NCBI GenBank assembly: GCA_050014195.1
Contig: JBEKDT010000014.1
Location: forward strand, 75,967 to 139,966
Direction: 5' to 3'
From: Desulfomonilia bacterium
Lineage (GTDB): Bacteria > Desulfobacterota > Desulfomonilia > UBA1062
Length of the DNA stretch: 64,000 nucleotides
Made by a program: the position numbers and the translations under genes. Under the pieces are notes generated by a model. That model saw nothing but the letters and a program-made list of their open reading frames with translations. It had not been told where the DNA came from and did not search any database. Each line of letters begins with the position of its first letter. Position 1 is the first letter of the stretch. Below, in pieces: positions 1-64,000 of the stretch.

Positions 1-794
1 ATAGGTTTGATCTTGAAGAGCTTCATACCCATAGTTCTTATGATACGCTTGCCGCCGGACAGCATGCCCAGTGACAAGGCGAACGAGCAGGCAAGGATAA
101 CCCATGTCGGGACTACAAAGAGTCCACCGGGCCCCGGGGTATAGAGCATTGCCATGGCTGTAGGATCGTGACGGTAGAGGACGAGCAGGCTCAAGGTTAT
201 GAGCCCCATGGCCTTCTGGGCATCATTGGTCCCATGAGAGATGGCAAGCATGGCTGCGGAGAAGATCTGGAGCCTCTTGAGAATGCTTGAGGCCACCACC
301 GGATGCATATGCCGTAATAGGCGGAAGTTCAACCTGGTGAGATTAAAGGCGCTTATAAAGCCAAGCAGTGGCGAAATCAGAATCACACCGAATATAACAA
401 GCACACTTTTCCACTCAATGGAATTAAGCCCTGAGGTCTGGAGTGCAGCACCCATAAGCCCCCCGATAACGGCATGGGATGAGGACGATGGCAGCCCGAT
501 GACCCAGGTGAGAATGTTCCAGGCGGTAGCGGCGGCGATGGCTGCAATGATACCCCCGATGGTCATGGCGTCGATGCTGACGATTCCCTGTCCGATTGTT
601 TTTGCTACGGCCGTACCCAAAATAAGCGATCCGAAAAATACGAGCAGCGCAGTCATGATCAGGGCGTTTCGTATGTTCATTGACCTGGATGATACAATGG
701 TTGTTACGATATTCGATGCGTCGTGAAATCCGTTGCTGAAGTTGAAGAACAAACCCAACGCAATTACAATATATGCCACGTGAATAATATCCAT
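1..794 (-). CDS. pit: Inorganic phosphate transporter, PiT family (3' end outside window)
   Basis: Minus-strand frame from ATG 794 reads MDIIHVAYIVIALGLFFNFSNGFHDASN (PiT GxHDxxN signature); second-repeat HGTNDAQK motif near 210-235. Confidence 0.88.
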   Translation of the reverse strand, partial: MDIIHVAYIVIALGLFFNFSNGFHDASNIVTTIVSSRSMNIRNALIMTALLVFFGSLILGTAVAKTIGQGIVSIDAMTIGGIIAAIAAATAWNILTWVIGLPSSSSHAVIGGLMGAALQTSGLNSIEWKSVLVIFGVILISPLLGFISAFNLTRLNFRLLRHMHPVVASSILKRLQIFSAAMLAISHGTNDAQKAMGLITLSLLVLYRHDPTAMAMLYTPGPGGLFVVPTWVILACSFALSLGMLSGGKRIIRTMGMKLFKIKP

Positions 795-943
795 GCAGGC
801 ATGATAACCGAAAATAGCACGAGAATGCTACCCCTCAACACAGCGGTTCCCATGTATGATCGGGGATTTAAGAATAATGAGGGTTTACGCCGATAGTATG
901 ATTCGGATGATGAGATCTTTTGCGTACACAATCAGGAGACTAG

Positions 944-2491
944 ATGGCAGATAAACAGAGGATGGGCGAGGTTCTGGTGGAGTTGGGCCTCATCGATGAG
1001 CACAGGCTCAGGCATGCCCTCGATGTCTCTATAAAGGAAAGGGTGAAGCTGGGGGAGACACTTATCCGCCTTGGATATCTCAGTGAAGACCAGGTCCTTG
1101 ATATTCTGAAAAACTTAACCGGTATCGTAACCCTGAACATGAGGGAATGGACTATAAAAAAGCATGTACAGGTAATGCTTGCCCCTGAGCGCATGAAGGA
1201 AATGAAAGTTATCCCTTTGGATGCAAATAACAAGAGGGCTACCGTGGCCTTAGCCGATCCTTTGAACTACGTCGCAGTCGAGAGCATCAAATTACTCATC
1301 AAGAGAGATGTTACCCCGGTGCTTGCCTCATCAGCACAGATAAATGACATCCTGAACCACCTCGATAATGTCGGATACGGCATAAAAAATCTTCAGCTTA
1401 ACGAAGTCAGGCGCAGTGTAATGAGTATGACCTCTCTGGATGTGAACGCCTCGGCGGTACTCAAGCTCCTGGATGAACCAGGTTGTACGGGTCTCCATCT
1501 CTCAATAGGCGCAACGCCTGCCATACGGATGGGAGGTCATTTTAAACGGTGGAATCTCCCCATTATCACACAGATGGTTATGGAGAAGATCCTGAAGGAG
1601 ATCTTATCAGAACATGATTTGGAGATTCTCAAGGATAAGAAAGAGGTCGAATGCACGTATATTAAACCCGGGCATGGAAGATATCGCCTGAACATCTATC
1701 TCCAGAAAGGCGGGGAGGTCACCATCGCAGCGAAGAAGCTTGTGGAGGTGATCCCTTCTGCGGCATCGCTGGGCATTCCCTCGATGCTCACCTCTTTACT
1801 TGACAGACGCGGGCTTCTACTCGTAAGCAGCGCCAGGGGGCAGGGCAAGGATACGACCATAGCCGCCTTGATACATTATATAAACAGCACACAGAGCTGC
1901 AACATCATCACCCTTGAGGATCCCATCGAATATATTCATCATCACAAACTCTCGAACGTGAATCAGCGGGAGATCGGCCATGACACCCATAAGGACTTGC
2001 AAGAGGTCTTTGAGAAGGTTATCAAGCTCGACCCTGATGTGCTTGTAATCACAAACCTTAAAGACGCATTCATGATGGATACCGCGGTGCTTGCAGCGCA
2101 CAAGGGCATCCTTGTAATTGCAGGCATGAATGAGCTGGATGTCTTCAGCGCCATAGAGCAGTTTCTCTCTTCGCTTTCAAGTGATTACATGAGGGGACTT
2201 TTTTCGCGCTCCATCCTGGCTGCATTCTCCCAGAGACTTATGTTCTCGAAATTGTCCAGGAAGATGATTCTTGCCTGGGAAGGACTTCTGGCCACGCACA
2301 GGATACAAAAATACATCAGAGACGATAAGGTCTATTACATCAAAGGCCAGGCACCTTCCTTGCGGGGAGAGTATTTCCCGGTCGAAGAAAGCATAGCTGA
2401 AGCCATCAAAAACAAACGGATCGATTATGAATCGGTGCAGGATGAACCATGGGTCCACCAAGATACCTTGAAGGTCCTTCTGGAGCCGTGA
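944..2491 (+). CDS. MshEN-domain / PilT-like secretion ATPase with degenerate catalytic motifs
   Basis: N-terminal RMGEVLVELGLI...KLGETLIRLGYL repeats; PilT-like IITLEDPIEY and VNQREIG; Walker A SARGQGKDTT. Confidence 0.75.
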   Translation: MADKQRMGEVLVELGLIDEHRLRHALDVSIKERVKLGETLIRLGYLSEDQVLDILKNLTGIVTLNMREWTIKKHVQVMLAPERMKEMKVIPLDANNKRATVALADPLNYVAVESIKLLIKRDVTPVLASSAQINDILNHLDNVGYGIKNLQLNEVRRSVMSMTSLDVNASAVLKLLDEPGCTGLHLSIGATPAIRMGGHFKRWNLPIITQMVMEKILKEILSEHDLEILKDKKEVECTYIKPGHGRYRLNIYLQKGGEVTIAAKKLVEVIPSAASLGIPSMLTSLLDRRGLLLVSSARGQGKDTTIAALIHYINSTQSCNIITLEDPIEYIHHHKLSNVNQREIGHDTHKDLQEVFEKVIKLDPDVLVITNLKDAFMMDTAVLAAHKGILVIAGMNELDVFSAIEQFLSSLSSDYMRGLFSRSILAAFSQRLMFSKLSRKMILAWEGLLATHRIQKYIRDDKVYYIKGQAPSLRGEYFPVEESIAEAIKNKRIDYESVQDEPWVHQDTLKVLLEP

Positions 2492-2642
2492 TACAAACAA
2501 TGTTGCCTCTCGTTTTTTCATGAACGAGGAGTCATTCAGTACAACTTTTTGCTTGCATAGACACTCCCGATAGTGTATTAAATGAATCATGATTCAGAAT
2601 AATTATCTGAATTCATGAATAAAAAACTCTAAGGAGTGTGCG

Positions 2643-3011
2643 ATGAGCAGATTAATGACCTTGGTATTTGTTGCTATGATGACTTTAGCTGTATCCGGTA
2701 TCGCATTTGCCGCTGATGCAGCACAGGCACAACCGATGTTTGTCGATTGGGCGAAAGTGATCTTTGTTGCTGCATCAATCATTGCAGCAGGTCTCTGCAT
2801 GGGTATCGGTGCAACCGGAGCCGGTTCAGGAATGGGTGCTGCATTGGCGGGTGCAACCGAGGCAGTCGGCCGCAATCCTGATGCCCAGGGCAAGATCATG
2901 CTCACCCTCATGGTCGGTCTTGCTATGATCGAGTCCATCGCCATCTACGCACTGGTTATTTCGCTCATCATCCTGTACGCCAATCCGTTCAAGGCCGTTA
3001 TTCTCGGATAG
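2643..3011 (+). CDS. atpE: ATP synthase F0 subunit c
   Basis: GxGxGxG helix, RNPDA loop, AMIESIAIY ion-binding helix, YANPF end. Confidence 0.93.
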   Translation: MSRLMTLVFVAMMTLAVSGIAFAADAAQAQPMFVDWAKVIFVAASIIAAGLCMGIGATGAGSGMGAALAGATEAVGRNPDAQGKIMLTLMVGLAMIESIAIYALVISLIILYANPFKAVILG

Positions 3012-3193
3012 CCTGTGTTAGGATTGATGATCCCTTTACATGAATACAGGCAAATACGACTTGACCCGTTATCTTTATGGTATTTTACGGGTCGTCTATG
3101 CCGGGGGGTCGGACGGCGTTCATTGTGTGAACCGTGAGGTTTTAAGTGTTATCGAAACGTGAATGGTTCGTATAACACGGTCAGGAGATTGAT

Positions 3194-4489
3194 ATGGAGC
3201 AGGAAGCAAAAAAGAATTTCAGCTTTGCCAGTATTGCCATAAGTTTCTTTATTCTCATTGTGCTTCCCCTTACCATTACCGGCGTAATCATCAGCAAGGG
3301 TGTTATTAAGGTGGGTGAGGAGGCAACGCAGGCAAACTTGCGAATTCTCGACGACAATCAGAAGCTATCCATTGCGGGCAGGGCCCAGAATGTTGCTGAT
3401 GCTGTAGCCCAGTTTCTCACGGATCGGGAAAAGGATATCAGAATAGCTACCATCCTTCCAAGGGACGATCAGTCGTACACCACATTTTTAAAATCCAATA
3501 CCAGGGGTGTGATAGAGTCTTCCAATGTCGGGATCGTGAAGATCCCCGTACCGGTCTATCGGGAGATTGCATTCCTTGACAAAAGCGGTAAAGAGACCAT
3601 AAAGGTCACGGTCGACGGCGTGGTACCCAAGGACAAGCTTAAGGATATGTCCAGTCCTGTTACTGGTGAATTTGGTGCCGAGGATTATTTCCAGAAGGCT
3701 AAACAGCTCGCACCGGGAGAAATCTACCTGGGGCCGGTCGTTGGATCCCATGTCACCAAGCAGGAGTATGACTCTGGCAAACAGTTCAATGGAATCATCA
3801 GGATGGCAGCCCCTGTCTTTGATTCCACCGGGTTTGCAGGTGTGGTGGAGCTTGCCTTGGATTTCAGGCATATCATGGAGTTCACGGATCATATCGTGCC
3901 CACTGAACCGGGTATGGTCTTCACCAAGGTAAACGCGGATGATACGAACTATACATTCCTCGTAGGACGTGACGGCTCGATTCTTGCTCATCCGGAACAG
4001 TACCTTATCAGTGGGCTTGGGCCGGACAAGAAACCCGTACCCACGATTGATGATAAGAATTACAATGAATTGATAAAGACCGGGGGCGGCGGCATGAATG
4101 TCCTCAATATGGGCTTCATGGATGAAAACCTCCCCAAGATTCATGCACTGGCCGTTTCCGGAAAGTCCGGATCATTTACCTATACGGTCGACAACAAGAG
4201 AATCTTCATAGCATACTCACACATCCCTTATTATGGTTCTGTTTACAGCAAACCCGAGGGATTCGGCTGGGTAGGCATGATGATCGATATCGACAAGTAC
4301 CACAAGCTGAGCGAGGATAAGGTTAAGGATATTCAACAGAAGGTTGAGCGGTGGCAGAAATCGAGCATCGTTGTGGTGTTCGTATCGCTCATTCTGTTGT
4401 TCATCATTGCATTGATCCTTGCACGTGGTCTGTACCGGTCAATACAGAAACGCGATGGCGCGGCGCCCCTTGGAGATGATGAGGATTAG
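3194..4489 (+). CDS. Membrane-anchored Cache-domain sensor protein without cytoplasmic output domain
   Basis: Two TM helices flanking a dCache-like region (AAPVFD, YTFLVGRDGSILAHP); ~20-aa tail after TM2. Confidence 0.65.
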   Translation: MEQEAKKNFSFASIAISFFILIVLPLTITGVIISKGVIKVGEEATQANLRILDDNQKLSIAGRAQNVADAVAQFLTDREKDIRIATILPRDDQSYTTFLKSNTRGVIESSNVGIVKIPVPVYREIAFLDKSGKETIKVTVDGVVPKDKLKDMSSPVTGEFGAEDYFQKAKQLAPGEIYLGPVVGSHVTKQEYDSGKQFNGIIRMAAPVFDSTGFAGVVELALDFRHIMEFTDHIVPTEPGMVFTKVNADDTNYTFLVGRDGSILAHPEQYLISGLGPDKKPVPTIDDKNYNELIKTGGGGMNVLNMGFMDENLPKIHALAVSGKSGSFTYTVDNKRIFIAYSHIPYYGSVYSKPEGFGWVGMMIDIDKYHKLSEDKVKDIQQKVERWQKSSIVVVFVSLILLFIIALILARGLYRSIQKRDGAAPLGDDED

Positions 4490-4521
4490 GCGCATATAGC
4501 AATTAACATGAGTAAGAGAGC

Positions 4522-4575
4522 AGTTGCAGGAGGCGATGCTTGGGTGTCATCATCAGTCTCCTGCAACTTTTTTTT
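4522..4575 (+). terminator. Putative intrinsic terminator
   Basis: AGTTGCAGGAG...CTCCTGCAACT stem followed by T-run. Confidence 0.55.
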
Positions 4576-4626
4576 CGGGTAAGGAATAAAGGCTAGCTCT
4601 TTTGAGTTAGGGATAATGGAGGGATT

Positions 4627-5478
4627 ATGTCAGCCAAGATACTGGAGAAACAACAGTTATCCGAAAGCGTGTTCAAAATGGTTCTCGAAGGCCCGAAGAT
4701 CGCTAAGAAACGGAAGGCCGGACAGTTCGTGGTCTTAAGGATACACGAAGAGGGAGAGCGGGTTCCTCTGACCATAGCCGATGCAGACCCGACGAAGGGG
4801 ACGGTGACGATCATCTTCCAGGTAGTCGGCAAGTCAACAGGCCTCCTTGCAGACCTCAATGAGGGCGATGTGCTCATGGATCTCGTAGGACCTCTGGGCA
4901 AACCCACCCACATCGAGAAGATAGGGACTGTTGCCTGTATCGGCGGAGGTGTGGGGATCGCACCTGTCTACCCCATCACCCAGGCCATGAGAAATGCAGG
5001 CAACCACATCATATCCATCATCGGAGCCCGCACCAAGGACCTGATCATCATGGAAGACGAGATGAAGGCGGTGTCCGATGAATTCATCGTAGCCACCGAC
5101 GACGGTTCTTACGGGTACAAGGGCTTCGTCAGTCAGGCCCTGGAGGATAAATACCTCATGCCCGGCAAGAAGATCGACATGGTGGTAGCCATTGGTCCCG
5201 TCCCCATGATGAGGTCGGTCTGCGATACCACCAAGAAATATAATGTACCTACTGTGGTATCACTGAATTCCATCATGGTCGATGCTACGGGGATGTGCGG
5301 TGCGTGCCGGGTAAGTGTAGGCGGCAAGACACAGTTCGTATGTGTCGACGGCCCCGAGTTCAACGGCCATCAGGTGGATTTCCGGCAGCTCATAGACAGG
5401 CAGAGGATTTACCTGACCGAAGAGAAGGAATGCTACGATCACTACTGCTCATGCAGACTAGGGAAGGGAGGCAGGTAA
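4627..5478 (+). CDS. nfnA: NADH-dependent reduced ferredoxin:NADP+ oxidoreductase small subunit (NfnA/SudB)
   Basis: AGQFVVLR, GERVPLTIAD, GGGVGIAP, MVDATGMCGACRV...CVDGPEF. Confidence 0.9.
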   Translation: MSAKILEKQQLSESVFKMVLEGPKIAKKRKAGQFVVLRIHEEGERVPLTIADADPTKGTVTIIFQVVGKSTGLLADLNEGDVLMDLVGPLGKPTHIEKIGTVACIGGGVGIAPVYPITQAMRNAGNHIISIIGARTKDLIIMEDEMKAVSDEFIVATDDGSYGYKGFVSQALEDKYLMPGKKIDMVVAIGPVPMMRSVCDTTKKYNVPTVVSLNSIMVDATGMCGACRVSVGGKTQFVCVDGPEFNGHQVDFRQLIDRQRIYLTEEKECYDHYCSCRLGKGGR

Positions 5479-5479
5479 C

Positions 5480-6886
5480 GTGGAAATGAAAGACAGACTC
5501 AAGATCCTCCGTCAGCCGATGCCGGAGCAGGACCCAAAGGTTCGTGCGCGCAACTTTGATGAGGTCCCGCTGGGTTATACCCCCGATTTAGCCAAGACAG
5601 AGTCGCTTAGGTGCATCCAGTGCAAGAATCCCTCATGTGTTGAGGGCTGTCCCGTAGAAGTCGATATCCCCGGTTTCATCTCGCTCGTCATGGATGGGGA
5701 TTTCATAGGTGCGGCGAAAAAGATCAAAGGTACAAATGCATTGCCCGCTGTATGCGGCAGGGTATGTCCCCAGGAAGCCCAGTGTGAAAGCAAGTGCGTA
5801 CGCGGCAAGAAGGGCGAGCCGGTTGCCATCGGCAGGCTCGAACGGTTCGTAGCGGACTACGAGCGGGCTGCCGGAGAGGTATCCATCCCCGCAAAGGCGA
5901 CCCCGACCGGCAAGAAGGTGGCTGTTGTCGGTTCCGGACCTTCAGGTCTCACTGTTGCCGGCGATCTGGTTCAGCTCGGCCATGAGGTCACCATTTTCGA
6001 GGCCTTGCACAAGGCAGGAGGAGTTCTTGTCTACGGCATCCCCGAGTTCAGGCTCCCCAAGGCCATCGTCGCCGCTGAGGTGGATTACCTCCGGAAGCTG
6101 GGGGTCAAGATCGAAACCTCGAGTGTCATAGGCAAGGTCTCAACCGTAGATGAGCTTTTCGAAGAAGGATATGACGCAGTATATCTCGGCACCGGCGCAG
6201 GCCTTCCTACATTCATGAACATTCCGGGAGAGAATCTAAACGGTGTCTACTCCGCCAATGAGTATCTCACACGCTCGAACCTTATGAAGGCATATAAATT
6301 CCCGGAATACGATACCCCGATCGTCAAGGGCAAGAACGTCGCAGTCGTCGGCGGCGGGAATGTTGCCATGGACTCTGCGCGCACCGCCATGAGACTCGGT
6401 GCGGACCACGTCTACCTCATCTACCGCCGTTCCAGGGCGGAAATGCCTGCCAGGATCGAGGAGATCCACCATGCAGAGGAAGAGGGTATCGAGCTGCATC
6501 TCCTGACCAACCCCATCCGCTATATCGGCAATGACAAGGGTTGGGTTGTTGGTGTAGAATGCCTGAAGATGGAATTGGGCGAGCCCGATGAATCAGGGAG
6601 GCGCAGGCCTGTACCCATGAAGGGCAGCGAATTCGTTATCGATATCGACACTGCGGTAATCGCCATCGGTGCAGGTGCGAACCCCCTGGTCCAGAGTACC
6701 ACACCGGGCCTTAAGACGAACAAGTGGAACTATATCGTTGCCGATGAAGAGACTGGACAGACGTCCCGAGAAGGTGTATTTGCAGGCGGCGACATCGTGA
6801 CCGGTGCGGCCACCGTCATCCTGGCTATGGGTGCCGGGAGGAAGGCTGCCAAAGCAATTCACCAGTATTTGATGTCAAAGAAATAA
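5480..6886 (+). CDS. nfnB: NfnB / GltA-like large subunit
   Basis: RCIQCKNPSCVEGCPV, CGRVCPQEAQCE, GSGPSGL, GGGNVAMD, FAGGDIVTG; directly after nfnA. Confidence 0.9.
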   Translation: MEMKDRLKILRQPMPEQDPKVRARNFDEVPLGYTPDLAKTESLRCIQCKNPSCVEGCPVEVDIPGFISLVMDGDFIGAAKKIKGTNALPAVCGRVCPQEAQCESKCVRGKKGEPVAIGRLERFVADYERAAGEVSIPAKATPTGKKVAVVGSGPSGLTVAGDLVQLGHEVTIFEALHKAGGVLVYGIPEFRLPKAIVAAEVDYLRKLGVKIETSSVIGKVSTVDELFEEGYDAVYLGTGAGLPTFMNIPGENLNGVYSANEYLTRSNLMKAYKFPEYDTPIVKGKNVAVVGGGNVAMDSARTAMRLGADHVYLIYRRSRAEMPARIEEIHHAEEEGIELHLLTNPIRYIGNDKGWVVGVECLKMELGEPDESGRRRPVPMKGSEFVIDIDTAVIAIGAGANPLVQSTTPGLKTNKWNYIVADEETGQTSREGVFAGGDIVTGAATVILAMGAGRKAAKAIHQYLMSKK

Positions 6887-6909
6887 ATGGAGCGAGAGAG
6901 GAGAGGGGA

Positions 6910-7278
6910 ATGACCCTTGCGGAGGTAAAAAAGATCCTCAATGCTGATGTGATCGTAGGTGAGGACAAGCTTGATATGGAGGTTGAACGGGGTTTTGCCG
7001 CAGACCTCATGAGCGATGTGCTCGCCTTTGCAAAAGAGGGATCAATGCTCCTCACCGGCCTCACAAACCCCTTGGTGGTGCGTACCGCCGATACGCTGGA
7101 CCTCAAGGTGATCATCTTCGTGCGGGGGAAACGCCCGGCTCCCGATGCGATCAAACTGGCCCAAGAAAAGAATATTCCCCTGCTCGCCACCCGATACATC
7201 CTGTTCGAATCATGCGGGAGGCTCTTCGAGGCGGGCATGCGCGGATCAGTCCAGAAGGTGGGAGAGTCGCAGGATTAG
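6910..7278 (+). CDS. DRTGG-domain protein
   Basis: AADLMSDVLA...LLTGLTNP motif typical of DRTGG proteins in hydrogenase-linked regulatory clusters. Confidence 0.75.
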   Translation: MTLAEVKKILNADVIVGEDKLDMEVERGFAADLMSDVLAFAKEGSMLLTGLTNPLVVRTADTLDLKVIIFVRGKRPAPDAIKLAQEKNIPLLATRYILFESCGRLFEAGMRGSVQKVGESQD

Positions 7279-7413
7279 CGCCTCTCCCACCATGTTTATC
7301 CATACTGTTTTCTTCTTGTTACCCTCATATCTTTTCGTTTGGTTTATATGTTGCTCTTTACAAATTCAAGTTTAAGTTGGTATAAGTCGATAGGGTAGAG
7401 AAGAGGGAACACT

Positions 7414-7722
7414 ATGGCAGGGCCGACTGATATTTCTACCATACTTTCCCAGACCGGGAGGATTGAGAAGATCAATCAGAATCCCTTTGTCCAGTCTGAG
7501 GTCGCGCGGCAGATCCTCACTGAAGAAGAAGCAAAGGCAAGGCTGCGCAAGAACAAAGAGGTGGCTGAGTCAAAGAAGGCCCAGGAGATATCCGTGCGTG
7601 ACAAGACAAAAGGGGACCGTGGAAGAGAAAATCCGAAGGAAAAAACAGCCGAAGCACAGACAACCTCTGAAGAGGACGAAAACTCCAAAGACGAGAAACA
7701 TATCATCGATGTGGTGGTGTAG
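7414..7722 (+). CDS. Hypothetical protein (charged, C-terminal IIDVVV)
   Basis: ORF with RBS; first gene of a four-gene operon. Confidence 0.6.
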   Translation: MAGPTDISTILSQTGRIEKINQNPFVQSEVARQILTEEEAKARLRKNKEVAESKKAQEISVRDKTKGDRGRENPKEKTAEAQTTSEEDENSKDEKHIIDVVV

Positions 7723-7724
7723 CA

Positions 7725-8165
7725 TTGCTGCTTCCTGTTGCTGATCCCATACGGCTCCTCCTCATAGCCCAACTCGTTATCCAGGTAATCCTGATCGCGT
7801 TCGTGGTATTCCTCCTTGTTCTCGAAAAACGCAGAAGGGTGAGGCCTGAGGCACTTGATGAGCTTAAGGCGGTTGTGAGACAGACCAAGGATCTTTCGGA
7901 TACCTTCCATGGCAATGTGCAGCAGCGGGTTGACCTCCTCACCAGGGTCATGAGTGAGTTCGACAGTAAGATTAAGAATGCCGAGATCCTCATAAAGGCC
8001 TTGGAAGAGACTGCTGTCAAGGTAAAAAAGGCAAGGCAATTCAATGCATCGGATGTCCAAAAGCTTCACAGGGGCGGCTTTGAAGCCCTTGAGATCTCCC
8101 AGATCACAGGGGTTCCGGTTGGTGAGATTCAGCTCATGATCAAGGTCGGCAACCCACAGGGCTGA
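7725..8165 (+). CDS. Membrane-anchored coiled-coil protein with C-terminal HTH-like motif (DUF2802-like)
   Basis: N-terminal TM, coiled coil, EISQITGVPVGEIQLM tail. Confidence 0.55.
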   Translation: MLLPVADPIRLLLIAQLVIQVILIAFVVFLLVLEKRRRVRPEALDELKAVVRQTKDLSDTFHGNVQQRVDLLTRVMSEFDSKIKNAEILIKALEETAVKVKKARQFNASDVQKLHRGGFEALEISQITGVPVGEIQLMIKVGNPQG

Positions 8166-8177
8166 ATGTAAGGGATC

Positions 8178-8951
8178 ATGCAAATAATTCCTGCCCAAGT
8201 CACTGTCGGCGACATCACTATCCAGGGTAAGATCCAGGTTCCTTCTCTCGCCATTGGACGGCTGGTCGTGGCAACCGTGCTTTCCAGCCCGAAGGACGGC
8301 CTTGTCCTGGTCTCCATGTTCGGCCAGCGTCTCTTGGTGGAGACAAACCTTGATCTCATGGAGGGTCAGATTCTGAACCTGAGGGTACAGGCTACAAATC
8401 CCAAGGTGGTCATGAAGCCGATCGAGTCATTACCTGAGACCAAGACCGCCCTCAAGCTGATGGATAGCCTTGTAGCGCAGATTGCCGAAAAATTCGGAGA
8501 TTCGGAGGTCCAGAACTTCGATGCAAAAGAGATCCTCAAGAAGTTCTTATCCGAATCGCCCAAAGATATGACGACTCTGCAGGCTGCTCTGAAATTTGTT
8601 GAAACTTTCTCTCAGCTTCCGCCCAACACTATTGCTTACCTCCTGATCCCTTTTGTCGACGAGAACTCTCGAGGCAAGGCTCAGGTGACAATAGAAAGGA
8701 ATGGCCAGGATTACCGGCTCCATTTCGATGTAGAGACCGATGCCTTGGGCCTCATAGAAAGTACAGTCCTCAGGACCAACAGCGGTATAGCAGTTGAGAT
8801 CTCTTCCGGTTTAAAGGATGTTGTGGACTTATTGAAGACACATTTGAAAGAGCTCGCCCAGAACCTTGAACCCTACGGGGTGACGGGCATAGAGATCGTA
8901 CAGAAGAAACCGCAGGAAGATCAACGATCAGGGGTGGATGTGGTGGTATGA
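8178..8951 (+). CDS. FliK-like (hook-length control C-terminal-like) protein
   Basis: LHFDVETDALGLIE motif, GVDVVV end; overlaps a FlhB-domain gene. Confidence 0.5.
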   Translation: MQIIPAQVTVGDITIQGKIQVPSLAIGRLVVATVLSSPKDGLVLVSMFGQRLLVETNLDLMEGQILNLRVQATNPKVVMKPIESLPETKTALKLMDSLVAQIAEKFGDSEVQNFDAKEILKKFLSESPKDMTTLQAALKFVETFSQLPPNTIAYLLIPFVDENSRGKAQVTIERNGQDYRLHFDVETDALGLIESTVLRTNSGIAVEISSGLKDVVDLLKTHLKELAQNLEPYGVTGIEIVQKKPQEDQRSGVDVVV

Positions 8952-9238
8952 AGGACGAAAACAAAAGTATAAAAAAGGCCATTGCCTTGAAATACGAACG
9001 GGGAAAAGACCTGGCACCAAAGGTCAAGGCTAAGGGCAAGGGGGCCGTGGCTGATAAGATTCTTGCCCTGGCCAGGGAGCACGGGGTCCCCATTGAGAAG
9101 GATTCCGCATTGCTGGAAGCGCTCTACCGCCTTGATATAAACGAAGAGATCCCCGAGGAGCTCTATCAGGTTGTGGCAGAGCTCCTTGCGTTCATCTATC
9201 GAATGAATGCCCTCAAGAAGGGCAGGGCCTCAGGATAA
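8948..9238 (+). CDS. Stand-alone FlhB C-terminal domain protein (EscU/YscU/HrcU family)
   Basis: KAIALKY...APKVKAKGKG...EIPEELYQVVAELLAFIY. Confidence 0.88.
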   Translation: MKDENKSIKKAIALKYERGKDLAPKVKAKGKGAVADKILALAREHGVPIEKDSALLEALYRLDINEEIPEELYQVVAELLAFIYRMNALKKGRASG

Positions 9239-9290
9239 TAAATTCACAGTCCAACATTATTTCTGGTAATAATATTTCCAGAGGTTATCA

Positions 9291-9737
9291 GTGAGCAAAG
9301 TCTTATCTCATGGAATGATTATTCTTTTATTCTTTATTCCCGGATGCTGCAGCATTATTAATACGACCAAACAAAACATTGATGTAATCAGCATTCCACC
9401 TGGTGCATTGGTTACTGTAAATGGCGTTCAGAAAGGGGTCACTCCTATAACACTAGAATTGAAACGTAATGGGAATCATAAAATCTCATTAGCAATGGAC
9501 GGATACCAACCATATGAAATTACTACAATGAGGGACCCAAGCTTATGGATATTAGGGGACCTTCTGTTTTTTTTAAGTCTGCCTGTTATTGTCATCGATG
9601 CCTTTGATGGGGCAGTTTACAATATTGAACCAACTATTATAAAAGCCCAATTACTCAAGATAGATGATGATATAGTGTTTTTAAAACAAGATAAAGAAAC
9701 ACTGGTTAAAGATAATAATTTTTCACGTAATGAATAA
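9291..9737 (+). CDS. PEGA-domain lipoprotein
   Basis: Lipobox-like GC; SIPPGALVTVNG...GVTP PEGA motif. Confidence 0.7.
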   Translation: MSKVLSHGMIILLFFIPGCCSIINTTKQNIDVISIPPGALVTVNGVQKGVTPITLELKRNGNHKISLAMDGYQPYEITTMRDPSLWILGDLLFFLSLPVIVIDAFDGAVYNIEPTIIKAQLLKIDDDIVFLKQDKETLVKDNNFSRNE

Positions 9738-10027
9738 ATCGCCTGCATGGCTCCAGTAATATCTTGTGAAAAGAGAAAGAATGTTTTATAGAATTTTGCC
9801 AAGGATACATAAGGACTTATGGATCAGAACCAACAGTATATGACAAAAACTTATGCTATAAAATAATATCACATGTATCGGAGTTAATATTATTGGTCCC
9901 TTGCTTGGCCAGAACCATGAATTATAATAGTAGGAGTGTTTAATATATTTATATAAACAGAACTGTATACACATAATAAATGGGAAGTTCGGCGGTAAGC
10001 CTTAAAATAGTATAGTAAGGAGGGAAA

Positions 10028-10336
10028 ATGAGGAAAATGTTTATTCTTGTTGTTGTTGCAGTTTGTTTTATCATAACAGGCTGCGCAACTTCGATGCCTG
10101 TTGGTTGTCTTTACACAGAGTTGAAACTTCCCGTAGCAGCAACAGGAGAAGTTACAAAGAACAAGGTAGGTGTAGCTGAATGTACAAGCATCCTTGGCCT
10201 TGTGGCTACAGGAGATGCAAGTATTGAGGCAGCCATGAAAAACGGTGGAATCACTAAAATCAGCCATGTAGATTGGGAAGCAAAGAATATCCTGGGGATT
10301 ATTGGTACTTACAAGGTAGTAGTATACGGCCAATAG
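10028..10336 (+). CDS. TRL-like family lipoprotein
   Basis: ITGC lipobox; SILGLVATGDASIEAAMKNGGITKISHVD motif. Confidence 0.8.
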   Translation: MRKMFILVVVAVCFIITGCATSMPVGCLYTELKLPVAATGEVTKNKVGVAECTSILGLVATGDASIEAAMKNGGITKISHVDWEAKNILGIIGTYKVVVYGQ

Positions 10337-10362
10337 CATATCTGATCGGACCGTCGAATTTC

Positions 10363-10423
10363 CCCAATAAAGACTTCTGCGAAAACACATTGTTGATGTG
10401 TTTTCGCAGAAGTCTTTATTGGG
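10363..10423. repeat. Perfect 28-bp palindrome with 5-nt loop
   Basis: CCCAATAAAGACTTCTGCGAAAACACAT-tgttg-ATGTGTTTTCGCAGAAGTCTTTATTGGG. Confidence 0.85.
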
Positions 10424-10763
10424 ACGTGAACAGTATTTCACACAGGGAACGGTTACGGCCGTTCCCTGATCATGGTTTCTAATCTCCAAATCTCCCTTTC
10501 ACAATCTTGAAGGCCTCGTCCGCCACCTCAAGATTCTATACGCCTGAGAAGCGGCTTGTGGGGATCTCAGAGAATGATTACACCAACAAGACCATAGCGG
10601 ATTTATACCACGCATCGAAACCCGGGACGGTTTTTGAAGGCCGGATTAAACTTATCCCCTACAAATATGGTGACGGTCCCACATATAATTATTTGCTGCA
10701 GTCAAACAGATTGCTGGTCCATTGTGTTGTTTTACAACTTAACCCAATGATACATTGATGCTT

Positions 10764-11855
10764 CTATCTGAAGTGTATCACCATGATGTCATTGTCCCTC
10801 AGGATGAACTCCTTGCCCTCGATGAGGATAGCGCCGGCATCACGGGCGCCGTGGATCCCACCATATTTCTGAAAGTCATCGAGTGATATGACATCCGCCT
10901 TAATAAAACCCTGCTGGATGTCGGTATGGATAAGCCCTGCTGCTTCATAAGCAGTGCCGCCTTTCTTTAGGGTCCATGCCCGCAGCTCTTTGCCGACCGG
11001 GGTGTAGAAGGTTATGAGATCCAGCAGCTCATAGCAGGTGCCGATGAGTTCCTGGGTGCCGGATCGCTTGATGCCGACGGATTCCAAAAACTCTTTTCGC
11101 TCGGCATCATCGAGCTCCGATGCCTCCAGCTCGAACTTTGAACAGACAGGGACGACCTTCTTGCCCTTTTTCTCTCCCCAGGCCTTCAGGTTATCAAGGT
11201 GGACCGATCCAATAGTCAGGTCATCCTCCCCGACGTTCGCCACGATAATGTAGGGTTTGGCAGTGAGGAGCCCTAACGCCTTCATCTCACCCTGATCAAA
11301 GGGGATACCGGTGTCGATGATACAGGAACCCTTAGTGAGTGCGTCCTGGATGGCTTCCAGATGTTCAATCTCACCTGCAGCAATGTCCTTCTTGCCGAGT
11401 TTGAGGCCTTTTTTGAGGTTTTCCAGACGCTTCTGGACAAGGTCCAGGTCGGCCATGACCAGCTCTGTGAGGATGATCTCAATGTCGTTAACGGGATTGA
11501 TGTCGGTGTAGACATGGCTGACGTTTGCATCCTGGAAGCACCTGACCACGTGGATAATGGCATCCACCCCCCTGATCTGGCCCAAGAACTGGTTTCCAAG
11601 ACCTTCGCCCTTATAAGCCCCTTTGACGAGCCCTGCGATATCGAAAAGTTTTAATGTGGTAGGAGTTATCTTTTCCGGTTTAATGATCCGGGCAATTGTC
11701 TCAAGGTTCTCATCAGGCACATTTACAATCCCGATGTTGGGGTCAATGGTGCAGAACGGATAGTTCTCCGCCGGTGCATTTGCCTTGGTGATGAGGTTGA
11801 AGAGGGTGGATTTGCCCGCATTAGGCAGTCCGACAATGCCGCAGGTAAAGCTCAT
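10764..11855 (-). CDS. ychF: Redox-regulated ATPase YchF
   Basis: GIVGLPNAGKSTLFN, ENYPFCTIDPN, DIAGLVKGA, AAGLIHTD. Confidence 0.95.
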   Translation of the reverse strand: MSFTCGIVGLPNAGKSTLFNLITKANAPAENYPFCTIDPNIGIVNVPDENLETIARIIKPEKITPTTLKLFDIAGLVKGAYKGEGLGNQFLGQIRGVDAIIHVVRCFQDANVSHVYTDINPVNDIEIILTELVMADLDLVQKRLENLKKGLKLGKKDIAAGEIEHLEAIQDALTKGSCIIDTGIPFDQGEMKALGLLTAKPYIIVANVGEDDLTIGSVHLDNLKAWGEKKGKKVVPVCSKFELEASELDDAERKEFLESVGIKRSGTQELIGTCYELLDLITFYTPVGKELRAWTLKKGGTAYEAAGLIHTDIQQGFIKADVISLDDFQKYGGIHGARDAGAILIEGKEFILRDNDIMVIHFR

Positions 11856-11864
11856 ATCAATGCC

Positions 11865-12359
11865 TTAAAGCGCACGGTAATCTATTCGAGCCAGAAACGC
11901 CCCCAGCAGATCGCATATCATGGATGCGATGAGCATATCATCCTTTGTGAATCCCCCGGCTGCCTTGTCGGCAAGGTTCAAAATGCCGAGAACCTTTTCC
12001 TTTTGCCTTATGAGGATGCACATGAACGACTTGGTGGAATACTTTTCTTTGTTCTGCAGCCCTATCTCCTCCTCGATATCTTTGATGATGAGTGAGCTGT
12101 TGCGGGCAAGGGCCAGGTTCATGATGCTGTCCCGCTGGGAGCCGACCGAGATGAAAGGGTCTTGCCCGATGTCGATGTGGTTATGGGCCTTGATTTCAAG
12201 ATCCCCGGAGGAGGGGTTTCTCGTGAAGAGCGAGCAGTATTTGGCATCCAGTACCTTTGGCAGATGATTTACCACGGTGTCGAGTATAGTCGGCAGGTCT
12301 TCGGCTTCGTTGAGATATCTGGCCATTTCATAGAGTGTTTCCAGGTAGGGTCTCTCCAT
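11865..12359 (-). CDS. Stand-alone GAF-domain protein
   Basis: SFMCILIRQKEKVLGILNLADK...FTKDD GAF motif. Confidence 0.75.
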   Translation of the reverse strand: MERPYLETLYEMARYLNEAEDLPTILDTVVNHLPKVLDAKYCSLFTRNPSSGDLEIKAHNHIDIGQDPFISVGSQRDSIMNLALARNSSLIIKDIEEEIGLQNKEKYSTKSFMCILIRQKEKVLGILNLADKAAGGFTKDDMLIASMICDLLGAFLARIDYRAL

Positions 12360-12489
12360 AACTCACCTCCATATAAGTAACCTTCTTACCATATCGGCCT
12401 TAGGTGAGTCATGTGTGAATATTCATAAATTATGGTTCATCACAGTAAAGCATACTCGGATCATTGAAGAGCACACAAAAGGGATATTC

Positions 12490-12609
12490 CACCACGAAGG
12501 ACACGAAGGAAAGAATCCTCTTGAAATCTCTGACCGGGGGAAAGGAAGCCAACAACGTCCGTCCTGCAGTTCTTAGATTTTTTTCGTGCTCTTCGTGTCC
12601 TTCGTGGTG
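12490..12609. repeat. REP-like inverted-repeat element
   Basis: CACCACGAAGGACACGAAG (12490-12508) and exact reverse complement (12591-12609). Confidence 0.7.
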
Positions 12610-12864
12610 AGAACAATGGGCTGGGAAGAGGATGCAAACCATAAAAGTATGCTTCACAGAGAAGAACCTAAATTATTCTATGATAATGGTAGGACCGGAT
12701 ACATCGGTTTTATTGCCTGACGCATCCCTACATTAATGACCATAATGAGGTCTGAACAAAAAGAATAACAGATATTTGGTGTCTTGCAATTATTTTCCTC
12801 TACATCCCTGCTATTAGAGGCTTGACTTTGATAGGCAGCATAGATGTATAATCCTTAGGGGATA

Positions 12865-13095
12865 ATGGAAGGAGACTATCTTTTGGAGATACTCGAGATC
12901 CTTGAAGAAAAGATATACGAATTAGTCGAAACAGTGAATAGCCTGAAAAAAACAAATGAAGAATTGACTATTAAGCTCAAAGAAAAGGAGGAAGAGGCAA
13001 GAGGGTTAAAGCGGGAGATGGACAATCTCTTGGGAGAGAAAGAACAGGTCAAACAGAAGGTGGCACACCTGATCAAGTGCGTGGAAGTATTGTAA
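12865..13095 (+). CDS. zapB: Cell division protein ZapB
   Basis: Short all-coiled-coil ORF directly upstream of zapA. Confidence 0.75.
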   Translation: MEGDYLLEILEILEEKIYELVETVNSLKKTNEELTIKLKEKEEEARGLKREMDNLLGEKEQVKQKVAHLIKCVEVL

Positions 13096-13099
13096 GATT

Positions 13100-13381
13100 T
13101 TGTACGACACAGTAACCATACAGATACTCGGGCAGGAATATAAGGTGAAGGCTGGGGGGGACACGAGCCACATTCAGTCATTGTCGAGATATATCAATGA
13201 GAAGGTGTTTGATGTTCAGCAAAGAGGCACTGCAGTGACGACAACGGAACTGGTGGCAATGGTCATGTTGCATATGGCCGATGATGTGGCAAAGACACGT
13301 CAGGAACTGGAGACAGTAAAACGTACGTTTACGGAAAAGATAGATCAGCTGATAGCACATATTGACAAGGCAACGAAATGA
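13100..13381 (+). CDS. zapA: Cell division protein ZapA
   Basis: VTIQILGQEYKV...LSRYINEK...ADD; conserved synteny. Confidence 0.85.
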   Translation: MYDTVTIQILGQEYKVKAGGDTSHIQSLSRYINEKVFDVQQRGTAVTTTELVAMVMLHMADDVAKTRQELETVKRTFTEKIDQLIAHIDKATK

Positions 13382-13394
13382 AGAAGATACGGCC

Positions 13395-13625
13395 AGCCCC
13401 GGCCCTGATGCAATACCTCCCGAGTCATCGAGGATATGGGACATCGCCATGACTCATGTTGGGAAAAGGGTTTTGCGCTAAGAGGAAAACCTAACTTGTA
13501 AGCACATACGGCGAGCGAAGCAAGACCTCATAAGGTCTTCATACGATCCTGTGTCGGTATAGCCTCAATAGAGGTTTCCTTGCGAAATCTTAATCTTCCA
13601 CACATCCCCTTCTTGAACCGGGGGA
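13395..13625 (+). ncRNA. ssrS: Probable 6S RNA (boundaries approximate)
   Basis: Lies between zapA and ygfA, the canonical position; long rod pairing (AGGAAAACCT/AGGTTTCCT, ATGTTGGGAA/TTCCACACAT, CCCCGG/CCGGGG). Confidence 0.65.
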
Positions 13626-13627
13626 AT

Positions 13628-14182
13628 ATGCAGAGCAAGTCGGAAATACGCAAAGCAATGCTTGCGAGACGTCAAGCAATTGCCGAGGGTGAGCGGATAC
13701 GCCACGAACAGGCGATTATTGAGCACATCCAGGCACTGCCATGTTTTGCTAAAGCGGCCTCCATGGCTCTGTACATGCCCGTTAAGGGGGAGGTAAGCCT
13801 GCTTTCCCTGTGGCGACCTGGTGAAAGACTGATTCTCTTTCCAAAGGTATCGAATGAAATTCTCGTCTTTTCATCTGCCGTATCAAAAGAGGATTTTAGG
13901 CAGGGGGCTTACGGAATTCCTGAGCCCATCTCAAGCAGAAACATGGAAATAAGCGAGATCGATGTGATTTTTGTCCCGGGAATTGCCTTTGACCCGTACG
14001 GCCACCGGCTTGGGTACGGGAAAGGCTATTACGACAGGCTGATCGGAAAGCATCCGGACGTAACCTTTATCGGTGTTTGTTCGGATGAATTCTGCATCGA
14101 AAGCCTGCCGGTTGACCCCTGGGATACACGAGTCGATTTCGTGGTATCCCAAGCCGGAATATATAAAAGTGAGGTGGAATGA
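13628..14182 (+). CDS. ygfA: 5-formyltetrahydrofolate cyclo-ligase
   Basis: KSEIRK start, VPGIAFD...RLGYGKGYYDR; start moved to ATG 13628. Confidence 0.9.
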   Translation: MQSKSEIRKAMLARRQAIAEGERIRHEQAIIEHIQALPCFAKAASMALYMPVKGEVSLLSLWRPGERLILFPKVSNEILVFSSAVSKEDFRQGAYGIPEPISSRNMEISEIDVIFVPGIAFDPYGHRLGYGKGYYDRLIGKHPDVTFIGVCSDEFCIESLPVDPWDTRVDFVVSQAGIYKSEVE

Positions 14183-15732
14183 TGGAACTTGTATACATAA
14201 TCATAGCACTGATTGCCGGTGCTGCAATCGGGTTCGTCGTGAACCTTTTTATCAAGGGCAAAGCCATCCATGATGCAAAAATAGAGTCTGCAGGCAGAAT
14301 CGAAGATGCTGGAAAGAAGGCGGCAAACATTATCTCAGATTCACAGCTTGAGGCAAAGGAGATCATCTTCGCCGCCAAGACCCAGAGCGATGCAGAGGCC
14401 AAGGAACGCCTGAAAGAAGTATCAGCCATAGAAAAAAGGATCCACCAGCGCGAGGAGATGATCGATAACAAGCTCGTCCAGTTCGATAAGCGTGAACAGG
14501 AGATCAGAAAGAACGAACAGTCAATCACCGACAGGACAAAGTACCTTGATAACATGAAGGCCGAAGTTGAAACCCTTAGGGTCCAGCAGATTCAGAAACT
14601 TGAGCAGATCAGCGGCATGGACTCAAGGCAGGCCAAGGAGGAGCTCATACAATCGCTTGAGAGCGAGGCAAGGCATGAGGCGGCTAAGCTCTTAAAACAG
14701 ATCCAGGACGAGGCCGAGGCGGAAGCGGACAAGCGTGCCAAGAGGATCCTGTCCACCGCCATCCAGCGATATTCCACCGATGTAGTGAGTGCCCGGACGG
14801 TCTCGGTAGTGAACCTGCCGAGCGAGGAGATGAAAGGCCGCATTATCGGCCGTGAAGGGCGCAATATCCGCTCCTTAGAGGCTGTTACCGGTGTGGACCT
14901 CATCATCGACGACACCCCTGACGCCGTGATTCTATCCAGTTTCGACCCTATCAAGCGAGAGATCGCACGGCTCTCCCTGGAGACACTCGTAGTAGACGGC
15001 AGGATCCACCCATCACGCATTGAGGATGTGGTGGAGAAAGTCACCAAGGAGATCAATGACAATATCTGGGAGGCCGGGCAACAGGCCACCTTCGAACTCG
15101 GCCTGCACGGGATAAACCCAGAGCTTATCAAGCTGATTGGGAAACTCAAATATCGCACGAGCTTCTCCCAGAATGTGTACCAGCATTCCCTGGAGGTTTC
15201 ACACCTCTGCGGCATCATCGCTGCGGAATTGGGTGTGAACCAGAAGACCGCCAAGCGAGTAGGTCTGTTGCACGACATTGGAAAGGCCGTGGACCACGAA
15301 GTGGAGGGCTCGCACGCCATCATAGGCGCTGATATCGCGAAGCGTTATGGTGAGTCCACCAAGGTGGTGGAGGCCATAGCCTCCCACCATAATGAGGCGC
15401 AGGTGAATTCCGTTTACGCATTCCTTGTGCAGGCTGCCGACTCCCTCTCCGCGGCCAGGCCCGGCGCCAGACGGGAGATGCTGGAAAACTACATCAAGAG
15501 ACTCACCGAGCTCGAGGGGATCGCATGCTCCTTTGAAGGGGTATCCAAGGCATTCGCCGTCCAGGCAGGGAGAGAGGTGCGCGTCATGGTGGATGTGGAG
15601 AAGATCAGCGATGAAGGTGCCGACCTGATCGCCCAGGACATTACCAAGGCCATCGAGGAAAAGCTTACCTATCCCGGCCAGATCCGGGTGGTAGTGATTC
15701 GCGAGAGCAGGGCGGTGCGTTTCGCCAAATAA
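14179..15732 (+). CDS. rny: Ribonuclease Y
   Basis: N-terminal TM, coiled coil, KH (MKGRIIGREGRNIR), HD (LLHDIGK). Confidence 0.96.
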   Translation: MMELVYIIIALIAGAAIGFVVNLFIKGKAIHDAKIESAGRIEDAGKKAANIISDSQLEAKEIIFAAKTQSDAEAKERLKEVSAIEKRIHQREEMIDNKLVQFDKREQEIRKNEQSITDRTKYLDNMKAEVETLRVQQIQKLEQISGMDSRQAKEELIQSLESEARHEAAKLLKQIQDEAEAEADKRAKRILSTAIQRYSTDVVSARTVSVVNLPSEEMKGRIIGREGRNIRSLEAVTGVDLIIDDTPDAVILSSFDPIKREIARLSLETLVVDGRIHPSRIEDVVEKVTKEINDNIWEAGQQATFELGLHGINPELIKLIGKLKYRTSFSQNVYQHSLEVSHLCGIIAAELGVNQKTAKRVGLLHDIGKAVDHEVEGSHAIIGADIAKRYGESTKVVEAIASHHNEAQVNSVYAFLVQAADSLSAARPGARREMLENYIKRLTELEGIACSFEGVSKAFAVQAGREVRVMVDVEKISDEGADLIAQDITKAIEEKLTYPGQIRVVVIRESRAVRFAK

Positions 15733-15875
15733 GAATTTTATCGGGGATTTAAGTCTTGCTCGTGGGCAACGGTAAAGAGCCCGCCTGATCGAGTCCCTTG
15801 CGGTATAGGGAAGGAGGGCGGCCGTGAGCGGTTAAAAAAAGCAAGACCTGACCCGTTCAAGGAAAGGGGTATATC

Positions 15876-17063
15876 GTGTTAGAGCAACAACTGGCTGAAC
15901 TCAAACGGGGCATCGTTGACATCGTTTCTGAAGAAGAGCTCATAACCAAGCTTAAGAAGGGCAGGCCGCTGAAGATCAAAGTGGGATTCGACCCGACTGC
16001 CCCGGATATACACCTGGGGCATACGGTCGTACTCCAGAAGATGCGGCAGTTCCAGGATGCCGGGCACGATGTGATCTGCCTCATCGGTGATTTTACCGGC
16101 ATGATCGGCGACCCGAGCGGTAGGAGCAGCACAAGGCCGCCGCTCACCCGGCAGGAGGTCTTGGAAAATGCAAAGACCTACCAGGAACAGGTGAAGAAGA
16201 TTCTCGACCCCAAGCGCACGATTATGAGGTTCAACTCCGAATGGATGGATAATATGGTTGTTGCCGATTTCATCAAGCTCACCTCAGTTCAGACGGTTGC
16301 CAGGATGCTGGAGCGGGACGACTTCAAAAAGCGTTTTCAATCGCAGCACCCCATCAGCATCCACGAGTTTCTCTATCCCTTTGTCCAGGGCTATGATTCC
16401 GTGGCGTTAGAGGCCGATGTGGAGCTGGGCGGCACCGACCAGGTCTTCAACCTGCTCATGGGCCGCGAGGTACAGAAGGCATACCACCAGGAGCCCCAGG
16501 TCATCATGACCCTGCCGCTGCTGGAAGGTACTGACGGCGTCCAGAAGATGAGCAAGTCCTATAATAACTACATCGGAGTGGATGATGCCCCTTCCGACAT
16601 GTATGGCAAGGTCATGTCCATCTCGGATGAGCTCATGTGGAAGTATTATGAACTGCTCAGCTCAAGGACAATTCCGCAGATCGAAGGGATGAAGCAGGCT
16701 GTTGAAACGAGTACGCTGCATCCCATGGATGCCAAGATGAAGCTGGCTTATGAGATGGTTGAGCGGTTCCATGGCAGGGCCCATGCGGATGCAGCCAGGG
16801 ATGGTTTTGTGAAGGTGTTCAAATCCCGCGAACTGCCTGAAGATATGCCTGTTCTCACCCTCAATATCGAAAGGCCGTGGATTTGTGCCGTTCTCAAGGA
16901 GGCAGGACTTGTGGCAGGAACCTCTGAGGCTAGGCGTATGATCTCCCAGGGGGCTGTCCAGATCAATGAAGAAAAGATCATTGATGGTGAGTATGTCCTC
17001 TCGAAGGGCAGCCATATCATCAAAGTGGGCAAGCGCAGATACGCTAGGGTGGAGATAGTCTAA
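15876..17063 (+). CDS. tyrS: Tyrosine--tRNA ligase
   Basis: [19 protein letters not shown]-terminal S4 domain. Confidence 0.96.
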
Positions 17064-17128
17064 AGGGCCTGACCTGGATACCTCGATACGGGTATGGGGT
17101 CGGGGTGAGAGGTGATTGTCACACGGTG

Positions 17129-17677
17129 TTACTCGTCTTGGAGGATAACCTTTGACAAGTCTGGCCTGGCCCGAGGGAGGGTGATTTGTATTCGAGTCCC
17201 GGCAGGTCCGCTTGCAGGGTCGGCGTTTGATTCGATGGTCAAATTGCCAGAATGTAATTTCACGGCCCCATAGGCGAACGGCAGCCCCAGGCCTGTCCCC
17301 TCACCAACGGGTTTTGTGGTGAAAAAGGGGGTGAAAAGCTTGTCCATATTCTCTCTCGAAATACCCCTGCCGGTATCTTGAATTATAATGACGACCTGGT
17401 CAACGCCACCTTGAACGCTTACAGCCAGTTCGCCTCCGTCCGGCATGGCCTCTATGGCATTGGTCTGAAGGTTCACCAGTGCCTTGAAGACCCGTTCTTC
17501 ATCAATCCAAACCGAAGGGTCTGAAATATCCGTTGTCATTGATATTCGGATGTTATCCGGCTTTGGTAGGCTCCGGATGCTCTCTTCAGTCAGGGCGACG
17601 ATATCCGTCTCCCTGCGTTTCAACCCCTGCAGGGCGGATTTTATATTTTCTTCATAATCAATGATATTCCTATCCAT
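17129..17677 (-). CDS. Stand-alone HATPase_c domain (histidine-kinase catalytic domain lacking HisKA)
   Basis: NAIEAM, DTGRGI, FFTTKPVGEGTGLGL boxes; no H-box. Confidence 0.75.
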   Translation of the reverse strand: MDRNIIDYEENIKSALQGLKRRETDIVALTEESIRSLPKPDNIRISMTTDISDPSVWIDEERVFKALVNLQTNAIEAMPDGGELAVSVQGGVDQVVIIIQDTGRGISRENMDKLFTPFFTTKPVGEGTGLGLPFAYGAVKLHSGNLTIESNADPASGPAGTRIQITLPRARPDLSKVILQDE

Positions 17678-18057
17678 GAGTCCTTCCTCAAGGATATCCT
17701 TTCAGAGTTAACCTTGCAACCATTAGCACATTTCTCTTCTCTATACCTTCCCATTGACTCCTTATGAATAAAGTACTATATATTTTTTGAACACACGAAT
17801 ACAACATAAGGCAGACAACATACGATTTTCCGTTTCCTATTTCAACAAACCAAGTCTGAGAGAGACAGATATAAGAAGAGGTTTGCCGATTTTCTCAATA
17901 TTTTTCTTAAAGATCACATACATATTGCGTGGATAAAGCTGAACGGTGAACCACCATTCAGTTTATTCTTGATGCCTAAGAGAATGCATGATAAGGAAAT
18001 AGGCTCGAAAGAGTCACGACAATCAAAGAGACTTAATACGCGATAGGGGGGTTTACC

Positions 18058-18564
18058 GTGGCAGCGATTGATAGTACCCAGGCGAGTGCGGGGTTGGCGG
18101 AGTTCACCTCTGAGCAACTTGCGCAGGTTGACAAAATCATTGCAGATCACAAAGGAAAACCAGGTGCCCTGATCCCTGTTCTCGAGCAGGTTCAGGAAAT
18201 AACCGGGTATCTACCCATGTCCATCCAGATGAGGGTGGCTGACGGTCTCAGCCTACCCGTAGCGAACGTGTTCGGTGTTGTCACGTTCTACTCCTTCTTC
18301 ACCATGATCCCAAGAGGCAAGCATGTTATCCGCGTATGCCTCGGTACGGCTTGTTATGTGAGGGGCGGACAGAGGGTTTTGGACAGGGTGGGTGATATTC
18401 TCAAGATCGCCCCGGGCGAATGCACGGATGACAGGAACTTCTCCCTGGAGACGGTGCGTTGCCTCGGCGCATGCGGTCTTGCACCCGTGGTGGTTGTCGA
18501 TGCCGACACCCATGGGCAGGTAAAACCGGCCAAACTCGAGCAGACGCTCGCGAAGTATAACTAG
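18058..18564 (+). CDS. hydC: [FeFe] hydrogenase subunit HydC (NuoE-like)
   Basis: VTFYSFF, CLGTACYVRG, CLGACGLAP. Confidence 0.9.
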   Translation: MAAIDSTQASAGLAEFTSEQLAQVDKIIADHKGKPGALIPVLEQVQEITGYLPMSIQMRVADGLSLPVANVFGVVTFYSFFTMIPRGKHVIRVCLGTACYVRGGQRVLDRVGDILKIAPGECTDDRNFSLETVRCLGACGLAPVVVVDADTHGQVKPAKLEQTLAKYN

Positions 18565-18574
18565 AGGGGGCTCT

Positions 18575-18973
18575 ATGGCGAAGCTGACTATTGATGATCT
18601 GAAAAAGATAAAAGACAGGGTGGAGAAAGAGGACCAGTTCAGGGCCGGTACGAAGCGCATCAAGCTCACCGTGCATATGGGCACCTGCGGTATCGCATCC
18701 GGCGCCAAGGAGATCCTTGACACCTTCATGAGCGAGATCAGTGAAAACAACGTTGGTGATATCCTTATCACCACCTCGGGTTGCATCGGCATCTGCAGCA
18801 GGGAGCCTTTGGCAACCCTCGAAGAGCAAGGCAAAGACGCAATCGTCTATGAATATCTAACCCCGAACAAGGCCAGGCAGATCTTCAAGCGCCATGTCAT
18901 GAACGGCGAGGTGCAGAAGGATTTCGTCATGGCACGGGGCACGGAACAAGACACGAAGGGGGTCCGTAAATGA
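18575..18973 (+). CDS. Thioredoxin-like [2Fe-2S] ferredoxin subunit (HydD/HndB-like)
   Basis: MGTCGIASGA, GCIGICSREP. Confidence 0.8.
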   Translation: MAKLTIDDLKKIKDRVEKEDQFRAGTKRIKLTVHMGTCGIASGAKEILDTFMSEISENNVGDILITTSGCIGICSREPLATLEEQGKDAIVYEYLTPNKARQIFKRHVMNGEVQKDFVMARGTEQDTKGVRK

Positions 18974-21900
18974 AGGTTTTTCGAGCACATATACTTGTCT
19001 GCGGCGGTACAGGGTGCCATGCCACGGGCAGTGAAGATGTCCATAAAGCTATTGTCCAGGAGCTGGCTGCAAAGAATCTCTCAAACGAAGTAACCGTGGT
19101 GGAAACAGGCTGCAACGGGTTCTGCGCAGCAGGCCCCATCATGGTCATGTATCCGGAAGGAACGTTCTACCAGTATGTGAAGGCCCTTGACGTCCCCGAA
19201 ATCATCGAGGAACACATCGTCAAAGGCAGGCCGGTCAAGAGGCTCATGTACAAGGAGCCCACCACCGAAACGCCCATCCCCCACATGCTGGACATCCCGT
19301 TCTTCGGCAAGCAGAAGCTCATTGTCCTGAAGAACAGGGGTCTCATCGATGCCGAGAAGATCGATGAATACATTGCGCGCAACGGCTATATGGGCGCGGC
19401 CAAGGCCCTGACCGAGATGAGCAGGGAACAGGTCATCGAAGAGGTAAAGAAATCCGGTCTTCGCGGCCGTGGGGGCGGAGGGTTCCCCACCGGTATGAAG
19501 TGGTCCTTTGCAAGCAAGGCAAAAAGCGATGTAAAATATATCCTCTGCAACGCCGACGAGGGCGACCCGGGCGCATTCATGGACAGATCCGTCCTTGAGG
19601 CCGACCCCCATGCCGTGCTTGAAGGCATGATCATCGGCGGCTACTCCATCGGCGCCAACGAAGGCTACATTTACTGCCGTGCCGAGTACCCGCTCGCCAT
19701 CAAACGGCTGACAATTGCCATCAACCAAGCCAGGGAATACGGGCTGCTCGGAGAAAACATCCTGGGCTCGGGCTACAGCCTGGACATCCATATCTACCAG
19801 GGCGCAGGAGCGTTCGTATGCGGCGAAGAGACGGCTCTCATGAACTCCATCGAGGGCAAGCGCGGCATGCCGCGCCCCCGCCCTCCGTTCCCTGCGAGCA
19901 AGGGCCTGTGGCAGAAGCCATCGGTCTTGAACAACGTTGAGACCTTTGCAAACATCTCACAGATCATCCTCAATGGCGGCGAATGGTATGCCTCCATGGG
20001 TACCGAGCGCTCCAAGGGCACCAAGGTGTTCGCCCTGACCGGAGCAGTCAACAACGTCGGTCTGGTGGAAGTCCCCATGGGTACCTCCATCGGCGAGATC
20101 ATCTTCGACATCGGCGGCGGTATCAGGAACGGCAAGCAGTACAAGGCCGCCCAGCTCGGCGGTCCGTCCGGCGGCTGTATACCGGCAGAGGCGCTCAACA
20201 CCCCCACCGATTATGAAGAGATCATCAAGCTCGGCGCCATCATGGGCTCCGGCGGGTTGATCGTCATGGACGAGGACACCTGCATGGTGGACACGGCAAA
20301 GTTCTTCATGGAATTCTGCCAGGAAGAGTCCTGCGGCAAGTGCACCCCGTGCCGTGAAGGCACCAAGCGCATGCTTGAGATCCTCCAGCGGATCTGCCAC
20401 GGCGAGGGCAAGGAAGGCGACATCGAGCTCCTGGAAGACCTGGCGGCAGTTATCAAAGACTCTGCCCTGTGCGGACTCGGCCAGACGGCGCCGAACCCGG
20501 TTCTGTCGACCATAAAATATTTCAGGCACGAGTATGAAGCCCATATCTACGACAAGAAGTGTCCGGCAGTCGTCTGCTCGAAACTGTTCAAGTCCCCCTG
20601 TCAGCACGCATGCCCCATCGAGATGGACGTGCCCTCATACATGGCACTCGTCAGGGCAGGCAGATTGGCAGATGCATTCAAGGTCATGAAGCGGACCAAC
20701 CCGTTCCCCGGTGTGTGCGGCAGGGTCTGCCCGCAGTTCTGCGCCAACAAGTGCCGCAGGGGCCAGCTCGATGAGCCCATGGCCATTGCATGGATCAAGC
20801 GCTATATCGCAGACAATGCCAAGAGACCAAAGATAGACGCAGTCCCGGTAACAAGGAAAGAGAAGGTCGCGGTCATCGGAGCAGGGCCTGCAGGCCTTAC
20901 TGCCGCACAGGATCTGTGCATGAGGGGATACAAGGTCACGGTGTTCGAGGAACTGCCCTTTGCCGGCGGCATGATGCGCTACGCCATCCCCGAGTACCGC
21001 ATGCCGAGGGACATCATCGAGCAGGAAGTTGCTGATATCCGCGCTCTCGGTGTTGATATAAAGACCAATACCAGGGTAGGCAAGGACATCAGCTTTGATC
21101 AGGTCCGAAAGGATTTCGACATAACCGTGATAACAGTCGGTGCGCACAAGAGCACAAGGCTCAACATAGAGGGTGAAGAACTCTCGGGTGTCTGGGGAGC
21201 GGTGGAATTCCTCCGCGAGGTCAACCTGGGCAAAAAGGTGAACCTGGGTTCGAAGGTGGCTATCGTAGGCGGCGGCAACTCCGCCATCGACGCGGCCCGC
21301 ACCGCCATCCGCCTCGGCGCAAAGGACGTCACCATCCTCTACCGACGCGAGCGCAAAGACATGCCCGCATGGGAGAACGAGATTGTGGCAGCCGAACATG
21401 AAGGCGTCAAGATCATGTACCTGGTTGCCCCGACCAAACTCATCGGCAAGGGCGACAAACTCGCCGGTGTCGAGTGCCAGCGCATGAAGCTGGGTGAGTT
21501 CGACCGTTCCGGCAGGCGCAAACCGACAGCTATTGCCGGCAGCGAGTTCGTGCTCTCTATAGACACCATAGTCCCGGCCATCTCCCAGAGCACCGATGCA
21601 TCTTTCATCGCTGCAGGCTCGGATGTGAACCTGGACAAGTGGGGCGGAATACAGGCCACAGGCAAGGCAAAGAACAAGACCACTGCAGACAACGTATTCA
21701 TAGCAGGCGACGCGGCAAGCGGCCCGGCCACCGTGGTGGAGGCCATCGCCATGGGTCACAAGACGGCCGATGATGTCGACGGCTTTATCCGCGCCAAAAA
21801 CAACGAACCTGCCTACAGGATACCGCCCGATGAAGTCATCGAGATCCCCTTCGAGGTGGATGAAGAGGTCATCGAGAGCCCAAAGGCCAAGATGCCCGAG

Positions 21901-22011
21901 CTCAAGAAGTCAGAGCGCATGATCAGCTTCAAAGAGGTGGAACTGGGTTATTCCAAGAAGACTGCCTACAAAGAGGCCTGCAGGTGCCTGCGCTGCGATG
22001 CAGAGCTCTAG
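18970..22011 (+). CDS. hydB: HydB (NuoF-like) fused to a GltD/NfnB-like FAD/NAD(P)H oxidoreductase module
   Basis: GLRGRGGGGFP, NADEGDPGAFMD, GGPSGG, ESCGKCTPCREG; then CGRVCP, GAGPAGL, GGGNSAID. Confidence 0.88.
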   Translation: MKVFRAHILVCGGTGCHATGSEDVHKAIVQELAAKNLSNEVTVVETGCNGFCAAGPIMVMYPEGTFYQYVKALDVPEIIEEHIVKGRPVKRLMYKEPTTETPIPHMLDIPFFGKQKLIVLKNRGLIDAEKIDEYIARNGYMGAAKALTEMSREQVIEEVKKSGLRGRGGGGFPTGMKWSFASKAKSDVKYILCNADEGDPGAFMDRSVLEADPHAVLEGMIIGGYSIGANEGYIYCRAEYPLAIKRLTIAINQAREYGLLGENILGSGYSLDIHIYQGAGAFVCGEETALMNSIEGKRGMPRPRPPFPASKGLWQKPSVLNNVETFANISQIILNGGEWYASMGTERSKGTKVFALTGAVNNVGLVEVPMGTSIGEIIFDIGGGIRNGKQYKAAQLGGPSGGCIPAEALNTPTDYEEIIKLGAIMGSGGLIVMDEDTCMVDTAKFFMEFCQEESCGKCTPCREGTKRMLEILQRICHGEGKEGDIELLEDLAAVIKDSALCGLGQTAPNPVLSTIKYFRHEYEAHIYDKKCPAVVCSKLFKSPCQHACPIEMDVPSYMALVRAGRLADAFKVMKRTNPFPGVCGRVCPQFCANKCRRGQLDEPMAIAWIKRYIADNAKRPKIDAVPVTRKEKVAVIGAGPAGLTAAQDLCMRGYKVTVFEELPFAGGMMRYAIPEYRMPRDIIEQEVADIRALGVDIKTNTRVGKDISFDQVRKDFDITVITVGAHKSTRLNIEGEELSGVWGAVEFLREVNLGKKVNLGSKVAIVGGGNSAIDAARTAIRLGAKDVTILYRRERKDMPAWENEIVAAEHEGVKIMYLVAPTKLIGKGDKLAGVECQRMKLGEFDRSGRRKPTAIAGSEFVLSIDTIVPAISQSTDASFIAAGSDVNLDKWGGIQATGKAKNKTTADNVFIAGDAASGPATVVEAIAMGHKTADDVDGFIRAKNNEPAYRIPPDEVIEIPFEVDEEVIESPKAKMPELKKSERMISFKEVELGYSKKTAYKEACRCLRCDAEL

Positions 22012-22035
22012 GGTGAAACGACAGGAGAGACGGTA

Positions 22036-23802
22036 ATGGTTAATCTGACAATTGATAAGATAAAGGTTAGCGTGGAAGAGGGCAGCACCATTTTAGAGGC
22101 TGCCAAGACCGTGGGTATTCATATCCCCACGCTGTGTGCATGGACCGAAATAGGCCATACACCGGGCGCCTGCAGGGTTTGCCTGTGCGAGGTGGAAGGC
22201 CAGAGAAACCTGGTTGCTTCCTGCGTGTTCCCGGTGGCAGAAGGCATGATCGTGAAGAGCACCACCGAGCGCGTAAGACATGCCCGGAAGCTCAATGTCG
22301 AGCTGCTTCTGGCGAACCACCCTACGGATTGCAACATCTGCATCCGTAACGGCAACTGCGAGCTTCAGAATGTAGCCGAAGCGGTGGGTCTGCGCAAAGT
22401 ACGCTTCGAGTACCCGCAGGACAAGGAAAAAAAGCTCGACACGAGCAGCCCGGCCATTGTGCGCGATCCCAGCAAGTGCATCAAGTGCTACCGCTGCGTG
22501 ACCGTGTGCGAAAGCATTCAGACCGCCAATGTCCTGCAGCCCTCATTCCGGGGCGACAAGGTATTCATCGGCCCGCCGTTCGACATGCCCCTGATCGAGA
22601 CCAACTGCACCATGTGCGGCCAGTGCGTGGTTGCATGCCCGGTGGGTGCGCTCTATGAAAAGGACGACACCGAGGCGGTCTGGGCCGCACTGCAGGACCC
22701 CACAAAACACGTGGTAGTCCAGGAAGCACCTGCCATCCGCGCCGCGCTGGGTGAAGAGTTCGGCCTGCCCGTAGGCACGCTTGTGACCGGTAAGATGATC
22801 TCGGCGCTCAAGCGGCTGGGATTCGATAAGGTGTTCGATACAAACTTCACCGCCGACCTCACCATCATCGAGGAAGGCAATGAGCTGCTGCAGCGGGTGA
22901 AAGAGGGCGGCAAGCTGCCCATGATCACCTCCTGCTCACCAGGCTGGATCAAGTTCTGCGAGCACTTCTACCCGGACCTGCTCGACAACCTCTCCACCTG
23001 CAAATCCCCGCAGCAGATGCTGGGCGCATTGGCCAAGAGTTATTACGCAAAGGTGGCGGGCATAGACCCCAAGGATATCACGGTGGTCTCCATAATGCCC
23101 TGCACAGCCAAGAAGTTTGAGTGTGCCCGCGATGAGATGAACGACAGTGGTTACCAGGATGTCGACTATGTTCTCACCACCCGAGAGCTCGCACGCATGA
23201 TCAAGCAGGCAGGCATCGACTTTATTAACCTGGCCGATGGCGACTATGACAACCCGCTGGGCGAGTACACCGGTGCAGGCACTATCTTCGGTGCAACAGG
23301 CGGCGTTATGGAAGCAGCCCTGAGGACAGTGTATGCAGTGGTGACCGGCCAGAACCTCGAAGACCTCAACGTCACCCCGGTTCGCGGTCTTGAAGGCGTG
23401 AAAGAGGCTGCCGTGAACGTCGGTCCTCTGGGCGAGGTGAAGGTGGCCGTTGCCCACGGGCTCAGCAATGCCCGGAAGCTCATGGACAAGGTGCGCGAGG
23501 GCACTGCAAACTATGCGTTCATCGAGGTCATGTGCTGCCCAGGCGGTTGCATAGCAGGCGGAGGACAGCCCATCCCGCCCAGCAATGAGATCAGGATGAA
23601 GAGGGCGGCAGCCCTGTACCAGGACGACGGTGCAGTCCAGAAATTCCGCCAGTCCCATGAAAACCCATCCGTCAAGAGGATCTATGAGGTCTTCCTTGAG
23701 AAGCCTCTCGGGCACAAGTCACACGAGCTGCTCCACACCCATTATGTGAAACGGGGAACAGACATGCCCCACAAGAAGCAGGGAGTGAAAAAATCAACTT
23801 AA
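22036..23802 (+). CDS. hydA: [FeFe] hydrogenase catalytic subunit, group A3
   Basis: H-cluster motifs TSCSPGW, MPCTAKKFE, EVMCCPGGCIAGGGQP; N-terminal FeS clusters. Confidence 0.95.
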   Translation: MVNLTIDKIKVSVEEGSTILEAAKTVGIHIPTLCAWTEIGHTPGACRVCLCEVEGQRNLVASCVFPVAEGMIVKSTTERVRHARKLNVELLLANHPTDCNICIRNGNCELQNVAEAVGLRKVRFEYPQDKEKKLDTSSPAIVRDPSKCIKCYRCVTVCESIQTANVLQPSFRGDKVFIGPPFDMPLIETNCTMCGQCVVACPVGALYEKDDTEAVWAALQDPTKHVVVQEAPAIRAALGEEFGLPVGTLVTGKMISALKRLGFDKVFDTNFTADLTIIEEGNELLQRVKEGGKLPMITSCSPGWIKFCEHFYPDLLDNLSTCKSPQQMLGALAKSYYAKVAGIDPKDITVVSIMPCTAKKFECARDEMNDSGYQDVDYVLTTRELARMIKQAGIDFINLADGDYDNPLGEYTGAGTIFGATGGVMEAALRTVYAVVTGQNLEDLNVTPVRGLEGVKEAAVNVGPLGEVKVAVAHGLSNARKLMDKVREGTANYAFIEVMCCPGGCIAGGGQPIPPSNEIRMKRAAALYQDDGAVQKFRQSHENPSVKRIYEVFLEKPLGHKSHELLHTHYVKRGTDMPHKKQGVKKST

Positions 23803-23872
23803 GAAAGTAACCATCAAGCAACCTGCGAGGGAGGTCTTAAGGACTGACCTTGAGGGTATAAGAAGGACTCTC

Positions 23873-23913
23873 AAAAGGGCCTTTACCCTATCTCGCGGGT
23901 AAAGGCCCTTTTT
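23873..23913 (+). terminator. Intrinsic terminator after hydA
   Basis: AAAAGGGCCTTTACCC...GGGTAAAGGCCCTTTTT. Confidence 0.75.
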
Positions 23914-23930
23914 CATGCAGGAGAATACAC

Positions 23931-24188
23931 ATGGAAGAAAAGTCGCGGAGAATCGGTGTGGTGAGTATTATCATCCATAAGAGAAAAGAGACAGCGATGA
24001 AGGTGAATGAAATATTGACCCAATACGGCGAGTGCATCATCGGCCGTATGGGTATTCCCTATGAACCGAAAGGAATCAACATCATTGCACTCATCATTCA
24101 CGGCACCACCGACGATATCGGGGCCTTGACAGGCAAGCTCGGATCACTGCCGGAGGTTGAGGTCAAATCGGTCCTGACAAAGGCATGA
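23931..24188 (+). CDS. TM1266-family iron-only hydrogenase system regulator
   Basis: IIGRMGIPY...IGALTGKLG motif; precedes hydG. Confidence 0.85.
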   Translation: MEEKSRRIGVVSIIIHKRKETAMKVNEILTQYGECIIGRMGIPYEPKGINIIALIIHGTTDDIGALTGKLGSLPEVEVKSVLTKA

Positions 24189-24198
24189 GGAGGAAACC

Positions 24199-25593
24199 AT
24201 GCAGGATTTCATCAACGATACACTCATACAAGAAACGCTGGAGCATGCAAAGAACCCTACAAAAGACAGGGTGATGGAGATCATCAACAAGGCGCATGAG
24301 CTTCACGGGCTCTCCCCTGATGAGGTGGCGGGTCTGCTCCAAACCGAAGATCAGGACCTCATCGAAGAGATCTATACGACTGCGAGATCCATCAAGCGGA
24401 GCATCTACGGCAACCGTCTCGTGCTCTTCGCCCCGCTGTACATCTCCAACTACTGCTCAAACAACTGTCTCTACTGCGGCTTCCGGAGAGACAACAAGGA
24501 GCTGAAGCGCAGGGCGCTGACCATGGATGAGATCGCCGACGAGGTGAGGACGCTGGAGAGGGAAGGGCACAAGCGGCTGCTGATGCTCTGCGGTGAAAAC
24601 CATAAGAAGAGTTCCATGGATTACTTCATCGAGGCCATCGAGACGGCATACGCCACGACCACCGAACATGGCGGGGAGATACGGCGCATCAACGTTGAGA
24701 TCGCACCCCAGAGTGTGGAAGACTTCCAGAGGCTCAAGGCTGCCAAGATAGGGACTTACGTACTTTTCCAGGAAACGTATCATCATGCAACTTACAAAAA
24801 GATGCACCCGAGCGGTCCCAAGGCCGACTTCACCTGGAGGGTGACCGCTCAGGACAGGGCCATGGAGGGCGGTATCAATGATGTGGGTATCGGCGCGCTC
24901 TTCGGATTATATGATTACAAATATGAAGTGTTGGGACTGCTTCACCATGCCCTGCACCTTGAAGAGGTCTACGGCGTGGGACCTCACACCATTTCGATAC
25001 CCAGGCTGGAGCCGGCCTTGAACGCACCTGCCGCCATCACACCGCCCATGCCCGTACCCGATGATGAATTCAAGAAAATGGTTGCCATCATCCGGCTTGC
25101 AGTCCCCTACACCGGCATGATCCTTTCCACGAGAGAGCGGCCCGAGCTCAGGAGCGAGGTGTTCGATCTGGGCATCTCCCAGATAAGCGCAGGCTCCCGC
25201 ACCAATCCCGGCGGTTACAAGGAGGATGGACCCGACGGGTTCAGGGCGGCCCAGTTCAACTTGGGCGACACCCGGACCCTTGATGAAGTGATCTACGACA
25301 TCACCACCCACGGACACATCCCGAGTTTCTGCACCGCCTGCTATCGGCTCGGAAGGGTGGGCGAGGACTTTATGGACCTGGCAAAGCCGGGGCTCATCCA
25401 GAAATTCTGCCGGACCAATGCCATTTTAACCTTCAAGGAATATCTCGAAGACTATGCGTCCGCACAGACGAAAGAAGCAGGGAAGAATCTTATCCATCAG
25501 CTCTTGAGGGAGACAGATGATGTAAAGGTGAAGGATCTGCTGCAAGACCGCCTCGAAAAGATTGAACATGGACAGCATGACCTGTACATCTGA
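24199..25593 (+). CDS. hydG: [FeFe] hydrogenase maturase HydG
   Basis: LFAPLYISNYCSNNCLYCGF; C-terminal SFCTACYR...C. Confidence 0.95.
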   Translation: MQDFINDTLIQETLEHAKNPTKDRVMEIINKAHELHGLSPDEVAGLLQTEDQDLIEEIYTTARSIKRSIYGNRLVLFAPLYISNYCSNNCLYCGFRRDNKELKRRALTMDEIADEVRTLEREGHKRLLMLCGENHKKSSMDYFIEAIETAYATTTEHGGEIRRINVEIAPQSVEDFQRLKAAKIGTYVLFQETYHHATYKKMHPSGPKADFTWRVTAQDRAMEGGINDVGIGALFGLYDYKYEVLGLLHHALHLEEVYGVGPHTISIPRLEPALNAPAAITPPMPVPDDEFKKMVAIIRLAVPYTGMILSTRERPELRSEVFDLGISQISAGSRTNPGGYKEDGPDGFRAAQFNLGDTRTLDEVIYDITTHGHIPSFCTACYRLGRVGEDFMDLAKPGLIQKFCRTNAILTFKEYLEDYASAQTKEAGKNLIHQLLRETDDVKVKDLLQDRLEKIEHGQHDLYI

Positions 25594-26632
25594 TACTGCT
25601 CAAGGAATGATCTTGAGGGCTGAGCACGGCCATGAGCTTAATCGTGGTAAGATCATAGAGCTCTTGTCATTGAATGACCCTGCGGACATGGATGTCCTCT
25701 TTCAGGCCGCAGACCGCGTCCGCAAGGAATATGTGGGCGATGAGATATTCTTAAGGGGCATCATCGAGTTCTCCAATTACTGCAGGAACAACTGCCTCTA
25801 CTGCGGCCTGCGCAGTGACAATTTCGATACAGAGCGTTATCGCATGGATGATGATGAGATCCTTGGCCTTGCCAGGGCCATTGAGCGAAGGGAATGCGGC
25901 ACGGTTGTCCTGCAGTCGGGTGAAGACCCGTACTATACCAAAGATCGCATGTGCGGGATCATATCCCGGATCAAGGATGAGACTGCATTGACCGTAACCC
26001 TCTCGCTGGGGCAACGATCATATGAAGACCTTAAGGCCTTCAGGCAGGCCGGTGCCGAGCGCTACCTGCTCAGGCATGAAACGGCATCCCCAAAGCTGTA
26101 TGCCTCCCTGTGCCCGGGCAGGACACTCGATGAAAGGATTCAGTGCCTGCGGTGGCTCAGAGAGTTTGATTATGAAGTGGGCTCGGGATGCATGGTTGGG
26201 CTGCCGGGCCAGACCGTGGAAGACCTTGCAGATGACGTGCTCCTGATAAAAGAGCTTAATGCGGACATGATCGGCATCGGGCCTTTCATTCCCCATGAGC
26301 ATACCCCTTTGAGAAAGCATCTCCCAGGGGATACGCTCCAGGTGCTCAAGCTGCTGGCTGTGATCCGCCTGGTTACCAGGGACACCAACATCCCATCCAC
26401 AACGGCACTCGGGGTACTGGATGCCCGGAGCAGAAAAAAGGCATTCCAGGCAGGTGCGAACATCTTCATGCCCGTATTCACGCCCCAGGATTATGCGGAG
26501 CGTTATGATCTCTACCCGGGCAAGGGCGATGTGAAGAAGGCCGACGGTGCGATCCTGGACTTCAAGGCCTTCTTCGACTCCATCGGAAGACCTATCGGAA
26601 AAGGTCCGGGGGGCAGGAGGAGTCATAGGTAG
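25562..26632 (+). CDS. hydE: [FeFe] hydrogenase maturase HydE (true start may be ~25607)
   Basis: RGIIEFSNYCRNNCLYCGLR, GIGPFIPH, YDLYPGK. Confidence 0.9.
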   Translation: MNMDSMTCTSDTAQGMILRAEHGHELNRGKIIELLSLNDPADMDVLFQAADRVRKEYVGDEIFLRGIIEFSNYCRNNCLYCGLRSDNFDTERYRMDDDEILGLARAIERRECGTVVLQSGEDPYYTKDRMCGIISRIKDETALTVTLSLGQRSYEDLKAFRQAGAERYLLRHETASPKLYASLCPGRTLDERIQCLRWLREFDYEVGSGCMVGLPGQTVEDLADDVLLIKELNADMIGIGPFIPHEHTPLRKHLPGDTLQVLKLLAVIRLVTRDTNIPSTTALGVLDARSRKKAFQAGANIFMPVFTPQDYAERYDLYPGKGDVKKADGAILDFKAFFDSIGRPIGKGPGGRRSHR

Positions 26633-26701
26633 GAGATAACTTCAGAACGATAAAGGAAAGATGAGTAAGATAGTCTCAAAAAATAAATGGTAGAATTTAT
26701 G

Positions 26702-26744
26702 TCCCCTCGCCCCTCTTTGAGGGGAGAGGGACAGGGTGAGGGGT
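26702..26744. repeat. REP-like palindromic element
   Basis: TCCCCTCGCCCCTC...GGGGAGAGGGACAGGGTGAGGGG, a widespread intergenic repeat type. Confidence 0.55.
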
Positions 26745-26784
26745 GCATTGAAACCCACTAAAGAACCAACAATTCATTCCAGAG

Positions 26785-28179
26785 GTGAGTGTGAGAAAAG
26801 AACACGATTCGCTTGGAAGCTTTGACATACCGGACGATTGCCTCTACGGCGTGCATACCGCCAGGGCGCTTGAAAATTTCGGCGAGATCGGGGATAGGCA
26901 CGACCCGCTCTTTGTGAAGGCCTACCTGCTGATCAAGAAGGCGGCGGTGCTTGCGAATGCAGAGCTTGGTTTCCTCGAAAAAGAAAAGGCCCATGCAATC
27001 ATACGTGCTATCGATGAAATGCTCACCCGGGAAAGCCTCGAAGACATCGTGGTCAACCCCATAAGCGGCGGGGCAGGGACATCGCTCAATATGAACGTGA
27101 ACGAGGTCATCGCCAACAGGGCCCTTGAGTCGGCCGGGAGAGAAAAGGGAGATTACGGGTATATCCACCCCATTGATCACGTGAACATGCACCAGTCCAC
27201 CAATGACACATACCCCTCGGCGTGTAAGGTTGCGATGCTCATGCATCTGGACAAGCTGGAAGATGCACTTATCAAGCTGCAGAAGGCACTCCAGGAAAAG
27301 GAGAGGGCCTTTACCGGAATCCTCAAACTGGGCCGCACCGAGCTCCAGGATGCATTGCCAATAACTGCGGGCATGCAGTTCGCCGCTTATGCCGAGGCCA
27401 TAGCCAGAGACCGGTGGAGGATCTTCAAGGCACGCGAACGCATCAAGGTGCTCAACATAGGAGGTACAGCCATCGGCACAGGTTTCAATGCGCCCCAGAG
27501 ATACATATTCCTGGTGATCGAGAAACTCAAGGAGCTCACAGGCCTTGCCATCAGCCGCTCCGAGAACATGGTGGATGCCACCCAGAATCTGGATGCCATC
27601 GTCGAGGTATCGGGCCTGGTCAAGACCTGTGCAGTGAACCTCATGAAGATATCCGAAGACCTGCGGCTCCTGTCATCGGGGCCTTCAGGGGGTATCGGCG
27701 AGGTGATCCTCCCTGCCCGGCAGGAGGGCTCATCCATCATGCCGGGCAAGGTCAACCCGGTCATGTGCGAGTTCGCCACACAGATCGGCCTTGTCATCTT
27801 AGCGTATGACAATACCATCGCACAGGCAGCGGCCCTGGGCAACCTGGAGCTGAACCAGTTTTTCCCGCTGGTTTCCTACCTTGTCCTGAAAAGTATGTCG
27901 CTCTTGAGGCTCGCCCTTATCAAGTTCGAGGACAAGGTCATCAAGGGATTGACCTTGAACAGGGAGAAGATCGATGCGAACCTGAATGATTCGGTAGCGA
28001 TCCTGACCTATCTCTCCCAGTACATCGGGCACGATGCAGCAGCGCGCATCTACCTGATAGTGAAAATCGACAAGAGGACATTGAAGCAGATCATACTGGA
28101 CGAAAAAGTCATGACCGAACAGCAGTATGACGAGCTGGTCTCACCCGAGATGATCCGCATGATGGGGTATAAGAAATGA
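26785..28179 (+). CDS. aspA: Aspartate ammonia-lyase
   Basis: GAGTSLNMNVNEVIANRA, QSTNDTYP, GSSIMPGKVNP. Confidence 0.88.
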   Translation: MSVRKEHDSLGSFDIPDDCLYGVHTARALENFGEIGDRHDPLFVKAYLLIKKAAVLANAELGFLEKEKAHAIIRAIDEMLTRESLEDIVVNPISGGAGTSLNMNVNEVIANRALESAGREKGDYGYIHPIDHVNMHQSTNDTYPSACKVAMLMHLDKLEDALIKLQKALQEKERAFTGILKLGRTELQDALPITAGMQFAAYAEAIARDRWRIFKARERIKVLNIGGTAIGTGFNAPQRYIFLVIEKLKELTGLAISRSENMVDATQNLDAIVEVSGLVKTCAVNLMKISEDLRLLSSGPSGGIGEVILPARQEGSSIMPGKVNPVMCEFATQIGLVILAYDNTIAQAAALGNLELNQFFPLVSYLVLKSMSLLRLALIKFEDKVIKGLTLNREKIDANLNDSVAILTYLSQYIGHDAAARIYLIVKIDKRTLKQIILDEKVMTEQQYDELVSPEMIRMMGYKK

Positions 28180-29396
28180 ACGCCACACCGATAGCCAACA
28201 GGCTGCACATAGGCATCTTCGGCAAGCGCAACGCAGGCAAATCATCTTTCATCAATGCGTTAACCGGTCAGAGCGTTTCCATCGTCTCGCCCGTAGCAGG
28301 CACCACCACCGATCCCGTAGGCAAGGCCATGGAGATCCATGGTATTGGCCCTGTCTATATCTATGATACGGCTGGAATAGACGACACTGGCGATCTCGGA
28401 GAGATGCGGGTGGATCGTACCAAGGCCATCATGGGCAAGATCAACCTTGCCGTGGTGATAAGCACCTCTGCAGACTTTGACGAGGCCGACAAAGCCCTTC
28501 TGGACGAGCTCAAGGCGCGGGGAGCCAAATCTCTTCTTGTATTCAACAAGATAGACCTCTTTCCAATAGATGAGGGCGTTGCTGACAGCCTGAAGGTTGA
28601 CAAGATCCCCTTTACCGCCGTGAGCTGTCTCACCGGAGAGAACATAGGCCAGGCACGCAATCGCATGGTGGAGATCGCAAAGACCCTTCAGGCCGAGCGA
28701 TCAACAATAGTAGGCGACATCATCGACCACGGAGAGCTGGTGCTCCTGGTGGTGCCCATCGACCTGGGTGCGCCCAAGGGCAGGCTCATCCTGCCCCAGG
28801 TGCAGGTCATCAGGGATATACTGGACAACGACGCCGTGGCCATGGTGGTCAAGGAGCGCGAGATCGAATACATCCTGAGCAGCCTCAAGACCCCGCCGGG
28901 CCTTGTCATCTGCGATTCCCAGGTGGTCCTGAAGGTCTCGGGCGATCTGCCGCCGGGTACAAAGCTCACCACCTTTTCCATCCTGTTCTCCAGGCTCAAG
29001 GGCGATCTGGCCAAATTCGTCACAGGGGTCAAGGCCATCGATACGCTTCATGACGGCGACAAGGTGCTCATCTGCGAGGCATGCACCCACCACCCCCTGC
29101 CGGATGACATCGGCCGCGTCAAGATACCCAGGTGGGTAAAGATCTACACCGGCAAGGATATCACCTTTGACGTCCATGCCGGCCCTATCCTGGACAGGGA
29201 CATCTCGGAATACCGGCTCATCATCCAGTGCGGCGGGTGCATGATAAACCGCAAGGAGATGCTCGGCAGGATCAGGGATGCGAATGATAAAAGCATTCCT
29301 ATGACCAATTATGGGGTGGCCATCTCCTATGTGCACGGGGTTCTTAGGAAGGCACTGTCGCCATTTCCGTATGAGCAAAGCCTATTGAATGACTGA
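28176..29396 (+). CDS. hydF: [FeFe] hydrogenase maturation GTPase HydF
   Basis: GKRNAGKSS, EACTHH, QCGGCM. Confidence 0.95.
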   Translation: MNATPIANRLHIGIFGKRNAGKSSFINALTGQSVSIVSPVAGTTTDPVGKAMEIHGIGPVYIYDTAGIDDTGDLGEMRVDRTKAIMGKINLAVVISTSADFDEADKALLDELKARGAKSLLVFNKIDLFPIDEGVADSLKVDKIPFTAVSCLTGENIGQARNRMVEIAKTLQAERSTIVGDIIDHGELVLLVVPIDLGAPKGRLILPQVQVIRDILDNDAVAMVVKEREIEYILSSLKTPPGLVICDSQVVLKVSGDLPPGTKLTTFSILFSRLKGDLAKFVTGVKAIDTLHDGDKVLICEACTHHPLPDDIGRVKIPRWVKIYTGKDITFDVHAGPILDRDISEYRLIIQCGGCMINRKEMLGRIRDANDKSIPMTNYGVAISYVHGVLRKALSPFPYEQSLLND

Positions 29397-29708
29397 TGGT
29401 ACGAGTATCCGTATTGTTCATAAATCCGGTTCAAGCATAGTTTTCAGTTGAAAGAGCGTGATAAGGAAATGCTCCATTGCATAGATCTCATCTGAAGACC
29501 TGCAATAATCTAGTCCCTTAAAAATTAAACAGTTATCGCAGTAATGTTCACTACAAGTATAGCGATGATTTTGAGTTATAATCTATGGTGAGAGTTATTC
29601 AAACCTGCCATTGGGTCTGGCACAATATCTACATTTTGAGGAAAATAAAATAAGCGCTTATACTGTATGGATTATTCTTATGAATGGTTGTCAAGTTTAA
29701 CCAATGAC

Positions 29709-29806
29709 TGTCGGTAAAGTTAACAATTAATCCATAATGATATACTCTAATAAATTCAAAGAGATCATTATAGTTAAACAAAAATGACCTGTCGAATTAT
29801 TTAACA
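29709..29806. promoter_or_regulatory. Two TGT-N11-ACA enhancer-type boxes upstream of the PEP-CTERM gene
   Basis: TGTcggtaaagttaACA (29709-29725) and TGTcgaattatttaACA (29790-29806). Confidence 0.55.
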
Positions 29807-29916
29807 ACTTCTTCTCTGTAAATTGCTCCATGTCAAGAATTTAGCCGCAATACTGAGAGGCTAATAAATAGTGATTCTTAGTGGTTATGCAGTGAAAATA
29901 CTTCCAAGGATACTTC

Positions 29917-29932
29917 TGGTATAATTCTTGCT
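29917..29932 (+). promoter_or_regulatory. Sigma-54 -24/-12 promoter
   Basis: TGGTATAATTCTTGCT with correct GG-N10-GC spacing. Confidence 0.6.
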
Positions 29933-30032
29933 GAATAGTTGCCACGATAACAAAAGTTCAGGATTTTTGTTCAATCTTGAATAAGGCTAGGCATTAATAG
30001 GTGAAAATCAAAATATCATGAGGAGGAGTAAA

Positions 30033-30713
30033 ATGAAAAAAATAGTTTTTTGTCTCGCATTTTTTCTTAGCATACTAGGGTTTCTGCTGACCACTGTCTC
30101 ACCGGCGCGGGCGGACTTGATTACCTTGACGAGTAGTACAACAAGCACAACGGGAACCTCATTAGGAACAGCGGGAGTTGCTCCTGATTCCACACTGCAG
30201 AGCCTGCTTTTGAGTGGCAATATATCGGGCCTTACCTTTACAGCCGTTACAGTAGACAATACTGGAACCTTTACGCCAGTTCCTTCATCGGCTCCAGCAG
30301 GCACAGAAGTTATTACTCTCCCCGGTGGGACCTCTGGAAATGGGTACAGCGGATTTTTCTTGGTCACCTTTACCCTGCCGACCGGCTTTAGTTCTGCATC
30401 TCTCTCAGGGGCGGGTAACGTTGATGATCAGGGGTATGTTTTTCTTAACGGGAATCTTATCAGTAGTAGCCTAGTCGAGTTTGGTGATACTACTTTTTCA
30501 GACAGCACCCAATCTGATTTTGTTGCTGGTATAAACCAATTTGTGATTGCAGATAACAACTCTGGCGGGGGTCCAAGCGGGGCCGCATTCTATGCAAACA
30601 TTTCATTTACTCCCGGTACCAACCCACCCCCCGTGCCCGAACCCTGCACCATCCTCCTACTCGGCTCAGGTCTGCTGGGATTTGCAGGACTAAGAAAGAA
30701 AATGAAAAAGTAA
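30033..30713 (+). CDS. PEP-CTERM exosortase-sorted protein
   Basis: Signal peptide ending ARA; Ser/Thr/Gly-rich body; VPEPCTILLLGSGLLGFAGLRKKMKK. Confidence 0.92.
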   Translation: MKKIVFCLAFFLSILGFLLTTVSPARADLITLTSSTTSTTGTSLGTAGVAPDSTLQSLLLSGNISGLTFTAVTVDNTGTFTPVPSSAPAGTEVITLPGGTSGNGYSGFFLVTFTLPTGFSSASLSGAGNVDDQGYVFLNGNLISSSLVEFGDTTFSDSTQSDFVAGINQFVIADNNSGGGPSGAAFYANISFTPGTNPPPVPEPCTILLLGSGLLGFAGLRKKMKK

Positions 30714-30739
30714 CAACAGCTCATTGATTGTACTGATAG

Positions 30740-30769
30740 AGGCAGGGTGATTTATGGCCCTGCCTTTTT
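30740..30769 (+). terminator. Intrinsic terminator
   Basis: AGGCAGGG...CCCTGCCT followed by T-run. Confidence 0.65.
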
Positions 30770-31342
30770 CATATATTGAACCATAGATAACTTCGGATAA
30801 ATTAATGGCTCTCACTTAAAATCATCAACTATAGATTATGCAAAAGGATTATCGGTTTTATAAGCATGGAAAAACTGTATAGTTCGTGCCAAGATCTTTG
30901 CTTTGTCCATATTGAATGTTTCTTCAGATAATATCCGGTTGATCCGGACTGAAGGTTACGCGCCACCACCTGGATTCTTTCCTCCGTGCTTGTACTACCT
31001 TCCAAGAACATTACATTCAGAAGCATAGGTGGACGAGGTATCTTATCCCGTTTCATGTAGGTTTCCCAATGCTTCTCACCCAAAACTCTGTGCTCACGAT
31101 TAGAGAAAGTAGGCTTTATCCGGATGATCCTTAAATCCTTACGATACACAATAGGTATTCCCTGATGAGATTGTTTGTGGTAGTGACCATAAACTGAGAT
31201 TAAATATAAATGGTCATATAAGCTCAGAAAAGCATAATAGATTATGAATGACCAAACCTACTCTATAAACCTGGAATCACCGAAGCCTTTTCTCTATTTT
31301 CCAGACTGCAAGCACTGATTTTCGTATGCCGGGGGGATATTA

Positions 31343-34030
31343 ATGGTAATGATTATTGATGGCAAGGAATGTACATTCACCCCGGGCCAGACGGTCTACG
31401 AGGTGGCCAGGGCAAACGGCATTCCCATCCCGGTCCTATGCCACCAGGAGCAGCTCAAACCCGTAGGGGCCTGCCGCGTCTGTGTCGTGGAGGTCCAGGG
31501 TGCCCGCTCACTGGTTGCTTCCTGCGCCATGCCTGCGGAGAAGGGCATGATCGTGACCACAAACTCCGAGCGGGTATTGGCCTCCCGCAAACTCACCGTG
31601 GAGCTGCTCCTCACCCAGGGGCATCACAACTGCCTGGTATGCGAGAGCAGCGGTGACTGTGTGCTCCAGAGCCTGGCCTACTCGCTGGGGATCGACACCC
31701 CGCGTTTCCCGGAATCCACTGAGTTCAAACCCCTGGAGCAGGCCAACGAGATGATCGTGCGCGACATGAACAAGTGCATCCTGTGCGGCTTGTGCGTGCG
31801 GGCATGCAATGAGATCCAGGTAAACCAGGTGCTCGACTTTTCAGGACGCGGCCCTACGGCAAGTGTAGGACCGGCCTTTGGCACGACCTATGAGGACTCG
31901 AACTGCGTGTTCTGCGGAGAGTGCGTCCGTCTCTGCCCTGTGGGTGCCATATTTGAGAAGCAGGGCCGTTTCAAGAGCAGGGCCGGCGAAACCCGGAAGG
32001 TGAGAACCACCTGCGGATACTGTGGTGTAGGCTGCCAGATGGAACTGGGCGTGAAGGACGGCAAGGTGGTCAAGGTGACCACCCCCAGATGGAATGCACC
32101 CGCACCCAACTATGGCAGCCTCTGCATCAAGGGCCGTTTCGGATATGACTTTCTTGACCATCCGGACAGGCTCACCAAACCCATGATCAGGGTAGACGGA
32201 GAACTCAAAGAGACAAGCTGGGATGTGGCCCTCGCATACATAGCCGACAAGCTAGGCACCATAAAAGAGAAAAACGGCCCGGATGCCGTTGCCGGTTTGG
32301 CATCGGCCCGGTGTACAAACGAAGAAAACTACCTCTTCCAGAAATTCCTGCGTGCAGTGATAGGCACCAACAATGTGGATCACTGCGCCCGGCTCTGACA
32401 CAGCTCCACAGTGGCCGGTCTGGCCACTGCATTCGGCTCGGGCGCCATGACGAACTCCATTGCGGATATGGAAGAGTCGAAATGTTTTCTCATCACCGGG
32501 ACCAACACGACGGAAAACCACCCGGTGATCTCCACCTTCATCAAGCGGGCAGTGACCCAGCGCGGTGCCAAGTTGATCCTTGCAGACCCGAGGGGCATCG
32601 AGCTCTCCAAGTTTGCAACCGTGTGGCTCCGCCAGAAGCCGGGTACCGACATTGCCTGGATCAACGGTATGATGAATGTGATCATCGGCGAGGGGCTTCT
32701 GAACGAGGCCTTCATCGCCGAGCGTACCGAAAACTTCGAGGCTGTCAAAGAGGCGGTTAAGAAGTATACCCCTGAGTATGTGGAGAAGATCACAGGTATC
32801 CCGGCAGAAGACCTGAAAAAGGCGGCACGACTCTATGCCAAATCGCCTGATGCTTCCATTGTGTATGCCATGGGCATCACCCAGCACATCACCGGGACCG
32901 ATAATGTGAAGTCGCTCGCCAACCTGGCCATGCTCACGGGCAACATCGGCAGGCCCGGCACCGGCGTGAATCCATTGCGCGGGCAGAACAACGTACAGGG
33001 TGCCTGTGATATGGCCTGCCTGCCCGGCAACCTGCCCGGGTATAAGCGGGTTGCCGAAGAAGCTGAGAGGAAGCCCTTCGAGGATGCCTGGGGTGTGAAT
33101 CTGCCAAGCAAACCCGGCCTCACCGTGCCGTACATCATTGAAGGGGCTGGCAAGGGCACCATCAAGGCGCTGTACGTAATGGGCGAGAATCCCATGATGT
33201 CCGATCCGGATACCGCCCATGTGGAAAAGGCATTGAAGAACCTCGACTTGCTCATCGTGCAGGACATCTTCCTCAACGAGACAGGCAAGCTCGCACATGT
33301 GGTGCTTCCGAGCTCCGCCTGGGCTGAGAAAGAAGGCAGCTTCACGAACACTGAACGGAGGGTCCAGCGGGTGCGTAAGGCCGTGGAAGCACCGGGAGAG
33401 GCAATGGATGACTGGAAGATCATCACCATGATCGCAAACAAGTGCGGTGCGAACTGGGTCTATGGGAGCGCCAGGGATATCATGGAGGAGCTTAGGAAGG
33501 TTACTGCATCATATGCAGGCATCACCTATGACCGTATCGAATGGACAGGCATCCAGTGGCCATGCCCCAATACCGACCATCCGGGTACGCCCATACTCCA
33601 CACCCACGCCTTCACCCGGGGCAAGGGGCTCTTCAGTGTGTGCGAGCACATCCCGCCCGCCGAGCAGATCGATGCCGAATATCCCTTTGTCCTGACCACC
33701 GGAAGGATACTCTATCAGTACCATACTGCAACCATGAGCCGCCGCTCCAAGGGGCTTGTATCCAGGACACCCAAGGCCTTTGTGGAGATCAACCGGGCAG
33801 ATGCCGAGGAACTGGGCATCAAGAAGGGCGACAAGGTGGAGATTACCAGCCGCAGGGGCTCCATCGAGGCCCTGGCGGACGTCTCAAACAGATGCGATAC
33901 AGGGGTTGTATTCATCCCGTTCCACTATGCAGAGGCGGCAGTAAACAAGCTCACCATCTCTGCCATCGACCCGGTGGCCAACATCCCTGAGTACAAGGTG
34001 TGCGCGGTGAAGCTCCTGAAGGTGGCATAG
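31343..34030 (+). CDS. fdhF: Selenocysteine-containing formate dehydrogenase alpha subunit (UGA at 32396-32398 read as Sec; 895 aa)
   Basis: ORFs 31343-32398 and 32411-34030 are in one frame joined by HCARL-UGA-HSSTVAGL; LRGQNNVQG; N-terminal FeS module. Confidence 0.93.
32409..32429 (+). promoter_or_regulatory. Bacterial SECIS element
   Basis: CAGTGGCC-GGTCT-GGCCACTG hairpin 10 nt after the UGA. Confidence 0.8.
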
Positions 34031-34035
34031 GTATT

Positions 34036-34077
34036 CAAAAAAAAGGAGCGGTTCCGTTGGTTGGGAACCGCTCCTTG
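34036..34077. terminator. Terminator hairpin between convergent fdh and MFS genes
   Basis: A-run + AAGGAGCGGTTCC...GGAACCGCTCCTT. Confidence 0.65.
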
Positions 34078-34100
34078 TGTATCGACCAGGGAAGATGATC

Positions 34101-35582
34101 TTATGCGGCCTTGGGCGGTTTGATGAGCAGCACGGCAATGATGATGCCGATCACTGCCAGGCCGGCGGTCGGATAGAAGGCAAAGGTGAAGGACCCAAAA
34201 ATATCCTTGGCCTTGCCCGATATCAACCCACCGAGGATGGCGCCGATGCCGTATGCAAAGAAGACCACGCCATAGTTTCTCGCATAGTTCCTGATGCCGA
34301 AGAACGTGGCCGTTGCAGTGGGTGCTATGGCAAGCCAACCGCCGAGGCAAAGCCAGAATCCCATGAATGCTATTGTGTAAAGGCCCTGGCTTCCTTCCTT
34401 TGCTTGAAGCATCATGATGGATGCGACAAGAATGAGAACCAGGTTCAGCACTGCTGCATTACGCGGGGTGATCTTGTCGGTGAGCGTTCCGAAGATCGGC
34501 CGGCCTATGGCATTGAATATGGCGAATATGCCGACCAGAGAGGCGGCGGCAGCCTTGTCGATCTTGATGACCTCGGTGCCGACCGTGCTGGATATGCCGA
34601 TGGCCATGAGTCCTGCCAGGCAGCCGATGATGTAGCAGAGGAAGAGTCCCCAGAAAGAACCTGTCTTTAGCATCTTGGAGACATCGAAATCCGCAGCAGA
34701 CACTGATGAGGCTGCAGGGGCATAGCCTTCAGGCTTCCATCCGGCTACGGGGAATTTCAGCGGCAGTGACAGGATAACGATGATGAACAGGAAGGCAATG
34801 CCGAAGTACTTGAATGTGGTCGCAAGTCCGACGGATGCGATGAGCACGTCTGCGATCTTCGCAGTGAGCAGTGCAGACCCGCCAAAGCCGGCAAGTGCAA
34901 GACCGACCGCCAAGCCCTTCTTATCAGGGAACCAGCGCGCGGCAACCGCTATCGGGCAGCCGTAGGCAAGCCCTACGCCGCCGCCTGCTATTACGCCGTA
35001 GGTAAGGGTCAGCATGCCGATACTCGTGGCAAAGCTGGAAAGGAACCAGCCGGCTCCGACGATGATACCTCCGATAATAGCCAGGTTCCTGGGGCCGAGC
35101 TTTTCCATGATCTGTCCGCCGAAGAACATGAGTATGGAAAAGAAGGCGAGGAACCCCATGAACGGGAAGTTGCTCTGGAAGGAGGAAACCTTCTGGATCG
35201 ACAGGAGCTTGTCGAGCTGATCAGGAGTAAGTGTCTTCAATGCGGTTGCGTATTCAGCAGCCTTGGTCGCATCTTTTTCCTTGTCGAGTTTGAAAAGTTC
35301 CATCAGCATGGCAGGATCAAGGGTCGCAAACTCGGCCTTGAGCTTTTCTGCCTGTTCCTTCTTGAGGGCGAACACCTTGCCCAGGAGATCATTCTTGAAT
35401 TCCTTGATCTCGGGAACGACCTGCAGCGCAGTGGTCTTATTGAAATAGAGCTCCACCGGCTTCTTGAACACACTGTAAGAATAGACACTACCGAGGCAGA
35501 GATTGATGATCAGGCCCAGGATAACAAAAAGCCATCTCCCGGAATTGGCCTTCATGCCAAAAACATTAACATTGTCAGTCAT
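34101..35582 (-). CDS. OFA-family (oxalate/formate antiporter-like) MFS transporter
   Basis: LGSVYSYSVF, RWFPDKKGLAVG, NAIGR, NYGVVFFAYG; start chosen at MTDNV. Confidence 0.85.
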   Translation of the reverse strand: MTDNVNVFGMKANSGRWLFVILGLIINLCLGSVYSYSVFKKPVELYFNKTTALQVVPEIKEFKNDLLGKVFALKKEQAEKLKAEFATLDPAMLMELFKLDKEKDATKAAEYATALKTLTPDQLDKLLSIQKVSSFQSNFPFMGFLAFFSILMFFGGQIMEKLGPRNLAIIGGIIVGAGWFLSSFATSIGMLTLTYGVIAGGGVGLAYGCPIAVAARWFPDKKGLAVGLALAGFGGSALLTAKIADVLIASVGLATTFKYFGIAFLFIIVILSLPLKFPVAGWKPEGYAPAASSVSAADFDVSKMLKTGSFWGLFLCYIIGCLAGLMAIGISSTVGTEVIKIDKAAAASLVGIFAIFNAIGRPIFGTLTDKITPRNAAVLNLVLILVASIMMLQAKEGSQGLYTIAFMGFWLCLGGWLAIAPTATATFFGIRNYARNYGVVFFAYGIGAILGGLISGKAKDIFGSFTFAFYPTAGLAVIGIIIAVLLIKPPKAA

Positions 35583-35854
35583 TGGAAACCCCCCTCCCAT
35601 CCTTTTGAAATTAGGTGCAATAGCTCGCGTATATACTGATATCAAGCAAATCTGTCAATTGAATAGTGATTCATTATTGCAAAACCATTACCCGCTTATT
35701 ACTCCGGACACGGTTGCAACGACAAGAATCAAAGGCAGATAATTCAACAGGTGGGAACACCATCAACCCATCTTACAGTATACAGAAAATCGAATATATA
35801 TGCAATATTATAAACTATTATTCTATAATCCTAAAAAAAATTGGGAGGGGCGTT

Positions 35855-36454
35855 ATGTCGAACAATCTTGCAAACCCGGCACCACTCGGCCTCATGGGCT
35901 TTGGTATGACAACGGTACTGCTGAATCTTCACAATGCCGGGATCTTCGGTATGTGTGCCGGGATCCTGGCAATGGGCATTTTCTATGGGGGATTGGCCCA
36001 GGTGATTGCCGGGATCATGGAATTCAAGAAGGGCAACACCTTCGGCACCACGGCCTTTTCCTCATATGGGTTTTTCTGGCTTACCCTCGTATTTCTTGTT
36101 TATTTCAATAAGCAGTTCGGCATCGCTGAAAACACCGAGGTGTTCATGTCCTGGTATTTGTTCCTCTGGGGGCTCTTCACCTTCTTCATGTGGATCGGCA
36201 CTTGGAAGGCCAACAGGGGCCTTCAGGTAGTATTCCTTTCTCTCACCGTCCTCTTCTGGATGTTGGCTGCACGGGATGGCTTCGGGTGGAAAGGTTCCTG
36301 GGCGATTATCGCCGGGTATGAGGGGATCTTCTGCGGGGCTTCCGCCATCTACTGCGCCATGGCCCAGGTATTAAATGAGAGCTACGGAGGGTCGTTCTGC
36401 CGCTGGGTGACAAGAAATAACCGCCTTCTGAACACATATTCGGCTGCACTCTGA
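35855..36454 (+). CDS. satP: Acetate/succinate channel, SatP (GPR1/FUN34/YaaH) family; apparent frameshift near 3' end
   Basis: ANPAPLGLMGF, GNTFGTTAFSSYGFFW; conserved VLPLG end lies in another frame (stop 36418-36420). Confidence 0.85.
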   Translation: MSNNLANPAPLGLMGFGMTTVLLNLHNAGIFGMCAGILAMGIFYGGLAQVIAGIMEFKKGNTFGTTAFSSYGFFWLTLVFLVYFNKQFGIAENTEVFMSWYLFLWGLFTFFMWIGTWKANRGLQVVFLSLTVLFWMLAARDGFGWKGSWAIIAGYEGIFCGASAIYCAMAQVLNESYGGSFCRWVTRNNRLLNTYSAAL

Positions 36455-36807
36455 GATCCTTTGCCTCGCCTGGTATGACATCGTGATTCCGTCATCCTTC
36501 GATGCGGTGAAGGATCTCTCTTTATATAAATCACCATCCTGGAACAGAGGAAAAAACATCCGCCCCTCCTTGTTTTTTCATGGACAAACCCCATAAGAAT
36601 ACCTGTATGCACCGGAAAAGAGATTCAAAAATCCCTCGGCCTATCAGGAATGATTATTATTTAACCCTTTTCATTTTGGGGATTCTGGTATATGTTTTAT
36701 CAAGCCATTACCGGACATAAGGTCTGATCGTCTTGGATGTATGGGATGAGACGCCTATGGACCGGGAGAGGAACACAAGTTCTTAAGTACTGCGAGAGGG
36801 GTGTTCG

Positions 36808-38469
36808 ATGAGCAAGGTGAAGTTACGGATCAACGGAATAGATGTGGAAACGGAGCTGGGTAAGACGATCCTCGAGGCGGCCCAGGGCCTCGGGATATTC
36901 ATACCGACGCTGTGCCACCATGAGGCCTTGATCCCCAGGGGGGCCTGCCGCATGTGTATCGTGGAAGACAAGGGGAGGCTGAAGGCCGCCTGCACCATGC
37001 CGGCGGAAAACGGCATGGATATCATCACGGATTCGCCCAGGATACAGCATATTCGAGAGACCACCATTCAGATGATCTTCACGAGCAGGAACCACTACTG
37101 CATGTACTGCGAGGTGAGCGGCGACTGCGAACTGCAGGATCTCGGCTACAAGCTGGGCATGGATCACTTCAACTTCGCCACCTATGAGAATCGCTACCCT
37201 GTGGATACAACCCACCCCTATATCATCTTCGAGCACAACAGGTGCATCCTGTGCGGCCGGTGCGTCAGGGCATGCACCGATCTGACCGGGCATTACGTGC
37301 TTACCGAACGGAGCAGGGGGGTGAAGACCTTGATCGTTGCCGATATCGAAAGCCCCCTGGGAAGGTCGAGCTGCGTCTCATGCGGCGCCTGCGTGCAGGT
37401 CTGCCCCACAGGGGCGCTGATAGAGAAGAGGGCGGCATATCAGAGGAACCGGGAGAAGAACGAGCAGATCAAGACGGTCTGCGACATGTGCCCGGTGGGC
37501 TGCGGGATCGAGATTCACAAGAACCCCGGTACGAACTCAGTGATAAAGATCCACGGCGACTGGCATGCAGGGCCCACCAACGGCCTCCTGTGCAAAAACG
37601 GCCGATACCTCTCTCTCTATGAGGAGCATCAGGTGATTTCTTCCCCACGAATGCGCCGGGGTACTTCAATGAAAGAGATAAAGGCAGGCGATTTGGAGGG
37701 TGTGATCAAGGAAAAGATCAACGGCGCTGCAGCCTATGTGGACGGTTCCCTCTCTAATGAGGAACTCTCTCAGATCAAGGACCTCTTTGGCGAAAAGGTA
37801 TACTCGCTGAGGCCCGTGAATGCCCCGATACCCTCAACGGCGCGCATCGAGGATCTGAACACCGCAGGTACCATCGTTGTCTTCCGGCTTGACCTGGATG
37901 CACAGTACGGTGCCTTGGGCTCCTTGATCAAGAGAAGGGTGGCGACGAACGAGGCTGGTCTCATCCTGGTAGATGCTTCGGAAAATACCTTCTCGAAGTT
38001 GCCGGCAAAACGCCTGGGTTCATTCGAGTTCCTTGCAGACATAAAGGGGCTGACCGGAACCAATGACTACCTGCTGGTCTACCAGGACCTCGAAGACAAG
38101 GAAAGAGCTGCCTTGAGTTCGCAGCAGGGCATGAGATTTCTCTGGCTCCCGCCCGAGACCAATACTTTTGGCCTGGCCAAGCTCGGCATCGAACATGCCG
38201 CACCAAAGGGCAAGGCGCTCTTCTTCTTCGGTAAAGATATCCCCGAGGTCGCCATCGAGGACGGGACTTTCGTAGCCTGTTTCAGCCCGCACGAGAACCG
38301 CCTGACCCGGCGGGCCGACCTTGTGGTGCCCATCAGGGACGGTTTCGAGAGGGAAGGGACCTTTTACAATCTTGAAGGAGAGATCGTCAGGCGGGTACCG
38401 GTTCTTACGCCCGGACCGGATAGGATCGATCTCAAAGAACTGCTCGTAAGAATGCTGCCAAAGGGGTGA
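36808..38469 (+). CDS. HoxU-like FeS subunit fused to a degenerate molybdopterin-oxidoreductase (NuoG-like) domain
   Basis: [2Fe-2S] PTLC..GACRMC, HYCMYCEVSGDC, two CxxCxxC clusters, CDMCPVGC...LCKNG, FEREGTFYNLEG. Confidence 0.75.
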   Translation: MSKVKLRINGIDVETELGKTILEAAQGLGIFIPTLCHHEALIPRGACRMCIVEDKGRLKAACTMPAENGMDIITDSPRIQHIRETTIQMIFTSRNHYCMYCEVSGDCELQDLGYKLGMDHFNFATYENRYPVDTTHPYIIFEHNRCILCGRCVRACTDLTGHYVLTERSRGVKTLIVADIESPLGRSSCVSCGACVQVCPTGALIEKRAAYQRNREKNEQIKTVCDMCPVGCGIEIHKNPGTNSVIKIHGDWHAGPTNGLLCKNGRYLSLYEEHQVISSPRMRRGTSMKEIKAGDLEGVIKEKINGAAAYVDGSLSNEELSQIKDLFGEKVYSLRPVNAPIPSTARIEDLNTAGTIVVFRLDLDAQYGALGSLIKRRVATNEAGLILVDASENTFSKLPAKRLGSFEFLADIKGLTGTNDYLLVYQDLEDKERAALSSQQGMRFLWLPPETNTFGLAKLGIEHAAPKGKALFFFGKDIPEVAIEDGTFVACFSPHENRLTRRADLVVPIRDGFEREGTFYNLEGEIVRRVPVLTPGPDRIDLKELLVRMLPKG

Positions 38470-38472
38470 GAC

Positions 38473-39015
38473 ATGAAGACGATTACAATGGCTTCCACAT
38501 GGTGTGAGGGGTGCTCGGGCTGCCATATGTCGTTCCTGGATATGGACGAGCGTCTGGTGGAGCTCATCGGTAAGGGACTCGTCCTGACCGCGACCCCCAT
38601 TACCGACCTGAAGATACCCCCCATGGGAACCGATCTCGGCATCATCGAGGGCGCTGTGGCGACGGACCACCACATGGAAGATGTCAAGGAGCTCCGGCAC
38701 CGGTGCAAGATGATCGTGGCCCTGGGAGACTGCGCCGTGTTCGGCGGGATCAATACCATGAGAAACTACTTTACGGTCGACGAGCTCCTCCATCGCGGAT
38801 ATGTCACGACCGAAAGCACGGTGAACGGCACGCCGCCTACGTCGAACGAACTGGGCAAGCTGTTGCCCAAGGTGCTCTCCGTGCATGAGGTCGTCAAGGT
38901 CGATTTTTTCATACCCGGGTGCCCGCCCCCTGCAAACGTTATCTACCATGTCTTGAACGAGCTTGTCGAAGGCAGGGTCCCCAGGCTTACCCAAGATCTT
39001 TTGTATTACGACTAG
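38473..39015 (+). CDS. hoxY: [NiFe] hydrogenase small subunit HoxY (group 3d-like)
   Basis: GCSGCHMSFLDMDE, LGDCAVFGG, IPGCPP. Confidence 0.88.
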   Translation: MKTITMASTWCEGCSGCHMSFLDMDERLVELIGKGLVLTATPITDLKIPPMGTDLGIIEGAVATDHHMEDVKELRHRCKMIVALGDCAVFGGINTMRNYFTVDELLHRGYVTTESTVNGTPPTSNELGKLLPKVLSVHEVVKVDFFIPGCPPPANVIYHVLNELVEGRVPRLTQDLLYYD

Positions 39016-39025
39016 AGGTGCTGCC

Positions 39026-40450
39026 ATGTCAAAGAAGATAACCATATCGCCGGTCACGAGGATAGAAGGACACGCCAAGGTCACCGTATACCTGAACGAT
39101 GAAGGACAGGTGGACCGCACCTATTTCCACGTGGATCAGTTCAGGGGGTTCGAGAAGTTCTCCGAAGGGAGGTACTTCCCGGAGATGCCCGTCATAACGC
39201 CGCGCATCTGCGGGATCTGCCCCATCAGCCACCACCTGGGCGCAGCCAAGGCCTGCGACGAGATCCTGGACGTCAAGATACCCCGTCCTGCAAAGCTCCT
39301 GAGGGAACTCATCCATATGGGCCAGGTCATCCAGTCCCATGCCATGCACTTCTTCGAGCTGGCAGGGCCCGACATCATCCTCGGGTGGGACTCGGACCCG
39401 GCTCTGCGTAATGTCGTGGGCCTGGTCAAGGCCAACCCCGAACTCGCGCTCAAGGCGGTGCGCCTGAGAAAATACGGACAGACCATCATAGAAGAGGTTG
39501 CAGGCCGGAGGATCCACCCCACCTTTGCCATCCCGGGGGGCGTGAACAACGGCTTATCAGTGGAGAAACGGGACAGGCTGCTCAAGGGCATCGATGACTA
39601 CATATCGCACATCCAGGAAGGGGTTTCCATCATCCGTGATTTCATCATGTCCCACAAGGAGGAAAGCGATACCTTTGCCTCGTTCCCCTCCGGATACATG
39701 GGACTGGTCGGTAAAGACGGTGCCCTGGAGCTCTATGACGGCGCCGTCAGGATGATGGACAAGGACGGACACGTCATCGATGAGTTCCCCGGCAAGTACT
39801 ATCTGAGCCATATCGGCGAGATGGTGGATGACTGGACCTACCTCAAGCTCCCCTTCTTCAAACCCCTGGGCGACAAGGAAGGGTTCTACCGGGTGGGGCC
39901 GCTGGGTCGCCTCAATGTGGCTGAGAAGATCAGCACCCCCAAGGCCCATGAGGAGTTCAAGCGGTTTAAGGCCATGAATGGCGGCAAACCCGTGGAGAGC
40001 TCGTTCTACTACCATTATGCGCGGCTCATCGAGGCCGTCTATGCCTTGGAACGGGCCCGGCAGATCCTGGAAGACCCGGACATCCTCTCCACCGACCTTC
40101 TGCATGAAGGACCGGTGCGCTGCGGAGAGGGGGTCGGCATCATCGAGGCCCCCAGGGGCACCCTGATACACCACTACTGGGTCAATGATGACGGCCAGAT
40201 CACCAAGGCCAACCTCATCGTTGCATCGGGCCACAACAACTGGGCCATGAGCAAGGCAGTGGATTGTATTGCGCGGGGCTACATCAAGGGCAATGACGTC
40301 CCCGAGGGCGTCCTGAACAGGATCGAGGGGGCCATCAGGTGCTACGATCCCTGTCTGTCCTGCTCCACCCATGCAATCGGCAAGATGCCCATGGTGGTGG
40401 AGCTCTATGATCATGCAGGGAATCTCGTTGACGCCCGGAAGCGATCATAA
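39026..40450 (+). CDS. hoxH: [NiFe] hydrogenase large subunit HoxH
   Basis: TRIEGHAK, RICGICPISH, DPCLSCSTH plus C-terminal extension. Confidence 0.92.
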   Translation: MSKKITISPVTRIEGHAKVTVYLNDEGQVDRTYFHVDQFRGFEKFSEGRYFPEMPVITPRICGICPISHHLGAAKACDEILDVKIPRPAKLLRELIHMGQVIQSHAMHFFELAGPDIILGWDSDPALRNVVGLVKANPELALKAVRLRKYGQTIIEEVAGRRIHPTFAIPGGVNNGLSVEKRDRLLKGIDDYISHIQEGVSIIRDFIMSHKEESDTFASFPSGYMGLVGKDGALELYDGAVRMMDKDGHVIDEFPGKYYLSHIGEMVDDWTYLKLPFFKPLGDKEGFYRVGPLGRLNVAEKISTPKAHEEFKRFKAMNGGKPVESSFYYHYARLIEAVYALERARQILEDPDILSTDLLHEGPVRCGEGVGIIEAPRGTLIHHYWVNDDGQITKANLIVASGHNNWAMSKAVDCIARGYIKGNDVPEGVLNRIEGAIRCYDPCLSCSTHAIGKMPMVVELYDHAGNLVDARKRS

Positions 40451-40889
40451 GAAAAGGCTGGTTGTAGGCGTCGGCAACGAATATCGCAGGGACGACGGGA
40501 TCGGGATACGCCTTGCCGAGCGTGCATCGCTGCCGGGTGCCGATGTGCTGACAGTAAGCGGCATATACCCGGAGTTGGCAGAAACACTCAGCGAATATGA
40601 CATGGTCGTGTTCGTGGACGCGGCCGTTGAAGGAGACCCTGTCAAACTCAGCAGGATCTTCCCTGAAGAATCGAGTCTGCCCCTGTTCCACCAGATCACC
40701 TGCGGGGGTATCCTTGCACTGACCGAGGTGCTCTACCATACCTGCCCCGAGGCCTGGCTCCTTGCCATAAGAGGCTATGACTTCGAGCACGGGGAAGGGC
40801 TATCGGAAAAGGCCCAGGAAAATCTTTCACAGGCCCTTAAGAGTCTGGAGGGATTATTAGCCATCCTCATGTCAAGAAAAAATGATTGA
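40428..40889 (+). CDS. hoxW: Hydrogenase maturation protease (HoxW-like); start uncertain
   Basis: VVGVGNEYRRDDGIG, VFVDAA, FEHGEGLS. Confidence 0.8.
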   Translation: MTPGSDHKKRLVVGVGNEYRRDDGIGIRLAERASLPGADVLTVSGIYPELAETLSEYDMVVFVDAAVEGDPVKLSRIFPEESSLPLFHQITCGGILALTEVLYHTCPEAWLLAIRGYDFEHGEGLSEKAQENLSQALKSLEGLLAILMSRKND

Positions 40890-40944
40890 GGCATCACGTT
40901 TCAGTGCATAATTCTGCATACCTACAATTTTGCGGTTTTCCAGC

Positions 40945-40973
40945 TTGACTGGACTTCTAGAAATTTCTATCAT
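40945..40973 (+). promoter_or_regulatory. Sigma-70 promoter for the riboswitch-MutS operon
   Basis: TTGACT-17 bp-TATCAT just upstream of the riboswitch. Confidence 0.6.
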
Positions 40974-40985
40974 TTGACCGTTACA

Positions 40986-41037
40986 AAGGGATGGAGTTCC
41001 CCTGACAAACGCCCGGGCCGGGCTGATAACTCCTACC
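40986..41037 (+). ncRNA. Fluoride (crcB) riboswitch #1
   Basis: GGGATGGAGTTCCCC...AAACGC...GCTGATAACTCCTAC matches the crcB consensus. Confidence 0.85.
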
Positions 41038-41378
41038 ACGCGGCGGTAGAGTTGAAGCTGTGCGTCCGCATCATGGCCCAGGAGGTGTTTGTCTCATGAC
41101 TTTCCACAGCATATTATTTGAAAGAACTGAAGATAGCACAAAAAAAGAATCGCTTGAAGCGCCCGCCTTTTTTGTTGATTTGAATCTTGATCAGGTTATC
41201 GACACCATCACGGCCGGCAGGAAGGAATATAATTTAAAGCCGTTTTTTTACACTTCCCTGTCCGATATCGACACGATCAAGTATCGTCATGAAATAATGC
41301 AGGATCTGGAAAATAAAACGGAAGTATGTACTTTACGCAATAATTGCTCTTTCATCCCCAATGCCTCCATCTGGTGCC

Positions 41379-41528
41379 TTACTTACTTTGGCCCTTTGAT
41401 GGTTTTTTCTTTTTCAATGATTCCTTGACTGCGTCCTGCCAATCGCCATCAATTTTAAGTAATTTAGGTTTTGGACCAGGGGCCGTAATTTTGGCTCTAC
41501 GCCTCTTTGTATGACAGATATCACTCAT
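41379..41528 (-). CDS. Small basic IS passenger peptide (49 aa)
   Basis: [49 protein letters not shown] with AAGGGAG RBS; below the ORF-track cutoff. Confidence 0.55.
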
Positions 41529-41706
41529 GCCGTATGTTCTCCCTTATGTAACTGCTGGCATAATTACTATTGACAGTTACGGCAAAGGTTATTAAGCAGA
41601 AGACAACCATGATGGCATTTCTTATGGATCGGATGGAATTTCCTTGTATTTCAATATCAATGGTGATACAGTAACGACAGGTCAAATAAATGGGAGGTGA
41701 TGATTT

Positions 41707-42120
41707 ATGAGTTTCGAGATTTTCTCTCGCAAAGCAACATATCGTGGAGTCCCGTCTGTAACGTTTACGAAGACAGGCCGAATGGCATTTAATAAGGCCG
41801 CAACTGCTATCTTTGAAAAGAATGCAGTGGAGAACGTCCTCCTGCTGTGGGATAAAGACAAACGACTTATTGGGGTGCGGCCCATAACTAAGAAGGATAA
41901 CCGGGCTTATTTTGTGAGCGCTGGGACTAGAAAAAACGGGTGTGGATTCACAGCAATGACTTTTGTTAAGTACATTGGACTTGATATTTCGAGTTCTAGG
42001 GCTTTTCCTACCCGTTGGGATGAGCTGGAAGAAATGTTTTTGATTGAAGTGCCGGAAGAATATCTTAATAAGGATGGTGTCCCATCGAAGGGAAAAAAGA
42101 AACCAACTGAGGGAGCCTAA
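41707..42120 (+). CDS. Hypothetical IS passenger protein (137 aa)
   Basis: Strong GGGAGGT RBS; no family recognised. Confidence 0.7.
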   Translation: MSFEIFSRKATYRGVPSVTFTKTGRMAFNKAATAIFEKNAVENVLLLWDKDKRLIGVRPITKKDNRAYFVSAGTRKNGCGFTAMTFVKYIGLDISSSRAFPTRWDELEEMFLIEVPEEYLNKDGVPSKGKKKPTEGA

Positions 42121-42195
42121 AAAATGTCTGCTGTAAAGACAGAAACCCCCTGATGCTGTAACATCAGGGGGCACATCAAAGAAAGGAGGAACGAC

Positions 42196-42285
42196 ATGTG
42201 CTGTAGGGTTCATCGTTCCACCAAGAGGATTGTGGTTACAATCCGTTTAAAATGGATTGAAATCACAATTGTCTTTCCTCCATAG
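42196..42285 (+). CDS. 29-aa peptide MCCRVHRSTKRIVVTIRLKWIEITIVFPP
   Basis: AAAGGAGG RBS 6 nt upstream; flanked by hairpins at 42145-42170 and 42312-42336. Confidence 0.5.
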   Translation: MCCRVHRSTKRIVVTIRLKWIEITIVFPP

Positions 42286-42348
42286 GGCCTAACGGCTCTT
42301 TGGGGAAGCATGCCGGAGAGCACTGCGCTCTCCGGCCTTTAACTACAA

Positions 42349-42447
42349 GCGGGCGTGGCGGAATTGGAAGACGCGCTGGCCTTGGATGCCAGTGGGTGCC
42401 TTGCTTAAGGGATAACACCCGTGCGGGATCGAAGCCCGTCGCCCGCA
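42349..42447 (+). tRNA. tRNA-like gene: Leu-type body, anticodon TGG (Pro), 30-nt variable region, no encoded CCA
   Basis: Acceptor GCGGGCG/CGCCCGC + A73; D-arm TGGCGGAATTGGAAGACGCG; anticodon arm CTGGC-CTTGGAT-GCCAG; T-arm GCGGG-ATCGAAG-CCCGT. Confidence 0.8.
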
Positions 42448-42493
42448 TCTTTATATATAAAGATAGCATCGTTTTATCATTTTGTCAAAAATT

Positions 42494-43480
42494 TCATATA
42501 ACCTTTAAAGATGTATCTTTTGGAGACTTATACATCAACCGTTTTCCCTCAGCTGAATGTATGGCTCTGATTACACGATCACCATCATTCAATGTACGAT
42601 TATTCCAAATAAAGTCAAATTGCCAGAGATAACGATGAAGATGTTCATGGCTGACATTATGGTAGATTCCAACTATCCCACGTTTTACAACTGCGAAGGA
42701 TGATTCGGCTGTATTGGTATGAACATCTCCACGAACATATTCATGCGTGGAATGACATACTTTATCATGACCGCCCATAAAGAAGGAACCAATTCCTCTG
42801 TATGCTTTATAATCATCTGTGATAATACGTGATCTAACATCTACTTCTTGTTTTATGGCTGAATGTAATGTTTCTCCTGTAACGTCTGCTACGACACGAC
42901 GTCTAATATGACCATTTCTTTCGACGGCTGCAAATACAGGAGTTTTGCTTGTCCCGCGACCTCGTTTATGTATCTTCCCATCTCCATAACGAGGCTTACC
43001 ACCTATATAGGTTTCATCACATTCGACTATTCCATTAAGTTTTTCTGTATTAGAATCTGGTGCCATTGCATAACGGATTCTATTCATCAGAAACAATGCC
43101 GACTTGTAACTAATCTGACAATGTCGCTTAATTTCCAATGCTGCTACACCTTTCTTTGAGGTTGAGGCTCTCCAAAATGCATAACACCAATGGCGAAGAT
43201 CAATCCGCGATTCTTGATATACTGTTCCAATTCTGACAGTATATTGATTGTTACAATCCCGACAACGCCACAAAAAACGCTTATTCCGCATCCCAGTTTT
43301 AGAATCACTCATTTTGTATACTTGTGTACTTCCACAATGAACACAGGTCGGCTTATCTCCCCATCTCTGCTTTTCAAAGAACTCAACGGCTGCTAGTTCA
43401 TCGCAACAAGCTAATGGCATATCTTCAATAATGTCAGATTTTGCTAAATTCGAATGGTCGATTTTTTTATTTTTCTTCAT
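42494..43480 (-). CDS. IS1595-family transposase
   Basis: Zn ribbon CVHC...CRDC, VECDETYIGG, IITDD, VHTNTAESSF, HLHRYL. Confidence 0.93.
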   Translation of the reverse strand: MKKNKKIDHSNLAKSDIIEDMPLACCDELAAVEFFEKQRWGDKPTCVHCGSTQVYKMSDSKTGMRNKRFLWRCRDCNNQYTVRIGTVYQESRIDLRHWCYAFWRASTSKKGVAALEIKRHCQISYKSALFLMNRIRYAMAPDSNTEKLNGIVECDETYIGGKPRYGDGKIHKRGRGTSKTPVFAAVERNGHIRRRVVADVTGETLHSAIKQEVDVRSRIITDDYKAYRGIGSFFMGGHDKVCHSTHEYVRGDVHTNTAESSFAVVKRGIVGIYHNVSHEHLHRYLWQFDFIWNNRTLNDGDRVIRAIHSAEGKRLMYKSPKDTSLKVI

Positions 43481-43488
43481 ATATTAAT

Positions 43489-43516
43489 ATTATACTTAAC
43501 GCAAAGCATTTGTCAA
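43489..43516 (-). promoter_or_regulatory. Consensus sigma-70 promoter of the transposase (near-leaderless)
   Basis: TTGACA-16 bp-TATAAT on the minus strand; ATG 8 nt after the -10 box. Confidence 0.7.
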
Positions 43517-44879
43517 GGGGCAAATGATATTTTTTAGCGTTTGCGTAAAGTACATACTTCCGAAATAAAATTCTCTTTGAGAATATAAAAACATTTGCAC
43601 AAGAAATGCGCGCAATGCGACAGCATCTTGCCCTGGTGGAAGAGCTTCACTACAAATACCACAAGGAAGGATGGTTTTTAGAAACAATAGATATTTATTG
43701 TGAAGCCGTTCATCGCCTGGTACACGAGTTAACCCTTGCAGATTTAAAATCGCGCGGCTTTTTAGCCTTCCGGGAGTATATAACGAACTATGCCAGATCC
43801 GACCATTTTATGTCCCTTTTAGCTGAAACGAAAAAGCTTAAAGCCGATTTATCCGCCGTAAAGTATTGCCTGCTCATAAAGGATAACAGCATCAAGGTTT
43901 GCACATATGAATCCGGAATTGATTACAGTGCAGATGTGGAGCAGACATTCGAGAGATTCAAACAGGGAGCGGTGAAAGATTACCGGGTCAAATTTTCCAC
44001 CGGGCCTGAAATGAACCATGTTGAAGAGAGAATACTGGATCAGGTAGCCCGATTGTATCCCAATATATTTTTAAGTCTCGATGATTATTACGCGAGGAAC
44101 GGCAATTTTCCAGATGAAACGATAGCCGTTTTCGACCGGGAGATACAATTTTACATCGCCTATCTGGAGCATATCGCACAATTCAAGCGAGTGGGATTAA
44201 AATTTTGTTATCCGAAAATTTCTACCCAGTACAAGGAAGTGTATGATTATGAAGGATTTGATTTAGCACTGGCCAATAAACTCATGAGTGAGAACTCATC
44301 CATTGTCTGCAATGATTTCTACCTGAAAGACAAGGAACGCATATTTGTAATATCCGGTCCGAATCAGGGAGGGAAAACAACCTTCGCCCGCACCTTCGGA
44401 CAGTTGCATTATCTGGCTACCATAGGTTGTCTCGTCCCAGGCAGAGAAGCACAACTCTTTTTGTTCGACAGGCTCTTTACCCATTTTGAAAAGGAGGAAC
44501 ACATCGAGAATCTCCGTGGTAAACTGCAGGATGACCTCGTCAGAATCCACAAGATTCTCAATCAGGCCACATCAAACAGTATTATCATAATGAATGAAAT
44601 TTTCACTTCCACAACACTAAAAGACGCTATTCTCCTGGGTAAGAGGATAATGGAAAAAATAATACAATTGGATTTGCTGTGCGTTTGCGTGACATTTATA
44701 GATGAACTGGCTTCTTTAAGTGAAAAAACCGTAAGCATGGTCAGCACGGTAGTTCCCGAAAATCCGACATTGCGAACATATAAAATAGTAAGAAGGCCTG
44801 CCGACGGACTTTCATACGCGATATCAATCGCCGAAAAGTATCGACTTACCTACGATTGTTTGAAGGAGCGGATAAAATC

Positions 44880-46451
44880 ATGAAGGCTTTCCTCATGTAT
44901 AAGGATCGTGATTTTGATCTCCAGCAGGAGTTGCCATGGAATGAACAAGCATTGACACAAGACCTGGAATTAAACACACTGTTTTCTGCCATGGCCCTCG
45001 GCAACACATTTTTGTTTGAAGTGGCAAAGAACGCTGTTTTGACCGGTTTCCATAATGATCCGGACACAATACGATATCGCCAAGATATTCTAAAAGATTG
45101 TCTGAAGAACTCTTCCATTGTGAGGGATATCTACGACATTGCTGTGGAAGCAATCGAAAGCAAGAGAAAACATTGGTATGGCATATTCAGACATGATTCT
45201 CCCACCTCGATACTGCATACTTCATTAGAAAAAATGCAGACATTTGTGGGCCTGCTTAAAAAAATAAAGAATATTGCTGATGAACACGCCGATAAATTCG
45301 AGTCGGAAGGCTTTAGGGCGTTCTTCGCGATGTTCGAAAAAGAACTTGGCGATGAATATTTTGCAGGCGTTCAACATCATCTAAGGGCGCTCAAATTCCG
45401 CAAAGGAGTTTTGATCAGTGCTGAATTGGGAACAGGCAACAAAGGTACCAATTACATACTTCATGAAACACACGAAAAAAAGCAGAGTTGGATGGAGTGG
45501 ATCTTTGCCGGAATACAGAGTTGGATGGAGCAGATCTTTGCCAAAAAAACGACCGGTTACACCTTTTATATCAGTGAACGTGATGAAAGCGGCTTCAGGG
45601 CCTTGGCAGGATTAAGAGACAGGGGGATCAACCACGCAGCCAATGCTCTCGCCCAATCTGGTGATCATGTTCTTAATTTCTTTATCATGTTGCGGACCGA
45701 ATTGGCTTTTTACGTTGGTTGTCTGAATTTACACGGGCACCTTGCCAAAAAAGGGGAGCCCATATCTTTCCCTCTGCCCGCGGCTCCCGGCGAACGCAGA
45801 CATTCTTTTCATGGATTATACGATGTCTGTCTGGCTTTAAACCTGGAACAAAGGATTGTGGGCAACGATGTGAATGCCGACAATAAAAACCTCGTGATAA
45901 TCACAGGCGCCAACCAGGGCGGCAAATCAACTTTTTTGCGAAGCATAGGTTTATCCCAATTGATGATGCAATGCGGCATGTTTGTGCCGGCTGAGTCTTT
46001 CTGTTCCAATGTCTGTGACGGTATTTTCACACACTACAAAAGGAAAGAAGACGTTACCATGAATAGCGGGAAACTTGATGAAGAACTCGGTAGAATGAGC
46101 GCTATCGTAGACAACATAACGGCAAATCCCATGATACTGTTAAATGAATCATTTGCCGCGACAAACGAAAGAGAAGGCTCGGAGATTTCAAGGCAGATAA
46201 TGTGTGCATTATTGGAAAGGCACATCAAGATTTTCTTCGTTACTCATGTATATACATTTGCGCATGGTTTTTATGACAAAAAAATGGAAAACGCCATTTT
46301 CTTGCGGGCTGAAAGGCAAAGCGACGGAGGACGAACTTTTAAAGTAATTGAAGGCGAACCATTGCAAACCAGCTATGGCGAAGATTTGTATAACGGGATA
46401 TTCGAAACCGACGCAAGCACTAAGGTGCGGGAGGCGCTGGACAGTGAATGA
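44880..46451 (+). CDS. MutS-like (domain V ATPase) protein B
   Basis: ATGA overlap with protein A; [30 protein letters not shown]. Confidence 0.88.
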
Positions 46452-46638
46452 GGAAAGGTATCTTTTTATTCAGTTCATTTAATCGTCCAATATACTTTTT
46501 CAAATACTGTCCGGTATACGAGTGTTCGACGTGCACGATTTGGTCAGGGCTGCCCTTGGCAACAAGAAAGCCACCTTGATCTCCACCCTCGGGACCAAGA
46601 TCAATAATATGATCTGCGGACCTGATGATATCCATCAT
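46420..46638 (-). pseudogene. uvrA: UvrA C-terminal remnant
   Basis: [21 protein letters not shown]...SYTGQYL equals the extreme C-terminus of UvrA; rest of gene absent. Confidence 0.75.
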
Positions 46639-46682
46639 CTAAGTCGGCATGATAATGACTCCTCAGGTTTGGGTACTATTCG

Positions 46683-47972
46683 TTATTTCTTCACGCTGTA
46701 CAGAACGTCCTTACCCCTGAATACTGCACTTTCCCCTAATTCTTCTTCGATGCGCACGAGCTGGTTGTATTTGGCAAGGCGCTCGCTCCGGGAGGTTGAC
46801 CCTGATTTGATTTGTCCGGTACAGAGACCGACTGCAAGGTCGGCAAGCCATGGGTCCTCGGTCTCACCCGAGCGATGGGATATGACCGTGGTGAACCCGG
46901 CCCTCTTGGCGGTTTCAATAGTTTGCATTGTCTCAGTGATCGTTCCTATCTGGTTTACCTTGATGAGTATGGAGTTGGCACAACCCTCCTCAATGCCGCG
47001 TTTCAGGTACTTCATATTGGTTACGAAGATGTCGTCGCCCACGATCTGTACTTTATTGCCAAGGCGTTTCATGAGGAGTTGCCAACCGTTCCAGTCATTT
47101 TCCGCGAGGCCGTCTTCTATGGAAACGATAGGGTACTTCTTGACCAGCTCCTCATAAAAGTCGATCATCTCTTCAGAAGTCCTCTCGGGATCTTTTTCAG
47201 AGGCCAGGATGTATTTGCCGTCCTTATAGAACGAGCTTGCTGCAGGATCGATGGCAATTGCTATATCCTTACCCGGTTTATAGCCTGCCTTGCTGATGGC
47301 TTCCACGATGAGATCAAAGGGCTGGGTGTTATTCTTCAGATTCGGGGCGAAGCCACCCTCATCACCTACCCCTGTGCTGTAGTCATTTTTCTGGAGGATA
47401 TCCCGCAGGGCATGGAACGTCTCGGCTGCGTAGCGCAGGGCTTCTCTGAAATTCGGTGCGCCGATGGGTGTGACCATGAACTCCTGGAGGTCTACATTGT
47501 TGTCTGCGTGCTTGCCCCCGTTGATGATGTTCATCTGCGGAACCGGAAGCTCCCGGGCAAGGGCGCCGCCCAGATATCGATAGAGAGGGACACCAATGAA
47601 ATTAGCAGCTGCCCTGGCTGAGGCTATGGAAACACCTGTTGTGAGGTTGGCGCCGAGAACGGACTTGTTTTCCGTTCCGTCCAGTTCGATAAGCATGGAG
47701 TCAATGCCCGCCAGGTCCAGCACATCCATGCCGACAAGCTTGGGTGTCACGATCTTGGTCACGTTCTCCACAGCCTTGAGTACGCCTTTGCCCCGGTATC
47801 TCTTCTTATCTTCGTCCCTCAGCTCTACGGCCTCGCTTTCCCCCTTTGATGCACCAGAAGGAACCGATGCCCTACCCATTTCACCTGTTGAAAGGTGAAT
47901 GTCTATCTCAATGGTCGGATTACCCCGTGAATCTAAAATTTCCCTTGCAGCGACAGTAACAATCTTACTCAT
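46683..47972 (-). CDS. eno: Enolase
   Basis: [43 protein letters not shown]. Confidence 0.96.
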
Positions 47973-48037
47973 ATAATCCCCCTCGGTTCTCTTTGATTGT
48001 AAATCTCATACTCCATAGTCTGATGGTGGTCGTCTCG

Positions 48038-48499
48038 TCATTCAACCTTGCTGAAATCGGTCTTGAGGAGGAGCCTCATGGCATCCCGCATCTGCTCTTT
48101 TTGCCTGAGAAGGGCCAGGTCTTGGGGAGATTCCTGGAATTTTTCCAATGCATGGAAAAAGCGATCGAGGATATCGTCCTTGTAGGTCGGAATCAAAAAG
48201 ATATGGGTGTGGGGTATCCGCCGCCCACGGGCATACATAAAGATAAAATCCGATGAGAAAGCCTTCATCATCTTGTTGGCAATTGTTCTTGCCGCTTTGA
48301 ATACGTTCTCGGTCTCTTCCACGGTCATCTCATGCCACCAGGTCACATGCCTCTTGGGGATGACCAGGCAGTGGCCTCTGGTATAAGGATGTATGTCAAG
48401 TATGCATATGGAGGTATCATCTTCGTAGACCGGATATGCCAATTCCTTTCCGGCAACGATATCGCAGAATATGCACGGTGCCTTATCCTCTTGAGTCAT
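48038..48499 (-). CDS. HIT family protein (variant HxHxF motif)
   Basis: CIFCDIV, GHCLVIPKRH, IPHTHIFLIP. Confidence 0.82.
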   Translation of the reverse strand: MTQEDKAPCIFCDIVAGKELAYPVYEDDTSICILDIHPYTRGHCLVIPKRHVTWWHEMTVEETENVFKAARTIANKMMKAFSSDFIFMYARGRRIPHTHIFLIPTYKDDILDRFFHALEKFQESPQDLALLRQKEQMRDAMRLLLKTDFSKVE

Positions 48500-48511
48500 A
48501 GTGCCTCCTTT

Positions 48512-48685
48512 TTAGCGTAAGCTGGAAAGCATAAGCGACGGCTCTACGGTAAAATGTGAAATATCATTCATGTAACGAGGCCGCCTTTGAGCGTGCCCTT
48601 GCATGCATTGAACGAATGAGGACTGTGTTCTTGAAGGGAATTGTATAATGCCAGAAGCCGGATGACTTTTAAGGGCAAGCGCCAT
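48512..48685 (-). CDS. 57-aa leader ORF; N-terminus resembles the start of the dynamin-like gene
   Basis: MALALKSHPASG... behind GAAGGAG RBS directly after riboswitch #2. Confidence 0.4.
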   Translation of the reverse strand: MALALKSHPASGIIQFPSRTQSSFVQCMQGHAQRRPRYMNDISHFTVEPSLMLSSLR

Positions 48686-48707
48686 ACATTCTCCTTCAGA
48701 TTTCTCT

Positions 48708-48757
48708 GACAGGAGTCATCAGCCTACCCGGCGGTTATGGGGGACTCCATCCCTGAT
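48708..48757 (-). ncRNA. Fluoride (crcB) riboswitch #2
   Basis: Minus strand GGGATGGAGTCCCCCATAACCGCC...GGCTGATGACTCCTG. Confidence 0.88.
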
Positions 48758-48900
48758 CTTCGTTAAATGTGTACTGTATTAAGGGTAAAGCTGTCAATCA
48801 CGAGCTGGAACATTCCATTAACCTCTCCAGCCGGAAATATCATTACCCTTGAGCACGTTTTATACTCTCGCCTTACAGGTTTCTTCATTCATCAGTACAC

Positions 48901-49893
48901 CTATGGTTCAGCACATGCGGCAGCAACACGATGTGCAAGCACCATTATTGTTTCTGCGGCACCAAGGCCGGAGATCCCGGGAAATCCTTCATACTCCATT
49001 TTCTTCGAGTCCAGGATAATGCCGTGGACCTCAAAGTCGGCATACATGCCTATCATATAGGCCGACACACGAGAGGCCATATCATCGCAATCGGGACCTG
49101 CCTCCTGTATATCCACTGCGGCCGCACGCACGAGGCGGCCTCCTCCCCGGGTCTGGCGGACATATGCACCAATTATTGGATGTGCGAACATGACAGCATC
49201 TGGTTCCGACAGAGCCATGCAAAGATTTGCCCGCTCAAAGTCCAGGACCGCCACACCTTCTTCGACCGTGGAAGCCGGATACACAACAGGAGGTGAGTTG
49301 TTCGGTCTGTGAACGGCCGTTGATCGCGACACCCTCAACCACCCGGGTTCATGTGTGAACTCCACATCTGTGTGCAGGTATGCCTCACTTCCACAAAGAC
49401 CTTCCTGCAACTCATCTTTTCTGCACAACACCACGATATCCCATTTCTGCCCCCGAAGCTGCGAGGCCAGCTTAGCAATCCTTGAAAACATTTCAACGAA
49501 GCCGTCTGGAATTCGACCTCCTACAATGGCCATCGTATACATTCCTCTTCGGAGCAGCACCGACGCGAGCCTGCCGAGTCCGTCCGCAAACCGGGCCTCA
49601 CATGCAGGGCTGCCGGGAAGGGCAAAATCCCCTAATCCCCGAGCAATCCAGACAGCTGCGGTACAAGGATCAAAAGTTTTAATCTTCAAGGCAAGGGCTG
49701 TTCCCCAGATAAGGCCGGTCAGTGCGGCGGCGCCCGCAGCCGGATCGGCTACGTGCAAATCATTGGCGAGTTCATCAACATTAATACCAAAGCTGTTCGC
49801 AAAGTCCACGACCGCCTGCCAAGACTCGAAATGAGATTCCTGTATAATCCCCTTGATGCGGGAGGGATTGTCCAGCTTGTGAACAGCCGGCAT
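48901..49893 (-). CDS. Hypothetical protein (330 aa)
   Basis: Long ORF with GAGG RBS 11 nt after the antiporter; no family recognised. Confidence 0.6.
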   Translation of the reverse strand: MPAVHKLDNPSRIKGIIQESHFESWQAVVDFANSFGINVDELANDLHVADPAAGAAALTGLIWGTALALKIKTFDPCTAAVWIARGLGDFALPGSPACEARFADGLGRLASVLLRRGMYTMAIVGGRIPDGFVEMFSRIAKLASQLRGQKWDIVVLCRKDELQEGLCGSEAYLHTDVEFTHEPGWLRVSRSTAVHRPNNSPPVVYPASTVEEGVAVLDFERANLCMALSEPDAVMFAHPIIGAYVRQTRGGGRLVRAAAVDIQEAGPDCDDMASRVSAYMIGMYADFEVHGIILDSKKMEYEGFPGISGLGAAETIMVLAHRVAAACAEP

Positions 49894-49904
49894 GGATCAG
49901 CACC

Positions 49905-51104
49905 TCACTCGTTCCCCGGGCCTTCTTCCACCTCTTCTGCTGTGGGTTCGGGCGTGCCCGGCAGCAGTGAATACGGGATGAATGCCAGGTTGGCGATCAT
50001 GGTGGGGATGACTGCGCTTGCGATGACACCGGCAACGAGAAAAGAATACTGCGCACGGGTAACAATTCCATGTGAGAATCCATAAAGTGCCGATATGGTC
50101 CCGAAGGTGAGCCCGGTGGACATCATCAGGGTATAGTACCATCGTTCATCGATATTTCTGCGGAACAGTCCTATCACCGGGTAGAGTCCGAAGATCTTGC
50201 TTGCCACTTTCCCGGCCAGGAGTACAAGAAATATCATGGGCGCCGTCGCTATGGCGGGCAGGGAAACAAGCGATCCTGCCCGAAGGAAATAGAACGGTGT
50301 CAGGAACCCGATACACAGGGTGCGCATTCTCCGAACCCACAGGTCATCCCTGGCAGCGAATTCCGCCAGCACTATCCCTGCAATATACGCCGGGAGGACA
50401 GCTTCGCTGCCCGACCAGATCGCCAGCGCCCCGAGGCCGAACAGAACGAACAGTATCCACTTGGCCCTGATGGCGGCTGTCCGGTGTCCGTATTTCCGTG
50501 TGATGCGCTTGGATATAAACGGAAGCACTGCCATCGCGGCAGCTGTTCCAGCGATAAAGATGATGGTCTTGTAGGAAAAAGGGGCAAAGAGCAGCCCCAG
50601 GACAATCACGGTCCCGAGGTCGTTGACGAAACAGGCCCCGAGGATGCCCTTGCCGAACTCGGTCCGGTTGAAGCCGGTCTCGAGCATGACTGCATAAACC
50701 ACGGCCATTGACGTGGTCGAGAGCGCCACTCCTGCAAGAAGGCTTGCAGAAGGTGTCCATCCCAGCGCATAGCGTGCGAGTGCGGCACACCCCAGGAAAG
50801 GCGCGGTAAATCCGATAAGACCGATCACGGTCACCTCTTTCCATTTTGTGCGGATGACCGCGGGTTCCAGCTCGGCCCCGGCCAGGAAGGTCAGGAGCAC
50901 CGCCCCGGTGGATGCGAGGAAACGGAGCCATTCCGTGTCAGCGCCGATGATCCCGTGCCCCAGGAAATACTCGCAGGCCGCTCCAGCGGCCATGCCCACG
51001 CAGATCTCCACCAGGGCCATGGAGATTCTCAGGTAGTAGGCGATAATCGTTGCCAATACTGCAAGGCCGACCCACAAGGCCGCGATAGTGAAGGGTAGTT
51101 CCAT
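49905..51104 (-). CDS. Cation:proton antiporter (CPA2/Kef-like)
   Basis: Multiple TM helices; LTFLAGAELEP, ALSTTS, FVNDLG. Confidence 0.85.
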   Translation of the reverse strand: MELPFTIAALWVGLAVLATIIAYYLRISMALVEICVGMAAGAACEYFLGHGIIGADTEWLRFLASTGAVLLTFLAGAELEPAVIRTKWKEVTVIGLIGFTAPFLGCAALARYALGWTPSASLLAGVALSTTSMAVVYAVMLETGFNRTEFGKGILGACFVNDLGTVIVLGLLFAPFSYKTIIFIAGTAAAMAVLPFISKRITRKYGHRTAAIRAKWILFVLFGLGALAIWSGSEAVLPAYIAGIVLAEFAARDDLWVRRMRTLCIGFLTPFYFLRAGSLVSLPAIATAPMIFLVLLAGKVASKIFGLYPVIGLFRRNIDERWYYTLMMSTGLTFGTISALYGFSHGIVTRAQYSFLVAGVIASAVIPTMIANLAFIPYSLLPGTPEPTAEEVEEGPGNE

Positions 51105-51151
51105 TGAATCCTCCGTCTTGATGTTTTTCGCCTATGTGCCGGCAAGGGTGT

Positions 51152-52813
51152 TCAAGCATCGATTACATACCCCTGAAGTTCTGAAATAAGATCATGAAGC
51201 TCATGGGTCTTTCCCTGGCTTTTTGACAACAGGGCATCGATGGTGGAGAGCTCATCCCTGATATAGCTTTCCGTCTGCTTGCGCATCCCGTCGATGGCCT
51301 TGTTGATCCGGGTCTCCCACTGGGTAATAAGCCGGGAGATGTTCACCTCCGTCGCCCATGAAATCTCTTTGAGAAAATGTTGTTCAAAAAACCTCCTGAA
51401 AATAAACATAGGGATGAGGAACCAGAGAAGATCGAATTTGAAATCAAAGGTGTAGAGAACCCCGATGTCGGGATTATCAGGCTCTGTCACTTCGATCTTC
51501 CAGTCCGTCTCCGCAAGCCTTATCCCCAGCACCTTGTCAATATTGTCATTGAGCATCATCCTGAAGGTTTCAAGGTAGCGGGTGAGGCTGTTATGCGCCT
51601 TGTTCAGGGTGCCGGAGAAGTGTCTGTTTTCCGCCCTGGAGATATGCCGTATCTCTTCTTCCATGTTTTCGGCCACCCATGCTTCATACATTCTGGTCAG
51701 CTTCCACAGGTTTCCTTTCCAGGAAGGCATCTCTCCGGACAGCTTGGCTTTGAGCTTCTCTGTGAGGGGATTATTAAATTTTTCAAGATGATTCGTCAGG
51801 AGCCCCCGGGTCTGCTTCTGGCATTCTCTTGTAATGACGCCGATCTCTTCCCTGATCTGATCATAACCGACCTTTTCATTCAGGATCTGAGAGTGGAGCG
51901 CCTCACGGTCCTGATCGGCCTCAACAGAAGTCTTCATGGCGATATTGAGATAGGAAAGACAACTTCCGAGCAGTGACTGGGTCTTGTAGTTCAGTATGCG
52001 ATGAAACTCCTGATCCCGGTTCATGGACAGGCCGGACAGGAGCTCCGCCTCGATACGGTGCTTGAAAAATTCCATCCCGACGCGGGTCGAATAGAGAAAT
52101 ATGGGATACTCCCGATTCAACTTCCGCTTTAATGTCTGCTGGAAGAATTGCACTACCTCATTCTGCTGATCCGGACTCAAAAGGTCAGCCTTGGTGAGGA
52201 GGATGACGATCGTGGGAGTATGATGGGAGAGGTCTGCGATGAGATTGAGATCGTGCTCGGAGAGCGGGCGGTCGGAACTGATGGCCAGCACGGCTGCCCC
52301 TACCTCGGGGAGCCAGTTCTCGGACACCTCCTTGTGATATGTGAACACGCTTCCCAGCCCCGGGGTATCCACCAGGCGGAGGCCGGGATAGGCTTCGAGT
52401 GCAGGCAGCTCAATGTCCACGATATCGACGTTTCTGGAATTGGACGGGTTTTGGGCCTCGGAGATGAACTTCTCCAGATCTTCGATGCCTATCTCGGACC
52501 TTGTGCCGTCGATGTAGGTGATCATCGAGCGTACTTGCGGACCGTATTGAAGACGGGTGATCACCGTGGTGACCGGAATGACCCCGACGGGGAGTATTTC
52601 CCGGTCCACAAGGCTGTTGATGAACGAGCTCTTGCCCGCCTTGAACTGGCCGAGTATGGCCACATCGATAATCGGGTTTTCCTTGAGGAGGCTTTCGCAG
52701 ACTTCGATCTGGCGGTTCAGGGAAACGATATGAAACCGTGAGGCTGCTTCGTCAATTTTACTGACCAATTCCTTGGTGTCTGAGATGGGTAAGCTTTTAG
52801 ATGCAAGCTCCAT
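51152..52813 (-). CDS. Bacterial dynamin-like GTPase
   Basis: G1 GQFKAGKS, G2 IPVTT, G3 DTPG, G4 TKAD; helical C-terminus with a hydrophobic paddle. Confidence 0.85.
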   Translation of the reverse strand: MELASKSLPISDTKELVSKIDEAASRFHIVSLNRQIEVCESLLKENPIIDVAILGQFKAGKSSFINSLVDREILPVGVIPVTTVITRLQYGPQVRSMITYIDGTRSEIGIEDLEKFISEAQNPSNSRNVDIVDIELPALEAYPGLRLVDTPGLGSVFTYHKEVSENWLPEVGAAVLAISSDRPLSEHDLNLIADLSHHTPTIVILLTKADLLSPDQQNEVVQFFQQTLKRKLNREYPIFLYSTRVGMEFFKHRIEAELLSGLSMNRDQEFHRILNYKTQSLLGSCLSYLNIAMKTSVEADQDREALHSQILNEKVGYDQIREEIGVITRECQKQTRGLLTNHLEKFNNPLTEKLKAKLSGEMPSWKGNLWKLTRMYEAWVAENMEEEIRHISRAENRHFSGTLNKAHNSLTRYLETFRMMLNDNIDKVLGIRLAETDWKIEVTEPDNPDIGVLYTFDFKFDLLWFLIPMFIFRRFFEQHFLKEISWATEVNISRLITQWETRINKAIDGMRKQTESYIRDELSTIDALLSKSQGKTHELHDLISELQGYVIDA

Positions 52814-52835
52814 ATACGCTCCTTCAGATCTCTCT

Positions 52836-52886
52836 GAGAGGAGTCATCAGCCTGCTTGGCGGTTAAAAGGGGGACTCCATCCCCAA
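52836..52886 (-). ncRNA. Fluoride (crcB) riboswitch #3
   Basis: Minus strand GGGGATGGAGTCCCCCTTTTAACCGCC...GGCTGATGACTCCT. Confidence 0.88.
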
Positions 52887-53093
52887 TTCGGCAAAGGATA
52901 TGTATCGCGCAGAAACGAGATTGTCAATGTTGAATCATGAACAATGATTCGGACACATTGGCTGGCATGAAACTGAAGGACCTTGTTGCGTTCCGGGATC
53001 ATCCCCGGTATCCTTTTTTTTAAAGAATTCATATTGTCCGGGATGTAATACTTTACTGTGCTGGCAATAGTATATCCTTTAGGAAGGTACCCC

Positions 53094-54179
53094 ATGAGAA
53101 AGATCGCACTCACACTCATACCCGGTGACGGGATCGGCATAGAAGTAACAAAGGAATGTATGAGAATCCTCAGGAGGCTCGAAAAGATCCATGGCGGCCT
53201 TTCTTTCCTGACCCGGGAGCTCGGCTGGGGATGCGGATATTATCTGAACCATGGTGCCATGATGCCGCAGGACGGCCTGAAGATTCTCGCAGATTGCGAT
53301 GCTATCCTCCTGGGTGCGGTCGGCTTCCCGGGTGTTCCTGACCACGTATCGCTCCAGGGACTGCTGCTCCCCATCCGGCAGGGGTTCGACCAGTATATAA
53401 ATTTCAGGCCCATCAGGCTCCTCGATGGGCTGGACTCTCCCCTGAAGGCGGCACCGGTCTGTGAGATTGATTTTGTGGTGATCCGGGAAAACTCCGAGGG
53501 TGAGTATTGCGGCAAGGGCTCTTTCATGAATATGGGCACACCCGAGGAGACGGCTGTTCAGGAGTCCCATTTTACCCGGAAAGGCGTGACCAGGGTCATC
53601 CGGTATGCCTTCGAGTATGCCCGGTTGCATGGCCGCAAGAGGCTGATCAGTGCCACCAAGTCCAATGCACTGAACTACTCCATGGTCTTTTGGGACAGGA
53701 TTTTTGAGGAGGTACAGGCATTATACCCCGACATCGAGTCACGGGGCATGCATGTGGATGCCCTTGCCGGGCTCATGATCATGAAGCCGGATGCGCTCGA
53801 CGTAGTGGTGGCGAGCAACCTCTTTGGCGACATCTTGACCGACCTCGGCTCTGCCATGCTCGGCAGCATCGGGATTTCGCCTTCTGCAAATATCAATCCG
53901 GAGAAGCGTTTTCCCAGCATGTTCGAGCCTATACACGGCTCTGCTCCGGACATTGCAGGCAAAGGCATAGCCAACCCCGTGGGCATGATCTGGTCCATGG
54001 TGCTGATGCTTGAACACCTTGATCTGAACGACATGTCGGGCTTGCTCATGAACGCCCTTGAAGGCGTGCTCGCAGAGAGAAAGGTGCGGACACCGGATAT
54101 GGGGGGCACAAGCACTACGGGGCAGGTTGTGGATGATGTGTGTAAAAAACTGGAATTCACCAATCTCATGTTACGCTGA
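53094..54179 (+). CDS. Tartrate dehydrogenase / isocitrate-isopropylmalate dehydrogenase family
   Basis: IPGDGIG, RENSEGEY, ATKSN, NLFGDILTDL, FEPIHGSAPDIAG. Confidence 0.88.
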   Translation: MRKIALTLIPGDGIGIEVTKECMRILRRLEKIHGGLSFLTRELGWGCGYYLNHGAMMPQDGLKILADCDAILLGAVGFPGVPDHVSLQGLLLPIRQGFDQYINFRPIRLLDGLDSPLKAAPVCEIDFVVIRENSEGEYCGKGSFMNMGTPEETAVQESHFTRKGVTRVIRYAFEYARLHGRKRLISATKSNALNYSMVFWDRIFEEVQALYPDIESRGMHVDALAGLMIMKPDALDVVVASNLFGDILTDLGSAMLGSIGISPSANINPEKRFPSMFEPIHGSAPDIAGKGIANPVGMIWSMVLMLEHLDLNDMSGLLMNALEGVLAERKVRTPDMGGTSTTGQVVDDVCKKLEFTNLMLR

Positions 54180-54243
54180 ATGAATCCTTGTGCATTATGG
54201 TAATTTTTTGTTACAAGGCTTAAGAGTCCCACAACAGGAGATC

Positions 54244-55446
54244 ATGATGCTTAATGGAATGCACCTTCAGAGATATGCACAAGTCCTTATCTGGGGATTG
54301 AAGACTGCAAGGGCTGAAAAATACAAGAAGGGCGATATCGTACTTGTCCATTACGATTTGGCAGCTCTGCCCCTGGCCGAAGTTGTCTATTCCCAATTGC
54401 TCGACATGGGTCTGAACCCTGTGCAGCGGGTAACCCTTACTCCAAAGATGGAGCATGGCTTTTATACCATCTCAAACACGAAACAGCTCATCTTCAACAC
54501 ACCGGGGGATGAAGTGCTTTTCAAGGCCATCAATGGCAGCATCTCGCTGCGGGCGCCGGATTCTATAACCCACTTAAGCGATGTAAGACCCGAGAAGATC
54601 GGCAAGAAGGCAGTAGCGCATAAGTATTTAAACGACATCCTTGACAGGCGTGAAGCCGAAGGAAAATTCGGATGGACCTTGTGTCTTTATCCCACTACTG
54701 AACTTGCCCGGCATGCCGGGTTGACCCTGGAAGAGTATTCCGACCAGATTTTACAGGCCTGTTCCCTGAAAAAGACAGACCCGGTGGCTTGGTGGAAGAC
54801 CATCTACAATGATGCCCAAGCTATCAAGAAGTGGCTGAATAGTATGAAGGTTATAAGCTACCATATCGAGTCCGAGCATGTGGATCTGAAGGTAACTCCC
54901 GGACATAATAGAAAATGGGTGGGTATATCGGGGCACAATATCCCGAGCTTTGAGCTGTTCCTTTCACCTGATTGGCGTGGTACTGAAGGCTCTTTTTATG
55001 CCGACCAACCAACGTATCGCAGCGGGAACTATGTGAAGGGGGTCAGGCTTCATTTCAAAACCGGGTCCGTAGTGAAGGCATCCGCAGAACAGGGTGAGGA
55101 GTTCCTGATAAAACAAATCGCCATGGACAACGGCGCTGACAAGCTGGGCGAGTTCTCCCTCACGGACAAGAGGTTTTCCAAGATCAGCACTTTCATGGCG
55201 AACACCCTCTATGATGAGAATTATGGGGGGAAAAGCGGGAACTGCCATGTCGCACTCGGGGCTTCATATTCTGATACCTACGACGGCGATGCTGCAGAGC
55301 TTACCCCTGATAAAAAGAAAGACCTCGGGTTCAATGATTCCGCCCTGCATTGGGACCTGGTAAATACCGAGAAGAAACGGGTAGTGGCGCAACTGGTTTC
55401 GGGTAAGCGCGTAACCATCTATGAAGCCGGTATGTTTGCCTGCTGA
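54244..55446 (+). CDS. Aminopeptidase (M29/AmpS family)
   Basis: NIPSFELF, LGEFSL, LYDENYGG..CHVALG, NDSALHWD. Confidence 0.85.
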   Translation: MMLNGMHLQRYAQVLIWGLKTARAEKYKKGDIVLVHYDLAALPLAEVVYSQLLDMGLNPVQRVTLTPKMEHGFYTISNTKQLIFNTPGDEVLFKAINGSISLRAPDSITHLSDVRPEKIGKKAVAHKYLNDILDRREAEGKFGWTLCLYPTTELARHAGLTLEEYSDQILQACSLKKTDPVAWWKTIYNDAQAIKKWLNSMKVISYHIESEHVDLKVTPGHNRKWVGISGHNIPSFELFLSPDWRGTEGSFYADQPTYRSGNYVKGVRLHFKTGSVVKASAEQGEEFLIKQIAMDNGADKLGEFSLTDKRFSKISTFMANTLYDENYGGKSGNCHVALGASYSDTYDGDAAELTPDKKKDLGFNDSALHWDLVNTEKKRVVAQLVSGKRVTIYEAGMFAC

Positions 55447-55583
55447 ACCCCATCATCTTTGCCCCAGAAGAGTTACAAAAAAGGAATTGATCAATTCCCT
55501 GAAATATCTTAGTATCTTTCCATGTAAATATGTAATGAATATATTGCTTGTATCCATATAATCTTCCCCCCAAGAGTTAGGGT

Positions 55584-56894
55584 ATGAGTGAGAAGTCTAT
55601 TTATCATGAATTGAAGAGGAGGGTCCGCGAGCTGGAGCGTGCTGCACGTCAACGCAAGCATGCAGAAGGCATCCTAAAGGAGACCGCAGAAAAGTATCAC
55701 ATCCATTTTTCACTGGCCAACGATGTCATCTACACAACCGACGAAAATTTCATCCTTCAGAGTGTTTCGCCGAGCGTAGAGCGTATCCTGGGTTATAAGC
55801 CTGAAGAACTTGTCGGCAAATCACTAGCCGAGCTGAGCTTCTTTCCTCCTGATTATCTGAATAAGGCCTTGGAAGAGACCCTGCGGGTGCTCTCGGGAGA
55901 GAGTATTATCTCTTCTACCTACAAATTTATTACAAAAGACGGGGCGGTGAAATTTGGAGAGATCAGCGGCGTCCCCTTTATGCGGGATGGAAAAGTCCGG
56001 GAAATCATCTCAGTGGCAAGAGACCTCACTGAACGCATTGAGATGGAGAAGTCCTTGCGCGAGAGTGAGGAGCGCTTCCGTACGATCTTCGAGTCCGCCC
56101 AGGATTGTATCTATATCAAGAATCTCAACCTCGAATATGTCTTCGTCAACCCCTGCATAGAGAATATCTTTGGTCTTTCTTCTGAAGAAATCCTGGGGAA
56201 GAGAGAGAAGGATCTTTTCGCAGAGGGAATAGAGTCGGATATCAATGAAACTGATCAGAGTGTTCTGGGTGGAGATGTCGTTGAGGGAGAATATTCAAGG
56301 CTTATGAATGGGTCACTTTTGACCTTTCATATCATAAAAGTACCAATGCGTGACAGCACAGGGAAAGTAACCGGCTTATGCGGTATCGCCAGGGATATCA
56401 CGGAGCGAAAGCGGTTCGAACAACAGCTTCTGGCTAAGGAGAGGGAGCTGGCTCATCAGGCCCGTTATTTGGAGGAGATGAATATAACGCTCAAGGTGCT
56501 GCTTGATTCCCGTGAGAAGGAAAAGAAGCAGGATCAGGGAACAATAGTCTCCACGGTGCGAAAGATTATCTACCCCTATCTGGAAAAGATGGATGCGAGC
56601 AATCTTGACGAGGAGAACCGGATCTATCTCAGCATTATCAGGACAAACCTCGATGAGCTCCTCTCCCCGTATATAAATCCGCTTTCGCAGCAATATATGA
56701 ACCTTACCTCCATGGAGATGAGAATCGCCGACCTTATCAAGCAGGGGAAGTCCACCAAAGAGATCGCCGGCATGCTCAGGGTATCACCCTTTGCGGTCTC
56801 ATTTCACCGCAATAATATCAGGAAAAAGTGCGGGCTGCTCAATGCCAAGAAGAACCTTAGGGTATATCTTAATACGATCGAGCAGGAATCATGA
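55584..56894 (+). CDS. PAS-PAS-LuxR transcriptional regulator
   Basis: Two PAS/PAC modules (RDLTER, RDITER); LTSMEMRIADLIKQGKSTKEIA HTH. Confidence 0.88.
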   Translation: MSEKSIYHELKRRVRELERAARQRKHAEGILKETAEKYHIHFSLANDVIYTTDENFILQSVSPSVERILGYKPEELVGKSLAELSFFPPDYLNKALEETLRVLSGESIISSTYKFITKDGAVKFGEISGVPFMRDGKVREIISVARDLTERIEMEKSLRESEERFRTIFESAQDCIYIKNLNLEYVFVNPCIENIFGLSSEEILGKREKDLFAEGIESDINETDQSVLGGDVVEGEYSRLMNGSLLTFHIIKVPMRDSTGKVTGLCGIARDITERKRFEQQLLAKERELAHQARYLEEMNITLKVLLDSREKEKKQDQGTIVSTVRKIIYPYLEKMDASNLDEENRIYLSIIRTNLDELLSPYINPLSQQYMNLTSMEMRIADLIKQGKSTKEIAGMLRVSPFAVSFHRNNIRKKCGLLNAKKNLRVYLNTIEQES

Positions 56895-57009
56895 TATATT
56901 TCATTAGGATTAACCTGTCATTTAACTGTCTAATTTTTAGTATTTAAATTTATTTTTACATATGGCATTATTAAAATGTTGTAAAGGAGGGTATAGATTT
57001 TATTTATTT

Positions 57010-57055
57010 GGCTTCATTGTCCGGCCCCCATGCAGGGACAATGAAGTCTTTTTTT
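57010..57055 (+). terminator. Intrinsic terminator
   Basis: GGCTTCATTGTCC...GGACAATGAAGTC followed by T-run. Confidence 0.65.
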
Positions 57056-57236
57056 CCCCCTGCTTTTGACTTCTTATATCAAGGGTGAAGTTCAATCCTC
57101 TCAGTGAATCCATAAATAATTTTCACAACTATTACAATTTATTTAGGGAAGTTTTACATTGAGTCACCTTGCATTGTGCTATGCTCTTTTCTATTCTAAA
57201 AGGATCAACTGTTATGCATACATGGAGGGTCAGATT

Positions 57237-58781
57237 ATGAAGGCGCTGTTCATCTATCCGGAAATCCCGGAAACGTTCTGGAGCTTTAAATACGCCCTTG
57301 AGTATGTTTCCAAAAAATCGGCTTTCCCCCCGTTAGGCCTGCTTACCATTGCGGCCATGGTGCCTGATACATGGCACAAACGCCTCGTAGACATGAACGT
57401 CGGACCGCTCATGGATGCGGATCTTCTCTGGGCGGACTATGCCTTTATCAGTGTAATGAGCGTGCAGAAGGCCTCCTTTTCCCAAATATTGGCCAGGTGC
57501 AGAGAACTGGGCGTAAAGGTGGTGGCCGGGGGCCCACACTTCACTTCCGAAGAGGGCATCATCGAGGGAGTGGAGCACCTCGTGCTCGGCGAGGCCGAGG
57601 AGACCTTCAGAAATTTTCTTGAAGACCTGCGCAGGGGTCAGGCAAAAGGGATATACATCCCTCAGTCCAATCCTGATCTCAGCCTCACCTGCGAGCCGGA
57701 ATGGTCGCTCATCGACTTCAGAGATTATGATTCCATGCTTCTGCAGTTTTCCCGCGGCTGCCCGTTTGACTGTGAGTTCTGTGACATTGTGCGGATCAAT
57801 GGGAGGAAACAGCGGACAAAGAGCGCATCCCGGTTTATTGCTGAAGTCGAGGGCCTTTTTTTGAGGGGTTGGAGGGGATCCGTGTTCATCGTGGACGATA
57901 ATTTTATCGGGGTGAAATCAAAGGCCAAGGAGATGCTTAAGGCCCTTGCAGGGTGGATGGATGCTCATGGCAGACCATTCCACTTCTTCACCGAGGCTTC
58001 CGTGAATTTGGCGGAAGATGCAGAGCTCATGGACCTTATGGCAAATGCCGGGTTCAACAAGGTATTCATCGGTATAGAGTCCCCGAATGCCCAAAGCCTC
58101 AGTGAGGCAGGCAAGATGCAGAACCTGAAAACCGACCTGCTCAAGTCCGTGCGCGTCATCCAGAGCCACGGTCTTGAGGTTATGGGAGGCTTCATCATCG
58201 GCTTCGATAGCGACCCCGAAGACATCTTCGAGAAGCAGATCGAATTCATCCAAGGCAGCGGCATCATCATGGCCATGGTGGGGCTCTTAGAGGCCCTCAA
58301 GGGGACAAGACTCTGGAAAAGGCTGAACTCCGAGGGGAGGCTGCTGTCGGAATCCTCAGGAGACAATACCGATTGCAAGCTTAATTTCATCCCGAAGATG
58401 GACCGAGAAACTCTTATCAGCGGTTACCGCCGTGTTCTGGAGACCATCTATGCACCTGCTGCCTACTACTGGAGGTGCCGGGAATTTTTAGGCCAGTACC
58501 ATCAGCGTACAGTCTCTATAATTAACAGTTCCGGGATCAAGGCGTTTTTCAAGAGCCTCTGGCGCATCGGGGTCTGCAATGAGGAGGGGTTCAGGCCCTA
58601 TTATTGGAAGCTCCTCATCAGGAGCCTCTTAACATGCCCAAAGACCTTTGGTGAGGTTGTCCGCCTCATGATCGTGGGTATACACTTCCGGAAGTGCCTC
58701 CTGAAAAACAGGGATGTCACCTTGTTCCCCGATCTTGATCCGTTTGGTAAAGCGGGAATGGCACAGAAGAAGGCTGCATAA
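57237..58781 (+). CDS. B12-binding radical SAM protein (DUF4070-like C-terminus)
   Basis: PPLGLLTIAA, SRGCPFDCEFC, VDDNF, GFIIGFD. Confidence 0.88.
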   Translation: MKALFIYPEIPETFWSFKYALEYVSKKSAFPPLGLLTIAAMVPDTWHKRLVDMNVGPLMDADLLWADYAFISVMSVQKASFSQILARCRELGVKVVAGGPHFTSEEGIIEGVEHLVLGEAEETFRNFLEDLRRGQAKGIYIPQSNPDLSLTCEPEWSLIDFRDYDSMLLQFSRGCPFDCEFCDIVRINGRKQRTKSASRFIAEVEGLFLRGWRGSVFIVDDNFIGVKSKAKEMLKALAGWMDAHGRPFHFFTEASVNLAEDAELMDLMANAGFNKVFIGIESPNAQSLSEAGKMQNLKTDLLKSVRVIQSHGLEVMGGFIIGFDSDPEDIFEKQIEFIQGSGIIMAMVGLLEALKGTRLWKRLNSEGRLLSESSGDNTDCKLNFIPKMDRETLISGYRRVLETIYAPAAYYWRCREFLGQYHQRTVSIINSSGIKAFFKSLWRIGVCNEEGFRPYYWKLLIRSLLTCPKTFGEVVRLMIVGIHFRKCLLKNRDVTLFPDLDPFGKAGMAQKKAA

Positions 58782-58888
58782 TCTCCAAGTTGTTTCCTTT
58801 TCTTGCCCGGACCAAGGATAAGAAAACCCTTTGACTGACTGGGATCAATTCTCTATACCTTGTTTAGTTAAAGGGAAGGGATGAATCC

Positions 58889-59359
58889 GTGAAAGTAGCA
58901 AAGTCCGGTGACAAGGTCAGGGTCAACTATACGGGAAGGTCCGAAGACGGTCAGGTCTTTGAGTCTTCTGTCGGCATCATGCCTTTCATATTCACCATCG
59001 GCGCCGAAGAGGTGATCAAGGGATTTGAGGATGCCGTCATAGGCATGCATCCGGGCGATCGTAAAAAGGTCATTGTTGAACCGGAGGACGGCTTTGGACT
59101 GTATGATGAAGACCTTGTCATAGAAGTACCCAAATCGAGCTTGCCTTTGGATCTCAAGCTCCAGGTCGGCATGGATTTCGAGATGGAGGATGACGAGGGC
59201 AATATACTGCCTGCCGTTATCATCGATGTCATGGATGATTCCATCCTTATCGACGCAAATGCACCGCTTGCGGGCAAGAGGGTGATCTATGATATTGAGC
59301 TCATTGAGATCCTTAAGAGAGGAAGGGTATCAGGGGACGGTACTCTGGCAGTTTCGTGA
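58889..59359 (+). CDS. FKBP-type peptidyl-prolyl isomerase (SlyD-like)
   Basis: VNYTG, VIKGFEDA, DANAPLAGK. Confidence 0.85.
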   Translation: MKVAKSGDKVRVNYTGRSEDGQVFESSVGIMPFIFTIGAEEVIKGFEDAVIGMHPGDRKKVIVEPEDGFGLYDEDLVIEVPKSSLPLDLKLQVGMDFEMEDDEGNILPAVIIDVMDDSILIDANAPLAGKRVIYDIELIEILKRGRVSGDGTLAVS

Positions 59360-59404
59360 AAAAGTCTTTTACCGGACGGCCCCACCATACTCACGGGTTT
59401 TATG

Positions 59405-59842
59405 CTAGCGCTTGATTACCAGTACCGGGTGTTTTGCCTTTCTCACCACCTTTTCTGAAACCGAGCCGAGCAGCATCTCCTCCAGGTTGCTTTTCCCATG
59501 AGACCCGATTACGATCACTGAAGGATTTTCCTCTTCCGCCACCTTAAGCACCACCCGCAGGGGCACACCCTTTTCGAGTCGCTCCTTTACCGAAAAACCA
59601 TGCTGTTTCAGCTCGTTGACGATTAACGCGATTTCTTCAGACGAGCGCTTTTCAATCTCCCTCTCTATGCCGACAAAGTCCTGGATTGTGCTGTAAGAGC
59701 TCAAGAGCTCAAGGTTTGACTGGTCTATGACATGCAGTACGATCACTTCTCTGCTGCCGGCCTCCTTCAGACGCTTTACATACTGCAGGGCTTTTGCTGC
59801 AACATCTGAAAAATCCGTGGGAAAAAGTATCTTTTCAAACAT
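59405..59842 (-). CDS. Universal stress protein
   Basis: KILFPTDFS, IGSHG...LLGSVSEKVVR. Confidence 0.9.
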   Translation of the reverse strand: MFEKILFPTDFSDVAAKALQYVKRLKEAGSREVIVLHVIDQSNLELLSSYSTIQDFVGIEREIEKRSSEEIALIVNELKQHGFSVKERLEKGVPLRVVLKVAEEENPSVIVIGSHGKSNLEEMLLGSVSEKVVRKAKHPVLVIKR

Positions 59843-60050
59843 CTTCAACCTCCTGGATACTGTTTTCAAACCGGCCTGATACATGCAACCGAATCATTCC
59901 TTCATAATATAGAGAATACAGGAGTCAGGGGTCAGAATCCAGTATTCCTCTCAACCTTGTATTCATGCATGATAATCTGGTAAGATAATATGGGAATATA
60001 CGTACAACCCTCTAGAAGGGTTTGGCATTCGGTTTATCAAAGGGGCGTTT

Positions 60051-60704
60051 ATGAAGAGATTTGTTTGGATTGCAATAATGTTGTTTGCATTTATTTTTAC
60101 CATGGGCCTTCATGCTGAAGAGCCGTGGAAGCTTGCCAAGGAAGGTGACGGTATAAAGGTCTTCACGAGGCCTGTTCCCGGATCGGCCGCAAACGAGTTT
60201 AAGGGCATTGCCGAAATTGACGCACCAATTGAAGTGATCATCGAGGTCTTCAGAGACATCCCTTCATTCCCTCAGTGGTACGGTTTCTGTAAGGAGATCA
60301 AGCTGCTCAAACATGACCCTGAAAACCATAGGGTCATCTACTTCGTTCTGAAGACTCTTGGGCCTGTCAAGGATAGGGATTTTGTGGCCGAGGTCAACGA
60401 TGATTTTGACAAACAATCGGGCAAGTACACGATCATCCTAAAAGCCGTCAAGGAGGATATTGTTCCCAGGCAGGACAAGTATGTCCGTATGACGGATATC
60501 AGCGGCACGTACGATATGACTCGTATGGAACAAAATAAGACGCATGTGGTCTATACCATCAAGGCCGACCCGGCAGGCTATATCCCTGCCTTCATAGCGA
60601 ATATCATCCAGAAGGATCAGCCGTTCCTTACCTTGAAGGGTCTCAGGGTAATGGTCCAAAAGGATGAGTACTACCAGAAGGCAGGTATTGCACGGAAGAA
60701 GTAG
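60051..60704 (+). CDS. Secreted START-domain protein
   Basis: Signal peptide; WKLAKEGDGIKVF, PVKDRDFV, ADPAGYIPAF. Confidence 0.8.
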   Translation: MKRFVWIAIMLFAFIFTMGLHAEEPWKLAKEGDGIKVFTRPVPGSAANEFKGIAEIDAPIEVIIEVFRDIPSFPQWYGFCKEIKLLKHDPENHRVIYFVLKTLGPVKDRDFVAEVNDDFDKQSGKYTIILKAVKEDIVPRQDKYVRMTDISGTYDMTRMEQNKTHVVYTIKADPAGYIPAFIANIIQKDQPFLTLKGLRVMVQKDEYYQKAGIARKK

Positions 60705-60799
60705 GGTTACCTCGCATGATATACTTTCCCGGTGAGTCCATAGGTGGCGAACTCAAAAAAATCATCTTTGAGAGGGTCACCTTTTGAGAGCGACTTCGT

Positions 60800-61360
60800 A
60801 TGAAAGGAATATCCATGGCTGATGAACAGAAACATACAGGCCCTTGGAAGACCTTTCGGTTTTGCCCCGGCTGCGGTGCCGAAGGCATAGCTGTCCGCGC
60901 AGACCGTTCAGTGTTTTGTAAACAATGCGGCTTCCATTTCTATTTCAATGCCGCCGCAGCAGTGGCCGGTCTTATCGAGGACGATATTGGCAGGCTCCTC
61001 ATGACCGTACGCGCCCATGACCCGGCAAAAGGCGCCCTGGATCTGCCCGGCGGATTCGTTGACTTCGATGAGACCGCAGAGGATGCCCTGATGAGGGAGG
61101 TCAAAGAAGAGCTGAGCCTTGAGGTGAAGGAGTGTTCCTATTTCAAGTCATTCCCCAACACATACATCTATGACAACATCACCATGAGGACTATTGACCT
61201 CGCCTTTATCTGCACAGTGGAGTCCTTTGAGTCCCAGAGACTCTCGGATGAAATCAAGGATGTCCGATTCTTAAATCCTCTTGAAATATCCCTTGACCGC
61301 ATCGGGTTCGATTCCATCAGAAACATTGTTTCAACATACCTGCGATCAAGAACGGCATAA
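60800..61360 (+). CDS. NUDIX hydrolase with N-terminal Zn ribbon
   Basis: FCPGCG...CKQC; PGGFVDFDETAEDALMREVKEE. Confidence 0.88.
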   Translation: MKGISMADEQKHTGPWKTFRFCPGCGAEGIAVRADRSVFCKQCGFHFYFNAAAAVAGLIEDDIGRLLMTVRAHDPAKGALDLPGGFVDFDETAEDALMREVKEELSLEVKECSYFKSFPNTYIYDNITMRTIDLAFICTVESFESQRLSDEIKDVRFLNPLEISLDRIGFDSIRNIVSTYLRSRTA

Positions 61361-61409
61361 AACACCATTAGCCGCCCCGGGCGTAACATGAACTGAAGGA
61401 GATGAGGTT

Positions 61410-61649
61410 GTGGCGAAATTTCTCATCGAGGCCGTACCTGAGAGGTGCACAGGCTGTCTGAGGTGCCAACTGGCATGCTCTCAGCGGTATACCAAGGCCT
61501 TCAACCCTTCGGCAGCACGCATAAAGGTCGTTCTTAAGGGGGCTGGCTGTGAGGTCTCCTTCTCAGCCGAATGCACCGGATGCGGTATCTGCGTTGAGAA
61601 CTGTTTCTATGATGCCCTCCTGAAAAGGCCCGGAAAGGTGAAGTCATGA
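61410..61649 (+). CDS. 4Fe-4S ferredoxin-like subunit
   Basis: CTGCLRCQLAC, CTGCGICVENC. Confidence 0.8.
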   Translation: MAKFLIEAVPERCTGCLRCQLACSQRYTKAFNPSAARIKVVLKGAGCEVSFSAECTGCGICVENCFYDALLKRPGKVKS

Positions 61650-63487
61650 CCAGGGGAGGATTTGCCGGCAGGGTCCTGTCCGTGGACCTGACAAACAGGT
61701 TTATTGAAACGGCTCCCCTTGACCTGGTCATGGCGGAACATTTCGGCGGGGGGCTGGGCCTGTGTATAAAACTTGCCTATGACAGGCTTGATCCGACATG
61801 TGATGCCTTTTCTGATGAAAACACCATCGTTCTGGGCGCAGGGCCGCTTGTCGGTACCAGTCTCCCCGCCACCTCACGGGTATATGGCGTTACCCGGTTC
61901 CCGGGTAGCTCCAGGATCGGCTGGTGCGGGGGAGGGGGCATGGTATTCGGATGCCTCCTGAAGAATGCAGGGTATGATCATATCATCATCAAGGGCGGCT
62001 CCGATGTCCCCGTATATCTGAAGATTCTGGACGATGACATTGAGATCTTAGATGCAGCCTCTTTATGGGGGAAGGGTATCAGTGAGACCTATGAGCAGCT
62101 CATGGATAAGATCGGGAGGCCTGCAGGCGTGATCTCCATCGGCCAGGCAGGAGAAAATCAGGTTTCTTTCTCCATGGCTTATATCGACCGGATCTCCACC
62201 CTGGGCAGGGGAGGGTTCGGAGCGGTGATGGGCTCCAAGAACCTCAAGGCCATCGTGGTCAAGGGCACCAAGGGCATTCATGTCGCCGATGCCCGGGCCT
62301 ACAAGGCCTTGAGCGGTGCAATACTCAAAAAGATACGTGCCTACCCATACCTCAAGGAGTGGCAGGACTTAGGCCTTCTCAAATCGCTCCCGGTCGTGCC
62401 TCCTGATGTCTACCATGAACTGAAGCTCAGGAGGATCGCATGCGTCTCATGTCCCATCGGGGATAAGGACCTCATAAGAATTGCCGGTGAAGGCTCTGAA
62501 GAAGTCATATGTTCCAGTTCTGCAGTGAATCTCTTCATGCCGCTGGTCTATGGGTTCAAAGATCCCTTGGATGCTGCACGATGCATCGCCATGCTGGATG
62601 ATTACGGCCTGGACATGTTCGAGTTCTTCGGGGTCATGGCCTTTGCCGGGGAACTGCAGGACCGTGGGATCATCCCGCTAGAAGGGAAGGAGGATAAAAT
62701 CGATATCACCTCTTTGTCTTCCATGAAGGAGTGGGCAAGAAAGATCTCGCTGAGAAACGGCCTGGGCCGGATATTTGCGGACGGCTTCAGGGGCATGTTC
62801 AGTCAATTCGGCCCGGAGGCAAAGAAACTCGCCCCCTCTACGATAAAGGGCATGCTGACCTATATCGGCCCCAGGGGGCCGATGCCGTGGAACCTGTTCG
62901 GCACCATGGAGCTCGGCCAGGTCTTGGACCCAAGGGGGCCCCATGTGGGCTCCAGCGGATCACCAACATATTTTGCAAAGCGTGAGCTCGATGTCTTCCC
63001 CCAACACCTGAGGCGCATGGGTATCCCCGAAGATGCCGTCGGCAGGATCCTGCCCGGACTGGGCACCCCTTCCCAGGGGCTTAAAATAGGCAGGCTGCTG
63101 AAGTATTCCCATCAATGGTTCACCATCCTTGGTTCCCTAGGTATTTGTGCAAGGGCCCAGATCAACCGGTTCTATGATGCCGGCTTGTGTGCAAAGCTGT
63201 ATGAGGCAGTTACCGGGATCAAGACGGATCTCGATGCCCTCAGGCTGAGGTCGGATCGGGCCTGGACCCTGTTGTGCATGGCCAATGTCCGGGCCGGGTA
63301 TACGAGGAAGGATGACATTCTGCCTGAGAAATGGTTCCAGGATCCTGCCTTCAAGAATTACCTGACCGGCCGACCGTTAAGCCCTGATGACGTGGAGCGT
63401 ATGATGGACGACTATTATGACGAGCAGGGGTGGGACGTAAAGACCGGGATACCGACGCAGGAGAGGCTGAAAGAGCTTGGGTTGTGA
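61646..63487 (+). CDS. Aldehyde:ferredoxin oxidoreductase family protein
   Basis: LKNAGYD, GRGGFGAVMGSKNLKAI, DDYGLD, YYDEQGWD...GIPT. Confidence 0.88.
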   Translation: MTRGGFAGRVLSVDLTNRFIETAPLDLVMAEHFGGGLGLCIKLAYDRLDPTCDAFSDENTIVLGAGPLVGTSLPATSRVYGVTRFPGSSRIGWCGGGGMVFGCLLKNAGYDHIIIKGGSDVPVYLKILDDDIEILDAASLWGKGISETYEQLMDKIGRPAGVISIGQAGENQVSFSMAYIDRISTLGRGGFGAVMGSKNLKAIVVKGTKGIHVADARAYKALSGAILKKIRAYPYLKEWQDLGLLKSLPVVPPDVYHELKLRRIACVSCPIGDKDLIRIAGEGSEEVICSSSAVNLFMPLVYGFKDPLDAARCIAMLDDYGLDMFEFFGVMAFAGELQDRGIIPLEGKEDKIDITSLSSMKEWARKISLRNGLGRIFADGFRGMFSQFGPEAKKLAPSTIKGMLTYIGPRGPMPWNLFGTMELGQVLDPRGPHVGSSGSPTYFAKRELDVFPQHLRRMGIPEDAVGRILPGLGTPSQGLKIGRLLKYSHQWFTILGSLGICARAQINRFYDAGLCAKLYEAVTGIKTDLDALRLRSDRAWTLLCMANVRAGYTRKDDILPEKWFQDPAFKNYLTGRPLSPDDVERMMDDYYDEQGWDVKTGIPTQERLKELGL

Positions 63488-63503
63488 ATAGGCATTGATC
63501 GAT

Positions 63504-63570
63504 TGTAGGAGCGGCTTCAAGCCGCGATCAGCACCAATACGATCGGGTCGCGCCTGAAGGCGCTCCTACA
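63504..63570. repeat. GTAG-type REP doublet
   Basis: TGTAGGAGCGGCTTCAAGCCGCGA ... TCGCGCCTGAAGGCGCTCCTACA in inverted orientation. Confidence 0.75.
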
Positions 63571-63886
63571 GACACCTGATATCTATTTCTCGTTCTTGTG
63601 ATGCTTGATCACTGATAGTCTTCGCAGCATAGGCGCCAGAATCGATAAACCCGACATGTGGAAGTTCATAAAAGAAACCCCGGGGTGGAGATTTTCTGGC
63701 GGACGGCCCTGCCACGGCATTATAGTAAGATACTAACAGTATACAATTATTATTATAATTATTTAATTTAATAATAATAACAATATATTAATAGTATACT
63801 TTAATTATACTATCTAGAATATTTGATCTTGACAGCCTCAGAACAAGGATGCTAGGAATCTCGCACTATTTCTTTTAGGAGCTTAT

Positions 63887-64000
63887 ATGCATGAGATCAG
63901 GGTCCATGGGAGAGGGGGACAGGGTGCTGTCACTTCAGCTGAGCTCATAGCCATTGCCGCCATCGATACGGGCAGATTCGCGCAGGCTTTCCCCAGCTTT
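63887..64000 (+). CDS. porC: 2-oxoacid (pyruvate):ferredoxin oxidoreductase gamma subunit, 5' part
   Basis: [22 protein letters not shown]...AQAFPSF; runs off the window. Confidence 0.85.

Follow-up and report, generated by a model that had tools for sequence, protein, structure and literature searches.

Three fluoride riboswitches and a CPA2-type antiporter in a putative fluoride-stress island of a Desulfomonilia genome without an identified CrcB or CLC-F exporter

Analysis of a 64,000-nt stretch of DNA (the window) identified three fluoride riboswitches (Table 1), which are the only RF01734 matches in the 4.2-Mb genome, and neither known type of fluoride exporter appears to be encoded in this genome. 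There is, in our estimate, about an even chance that the genes behind the switches really make up a riboswitch-controlled fluoride-stress island, in which a CPA2-type antiporter would be the main defence, acting in a Kef-like manner. An island relying on non-canonical effectors, as proposed by an earlier reading of the window (the sequence-only reading), fits the comparative data. What is new here is the pattern without exporters; the other classes of controlled genes (mutS-like, antiporter, enolase) are known.

Table 1. Features of the island (window coordinates).
Feature	Position	Strand	Details
Promoter-like site TTGACT-17-TATCAT	40945..40973	+	just 5' of riboswitch 1; 10/12 consensus matches, consensus pattern match only
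Fluoride riboswitch 1	40978-41042	+	RF01734 full length, 44.5 bits, E 4.4e-9
MutS-like gene a, 5' fragment	41096..41318	+	74 codons + 1 nt, ends at insertion
Target-site duplication AAATAAAA	left 41311..41318, right 43563-43570		8 nt, read from sequence
IS1595-family insertion element	41319..43562		2,244 bp; inserted in MutS-like gene a after codon 74
Terminal inverted repeats of the element	41319-41340 / 43541-43562		22 nt, 100% complementary
Passenger ORF inside element	41707-42120	+	without family
tRNA-Leu-like gene inside element	42349-42447	+	
Transposase	42494-43480	-	DDE_Tnp_IS1595 3e-36; Zn_ribbon_IS1595; NF033547 175.6 bits (cut-off 75)
MutS-like gene a, 3' part	43571..44883	+	MutS_V 2.2e-21
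MutS-like gene b	44856..46451	+	MutS_V 2.6e-22
Second enolase copy	46683..47972	-	last gene, switch-2 operon; TIGR01060 666.6 bits (cut-off 300)
HIT-family protein	48038..48499	-	PF01230 3.5e-15
Upstream reading frame	48512..48685	-	57 codons, from switch-gated start to 13 nt before HIT start
Fluoride riboswitch 2	48703-48763	-	RF01734 full length, 45.2 bits, E 2.7e-9
GGGtGRT-family protein, soluble	48901..49893	-	third gene, switch-3 operon; PF14057 7.5e-19
CPA2-type cation/proton antiporter	49905..51104	-	399 aa, no regulatory domain; PF00999 1.5e-31
Bacterial dynamin-like GTPase	51152..52813	-	first gene, switch-3 operon; Dynamin_N 83.6 bits (cut-off 27)
Fluoride riboswitch 3	52831-52893	-	RF01734 full length, 49.8 bits, E 8e-11

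The three crcB-type riboswitches of the sequence-only reading all pass the Rfam covariance model RF01734 (gathering score 34 bits), the points it had noted (40986, 48757 and 52886) lying inside the matches. In an alignment of the three window aptamers with 18 aptamers from relatives, 98.4% of the cells in P1, P3 and the pseudoknot are paired, compared with 42-69% when the partners are slid, and four pairs in the same 21-aptamer alignment show changes on both sides; these paired-cell and covariation counts support the aptamer structure. No terminator-like site was found 3' of the aptamer on the same strand for any of the three switches. A CUCCU...AGGAG hairpin is part of the minimum-energy fold for switches 2 and 3, and for riboswitch 1 a local fold, the z-score of which is not significant, allows the 3' CUCCU strand to pair with an AGGAG Shine-Dalgarno sequence located about 45 nt further downstream; folding z-scores are weak for the switch platforms, ranging from -1.8 to 0. 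All three look like switches of the translational type. When fluoride is absent, the aptamer 3' strand ACUCCU (anti-Shine-Dalgarno) would pair with AGGAG; when it is present, ACUCCU would be drawn into the pseudoknot and leave the ribosome site free, which would make each of them a translational ON switch.

No CRCB match was found in the whole genome, which is 100% complete by marker genes and assembled into 29 contigs; the same search was positive in 11 of 14 control genomes. The single CLC protein of the genome carries the motifs GSGIP / GREGP / GIFSP and a C-terminal extension, and its best solved relatives are ClcA Cl-/H+ exchangers. According to PMC11139923, CLC-F proteins have the signatures GNNLI/GMGLI, GREGT/V and GEVTP; the genome's CLC, with chloride-type motifs and without these signatures, was rejected as a CLC-F exporter by these short motifs. 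At the CLC loci of relatives, the gate motif was readable in 23 of 25, the CLC frame always reading GREGP, and GEVTP occurred in none of the 25. CRCB was found in 2 of 41 class relatives and in none of the other genomes of the genus (14) or of the family (24). Judged by these models and motifs, the analysis shows a genome without either known fluoride exporter, so that the absence of Fluc/CLC-F, claimed earlier for the window, extends to the whole genome. A canonical exporter could have been missed, either in an assembly gap or as too divergent for the models, given that the genome is a draft, crcB is short and CLC-F was excluded by motif reading only. However, this is very unlikely in view of the marker completeness and the uniformly negative genus and family; moreover, when applied to 301 draft genomes from the phylum, the same search detects CRCB in 127 of them, and other genes account for all three riboswitches.

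The antiporter is the sole membrane transporter behind the three switches. By sequence, the solved protein closest to it is NapA (4BWZ, 3.7e-11), and a fold search with a low-confidence model gave TM-scores of 0.67-0.73 for NapA and 0.69 for KefC, indicating the same fold as NapA and the glutathione-gated K+/H+ exchangers KefC/KefB; sequence matches to the KefC/KefB models are weak (~1e-9), and the score against NCBIfam CPA2 (105 bits) is under the cut-off of 238. The pair N161-D162 is aligned with the DD pair of NapA, whose TM5 motif is D-D, whereas the antiporter family has N-D or T-D. Across 96 sequences, conservation is at least 97% for D162, STTS (129-132), K299 and K303, and cation chemistry therefore seems to be retained. 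Unlike KefC/KefB, the protein consists of the membrane domain only and lacks the KTN/RCK gating domain; its control is therefore likely to be exerted at the level of expression, by the riboswitch.

The antiporter is what is conserved of the island: it stands behind a riboswitch in 10 of 20 regions from relatives. A wider comparison comprised the 80 best antiporter relatives out of at least 567, from more than 15 phyla and with 62-86% identity: among these 80, a riboswitch lies upstream in 71 loci (68 within 350 nt; three farther, with genes between) and is missing in nine. CRCB occurs in 5 of the 77 genomes behind the 80 loci, as against 42-48% in two phylum samples. Within the own phylum (n=301), 9 of 45 antiporter-positive but 118 of 256 antiporter-negative genomes carry CRCB (Fisher p = 0.001, uncorrected for relatedness). 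For relatives at least 60% identical, a line drawn after the data were seen, CRCB was found in 0/16 in the own phylum and 0/3 in a second one. In the tree, whose CRCB-positive rows were chosen for being positive, the window antiporter falls into a clade of 81 rows, 76 of them without CRCB (stem 0.57, SH-aLRT 100). The compared genomes are mostly metagenome bins, and the exporter counts for the two phylum samples and 27 genomes cover CRCB only. These data suggest that the antiporter family has been widely transferred and resides almost only in genomes without the fluoride channel. On the other hand, 138 of the 301 phylum genomes have neither CRCB nor the antiporter; CrcB absence is thus common in the phylum, and no replacement is needed to explain it. 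In addition, antiporters of the sister group (46-58% identity) are located beside crcB or in one operon with it in seven of nine overlapping genomes and have the same key motifs as the window group, and therefore the family seems to work also alongside a channel.

The antiporter resembles Fluc (CrcB) and CLC-F in its niche, being a riboswitch-controlled membrane defence that nearly excludes CrcB; it differs in that its fold and sequence are unrelated to theirs. Were the CPA2-like protein itself to export fluoride, alone or with a cation, it would represent a third bacterial fluoride exporter family. The near-obligate riboswitch control, the near-exclusion with CrcB and the high identity over so many phyla among the 80 relatives compared above (out of at least 567), indicative of strong selection and horizontal spread, would agree with such a role, as would the length of the stem branch, the fixed changes on it, among them E211A and E213R (two negative charges lost, one positive gained), and the Ser/Thr-rich crossover segments (STTS 129-132; S329, T330, T333). 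Nevertheless, we consider fluoride export by this protein quite improbable: there is no variation in the cation-binding D162 or in the lysines that characterise cation/proton antiporters, the nearest solved proteins all carry cations, the core motifs are identical in the crcB-linked sister group, and we know of no anion-carrying member of Pfam PF00999.

The DNA is present in peat and wetland metagenome runs, and the host appears to be a free-living peat/wetland anaerobe. Peat is typically acidic, and Kef protects by acidifying the cytoplasm. We propose that the core of the island consists of switch 3 and the operon behind it (dynamin-like GTPase, CPA2 antiporter, GGGtGRT gene), and that the antiporter would take up external H+ in exchange for K+ (or Na+) from the cytoplasm with no net charge moved, the inward H+ making the pH gradient smaller. 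As, without an exporter, HF diffusion together with the pH gradient would determine cytoplasmic fluoride, a smaller gradient would mean less trapped fluoride; in acidic peat, the gradient that traps fluoride would also push H+ inward via a K+/H+ or Na+/H+ exchanger. Here we infer both the ion and the direction of transport, as we do every physiological role. In PMC11139923, fluoride is described to accumulate as a weak acid and acidification to protect yeast; the same paper (Fig. 2 legend, pH section) holds that riboswitch-linked Na+/H+ antiporters counter acidification, which is the opposite task to that proposed here. In such classical pH homeostasis the antiporter would expel HF-borne protons, and fluoride would leave via an unrecognised transporter, e.g. 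an MFS protein or the product of some other gene that no riboswitch controls. This explanation, which we regard as unlikely, is in line with antiporter relatives in operons with crcB, a setting in which a channel would be complemented by the removal of protons, and with riboswitch operons of the sister family f2 and genome G023 that also contain an MFS transporter and USP. However, the window genome has no further membrane transporter behind its switches, outward movement of protons via an electroneutral exchanger should hardly be possible in an acidic low-salt habitat, and, following the weak-acid logic of PMC11139923, proton extrusion without fluoride exit would lead to a larger pH gradient and more trapped fluoride.

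Fluoride riboswitch regulons were reportedly described by Baker in 2012. The island shares with known regulons the aptamer class (crcB motif, RF01734) and mutS-like, K+/Na+ transport and enolase targets. Weinberg 2010 mentions mutS as well as transport of K+ or Cl- (PMC2864571), Na+/H+ antiporters rank second after exporters and enolase is also listed (PMC11139923), and the E. cloacae FRM island is a fluoride operon of several genes, among them eno, that is driven by a riboswitch (PMC5533749). The window differs from known regulons in the lack of crcB or CLC-F in its genome, in three switches within 12 kb, all apparently translational, in the dynamin-like GTPase, HIT and GGGtGRT genes among the targets, and in one operon cut by an insertion sequence.

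The dynamin-like GTPase has solved relatives in C. jejuni DLP1/2 (5OWV), M. tuberculosis IniA (6J72) and Nostoc BDLP (2J68), with E 5e-13 to 1e-11. Like these, it has a Dynamin_N domain and a long helical remainder; unlike them, it belongs to a family that is controlled by fluoride riboswitches, at 21 of the 29 loci of relatives in the phylum, and it aligns with them in the GTPase region only. No confirmation was obtained for the earlier statement that reports place GTPase genes downstream of fluoride riboswitches, as no paper linking dynamin-like proteins to this riboswitch was found in the literature searched. For the GGGtGRT protein there was no solved relative and no usable Atlas match; among the loci compared, G023 is the only other one with this gene in a riboswitch operon.

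In the switch-2 operon, the Shine-Dalgarno sequence of the 57-codon frame sits within the CUCCU/AGGAG hairpin, and the first ~45 nt of the frame are similar to the 5' end of the dynamin gene. The frame has no Pfam family match, and in the congener G002 it is shifted by an 8-nt indel, the ORF still spanning from the gated ATG to the HIT start. Hence what had been taken for a leader is not a conserved peptide; it looks like a relay reading frame. Switch 2 would gate this frame, with translation relayed into HIT and the spare enolase, the latter providing extra copies of a fluoride-inhibited enzyme. This enolase is 81% identical to the other one of the genome (contig C2). The HIT family motif has three histidines, and the window protein reads HTHIF at its position.

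The gene content given by the sequence-only reading is borne out by two MutS_V matches, HIT and enolase, and Dynamin_N, Na_H_Exchanger and PF14057, except that the insertion in gene a was missed and the MutS-like pair of operon 1 is in fact broken. The sequence of the gene a 5' fragment is uninterrupted in G002, in which the empty site of the element is documented: two G002 BLAST segments share exactly the 8 nt of AAATAAAA as overlap, and 43563-44018 is 96.5% identical to G002. Without the element and one copy of the duplication, the fragments are in frame and the intact length is 511 codons. The likely start of gene b is ATG 44880, overlapping the gene a stop; gene b is also similar to the KamC reactivase ATPase (9e-21, under the cut-off). 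As the element cuts gene a, switch 1, which would formerly have driven the MutS-like ATPase pair, is now apart from most of its operon, and after the insertion this operon is probably no longer under fluoride control. Such damage could mean that most of the island is a remnant in decay that now does little: G002 retains neither gene b nor the GGGtGRT gene and is missing the rest of gene a and two thirds of the enolase, and other genus members retain just one or two switches. We find this very unlikely, since intact aptamers and an intact dynamin-antiporter pair with open frames are present here as well as in G002, G003, G005 and G023, HIT and enolase are intact in the window, and decay is confined to accessory operons with the core untouched.

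The element itself shares with the IS1595 family the transposase with an N-terminal zinc ribbon, the inverted repeats and the 8-bp target duplication; it differs in its size of 2.2 kb, more than a bare transposase gene needs, and in its passenger ORF and tRNA-Leu-like gene. Its G+C content is 41%, compared with 51% in the window, and the assembly contains one full copy.

All three crcB-type riboswitches named by the sequence-only reading are full-length and exceed the gathering score of the Rfam covariance model (see the table of features), and a search of the whole source assembly G000 (4.2 Mb in 29 contigs, marker-gene completeness 100%) found no copies of RF01734 beyond these three. When they were aligned with 18 aptamers from relatives, 98.4% of 246 cells in P1, P3 and the pseudoknot paired, compared with 42-69% when the partners were slid, and four pairs showed compensatory change on both sides; the pseudoknot (GGAGU loop, ACUCC tail) is invariant in all 20 distinct rows and hence argues neither for nor against pairing, and the outer P1 pair is an A-C mismatch in switches 1 and 2. 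As the RF01734 class predicts, these aptamers would bind fluoride and turn genes on. Pfam and NCBIfam matches bore out the proposed operon contents: a HIT protein and enolase behind switch 2, and a GTPase, an antiporter and a third gene behind switch 3.

Features of the fluoride-riboswitch region and related loci (window coordinates unless another contig or genome is named)
Feature	Position	Strand	Length	Evidence or context
Switch 1	40978-41042	+		RF01734 44.5 bits, gathering score 34, full-length
Switch 2	48703-48763	-		RF01734 45.2 bits, gathering score 34, full-length
Switch 3	52831-52893	-		RF01734 49.8 bits, gathering score 34, full-length
MutS-like gene a, start	ATG 41096	+		Opens after switch 1, cut after 74 codons
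Insertion element	41319-43562		2,244 bp	IS1595-type transposase, inverted repeats, duplication
tRNA-like gene	42349-42447	+	99 nt	Within insertion element; Rfam tRNA 47.3 bits
MutS-like gene b	44856-46451	+		Follows gene a
Enolase	47972-46683	-		TIGR01060 666.6 bits, cut-off 300; after HIT
HIT protein	48499-48038	-		PF01230 56.8 bits, cut-off 21.5; switch-2 operon
57-codon frame	48685-48512	-	57 codons	First frame after switch 2
GGGtGRT protein	48901-49893	-		PF14057; third gene after switch 3
Antiporter	49905-51104	-		Na_H_Exchanger PF00999 110 bits, cut-off 26.2; switch-3 operon
Dynamin-like GTPase	51152-52813	-		PF00350 83.6 bits, cut-off 27; first after switch 3
Sole CLC of G000	Contig C7		580 aa	GSGIP, GREGP, GIFSP and C-terminal extension
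Region L029 of the congener G002	G002:C14:232000-251900			Compared with window 40922-52884; same three switches, empty IS site

The lack of a canonical exporter, first noted for the window, extends to the genome. The Pfam model of the Fluc/CrcB channel (CRCB, PF02537) gave no matches in a six-frame search of G000, the same search being positive in 11 of 14 control genomes, and the sole CLC carries none of the CLC-F signatures GNNLI/GMGLI, GREGT/V and GEVTP described in excerpts of PMC11139923, the exclusion of CLC-F being here and below a motif reading alone, made in part of the samples. The closest solved relatives of this CLC are ClcA Cl-/H+ exchangers (1e-38). The exporter-less pattern is common to the whole genus. 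In a sample of 41 genomes of the class, G000 counted, 23 had a riboswitch match (E <= 0.001), 21 of these above the family cut-off, and two, both from one genus, had CRCB; the gate motif was readable in 23 of 25 CLC loci and read GREGP in the CLC frame every time, and GEVTP occurred in none of the 25. According to excerpts of PMC11139923, more than 85% of bacteria have Fluc or CLC-F, and those without them tend to be reduced intracellular symbionts; G000, by contrast, is a free-living anaerobe of 4.2 Mb with three fluoride switches and neither known exporter matched. As to gene neighborhood, the congener G002 and five genus relatives (G003, G008, G009, G012 and G014) each have a chloride-type CLC and a fluoride riboswitch on one contig, 2-13 kb apart; in G000 the CLC (C7:145086-146123) and the riboswitches are on separate contigs.

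The antiporter behind switch 3 has a wide distribution. An alignment-based scan with one genome per species returned at least 567 relatives. The best 80 of these have 62-86% identity to the antiporter and are spread over more than 15 phyla. In the loci of these best 80, searched with a covariance model built from the aptamers of this lineage and with Rfam as a check, a riboswitch lies at most 350 nt upstream in 68 cases and further upstream, with genes between, in three; in nine it was not found upstream. Most comparison genomes are metagenome bins, and the co-occurrence counts are not phylogenetically independent; with this reservation, CRCB was present in 3/50 and 2/27 genomes behind the best-80 loci, and the 30 CLC loci in the first 50 antiporter-bearing genomes included no CLC with GREGT/V or GEVTP.

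Larger samples gave a similar picture for the closer relatives of the antiporter. Among 301 genomes of the own phylum that are at least 90% complete, CRCB occurred in 127, the antiporter (E <= 1e-60) in 45, and both in nine (Fisher p = 0.001, uncorrected for relatedness); in seven of these nine, the two genes are within about 3 kb of each other, and the antiporters are 48-59% identical to that of the window. With a 60% identity line, which was drawn after the data had been seen, CRCB accompanied none of 16 antiporters in this phylum (one of the 16 has an internal stop codon) and none of three in a second phylum, that of G064, where CRCB was found in 97 of 201 genomes (G403 and G428, both unpublished, are part of this count), the antiporter in eight and both in three. 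In a tree of 96 sequences (a quick maximum-likelihood search, midpoint-rooted), the window protein falls within a clade of 81 rows, 76 of them without CRCB; the stem of this clade is 0.57 changes per site long and has an SH-aLRT value of 100, and ten deliberately added CRCB-positive rows are all outside the clade. The clade differs from the crcB-linked sister group by nine substitutions, including F202T, S210A, E211A, E213R, L256W and T324Y; two negative charges are lost and one positive charge is gained at a predicted membrane-helix start. This clade is nearly always riboswitch-gated, spans more than 15 phyla among the best 80 of at least 567 relatives, and almost never co-occurs with CrcB. 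Operon structure varies: of 20 regions taken from 19 related genomes, 11 have a dynamin-like GTPase as the first gene after the riboswitch and ten have an antiporter homolog in the riboswitch operon, the complete three-operon layout being found in G000 alone and, in a decayed form, in G002; in the sister family the order is antiporter, USP, MFS.

The antiporter gene begins 47 nt after the GTPase gene and encodes a membrane domain alone, with no gating domain. Its score against the NCBIfam CPA2 model TIGR00932 (105.3 bits) is under the cut-off of 238.3, matches to the KefC/KefB models are weak, and NapA (3.7e-11) ranks first among the solved sequence relatives. A structural model built from nine sequences is of low confidence (mean pLDDT 60.6, pTM 0.64) and was used at the level of the fold, where it matches NapA (TM 0.67-0.73), then the K+/H+ exchanger KefC (0.69), and also NhaP and NhaA. 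An Asp-Asp pair in TM5 and a lysine in TM10 are the signature of electrogenic CPA2 proteins. The fold thus modeled is shared with KefC/KefB and NapA, but the D-D pair of NapA aligns with N161-D162 of the antiporter (T-D in some relatives); D162, S129-S132, K299 and K303 are conserved throughout the 96-sequence alignment, although the pairwise alignment sets the NapA lysine opposite P309 and not opposite the invariant K299 or K303. Since the cation-site residues are conserved and the relatives belong to CPA2, we favor cation/proton exchange as the probable activity.

How such an exchanger could protect against fluoride depends on the pH gradient. Fluoride accumulates as a weak acid: HF diffuses in and the cytoplasmic level tracks the gradient, as set out in excerpts of PMC11139923. 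In a cell with no fluoride exit, cytoplasmic fluoride would follow the pH gradient through HF diffusion, so that a protective transporter must either shrink the gradient or carry fluoride. The DNA of the window is present in peat and wetland metagenome runs, with no RNA run among those listed for it. Peat water is generally acidic and poor in salt; in such a setting K+/H+ or Na+/H+ exchange should bring protons inward. Protective acidification is known for Kef. Acidification also protects yeast from fluoride (cited in an excerpt of PMC11139923). By analogy, the antiporter may protect in the manner of Kef, by inward protons and cytoplasmic acidification, a reading for which we consider the chances evenly balanced. 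The published role of these antiporters is the opposite one, removal of protons, which fits the crcB-linked sister group well, better than it fits the exporter-free genomes. A bolder reading of the distribution, which we consider improbable, is that the riboswitch-gated CPA2 long-branch clade would be a third, horizontally spread primary fluoride-defense transporter replacing Fluc/CLC-F in a large number of uncultured anaerobes; at its boldest, this reading would have the protein itself export fluoride, perhaps with a cation. Among the papers and passages brought up by literature searches, there was no functional study of riboswitch-linked antiporters. The task of the "Na+/H+ antiporters" behind fluoride riboswitches, an open point for twelve years, is now directly testable: can a single antiporter gene protect a cell that has no exporter, and would the protection come from collapse of the pH gradient or from fluoride transport? 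The outcome matters for understanding how fluoride is tolerated in peat and acidic soils, and for host design in organofluorine degradation.

The solved relatives of the dynamin-like GTPase are BDLP, DLP and IniA; a hydrophobic stretch (FDLLWFLIPMFIF) near its C-terminal quarter is below the hydropathy threshold used. Its relatives occur in 57 of the 301 genomes of the own phylum, and at 21 of 29 fetched loci a riboswitch lies upstream on the strand of the gene, with crcB between the switch and the GTPase gene at two of these 21. The earlier statement that GTPase genes are reported behind fluoride riboswitches could not be traced for this family: we found no paper tying dynamin-like proteins to these riboswitches, though Baker 2012 and McIlwain 2021 may already include GTPases or genomes without an exporter. 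The GGGtGRT protein has no solved sequence relative, no usable Atlas match and no Atlas model; a 330-aa gene following the antiporter in genome G005 is unrelated to it. In the switch-2 operon, the HIT protein reads H-T-H-I-F at the His-x-His-x-His motif of its family, with two histidines only. The enolase is a second copy in G000 and shares 81% identity with the enolase of contig C2; enolase is fluoride-inhibited and extra copies are an established response, according to excerpts of PMC5533749 and PMC11139923.

No terminator-like site was found on the same strand 3' of the aptamer for any of the three switches, and intrinsic terminators were therefore rejected as expression platforms. The minimum-energy folds of switches 2 and 3 contain a helix between the CUCCU at the aptamer 3' end and an AGGAG Shine-Dalgarno sequence 7 nt before the start codon, and the same CUCCU is the pseudoknot strand in the ligand-bound fold; in switch 1 this pairing is also possible, across about 45 nt. 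From this sharing of one strand by the Shine-Dalgarno hairpin and the pseudoknot we infer a translational ON switch, the fold z-scores for the platforms being weak. Switch 2 gates the start codon of the 57-codon frame and not the HIT start codon. The first ~45 nt of this frame are similar to the dynamin gene at its 5' end, which suggests that the switch-2 leader is a copy of that of switch 3. The sequence-only reading called the frame a "leader"; a conserved peptide and a dynamin protein fragment were both rejected as explanations, as BLASTP gave no matches and the frame is altered in G002. There, an 8-nt indel shifts it, yet a frame still connects the gated ATG to the HIT start, and it may act as a relay that couples translation to HIT and enolase.

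Both members of the MutS-like pair proposed behind switch 1 are present, but gene a is interrupted by a 2,244-bp element, beyond which it continues in frame from 43571; the uninterrupted gene would comprise 511 codons. Both proteins consist of the ATPase domain alone and also resemble the KamC reactivase ATPase; mutS-like genes behind the crcB motif were noted in 2010 (excerpt of PMC2864571). A 122-codon ORF at 41060-41428, considered as a divergent CrcB, has no family match and is the MutS-like N-terminus entering the element. The element ends in 22-nt perfect inverted repeats, is flanked on both sides by an 8-bp target duplication (AAATAAAA), and its transposase fits the IS1595 DDE models of Pfam and NCBIfam; its cargo is an ORF with no family match and the tRNA-like gene. 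G002 has an uninterrupted site with a single copy of the 8 nt, and precisely these 8 nt are shared by its two BLAST segments. DDE transposase, inverted repeats, 8-bp duplication and empty site all agree with the IS1595 family. Contigs of all four peat/wetland runs examined cover the IS-bearing stretch with no difference, which is not independent support because the window DNA may itself derive from these runs; in three of the four, a related contig links 41122 to 43649 via 274 other letters, that is, with IS-free spacing. Given the empty site, the run coverage and the IS-free contigs, the insertion is real.

The MutS-like operon is damaged in different ways in the two genomes, by the IS in G000 and, with an empty IS site, by gene loss in G002, which lacks window 44018-46594 (the remainder of MutS-like a and the whole of b), 46976-48022 (the first two thirds of enolase) and the GGGtGRT gene. 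The accessory-gene losses in G002 are, from the sequence comparison, independent loss. While the accessory operons have decayed, G000 and G002 both retain an intact dynamin-antiporter pair, which points to this pair as the part under selection.

G000 contains one full copy of the insertion element and, in addition, a 49-nt match to a tRNA-Leu gene. Run contigs with an element end (41310-41339, 43542-43565) have depths of 186-458 in three of the four peat/wetland runs (X1, X3 and X14), one X1 contig carrying both ends, versus 7-32 for contigs bearing the window locus, so elements sharing these ends look abundant in the community. ARAGORN did not call the tRNA-like gene. Over its first 49 nt it shares 88% identity with tRNA-Leu(UAG) of contig C8, its variable arm is longer, and the anticodon loop CUUGGAU would give UGG as the anticodon. 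The gene represents either a passenger copy in decay or a tRNA of the Leu type that bears an anticodon for proline.

Elsewhere in the window, ARAGORN reported a 92-nt "tRNA-???" with a two-letter anticodon at 17158-17249 (+), directly after the tyrosyl-tRNA synthetase gene, where Rfam gave nothing at the gathering threshold. A formate-dehydrogenase-like molybdopterin oxidoreductase is split into two same-frame ORFs 12 nt apart, 31343-32398 and 32411-34030 (+), which could be due to an in-frame selenocysteine codon. The MFS transporter gene beside the formate-dehydrogenase genes, 34101-35645 (-), has no riboswitch and is 78% identical to a gene of the genus relative G014 (L045:1858-3414) that has a truncated match to the fluoride riboswitch 1.7 kb upstream of it.

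Follow-up and report, generated by a model that had tools for sequence, protein, structure and literature searches.

Why should a small transposon carry a tRNA gene whose body and anticodon appear to belong to different amino acids? This question is raised by a 2,244-bp element of the IS1595 family (41319-43562) in a stretch of 64,000 nucleotides from a Desulfomonilia bacterium (GCA_050014195.1 JBEKDT010000014.1:75967-139966), the whole of which is called the window here. The left (41319-41340) and right (43541-43562) terminal inverted repeats, CGGAAGTATGTACTTTACGCAA and CGGAAGTATGTACTTTACGCAA, form a perfect 22-nt pair (100% complementary), and they are enclosed by an 8-bp target-site duplication, the size made by the IS1595 family, with copies AAATAAAA at 41311-41318 and AAATAAAA at 43563-43570. 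The uninterrupted target gene was found in locus L077 of genome G002, from the same genus as the window; both flanks of the element match it with 96% identity and overlap in exactly the 8 duplicated bases. The terminal 21-mer is identical in the related elements L015, L016, L018 and L030 and has 1-2 mismatches in L022, and the right inverted repeat was also seen on many peat-metagenome contigs with different flanks. L016 (3,289 bp) and L022 (3,618 bp) end as the window element does and have their own 8-bp duplications, TAAAGCAT and TATATTTT, respectively, which gives such duplications at three independent insertions. Because of the empty site in L077 and the shared ends with separate duplications in L016 and L022, the element is beyond chance.

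The interrupted gene is related to MutS. Its 5' part (41060..41318, plus strand, from the ORF list) has the left duplication copy as its last 8 bases, and its 3' part (43571..44883, plus strand) gives partial NCBIfam MutS/MutS2 matches below the cut-off. When the element and one duplication copy were removed in silico, an open frame of 523 codons was obtained, the product of which is 95% identical to the intact L077 orthologue. A fluoride riboswitch (40978..41042, plus strand; Rfam RF01734; 44.5 bits, gathering score 34) lies immediately 5' of this gene, outside the element, and is mentioned for context only. The element occurs once in the window's genome, and its G+C content is 41%, compared with 50% for the genome.

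Transposition is provided by a DDE transposase of 328 aa (42494..43480, minus strand) that matches Pfam DDE_Tnp_IS1595 (PF12762, 3e-36) and NCBIfam transpos_IS1595 (NF033547; 175.6 bits, cut-off 75); at its N-terminus is a zinc ribbon, Zn_ribbon_IS1595 (PF12760, 3e-11; 43.5 bits, cut-off 25.4). A promoter TTGACA-16-TATAAT precedes it at 43489..43516 on the minus strand and agrees with the consensus at 12/12 positions. These results show an active IS1595-family transposon, cleanly inserted into a MutS-related host gene. The original prediction of an IS1595 element of 2244 bp between 22-bp inverted repeats and an 8-bp duplication is thus borne out by both profile libraries, the ends and the duplication, and the recent insertion with intact ends that it had proposed agrees with the clean empty site.

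The remainder of the element is a cassette, read on the plus strand in the order 137-aa ORF, hairpin 1, 29-codon leader ORF, hairpin 2, tRNA. The three ORFs, two hairpins and tRNA-like gene first proposed are all present in their places. The claim that they form a cargo cassette held as well: the full set, including the 49-aa ORF, is kept in four further elements with common ends, the 137-aa protein of which is 62-73% and the transposase 69-82% identical to that of the window. The 49-aa lysine-rich ORF (41379..41528, minus strand), predicted as divergent, is conserved in the related elements, with relatives of 63-79% identity detected by tblastn in L015/L016, L022, L030 and L018, and has no match in Pfam, PADLOC or NCBIfam. 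The relatives also have additional, variable cargo, which lies not in the cassette but in the part from the transposase to the right end.

To see how far the protein and the tRNA travel together, 71 loci were fetched and reduced to 59 non-redundant clusters, 7 of which were too short to judge. In the 52 usable loci, a tRNA-like gene on the same strand within 400 nt downstream of the 137-aa homologue was found in 31 and none in 21. ARAGORN detected 16 of these tRNAs, 5 are of the window type, 3 were detected by model R2, which had not been trained on them, and 7 were recognised by eye. The last group has 8/4 arms, and 15 of the 24 pairs of its cloverleaf show changes on both sides, a value reached by 0 of 500 shuffles. 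Protein-tRNA loci often adjoin transposases of the IS1595 or IS1 type, and the unit recurs on related transposons of soil and peat bacteria.

Could the tRNA and small ORFs be decaying, functionless passengers captured by chance? Such a view agrees with the single copy in the window's genome and with the lack of the tRNA in some relatives. However, the order, spacing, leader length, anticodon and promoter are kept though the proteins are just 62-82% identical, a divergence that argues against the related elements being recent copies of one another, and by our estimate chance linkage in a genome with about 50 tRNA genes should be well under 1%, against the 31/52 observed. We consider chance capture very improbable. 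Relatives devoid of a conserved ORF-tRNA linkage, the outcome named at the outset as fatal to the cassette, were thus not what the usable non-redundant loci gave, and sequence comparison confirms the non-transposase part as a conserved unit with no random capture. As for a link to phages, none of 86 pattern-matched stretches in viral contigs encodes a relative, and the phage records searched gave no match. In the literature searched, no tRNA was found among the passenger genes of IS1595, and a protein-leader-tRNA unit of this kind has not been described.

The gene at 42349..42447 (plus strand), missed by ARAGORN in the window, is an irregular class-II tRNA that RF00005 detects with 47.3 bits (gathering score 29, model positions 1-71). 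It has a 27-nt variable arm, A73, 7/5 arms and no encoded CCA. Its body is like that of tRNA-Leu: the 5' half is 88% identical to host tRNA-Leu(UAG), the closest host tRNA, the five best host matches are all Leu, and A14, the A15/U48 positions and G18G19 at the usual place are present, with A73 kept in 5/5. The anticodon loop CUUGGAU gives UGG, for proline, and not a leucine anticodon (NAG or YAA); UGG is invariant in 5/5 whereas positions 37 and 38 differ. All five window-type sequences keep the consensus cloverleaf, with just 2 of 28 pairs changed on both sides because these sequences are close. The minimum-energy fold of the single sequence is no clean cloverleaf (z-score -2.1). The T-loop is non-canonical in four of the five, being ATCGAAG in the window and ATCATAC, TCCAAAT and TCCGAAT in others; TTC occurs in L030 only. 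Canonical T54-Psi55-C56 is near-universal in elongator tRNAs; a non-canonical loop may weaken the tRNA elbow and the translational use of the molecule.

One explanation would be an ordinary helper tRNA-Pro of the sort that phages carry, which decodes CCA, a codon rare in the host, for the AT-rich element. Of the 54 proline codons in the element's genes, 16 are indeed CCA, compared with 10% in long host ORFs, and the low G+C content noted above fits. Yet the host already has tRNA-Pro genes with UGG, GGG and CGG, and the class-II, Leu-like body has an acceptor end unlike theirs, G1:C72 instead of the C1:G72 with A73 found in all three (start CGGG, end CCCGA). Moreover, mismatch is just as marked in the sister modules, whose tRNAs are for other codons, and the heavy negative control described below, with a predicted antisense promoter and a minus-strand terminator, does not fit a helper. 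This explanation is therefore unlikely, in our judgement.

As typed from the genes, the mismatch between body and anticodon is systematic across modules. Class-II bodies carry UGG, UAU or UUU, and the serine anticodons GCU, ACU or CGA are found on short class-I bodies; several of these class-I bodies are Arg-like by similarity to host tRNAs, including all three with 6-nt anticodon loops, and others are of no clear type. GCU is present in six class-I tRNAs despite different acceptor stems; tRNAs of this type have canonical D- and T-loops and varying discriminator bases. The 8/4 type, in seven related modules, has 6-bp D stems and in some cases C at position 33, and further tRNAs are 105-110-nt forms with insertions. 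The mismatched bodies belong to synthetases that ignore the anticodon or read it in part. Bacterial leucyl-tRNA synthetase does not read it, and therefore the Leu-like body, with A73, A14, A15/U48 and G18G19, should be charged by this enzyme. Mukai et al. 2017 (PMC5389517) state in their text that in E. coli the amino acid inserted by some irregular tRNAs follows the identity of the body, that two variants killed the cells, and that the genes are located near toxin-antitoxin and transposon genes.

Upstream of the tRNA, the 29-codon leader ORF (42196..42285, plus strand) has a strong Shine-Dalgarno sequence, a long internal hairpin and the end Pro(CCT)-Pro(CCA)-TAG. Its length, frame, invariant CCTCCATAG and end CCT-CCA-TAG are kept in 5/5 elements, and its predicted hairpins show compensatory changes. 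RGPP occurs in the ORF at this position in 12 further non-redundant loci, with synonymously varying Arg and Gly codons; CCA-CCA is used in 10 of the 12, even in GC-rich loci, and RGPP leaders with CCA-CCA precede tRNAs with the anticodon UGC, GCC, GAC or UAU. The R-[AG]-P-P core is absent from the window leader, which ends in ...IVFPP-stop. The general arrangement of the recurring unit is protein-(leader)-irregular tRNA. RGPP is described as the strongest arrest motif known, robust and resistant to EF-P (text of PMC12992588), and a C-terminal proline is reported to impair termination (text of PMC11890864).

Such a leader might itself be a toxin. It would stall with peptidyl-tRNA-Pro(UGG) and deplete this tRNA as over-expressed TnaC does, and the UGG tRNA of the element would replenish or replace it, giving an addiction module. 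The end CCT-CCA-TAG, directly 5' of a UGG tRNA in 5/5, and the CCA-CCA of 10/12 RGPP leaders both point to the UGG isoacceptor, and depletion of tRNA-Pro upon over-expression of TnaC, the stalling of which sequesters it, is documented in the text of PMC11890864. However, a Pro-Pro leader is paired with a UGG tRNA in the window type only, the RGPP leaders of the other modules being followed by unrelated anticodons, and proline charging is doubtful given the Leu-like body and G1:C72, where host tRNA-Pro has C1:G72. An arrest-peptide toxin with a tRNA antidote is consequently an improbable reading.

Further signals of control surround the tRNA. Hairpin 2 (42312..42336, plus strand), with a perfect GC-rich 10-bp stem, ends 12 nt 5' of the tRNA; 9 of the 31 modules have a GGAGAG motif within 60 nt upstream of it, and in most modules a stable hairpin folds there. 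A sigma-70-type promoter motif, TTGACA-17-TATCTT (42460..42488, minus strand), points into the tRNA from its 3' side and would give rise to an antisense RNA of some 310 nt; TTGACA-17/18-TAnnnT is found at the equivalent place in 5/5 related elements. Hairpin 1 (42146..42171), a perfect 10-bp stem with compensatory changes, has a T-rich tail on the minus strand only, with tails in 5/5 relatives. It therefore looks like a terminator of minus-strand transcripts and likely terminates the antisense transcript.

The 137-aa ORF (41707..42120, plus strand, from the ORF list) belongs to a large unannotated family, with 43 homologues and 1,290 cluster representatives at E<=1e-3, and has no Pfam family at E<=1. 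Its AF2 model (pLDDT 77.9) shows two beta-beta-alpha-beta-beta repeats in a predicted MraZ/B3-like pseudo-barrel. The best fold match was MraZ 1n0e_A (Z 6.2, rmsd 3.5 over 88 residues), B3 domains gave Z 3.2-4.5, and Foldseek returned B3 and MraZ with probabilities of 0.87-0.90 and E of 0.07-0.4; the matches are modest, all Z being below 8. A sequence profile of the family compared with host MraZ gave an hhalign probability of 0.4%, which leaves a link to MraZ (PF02381) unsupported. Homologues are rarely fused to HTH or C2H2 zinc-finger domains. The protein probably binds nucleic acid. PADLOC gave no match. A remote plasmid homologue bears the depositor's label 'putative plasmid addiction protein'.

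From these results we tentatively favour a mechanism in which the cassette is a tightly controlled mis-decoding tRNA module serving the transposon. The operon would make a deliberately mismatched tRNA, a Leu-type body with the proline anticodon UGG, acting at CCA/CCN codons either by inserting Leu for Pro or by competing with host tRNA-Pro(UGG). Because the product would be harmful, three layers would keep its output low: the DNA-binding-type 137-aa protein as a repressor, the Pro-Pro-stop leader (RGPP in relatives), which would stall ribosomes and couple tRNA output to translation, and the antisense RNA from the conserved promoter just past the 3' end of the tRNA. In this way the transposon would acquire a function, toxin-antitoxin-like or host-manipulating, that aids its persistence. 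Several observations count against mis-decoding: strong Pro-to-Leu misreading would also harm the element's own CCA-rich genes (16/54), the match between leader codons and anticodon fails to generalise beyond the window type, and 21/52 usable loci of the 137-aa family have no detectable tRNA. The non-canonical T-loops, the unclean single-sequence fold, the small number of compensated pairs (2/28) in the window-type tRNA, the modest fold matches of the 137-aa protein with no sequence link to MraZ, and the six UAU-type irregular tRNAs that the text of Mukai et al. (PMC5389517) reports as inactive in E. coli translation also weigh against it.

Possible, though in our view doubtful, is that the tRNA-shaped RNA does not decode at all. 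It could be an RNase P processing or stabilising signal at the end of the operon mRNA, a decoy or mimic of uncharged tRNA, for instance one setting off the stringent response or sequestering a tRNA-targeting enzyme, or a ligand of the 137-aa protein or the transposase by which transposition is regulated. This would suit the odd forms among module tRNAs (8/4 arms with 6-bp D stems, 6-nt anticodon loops, the 105-110-nt forms, C at position 33 in some 8/4 types), the T-loops of the window type, the varying discriminator bases of the GCU type, and, in the text of Mukai et al. (PMC5389517), the inactive UAU type and His-chargeable G-1 tRNAs unused for decoding. However, anticodons are kept within subfamilies while stems co-vary, most module tRNAs have 7-nt loops, D- and T-loops are canonical in the class-I GCU types, and a processing signal alone would need neither a conserved anticodon nor three layers of control.

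If mis-decoding is nevertheless taken as the working model, a wider and more speculative reading suggests itself, which we hold to be possible but unlikely as a whole. Transposons of the IS1595 and IS1 types in soil, peat and sediment bacteria would spread self-regulated editors of the genetic code, with Leu, Ser or Arg bodies, whose synthetases ignore the anticodon or read it in part, and Pro, Ile, Lys or Ser anticodons, gated by RGPP or Pro-Pro-stop peptides, an MraZ-like repressor and antisense RNA; mistranslation or codon-specific tRNA competition would be the toxic arm of an addiction or abortive-defence module. If true, this would be a new kind of RNA-based module of that type, and control of a tRNA gene by arrest peptides, here the leaders, would be without known precedent.

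Some known systems resemble parts of the element. As in RAPP/RGPP arrest peptides, 12 related modules have R-G-P-P near the C-terminus of small upstream ORFs, and the peptide is kept while codons vary. Known examples (PMC12992588, PMC10987492, PMC10951233, PMC7897499), however, control protein genes (Sec/YidC, TonB, copper factors), whereas here a tRNA is downstream, the module peptides are cytosolic with 16-45 residues, and the window leader has a Pro-Pro-stop end without Arg-Gly. With TnaC of the tna operon, where the text of PMC11890864 has the stalled ribosome controlling downstream transcription, the window leader shares its shortness, a C-terminal proline before the stop and an arrest that is here predicted from sequence; it differs in having no tryptophan-sensing residues or evident Rho site and a tRNA as the downstream product. 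Allo-tRNAs and irregular tRNAs of Acidobacteria, Clostridia and Proteobacteria likewise show body/anticodon mismatch, in part 8/4 arms and polycistrons (two tRNAs in L028); they too have transposon and toxin-antitoxin genes nearby and are found in soil and peat metagenomes. The window tRNA has 7/5 arms and a Leu-type body in place of the 8/4 or 9/3 arrangement of allo-tRNAs, and the text of PMC5389517 names no conserved protein partner, leader peptide or IS1595/IS1 boundaries.

The 137-aa protein may share its predicted fold of two beta-beta-alpha-beta-beta repeats with the MraZ, AbrB and plant B3 DNA-binding barrels; at the sequence level it has no Pfam family and no hhalign link to host MraZ. 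Toxin-antitoxin modules are built into Tn3-family transposons, and the proposed arrangement, a selfish or stress module beside transposition genes, would be the same, except that no protein toxin was identified in the window element. Streptomyces has mistranslating tRNA-Pro variants, natural tRNAs that misread codons as is proposed here; ours differs in combining a Leu body with a Pro anticodon, with no dedicated synthetase gene in the element. Some IS1595 subgroups carry passenger genes (ISfinder, family description). The window element has, like the insertion sequences of this family, one transposase of the DDE type that begins with a zinc-ribbon domain, short inverted repeats, an 8-bp target duplication and additional genes within its ends; what sets it apart is that these genes form a constant, regulated operon ending in a tRNA gene.

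The element is bounded by perfect 22-nt terminal inverted repeats (41319-41340 and 43541-43562), identified from the sequence and with a repeat finder, and is flanked by an 8-bp direct repeat, the target duplication AAATAAAA (41311-41318 and 43563-43570). The 328-aa transposase encoded on the minus strand (42494-43480) matched the Pfam families DDE_Tnp_IS1595 (3e-36) and Zn_ribbon_IS1595 (3e-11) as well as the NCBIfam model transpos_IS1595 (175.6 bits, cut-off 75), in agreement with the original prediction of an IS1595 element with 22-bp ends and an 8-bp duplication. With a G+C content of 41% versus 50% for the genome, the element is present in one copy in the 4.2-Mb assembly and splits a MutS-related ATPase gene located 3' of a fluoride riboswitch; once the element and one copy of the duplication were removed in silico, the frame was open for 523 codons. 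An intact MutS-related gene was found in a congeneric genome (G002, locus L077), to which both the left and the right flank of the window aligned at 96% identity, overlapping by exactly the 8 duplicated bases. The element is a real and recent insertion, its recency having been suggested in the original prediction. Three fluoride riboswitches lie within 12 kb (40978-41042, plus strand; 48703-48763 and 52831-52893, minus strand; Rfam 44.5-49.8 bits), the first of them directly upstream of the split gene, so the insertion probably inactivated a fluoride-responsive gene.

Two metagenome elements carry their own 8-bp AT-rich duplications: one of 3,289 bp with the same ends as the element described here (L016, duplication TAAAGCAT) and one of 3,618 bp with these ends at 1-2 mismatches (L022, duplication TATATTTT). 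In four peat metagenome runs, the right end was found with other flanks on many other contigs, where its summed depth was as much as about 30-fold that of the body of the element; the DNA studied here may itself derive from one of these runs. A clean empty-site joint was not seen in the contigs of the four DNA runs; the candidate joints matched 21-24 letters on the short side and were not relied on. Within 43493-43552, the inner part of the end repeat (TACTTAACGCAAA) recurs as an internal copy that is able to pair with the right end, and the resulting stem-loop, which covers the region of the transposase promoter (43516-43489, minus strand, 12/12 consensus), is a possible brake on read-through activation.

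Besides the transposase, the element holds a 49-aa ORF on the minus strand (41379-41528), a 137-aa ORF on the plus strand (41707-42120), a 10-bp hairpin 1 (42146-42171), a 29-aa leader ORF (42196-42285), a 10-bp hairpin 2 (42312-42336) and a tRNA (42349-42447) that was recognised by Rfam RF00005 with 47.3 bits against a gathering score of 29. This tRNA was missed by ARAGORN, probably because of its 27-nt variable arm, and the 49-aa ORF had no PADLOC or NCBIfam match. The end repeat of the window is present in five loci (L015, L016, L018, L030 and, with 1-2 mismatches, L022), and an incomplete contig (L020), in which the ends are not shown, carries the same cassette. As far as the contigs reach, the end-sharing loci keep the same order of parts: the 49-aa ORF (63-79% identity to the window), the 137-aa ORF (62-73%), hairpin 1, the 29-codon ORF, hairpin 2, the tRNA and the convergent transposase (69-82%). 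Additional cargo is variable and placed between the transposase and the right end (a DUF3800 protein in L016, three unknown ORFs in L022). Judged by this comparison of sequences, the cargo is a conserved cassette. DUF3800 proteins occur as additional cargo in two otherwise different module-bearing elements (L016, 4148-4924; L007, 6714-7577), the former having an IS1595-type transposase and the module of the latter adjoining an ORF with an IS1-like zinc-finger N-terminus.

The tRNA follows the 137-aa gene well beyond the window type. In many loci ARAGORN called a co-oriented tRNA gene 60-300 nt 3' of the homologue, and those among the genome loci were confirmed by Rfam. A covariance model built from seven 78-80-nt sequences found by eye (R1) has a proposed cloverleaf with an 8-bp acceptor stem, 6-bp D and anticodon stems and a 4-bp T stem, in which 97.6% of the cells pair and 15 of the 24 pairs are changed on both sides, a result matched by none of 500 shuffles. 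Together with a second model made from 13 class-I sequences (R2), it was run over 65 sources, which brought in insertion-bearing forms of 105-110 nt (L011/L064-L067 and L069). When the 71 loci were collapsed into 59 clusters at at least 97% protein identity, 31 had a tRNA-like gene within 400 nt downstream and 21 had none; 7 of the 59 have less than 300 nt of flank. The case of relatives keeping no ORF/tRNA linkage, which the original prediction had raised against itself, is contradicted by these counts. Independent detection of the 31 came from ARAGORN (16), from Rfam and alignment (5, the window type), from R2 outside its training set (3), and from the eye and covariation (7), while the matches of R1 and R2 to their own training sequences are so by construction. 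Run without filters, R2 gave no additional tRNA close to the gene in 19 of the loci counted as having none, and Rfam at E ≤ 5 found no tRNA in L004, L005, L008, L011 and L012 and only a weak Tymo_tRNA-like match in L007; L012 was counted as having none, its Leu-like sequence having been spotted by eye and confirmed by no tool. In a 4-Mb genome holding about 50 tRNA genes, chance alone would, as we estimate, provide such a tRNA neighbour in well under 1% of cases. As read from these gene neighbourhoods, the protein-tRNA linkage is general in the family. By tblastn, 12 of the 59 clusters have an IS1595-type transposase beside the gene, an IS1-type transposase (Pfam) adjoins the module in L044, L041 and L010, and a neighbour in L003 has an IS1-type Pfam match just under the cut-off.

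A different type of module occurs in G003, a genome of the host's genus (L006/L083), where a 137-aa homologue of 49% identity and a class-I tRNA with a CGA anticodon adjoin a normal tRNA-Leu(CAG) gene. The host genome itself has a second transposon (G000:C20:3181-5719, L086) with 32-nt inverted repeats, 88% complementary, and no evident target duplication; it holds an IS1-type transposase (3200-4162, minus strand), a 74-nt irregular tRNA (4253-4326, minus strand) that combines a class-I body with anticodon CGA, and genes for two proteins, an unrelated one of 281 aa and one of 84 aa rich in lysine and glycine. Irregular tRNAs thus ride IS1-type elements even without the 137-aa family; the 281-aa protein was considered as a relative of that family and rejected (hhalign probability 0.2%).

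The 137-aa protein had no match in Pfam, PHROGs (best E-value 0.17), NCBIfam or PADLOC, the sequence-profile search of the PDB gave a chance-level match only, and a protein atlas search returned unnamed clusters only. Homologues were 43 of the 51 candidates from a word-indexed search (40-99% identity), and an exhaustive profile search gave 1,290 cluster representatives at E ≤ 1e-3 and 348 at 1e-10. With the family profile, 10 of 104 pattern matches were fetched as genome loci (Thermodesulfovibrionales, Acidobacteria, a delta-proteobacterial MAG) and 61 of 221 as metagenome loci; none of 86 pattern matches in viral contigs was confirmed, and phage records gave no match. The distribution is sporadic: of 122 genomes from the class of the host, 3 have the family. 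Remote plasmid homologues lie near Abi_2 or DUF2971 genes and lack tRNAs; at 28-35% identity they are too distant for their function to be transferred. An AlphaFold2 model computed from a 24-sequence alignment consists of two beta-beta-alpha-beta-beta repeats (mean pLDDT 77.9). Foldseek found nothing in the PDB at E ≤ 0.001, its only high-probability rows being MraZ (1n0e, 0.90) and a plant B3 domain on DNA (7et6, 0.87). A search independent of Foldseek placed MraZ at the top, with Z 6.2 and an rmsd of 3.5 across 88 residues, and next to it four B3 domains (Z 3.5-4.5) and a fifth, ARF1 (Z 3.2); sequence profiles gave no support for membership in MraZ. Fusions to HTH or C2H2 zinc-finger domains occur in a few members of the family. 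With fair but not high confidence, we take the protein to be a nucleic-acid-binding barrel and probably a repressor.

The leader ORF of the five window-type elements always has 29 codons, a strong ribosome-binding site and an invariant CCT-CCA-TAG end. In the leader region RNAalifold predicted three hairpins, one that sequesters the ribosome-binding site, a long one within the ORF and one spanning the stop codon; 8 of the 64 pairs are altered on both sides. The ORF occupying the same place in other modules reads I(I/V)RNRGPPV; a motif scan of small ORFs gave 28 rows, 15 of them in leader position, and among these 15 the motif is strict RGPP in 12, with synonymous variation at the Arg and Gly codons and the two prolines written CCA-CCA in 10 of the 12. 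According to one study, RGPP is the most robust arrest core, resists EF-P and, among four-residue motifs, is the one that many bacterial proteomes avoid most (PMC12992588); another documents that ribosomes stall when the C-terminal residue is proline and that TnaC sequesters tRNA-Pro (PMC11890864). The small ORF thus looks like a stalling leader. In most modules a stable GC-rich hairpin stands a few bases 5' of the tRNA. A second minus-strand promoter, TTGACA-17-TATCTT (42488-42460), ends 12 nt past the tRNA 3' end and recurs as TTGACA-17/18-TAnnnT, with differing spacers, in 5/5 related elements; a T-rich tail accompanies hairpin 1 on the minus strand alone, also in 5/5. Together they predict an antisense RNA of about 310 nt that would cover the tRNA, hairpin 2 and the leader. 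Coinciding with this predicted transcript, long frames antisense to the 137-aa gene, the leader and the tRNA are open in L016 (1919-2869, minus strand, 316 codons) and L022 (2284-3201, minus strand, 305 codons); the counterpart in the window is broken into 230 and 68 codons, and this is probably a shadow frame.

By their sequences, the module tRNAs are SYSTEMATICALLY mismatched, body against anticodon. Class-II bodies, with a long variable arm, carry UGG (window type), UAU (L041, L046) or UUU (L059), and in short class-I bodies the anticodon is one of serine, namely GCU (six), ACU or CGA. When scored against host tRNAs, the window-type tRNA was closest to the five tRNA-Leu genes; several class-I tRNAs, including all three with 6-nt anticodon loops, were closest to tRNA-Arg, and others were of no clear type. 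In its 5' half the window tRNA is 88% identical to the host tRNA-Leu(UAG), and it has A73, G1:C72 and no encoded CCA, versus C1:G72 and an encoded CCA in the three host tRNA-Pro genes, which already supply UGG, GGG and CGG. UGG is constant in 5/5 window-type tRNAs, in which positions 37 and 38 vary, and GCU is constant in six tRNAs with differing acceptor stems. The single-sequence fold of the window tRNA is weakly better than shuffles (z -2.1). Elsewhere in the window, ARAGORN called a 92-nt 'tRNA-???' with a two-base anticodon (17158-17249, plus strand), absent from Rfam at the gathering score and probably a false positive.

The sequences show the anatomy and its conservation; as to function, we infer, at somewhat less than even odds, that the cassette may make a controlled mis-decoding tRNA. 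This reading is favoured because the body/anticodon mismatch is the rule across the family, because the bodies belong to types in which the synthetase leaves part or all of the anticodon unread, and because the anticodons are conserved and three separate brakes would surround the tRNA gene. Its chief rival, a tRNA-shaped RNA unused for decoding, is supported by the odd T-loops (the usual TTC is absent in 4/5 window-type tRNAs), by the 8/4 acceptor/T-stem forms and by the inactivity of some irregular tRNAs reported by Mukai et al. 2017 (PMC5389517). Strong Pro-to-Leu misreading is argued against by the element's own genes, in which CCA makes up 16 of 54 proline codons versus 10% in the host; the same frequent use lends some support to the alternative that the element tRNA is a helper tRNA, and avoidance of CCA by these genes was rejected on this count. 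We also considered that 'wrong' proline codons in the gene of the transposase or of the 137-aa protein might have to be read by this tRNA, and dropped the idea because, as judged from the sequences and alignment, the prolines of these proteins lie at family-conserved positions.

Should the tRNA decode, the cassette would amount to a naturally occurring means of regulated mistranslation that spreads horizontally, and to a new use of an arrest peptide, the control of a tRNA gene; should it not, it would represent a new class of transposon-borne, tRNA-shaped regulatory RNA. Since the cassette is only about 900 bp long, it is directly testable in E. coli, and its tRNA bodies may be useful starting points for genetic-code engineering. 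We found no description of it in the accessible full-text literature on IS1595 passengers, tRNA-like or non-coding RNA and mistranslating tRNAs on mobile elements, the coverage of which was partial, so that absence is not proven.

Irregular tRNAs near toxin-antitoxin and transposon genes were described in Mukai et al. 2017 (PMC5389517), and the association is repeated in a 2020 review. In L028, two irregular tRNAs stand in tandem 3' of a 137-aa homologue (UGC, 1099-1171; GCU, 1296-1368) and resemble the polycistrons of irregular tRNAs reported from peat metatranscriptomes, and in L027 a SocA/Panacea antitoxin-domain protein (4975-5538) just downstream of a module with a GCU tRNA fits the published association with toxin-antitoxin genes. 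In the sections of the 2017 report that were available, irregular tRNAs near mobile elements were left without genetic context or mechanism. The present locus supplies that context and a candidate mechanism: a precisely bounded, recently mobile unit with an antisense promoter and a conserved protein partner from an unannotated family of more than 1,000 sequence clusters, and with related modules whose leaders carry the strongest known ribosome-arrest motif.

Follow-up and report, generated by a model that had tools for sequence, protein, structure and literature searches.

A conserved tRNA with a leucine-type body and a proline anticodon carried by an IS1595-family element

What amino acid, if any, is carried by a tRNA that combines the body of a leucine tRNA with the anticodon of a proline tRNA, and why does it reside in a transposable element? 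The question is raised by positions 42349–42447 of a 64,000-nt stretch of a Desulfomonilia bacterium contig (the whole stretch is referred to as the window). An initial annotation described this segment as an IS-borne chimeric tRNA which, if charged, would place leucine at CCA and CCG codons. The features surrounding it are collected in Table 1.

Table 1. Features of the element, its insertion site, and the tRNA cassette (window coordinates)
Feature	Position	Strand	Basis or remark
MutS-domain-V gene, 5′ part, split by the element	41060–41318	+	3′ part at 43571–44883, with PF00488
Target-site duplication, left copy, 8 bp, AAATAAAA	41311–41318		flanking direct repeat
Complete IS1595-family element, 2244 bp	41319–43562		perfect 22-nt terminal inverted repeats; same ends on related elements
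Left terminal inverted repeat, 22 nt	41319–41340	+	identical or 1 mismatch in L055, L056, L058, L062, L153
Basic ORF, 49 aa, conserved, divergent from the ORF137 gene	41379–41528	-	most conserved left-arm DNA block in the alignment
ORF137, 137 aa, predicted MraZ/B3-like (AbrB-type) pseudo-barrel	41707–42120	+	AlphaFold model, structural matches
Predicted intrinsic terminator, G+C-rich hairpin then T-rich run	42146–42171 (scan: stem 42172–42145)	-	terminator scan
Leader ORF, 29 codons + stop, ends CCT CCA TAG (Pro-Pro-stop)	42196–42285	+	coding signature, Shine-Dalgarno
Two conserved hairpins in the leader–tRNA interval	42285–42298, 42312–42336 (within 42285–42336)	+	spacer fold; compensatory change in L070, second hairpin
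Class-II tRNA, 99 nt, tRNA-Leu-like body, anticodon UGG	42349–42447	+	Rfam covariance model and homolog comparison
Predicted sigma-70-type promoter, TTGACA–17 nt–TATCTT, directed into the tRNA 3′ end	42460–42488	-	promoter scan
IS1595-family transposase, 328 aa	42494–43480	-	PF12762 (E 3e-36), PF12760 (E 3e-11)
Right terminal inverted repeat, 22 nt	43541–43562	-	perfect match to left end
Target-site duplication, right copy, 8 bp, AAATAAAA	43563–43570		flanking direct repeat

The segment scores 47.3 bits with the Rfam tRNA model (RF00005; gathering score 29, E = 5.7e-07 in a search of the 64-kb window), and the alignment spans model positions 1–71 of 71, with the long variable arm handled as an insertion. 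From this alignment and the sequence, the acceptor stem comprises 7 bp with G1:C72 and discriminator A73; the core bases are U8, A15, and U48. The anticodon loop, CUUGGAU, supplies U33, UGG (42383–42385), and A37, and in the 30-nt variable region (42393–42422) an outer helix of 5 bp encloses an inner hairpin of 4 bp, with a 3′ bulge of 4 nt. A 5-bp T-stem carries the loop AUCGAAG (42428–42434), which has A54, and no CCA is encoded, TCT following A73 directly. The initial annotation had given the same description, from the class-II architecture, UGG, and G1:C72–A73 to the size of the variable region, the T-loop, A37, and the missing CCA, and it is borne out in full. ARAGORN at default settings did not call the tRNA. 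The minimum-free-energy fold of the single sequence (z = −2.13) shows the acceptor stem, the anticodon arm, and the variable arm but lacks the D and T arms, so that no cloverleaf is returned; support for the cloverleaf therefore comes from the covariance model and the comparison of homologs rather than from thermodynamics.

That comparison covers six distinct tRNA sequences: the window's, four diverged homologs, and a more distant member, L153. Standard pairs occupy 98% of 150 pair cells, and five pairs are changed on both sides, all of them in L153. None of 500 column shuffles reached the observed pairing values, and sliding the partners by 1–3 columns left 37–54% paired. The 7-bp acceptor stem and 5-bp T-stem are kept in all six sequences. 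The two-tier variable arm, with a conserved A-rich bulge, is kept with differing inner-helix sequences. UGG and U33 are invariant (6/6), with variation at positions 32, 37, and 38; since 52 of 99 alignment columns are invariant, and three invariant columns would be expected about 15% of the time by our own calculation, the constancy of the anticodon is weak statistics when taken alone. A73 and G1:C72 are likewise found in 6/6, G37 in 3/6 (the window's copy has A37), and an encoded CCA in 2/6 and in several of the sister tRNAs described below. The T-loop is non-canonical in four of the six members, through A54 twice and C55 twice. Across these homologs, ORF137 is 62–73% and the transposase 69–82% identical to the window's proteins, with 37% and 70% for L153. 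An identical tRNA is present on two metagenome contigs (L053 and L054), and UGG is also read in the four diverged homologs and L153, so an assembly error is not the source of the anticodon. Random anticodons and broken stems among homologs, or a misread UAG, had been named as outcomes that would defeat the initial annotation; neither was found. As judged from the homologs, the segment is a genuine tRNA gene that descends from tRNA-Leu, is conserved, and is fixed for the anticodon UGG.

The tRNA lies within an element whose perfect inverted repeats and flanking direct repeat confirm the proposal that it is IS-borne. Members of the IS1595 family encode a DDE transposase that bears an N-terminal zinc ribbon; they end in short terminal inverted repeats, duplicate 8 bp of the target, and carry variable cargo. 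The window's element has the zinc-ribbon DDE transposase, the repeats, and the 8-bp duplication; it differs in the conserved tRNA cargo of its lineage, for which a literature search found no report. On the transposase strand, a promoter is predicted at 43516–43489 with a 12/12 consensus match. Four sites are fully bounded (the window, L056, L062, and L153) and show matching 22-nt ends with differing 8-bp duplications and element sizes of 2244–3618 bp, each element carrying a homologous Leu-type tRNA with UGG; two further sites are partial. A UGG tRNA is present at 5/5 loci whose transposase is at least 69% identical, and none was found beside transposases of at most 42% identity (23 loci). In the host's class, neither ORF137 nor an ARAGORN tRNA lies near any of 29 other IS1595 transposase loci. 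Sequence comparison thus places the UGG tRNA as inherited cargo of one IS1595 lineage, and with their perfect ends, intact duplications, and different sites, the elements carrying it look recently active.

Cargo of this kind could be a functionless pseudogene, that is, a hitch-hiker derived from tRNA-Leu(UAG), captured by the ancestral IS and slowly decaying. UAG becomes UGG by a single transition, and the window's copy combines A54, A37, and the absence of CCA. Moreover, the element is single-copy in the 4.2-Mb host assembly (BLAST) and absent from the 60 relatives and 400 genomes of the phylum searched, and selection in the present host cannot be demonstrated. Decay is nevertheless a very unlikely explanation: all five stems are kept in six distinct sequences despite divergence of the partner proteins, compensatory changes occur in the stems and the variable arm, the spacer, leader, and promoter are conserved too, and the elements appear to have moved recently.

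The tRNA does not travel alone. The order ORF137, Pro-Pro-stop leader, hairpins, tRNA is conserved, and a predicted opposite-strand promoter and terminator together overlap the tRNA. For ORF137, 43 homologs were found, and neither Pfam nor PADLOC gave a match; a profile search against PDB sequences returned nothing meaningful. Its AlphaFold model (pLDDT 79.6) shows a twofold beta-beta-alpha-beta-beta pattern. The best structural match is MraZ (1n0e; Z 6.3, rmsd 3.2, 87 aligned), followed by plant B3 domains (Z 3.8–4.4), and Foldseek matches are weak (E 0.05–0.3). On a fold assignment of middling strength, ORF137 is probably a DNA-binding regulator or antitoxin-like partner. The divergent 49-aa ORF has no family in Pfam or PADLOC, and a homolog lies inside the L153 element.

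The leader is preceded by a strong Shine-Dalgarno sequence (42182–42189), contains a long internal hairpin (42227–42273), and ends in Val-Phe-Pro-Pro-stop. Differing codon pairs are synonymous in 62 of 169 cases in frame, versus 28/174 and 9/172 in the other frames, and the alignment has no internal stop in frame versus nine and two. All five leaders in the UGG lineage use CCA for the terminal proline. The spacer from ORF137 to the tRNA (42121–42348) is highly structured (folding z = −9.55). A second tRNA-like fold in the leader, based on GGAGGAA/UUCCUCC pairing, was rejected, as the minimum-free-energy structure omits this pairing and the region has a coding signature; a transcription attenuator 5′ of the tRNA was rejected as well, the upstream hairpin being without a U-run in all five homologs.

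On the opposite strand, the promoter is found in 5/5 close homologs, with a spacing of 17–18 nt and a −10 box ending 12–15 nt from the tRNA 3′ end. The terminator stem covaries in L060, and by inspection a minus-strand T-rich tract follows the stem in 5/5 close homologs. Promoter and terminator would be predicted to produce an antisense RNA of about 310 nt that covers the tRNA fully. The L153 element retains the tRNA and has neither the antisense promoter nor the leader.

More generally, an ORF137-type protein marks more than 100 cassettes in soil and sediment bacteria. Alignment-based scans found these loci, whereas a genome-contig search with a single protein query found no related ones. A tRNA was identified in 39 of 94 loci, a figure to be taken as a minimum only on the condition that irregular tRNAs go undetected by ARAGORN and Rfam alike; at its gathering threshold, Rfam detected no downstream tRNA in the 55 loci without an ARAGORN tRNA. 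With ARAGORN relaxed to -ps70, 56 short regions yielded 123 calls, most of them spurious, and the window's tRNA was still mis-called; these calls were excluded from the counts; from -ps80, only same-strand matches at the usual offset were kept, as weak leads.

Sister cassettes carry further tRNAs with mismatched bodies and anticodons. UAU is carried by tRNAs of 87–96 nt that are nearest tRNA-Ser (11 distinct sequences, from Acidobacteriota assemblies), other tRNA-Ser-like bodies carry GCA, and a body nearest tRNA-Leu carries UGA. Bodies that are nearest tRNA-Arg, weakly, carry GCU or ACU and so keep C35 and U36. Together, these sequences point to anticodon swaps that preserve identity. In 8 of 104 loci, the gene immediately downstream of an ORF137 homolog, 90–155 nt away, encodes a HicA toxin (PF07927). 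An antitoxin or regulator would be placed in this way, which recalls hicAB-type toxin-antitoxin pairs; ORF137, however, is not of the HicB family by the searches run, and in the window a leader and tRNA take the place of the toxin gene.

Leaders recur as well. A small ORF just upstream with the motif RGPP, RPPP, or RDPP, or ending in Leu/Phe-Pro-Pro-stop, is present at 40/87 loci versus 7/87 on the reverse complement, and of the 41 occurrences of the motif across cassettes, 36 have CCA as the last proline codon. Leader codon and anticodon correspond for UGG (CCA), for UAU, whose leaders have an invariant AUA codon (7/7), and perhaps for GAC (GUC). A general rule, with a leader codon matched to the anticodon of the tRNA behind it throughout the cassettes, is weakened, since GCU leaders have no AGY codon and the locus L105 does not conform.

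These contexts would also suit an RNA that never enters the ribosome. A decoy or regulatory RNA was already the fallback of the initial annotation, which had not noticed ORF137, the Pro-Pro-stop leader, or the antisense promoter as conserved partners. The cloverleaf could serve as a processing or stability signal, with cleavage by RNase P/Z shaping the ORF137–leader or antisense transcript, or it could bind to a synthetase, a tRNA-cutting toxin, or ORF137 and so act as a decoy or regulator. This alternative is possible, and it would accommodate the T-loop deviations, the oversized variable arm with its A-rich bulge, the position of the tRNA between converging transcription units under a predicted antisense RNA, and the pairing of ORF137 homologs with HicA. 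A processing signal, however, needs no invariant anticodon, U33, 7-nt loop, A73, or encoded CCA. A structural role also leaves unexplained why sister bodies come preferentially from isotypes that tolerate an anticodon swap, and L153 keeps the tRNA without the antisense promoter or the leader.

If the tRNA decodes, its effect depends on the synthetase that charges it. The D-arm is one base off that of the host tRNA-Leu(UAG), and identity over the 5′ half is 88%. When the anticodon is masked, each of the six members has three tRNA-Leu genes as its nearest matches among the host tRNAs, in agreement with the leucine body originally proposed; this alignment is a rough substitute for isotype-model scoring. 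The class-II architecture, long variable arm, Leu-type D-arm with its G18G19 placement, and A73 are those of tRNA-Leu, and the leucine anticodon (NAG or NAA) is replaced by UGG in 6/6. A73 is an identity element for LeuRS, whereas tRNA-Ser follows a G73 rule. For ProRS of E. coli, the main identity elements include G35, G36, and A73, and for bacterial ProRS also the first pair C1:G72; G37 is usual after anticodons ending in G36. The family has the NGG anticodon and A73 of tRNA-Pro without its C1:G72 pair or class-I body with a short variable loop. The initial annotation had regarded the tRNA-Pro marks as absent. This is correct for C1:G72, missing in 6/6, and for G37 in the window's copy, but G37 is present in three of the six homologs.

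Because G35, G36, and A73 are kept, charging by ProRS, and hence no mistranslation, is a live rival to insertion of leucine at CCA or CCG. The tRNA would then be a faithful if unusual proline tRNA, adding decoding capacity for CCA, a codon that is rare in the host, favored by the element, and used at the putative leader stall site. CCA is indeed the rarest host proline codon (12% of proline codons, 4.9 per 1000) and makes up 5 of 12 proline codons in the element's two larger genes, a tiny count; mobile elements often carry tRNAs matching their own codon use. The fixed UGG and A73, the G37 of true tRNA-Pro in half of the members, and the predominance of CCA as the last proline codon of the leaders fit this view. 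It is unlikely nonetheless. The family has G1:C72 throughout, whereas the host's three tRNA-Pro genes all start with C paired to G72, and these three already supply UGG, GGG, and CGG. The body is class II and Leu-like, and the sister anticodons, such as UAU or GCA on Ser-like bodies, cannot be faithful.

The explanation that we consider best, with a probability of roughly 0.35, is a tightly controlled tRNA that is charged by LeuRS and reads CCA as leucine. LeuRS and SerRS ignore the anticodon (PMC11415595). The cassette would be transcribed from the ORF137 side, and the tRNA would be released by RNase P and 3′ trimming. CCA would then be completed by the CCA-adding enzyme of the host, which must add CCA itself, since among the 52 host tRNAs there are 6 with no encoded CCA, Lys-UUU and Leu-UAA being two of them. 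LeuRS, which in bacteria is blind to the anticodon, would recognize A73, the Leu-type D-arm, and the tertiary core, and CCA, perhaps with other CCN codons, would be read as leucine at a low level. The scarcity of CCA among host proline codons would limit the damage from such misreading. Within this mechanism the tRNA would be harmful in excess, and its output would therefore be held down: the MraZ-like protein would act on transcription, the antisense RNA would contribute, and so might the behavior of ribosomes on the leader. The tRNA would thus be the effector, or toxin-like, half of a regulated cassette traveling with the transposon.

This explanation is favored by the retained cloverleaf, the Leu-type body, the discriminator and anticodon constancy in all six members, the mobility and retention of the element, the swaps in sister cassettes onto Leu and Ser bodies, whose synthetases disregard the anticodon, the CCA encoded in some members, and the published precedent of serine-inserting allo-tRNAs. 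Tight control is indicated by the structured spacer, the antisense promoter in every close homolog, and the ORF137–HicA pairing. On the other side, A37 in place of G37, the ProRS-recruiting G35, G36, and A73, and the middling fold match of ORF137 count against it. A54 in the window's copy and the frequency of non-canonical T-loops suggest relaxed pressure on the elbow, which tRNAs active on the ribosome require; these T-loops, together with the inactivity of allo-tRNA-UAU in E. coli translation, weaken the reading of leucine at CCA/CCG.

A quite unlikely extension is that the cassette constitutes a transposon-borne, self-measuring mistranslation device. The terminal CCA of the leader would be its sensor: when read by Pro-tRNA, the ribosome would linger at Pro-Pro-stop, as at the Pro-Pro of the RGPP/RPPP sister leaders, whereas reading by Leu-charged UGG tRNA would relieve the stall. 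Ribosome occupancy over the adjacent hairpins would then set the release of the tRNA. ORF137 and the leader would form a plug-in socket into which Leu, Ser, and Arg-like swapped tRNAs have been inserted repeatedly, each serving an addiction or defense module in a toxin-like role.

The closest described systems, compared here from parts of the cited papers, are the allo-tRNAs of Acidobacteria and other soil bacteria, which have long variable arms and a mismatch of anticodon and body, the anticodons being diverse and UAU commonest (Mukai et al., Nucleic Acids Res 2017, PMC5389517). They are reported beside transposon-related and toxin-antitoxin genes (PMC5389517), and our UAU sister tRNAs very likely belong to the same group. 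The UGG tRNA shares the long arm, the mismatch, and the transposon or toxin-antitoxin linkage, but its acceptor/T-stem arrangement is 7/5, whereas that of allo-tRNAs is 8/4 or 9/3, and it lacks serine identity, having A73, a Leu-type D-arm, and leucine tRNAs as its nearest host relatives. Some allo-tRNAs insert serine at non-serine codons in E. coli (PMC5389517; PMC7609411), whereas allo-tRNA-UAU gave no suppression there with 6/6 constructs, and G-1 tRNAs from similar polycistrons are charged, yet unused in translation (PMC5389517). The main text of that paper contains no occurrence of UGG, LeuRS, tRNALeu, proline, or "insertion sequence", and its text, Figure 4A and the supplements aside, does not describe the IS1595 vehicle, the 137-aa partner, the Pro-Pro leader, or the antisense promoter.

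In tRNAProX/ProRSx of Streptomyces and relatives, anticodon and charged amino acid also disagree, and regulated mistranslation has been proposed (PMC10404621). The direction is opposite, as a Pro-accepting tRNA reads non-proline codons by means of a dedicated second synthetase; in the part of PMC10404621 considered, tRNAProX is not reported as transposon cargo. The IS1595 element, in contrast, encodes no synthetase. Nematode nev-tRNAs combine class-II or anticodon-blind bodies with a foreign anticodon. Anticodon variants of tRNA-Leu, tRNA-Ser, and tRNA-Ala in human or yeast are comparable in the account drawn on here (PMC11415595), and the same logic of an anticodon-blind body could let LeuRS load leucine onto the UGG tRNA; these cases, however, are eukaryotic, chromosomal, and non-mobile, with no dedicated partner genes. 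As for the leader, RAPP/RGPP arrest peptides are short upstream ORFs with Arg-Gly/Ala-Pro-Pro that regulate protein-localization genes, as presented in portions of PMC12992588 and PMC10951233. The motifs just upstream of the sister tRNAs resemble them, whereas the window's leader has no Arg-Ala/Gly and its putative target is a tRNA.

Natural tRNAs with a mismatch of anticodon and identity are rare, and the known cases are nearly all chromosomal. With such a tRNA as the standard cargo of an apparently active insertion sequence, a change in decoding could be moved between genomes by one transposition. Charged with leucine, the tRNA would be a natural Pro-to-Leu mistranslator capable of horizontal transfer; otherwise it would be a conserved mimic of tRNA that plays a part in the biology of transposons or toxin-antitoxin systems. 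Its partners, namely the DNA-binding-type protein, the leader ending in proline, and the antisense promoter, make regulation directly testable, and ORF137 cassettes provide an entry point to the function of the allo-tRNA-UAU group. For tRNA engineering, the long and tolerant variable arm may be of interest as well.

In a plasmid collection, no DNA match to the leader–tRNA region was found, and two distant plasmid homologs of ORF137 have no adjoining tRNA. One distant plasmid homolog carries the depositor's annotation "putative plasmid addiction protein" and lies beside a gene annotated "putative T/A toxin".

The initial annotation had described the tRNA-Leu-like body with a UGG anticodon as borne by an insertion sequence, and the surrounding DNA bears this out. 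The gene lies inside a 2244-bp element, repeats included, which is bounded by 22-nt perfect inverted repeats, flanked by the direct repeat AAATAAAA and equipped with an IS1595-family transposase. The element interrupts a MutS-domain-V gene, the first of two tandem genes for ATPases of this type. The first of three fluoride riboswitches in the window (44.5-49.8 bits) is directly upstream of the split gene, so that the insertion appears to cut a fluoride-controlled gene; the second is upstream of an enolase gene.

The tRNA matches the Rfam tRNA model end to end (47.3 bits, E 5.7e-07; gathering score 29), with the long variable arm handled as an insertion. It is absent from ARAGORN output at default settings, most likely because of its 30-nt variable region, in which an outer helix of 5 bp is separated by a 4-nt bulge from an inner hairpin of 4 bp. 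The tRNA features listed in the initial annotation were all recovered in the window copy from the sequence and the Rfam alignment. The acceptor and core contain G1:C72, A73, U8, A15 and U48; the D-arm is one base different from that of the host tRNA-Leu(UAG); the anticodon loop is CUUGGAU, with A37; the T-loop is AUCGAAG; and TCT follows A73 in place of CCA. When the sequence is folded alone, the acceptor, anticodon and variable arms form, whereas the D and T arms do not; support for the cloverleaf therefore comes from the covariance model and homolog comparison. As 6 of the 52 host tRNAs called by ARAGORN, including Lys-UUU and Leu-UAA, likewise have no encoded CCA (46 do), the host must add CCA itself.

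Features of the window, the host genome and related loci

Feature	Location	Strand	Details
ARAGORN 'tRNA-???'	17158-17249	+	two-base anticodon
Fluoride riboswitch 1	40978-41042	+	
Inverted repeats	41319-41340 and 43541-43562		
49-aa ORF	41379-41528	-	lysine-rich
ORF137	41707-42120	+	137 aa, upstream of tRNA
Spacer	42121-42348		228 nt
Spacer hairpin	42146-42171		G+C-rich
Leader ORF	42196-42285	+	29 codons; strong Shine-Dalgarno ahead; ends CCT CCA TAG in 5/5
tRNA	42349-42447	+	
UGG anticodon	42383-42385	+	
IS1595-family transposase	42494-43480	-	PF12762 at 3e-36, PF12760 at 3e-11
MutS-domain-V-type ATPase genes	43606-44883 and 44856-46451	+	
Enolase gene	46683-47972	-	
Fluoride riboswitch 2	48703-48763	-	
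Fluoride riboswitch 3	52831-52893	-	
Extra cargo, element in L056	L056:4148-4924		DUF3800 protein
Extra cargo, element in L062	L062:4450-5632		three ORFs without family
Extra cargo, element in L153	L153:4393-5202		DUF5678-like ORF, retropepsin-like aspartyl protease
Tandem tRNA-like genes	L153:2970-3153		
Tandem tRNA-like genes	L068:1099-1371		
Host 'Ser(cga)' tRNA, outside window	contig C20:4253-4326	-	74 nt, CCA encoded

Homologs of ORF137, the protein encoded upstream of the tRNA, number 43 in a large protein collection, and alignment of 29 of them retrieved 80 metagenome and 24 genome loci. Acidobacteriota assemblies predominate among the named genome records, with one record each from Thermodesulfovibrionales, Syntrophobacteraceae and a 'delta proteobacterium'. 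BLAST located a tRNA identical to that of the window in L053 and L054, which share its insertion site and are therefore not independent, and tRNAs of 83-85% identity in L056, L060, L062 and L070; ARAGORN called a 99-nt 'tRNA-Pro(tgg)' in L153. The six distinct UGG sequences were also used to build a covariance model; in a search batch without L152-L156, and so without L153, it scored the window tRNA, its two copies and the four BLAST-detected homologs at 106-117 bits, followed by a genuine tRNA-Leu(CAG) at 71 bits and a Leu-like UGA tRNA (L150) at 63 bits.

Across the six distinct sequences, four of which are close, 98% of 150 pair cells hold standard pairs; none of 500 shuffles reached the observed values, and slid partners were 37-54% paired. 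Both sides have changed in five pairs, all in the most distant member, L153, so that few independent events are represented. The two-tier variable arm is present in all six, with an inner-helix sequence that differs in nearly every one. U33 with UGG, A73 and G1:C72 are invariant, whereas positions 32 and 38 differ between members, as does position 37 (A, G, G, G, U, A). Anticodon drift and broken stems, which the initial annotation had named as evidence against its proposal, were not seen; taken alone, anticodon invariance is only suggestive, since three invariant anticodon columns have a chance of about 15% (52 of 99 columns are invariant). Conservation of stems and context across active elements makes a decaying hitch-hiker an improbable description. 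The T-loop is canonical solely in L070 and L153; A54 is found in the window and L056, and C55 in L060 and L062. L060 and L153 have an encoded CCA.

The element is present in one copy in the 4.2-Mb assembly. No full-length tRNA match was found among 60 related genomes, in which the 5' half alone matches ordinary tRNA-Leu genes, and among 401 genomes of the phylum only its own yielded the tRNA at E 1e-12 or better. Neither ORF137 nor an ARAGORN tRNA was found near any of 29 other IS1595 transposase loci of the host's class (36-52% identical). Taken together, these observations suggest a special IS sublineage that looks recently arrived. Its 22-nt end sequence (0-2 mismatches) is also found at both ends of elements in L056 (3289 bp, duplication TAAAGCAT), L062 (3618 bp, TATATTTT) and L153 (2904 bp, AAATTCAT), and a single element end, with different flanks, is present in each of L070 and L058. 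All bounded elements contain an ORF137 homolog, a UGG tRNA, the transposase and the 49-aa ORF. The tRNA tracks the transposase lineage: it accompanies five of five transposases of 69-82% identity, and none was seen beside transposases of <=42% identity (23 loci). The ORF137 partner in L153 is merely 37% identical, which indicates that cassette parts have been exchanged. Extra cargo differs between elements, and that of L153 gives weak PADLOC matches to the candidate system PDC-M52B (E 6e-06). The 49-aa ORF, which has no Pfam or PADLOC family, is kept in related elements; its DNA is the best-conserved block in the left arm, and in L153 it follows the transposase on the same strand.

ORF137 has no Pfam family and no paralog elsewhere in the host genome. 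Its AlphaFold model (pLDDT 79.6) contains two beta-beta-alpha-beta-beta units, and a structural search against representatives placed MraZ first (1n0e, Z 6.3, rmsd 3.2, 87 residues), with plant B3 DNA-binding domains next (Z 3.8-4.4) and all other matches at <=3.2; Foldseek again ranked MraZ and B3 folds first, weakly. With middling certainty, the model points to a probable AbrB/MraZ-type DNA binder. At 8 of 104 loci (L076, L079, L081, L083, L086, L074, L089 and L156), none with an IS1595 transposase, a gene for a 63-aa HicA toxin (PF07927) lies about 90-155 nt downstream of the ORF137 homolog, in place of leader and tRNA. A distant plasmid homolog was labeled 'putative plasmid addiction protein' by its depositor and adjoins a 'putative T/A toxin'.

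The spacer between ORF137 and the tRNA is structured far above shuffled controls (z = -9.55) and is conserved in four close homologs. Promoter, terminator and arrest functions in this region are consensus or motif predictions. Only on the minus strand does a T-run accompany the hairpin at its start, which thus resembles a minus-strand terminator; alignment inspection located a T-rich tract after it in 5/5 close homologs. Coding of the leader is indicated by synonymous changes in frame at 62/169 differing codon pairs, versus 28/174 and 9/172 in the other frames, and by 0 internal stops, versus 9 and 2. Two conserved hairpins separate leader and tRNA. Directly 3' of the tRNA, a predicted minus-strand promoter (TTGACA-17/18-TAnnnT), whose -10 box ends 12-15 nt from the tRNA end, occurs in 5/5 close homologs and is absent from L153; of 27 further distinct tRNAs from cassettes, 4 have a comparable site. 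Promoter and terminator would yield a predicted antisense RNA, about 310 nt long, that covers tRNA and leader.

Gene structure, conservation, mobility and partners of the UGG tRNA are established; we infer, with a probability of about 0.35, a LeuRS-charged tRNA of restrained output. The tRNA would be co-transcribed with ORF137 and the leader and then matured, LeuRS would charge it, and the product would read CCA, the rarest host proline codon (12%), as leucine at a low level; ORF137 and the predicted antisense RNA would hold back its output, to which pausing of ribosomes on the leader may contribute a further restraint. G35, G36 and A73, together with CCA in 5 of the element's 12 proline codons, would also fit a faithful CCA reader charged by ProRS, which we regard as unlikely.

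Natural tRNAs with mismatched body and anticodon are already known and have been loosely linked with mobile and toxin-antitoxin genes. The allo-tRNAs of Mukai et al. have many non-cognate anticodons, most commonly UAU, and lie near transposon-related and toxin-antitoxin genes; some put serine at foreign codons in E. coli (PMC5389517), points repeated in a 2020 review (PMC7609411). Six allo-tRNA-UAU constructs were inactive, two of them lethal (PMC5389517). These negative E. coli data and the T-loop defects favor a non-decoding tRNA-like RNA, a rival reading only slightly less probable than charging by LeuRS. The UGG tRNA has a canonical 7/5 branch, in contrast to the 8/4 or 9/3 branches of allo-tRNAs (PMC5389517). 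The main text of that paper, whose Figure 4A and supplements may depict related loci, mentions neither UGG, LeuRS, tRNA-Leu, proline nor insertion sequences; 'allo-tRNA' and 'transpos' do not occur in a 2024 mistranslation-tRNA review (PMC11415595), and a literature search for IS1595 with tRNA or for insertion-sequence passenger tRNAs found nothing relevant. What is new is the canonical 7/5 Leu-type body with UGG, its carriage by an IS1595 element that has precise boundaries and is evidently active, and the conserved set of defined partners.

Ten of the 104 ORF137 loci had <350 nt downstream and were set aside. A same-strand tRNA follows within 900 nt at 39 of the 94 assessed, typically 80-300 nt away; neither ARAGORN nor Rfam at gathering level found one at the other 55, several of which contain sub-threshold irregular cloverleaves at the usual offset. 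Judged by sequence, the cassette tRNAs are odd body/anticodon pairings, body type being the nearest match in a simple alignment, anticodon masked, to the tRNAs of one genome, that of the host. UAU (14 loci, 11 distinct sequences; 87-96 nt) and GCA (L132; 97 nt) are nearest to tRNA-Ser; UGG (7 loci; 99 nt) and UGA (L150; 87 nt) to tRNA-Leu; and GCU or ACU (9 loci; 74-77 nt) mostly, and weakly, to tRNA-Arg. C35 and U36, retained by GCU and ACU, are ArgRS identity elements; synthetase identity rules were worked out in E. coli and may not all apply in this host. UGU, GAC and CGA account for a few further cases. Leucine and serine are the classic anticodon-blind identities (PMC11415595). In the window, the 'tRNA-???' called by ARAGORN has no Rfam tRNA match at gathering level and is probably spurious.

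Of 87 distinct loci with sufficient sequence, 40 have a small ORF with RGPP, RPPP, RDPP or Leu/Phe-Pro-Pro-stop between ORF137 and tRNA, versus 7/87 in a reverse-complement control; the motif occurs 41 times, and its last proline codon is CCA in 36 of these. Both RAPP and RGPP have been published as motifs that arrest ribosomes (PMC12992588, PMC10951233). On the boldest reading, which is quite improbable, the tRNA would feed back on its own cassette by relieving a Pro-Pro stall on the leader. In seven of seven UAU-type cassettes compared (L073, L078, L084, L088, L090, L096 and L134), the isoleucine of the leader motif Phe/Tyr-Ile-Ala-Arg-Pro-Pro-Pro (Pro-Gln-Pro in L078) is encoded by ATA. This matches the UAU anticodon of the following tRNA in the four called by ARAGORN (L073, L088, L090 and L134); ATA is also kept in RGPP leaders with other-anticodon tRNAs, which leaves the link uncertain.

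Tandem tRNA-like genes follow the ORF137 homolog in L153 (a 71-nt GCA tRNA, a 14-nt gap and the 99-nt UGG tRNA) and L068 (a 73-nt UGC and then a 76-nt GCU tRNA), an arrangement reminiscent of the irregular tRNA polycistrons that Mukai et al. described (PMC5389517). An irregular class-I tRNA elsewhere in the host genome, called 'Ser(cga)', is closely similar to the CGA tRNA located after an ORF137 homolog in L142.
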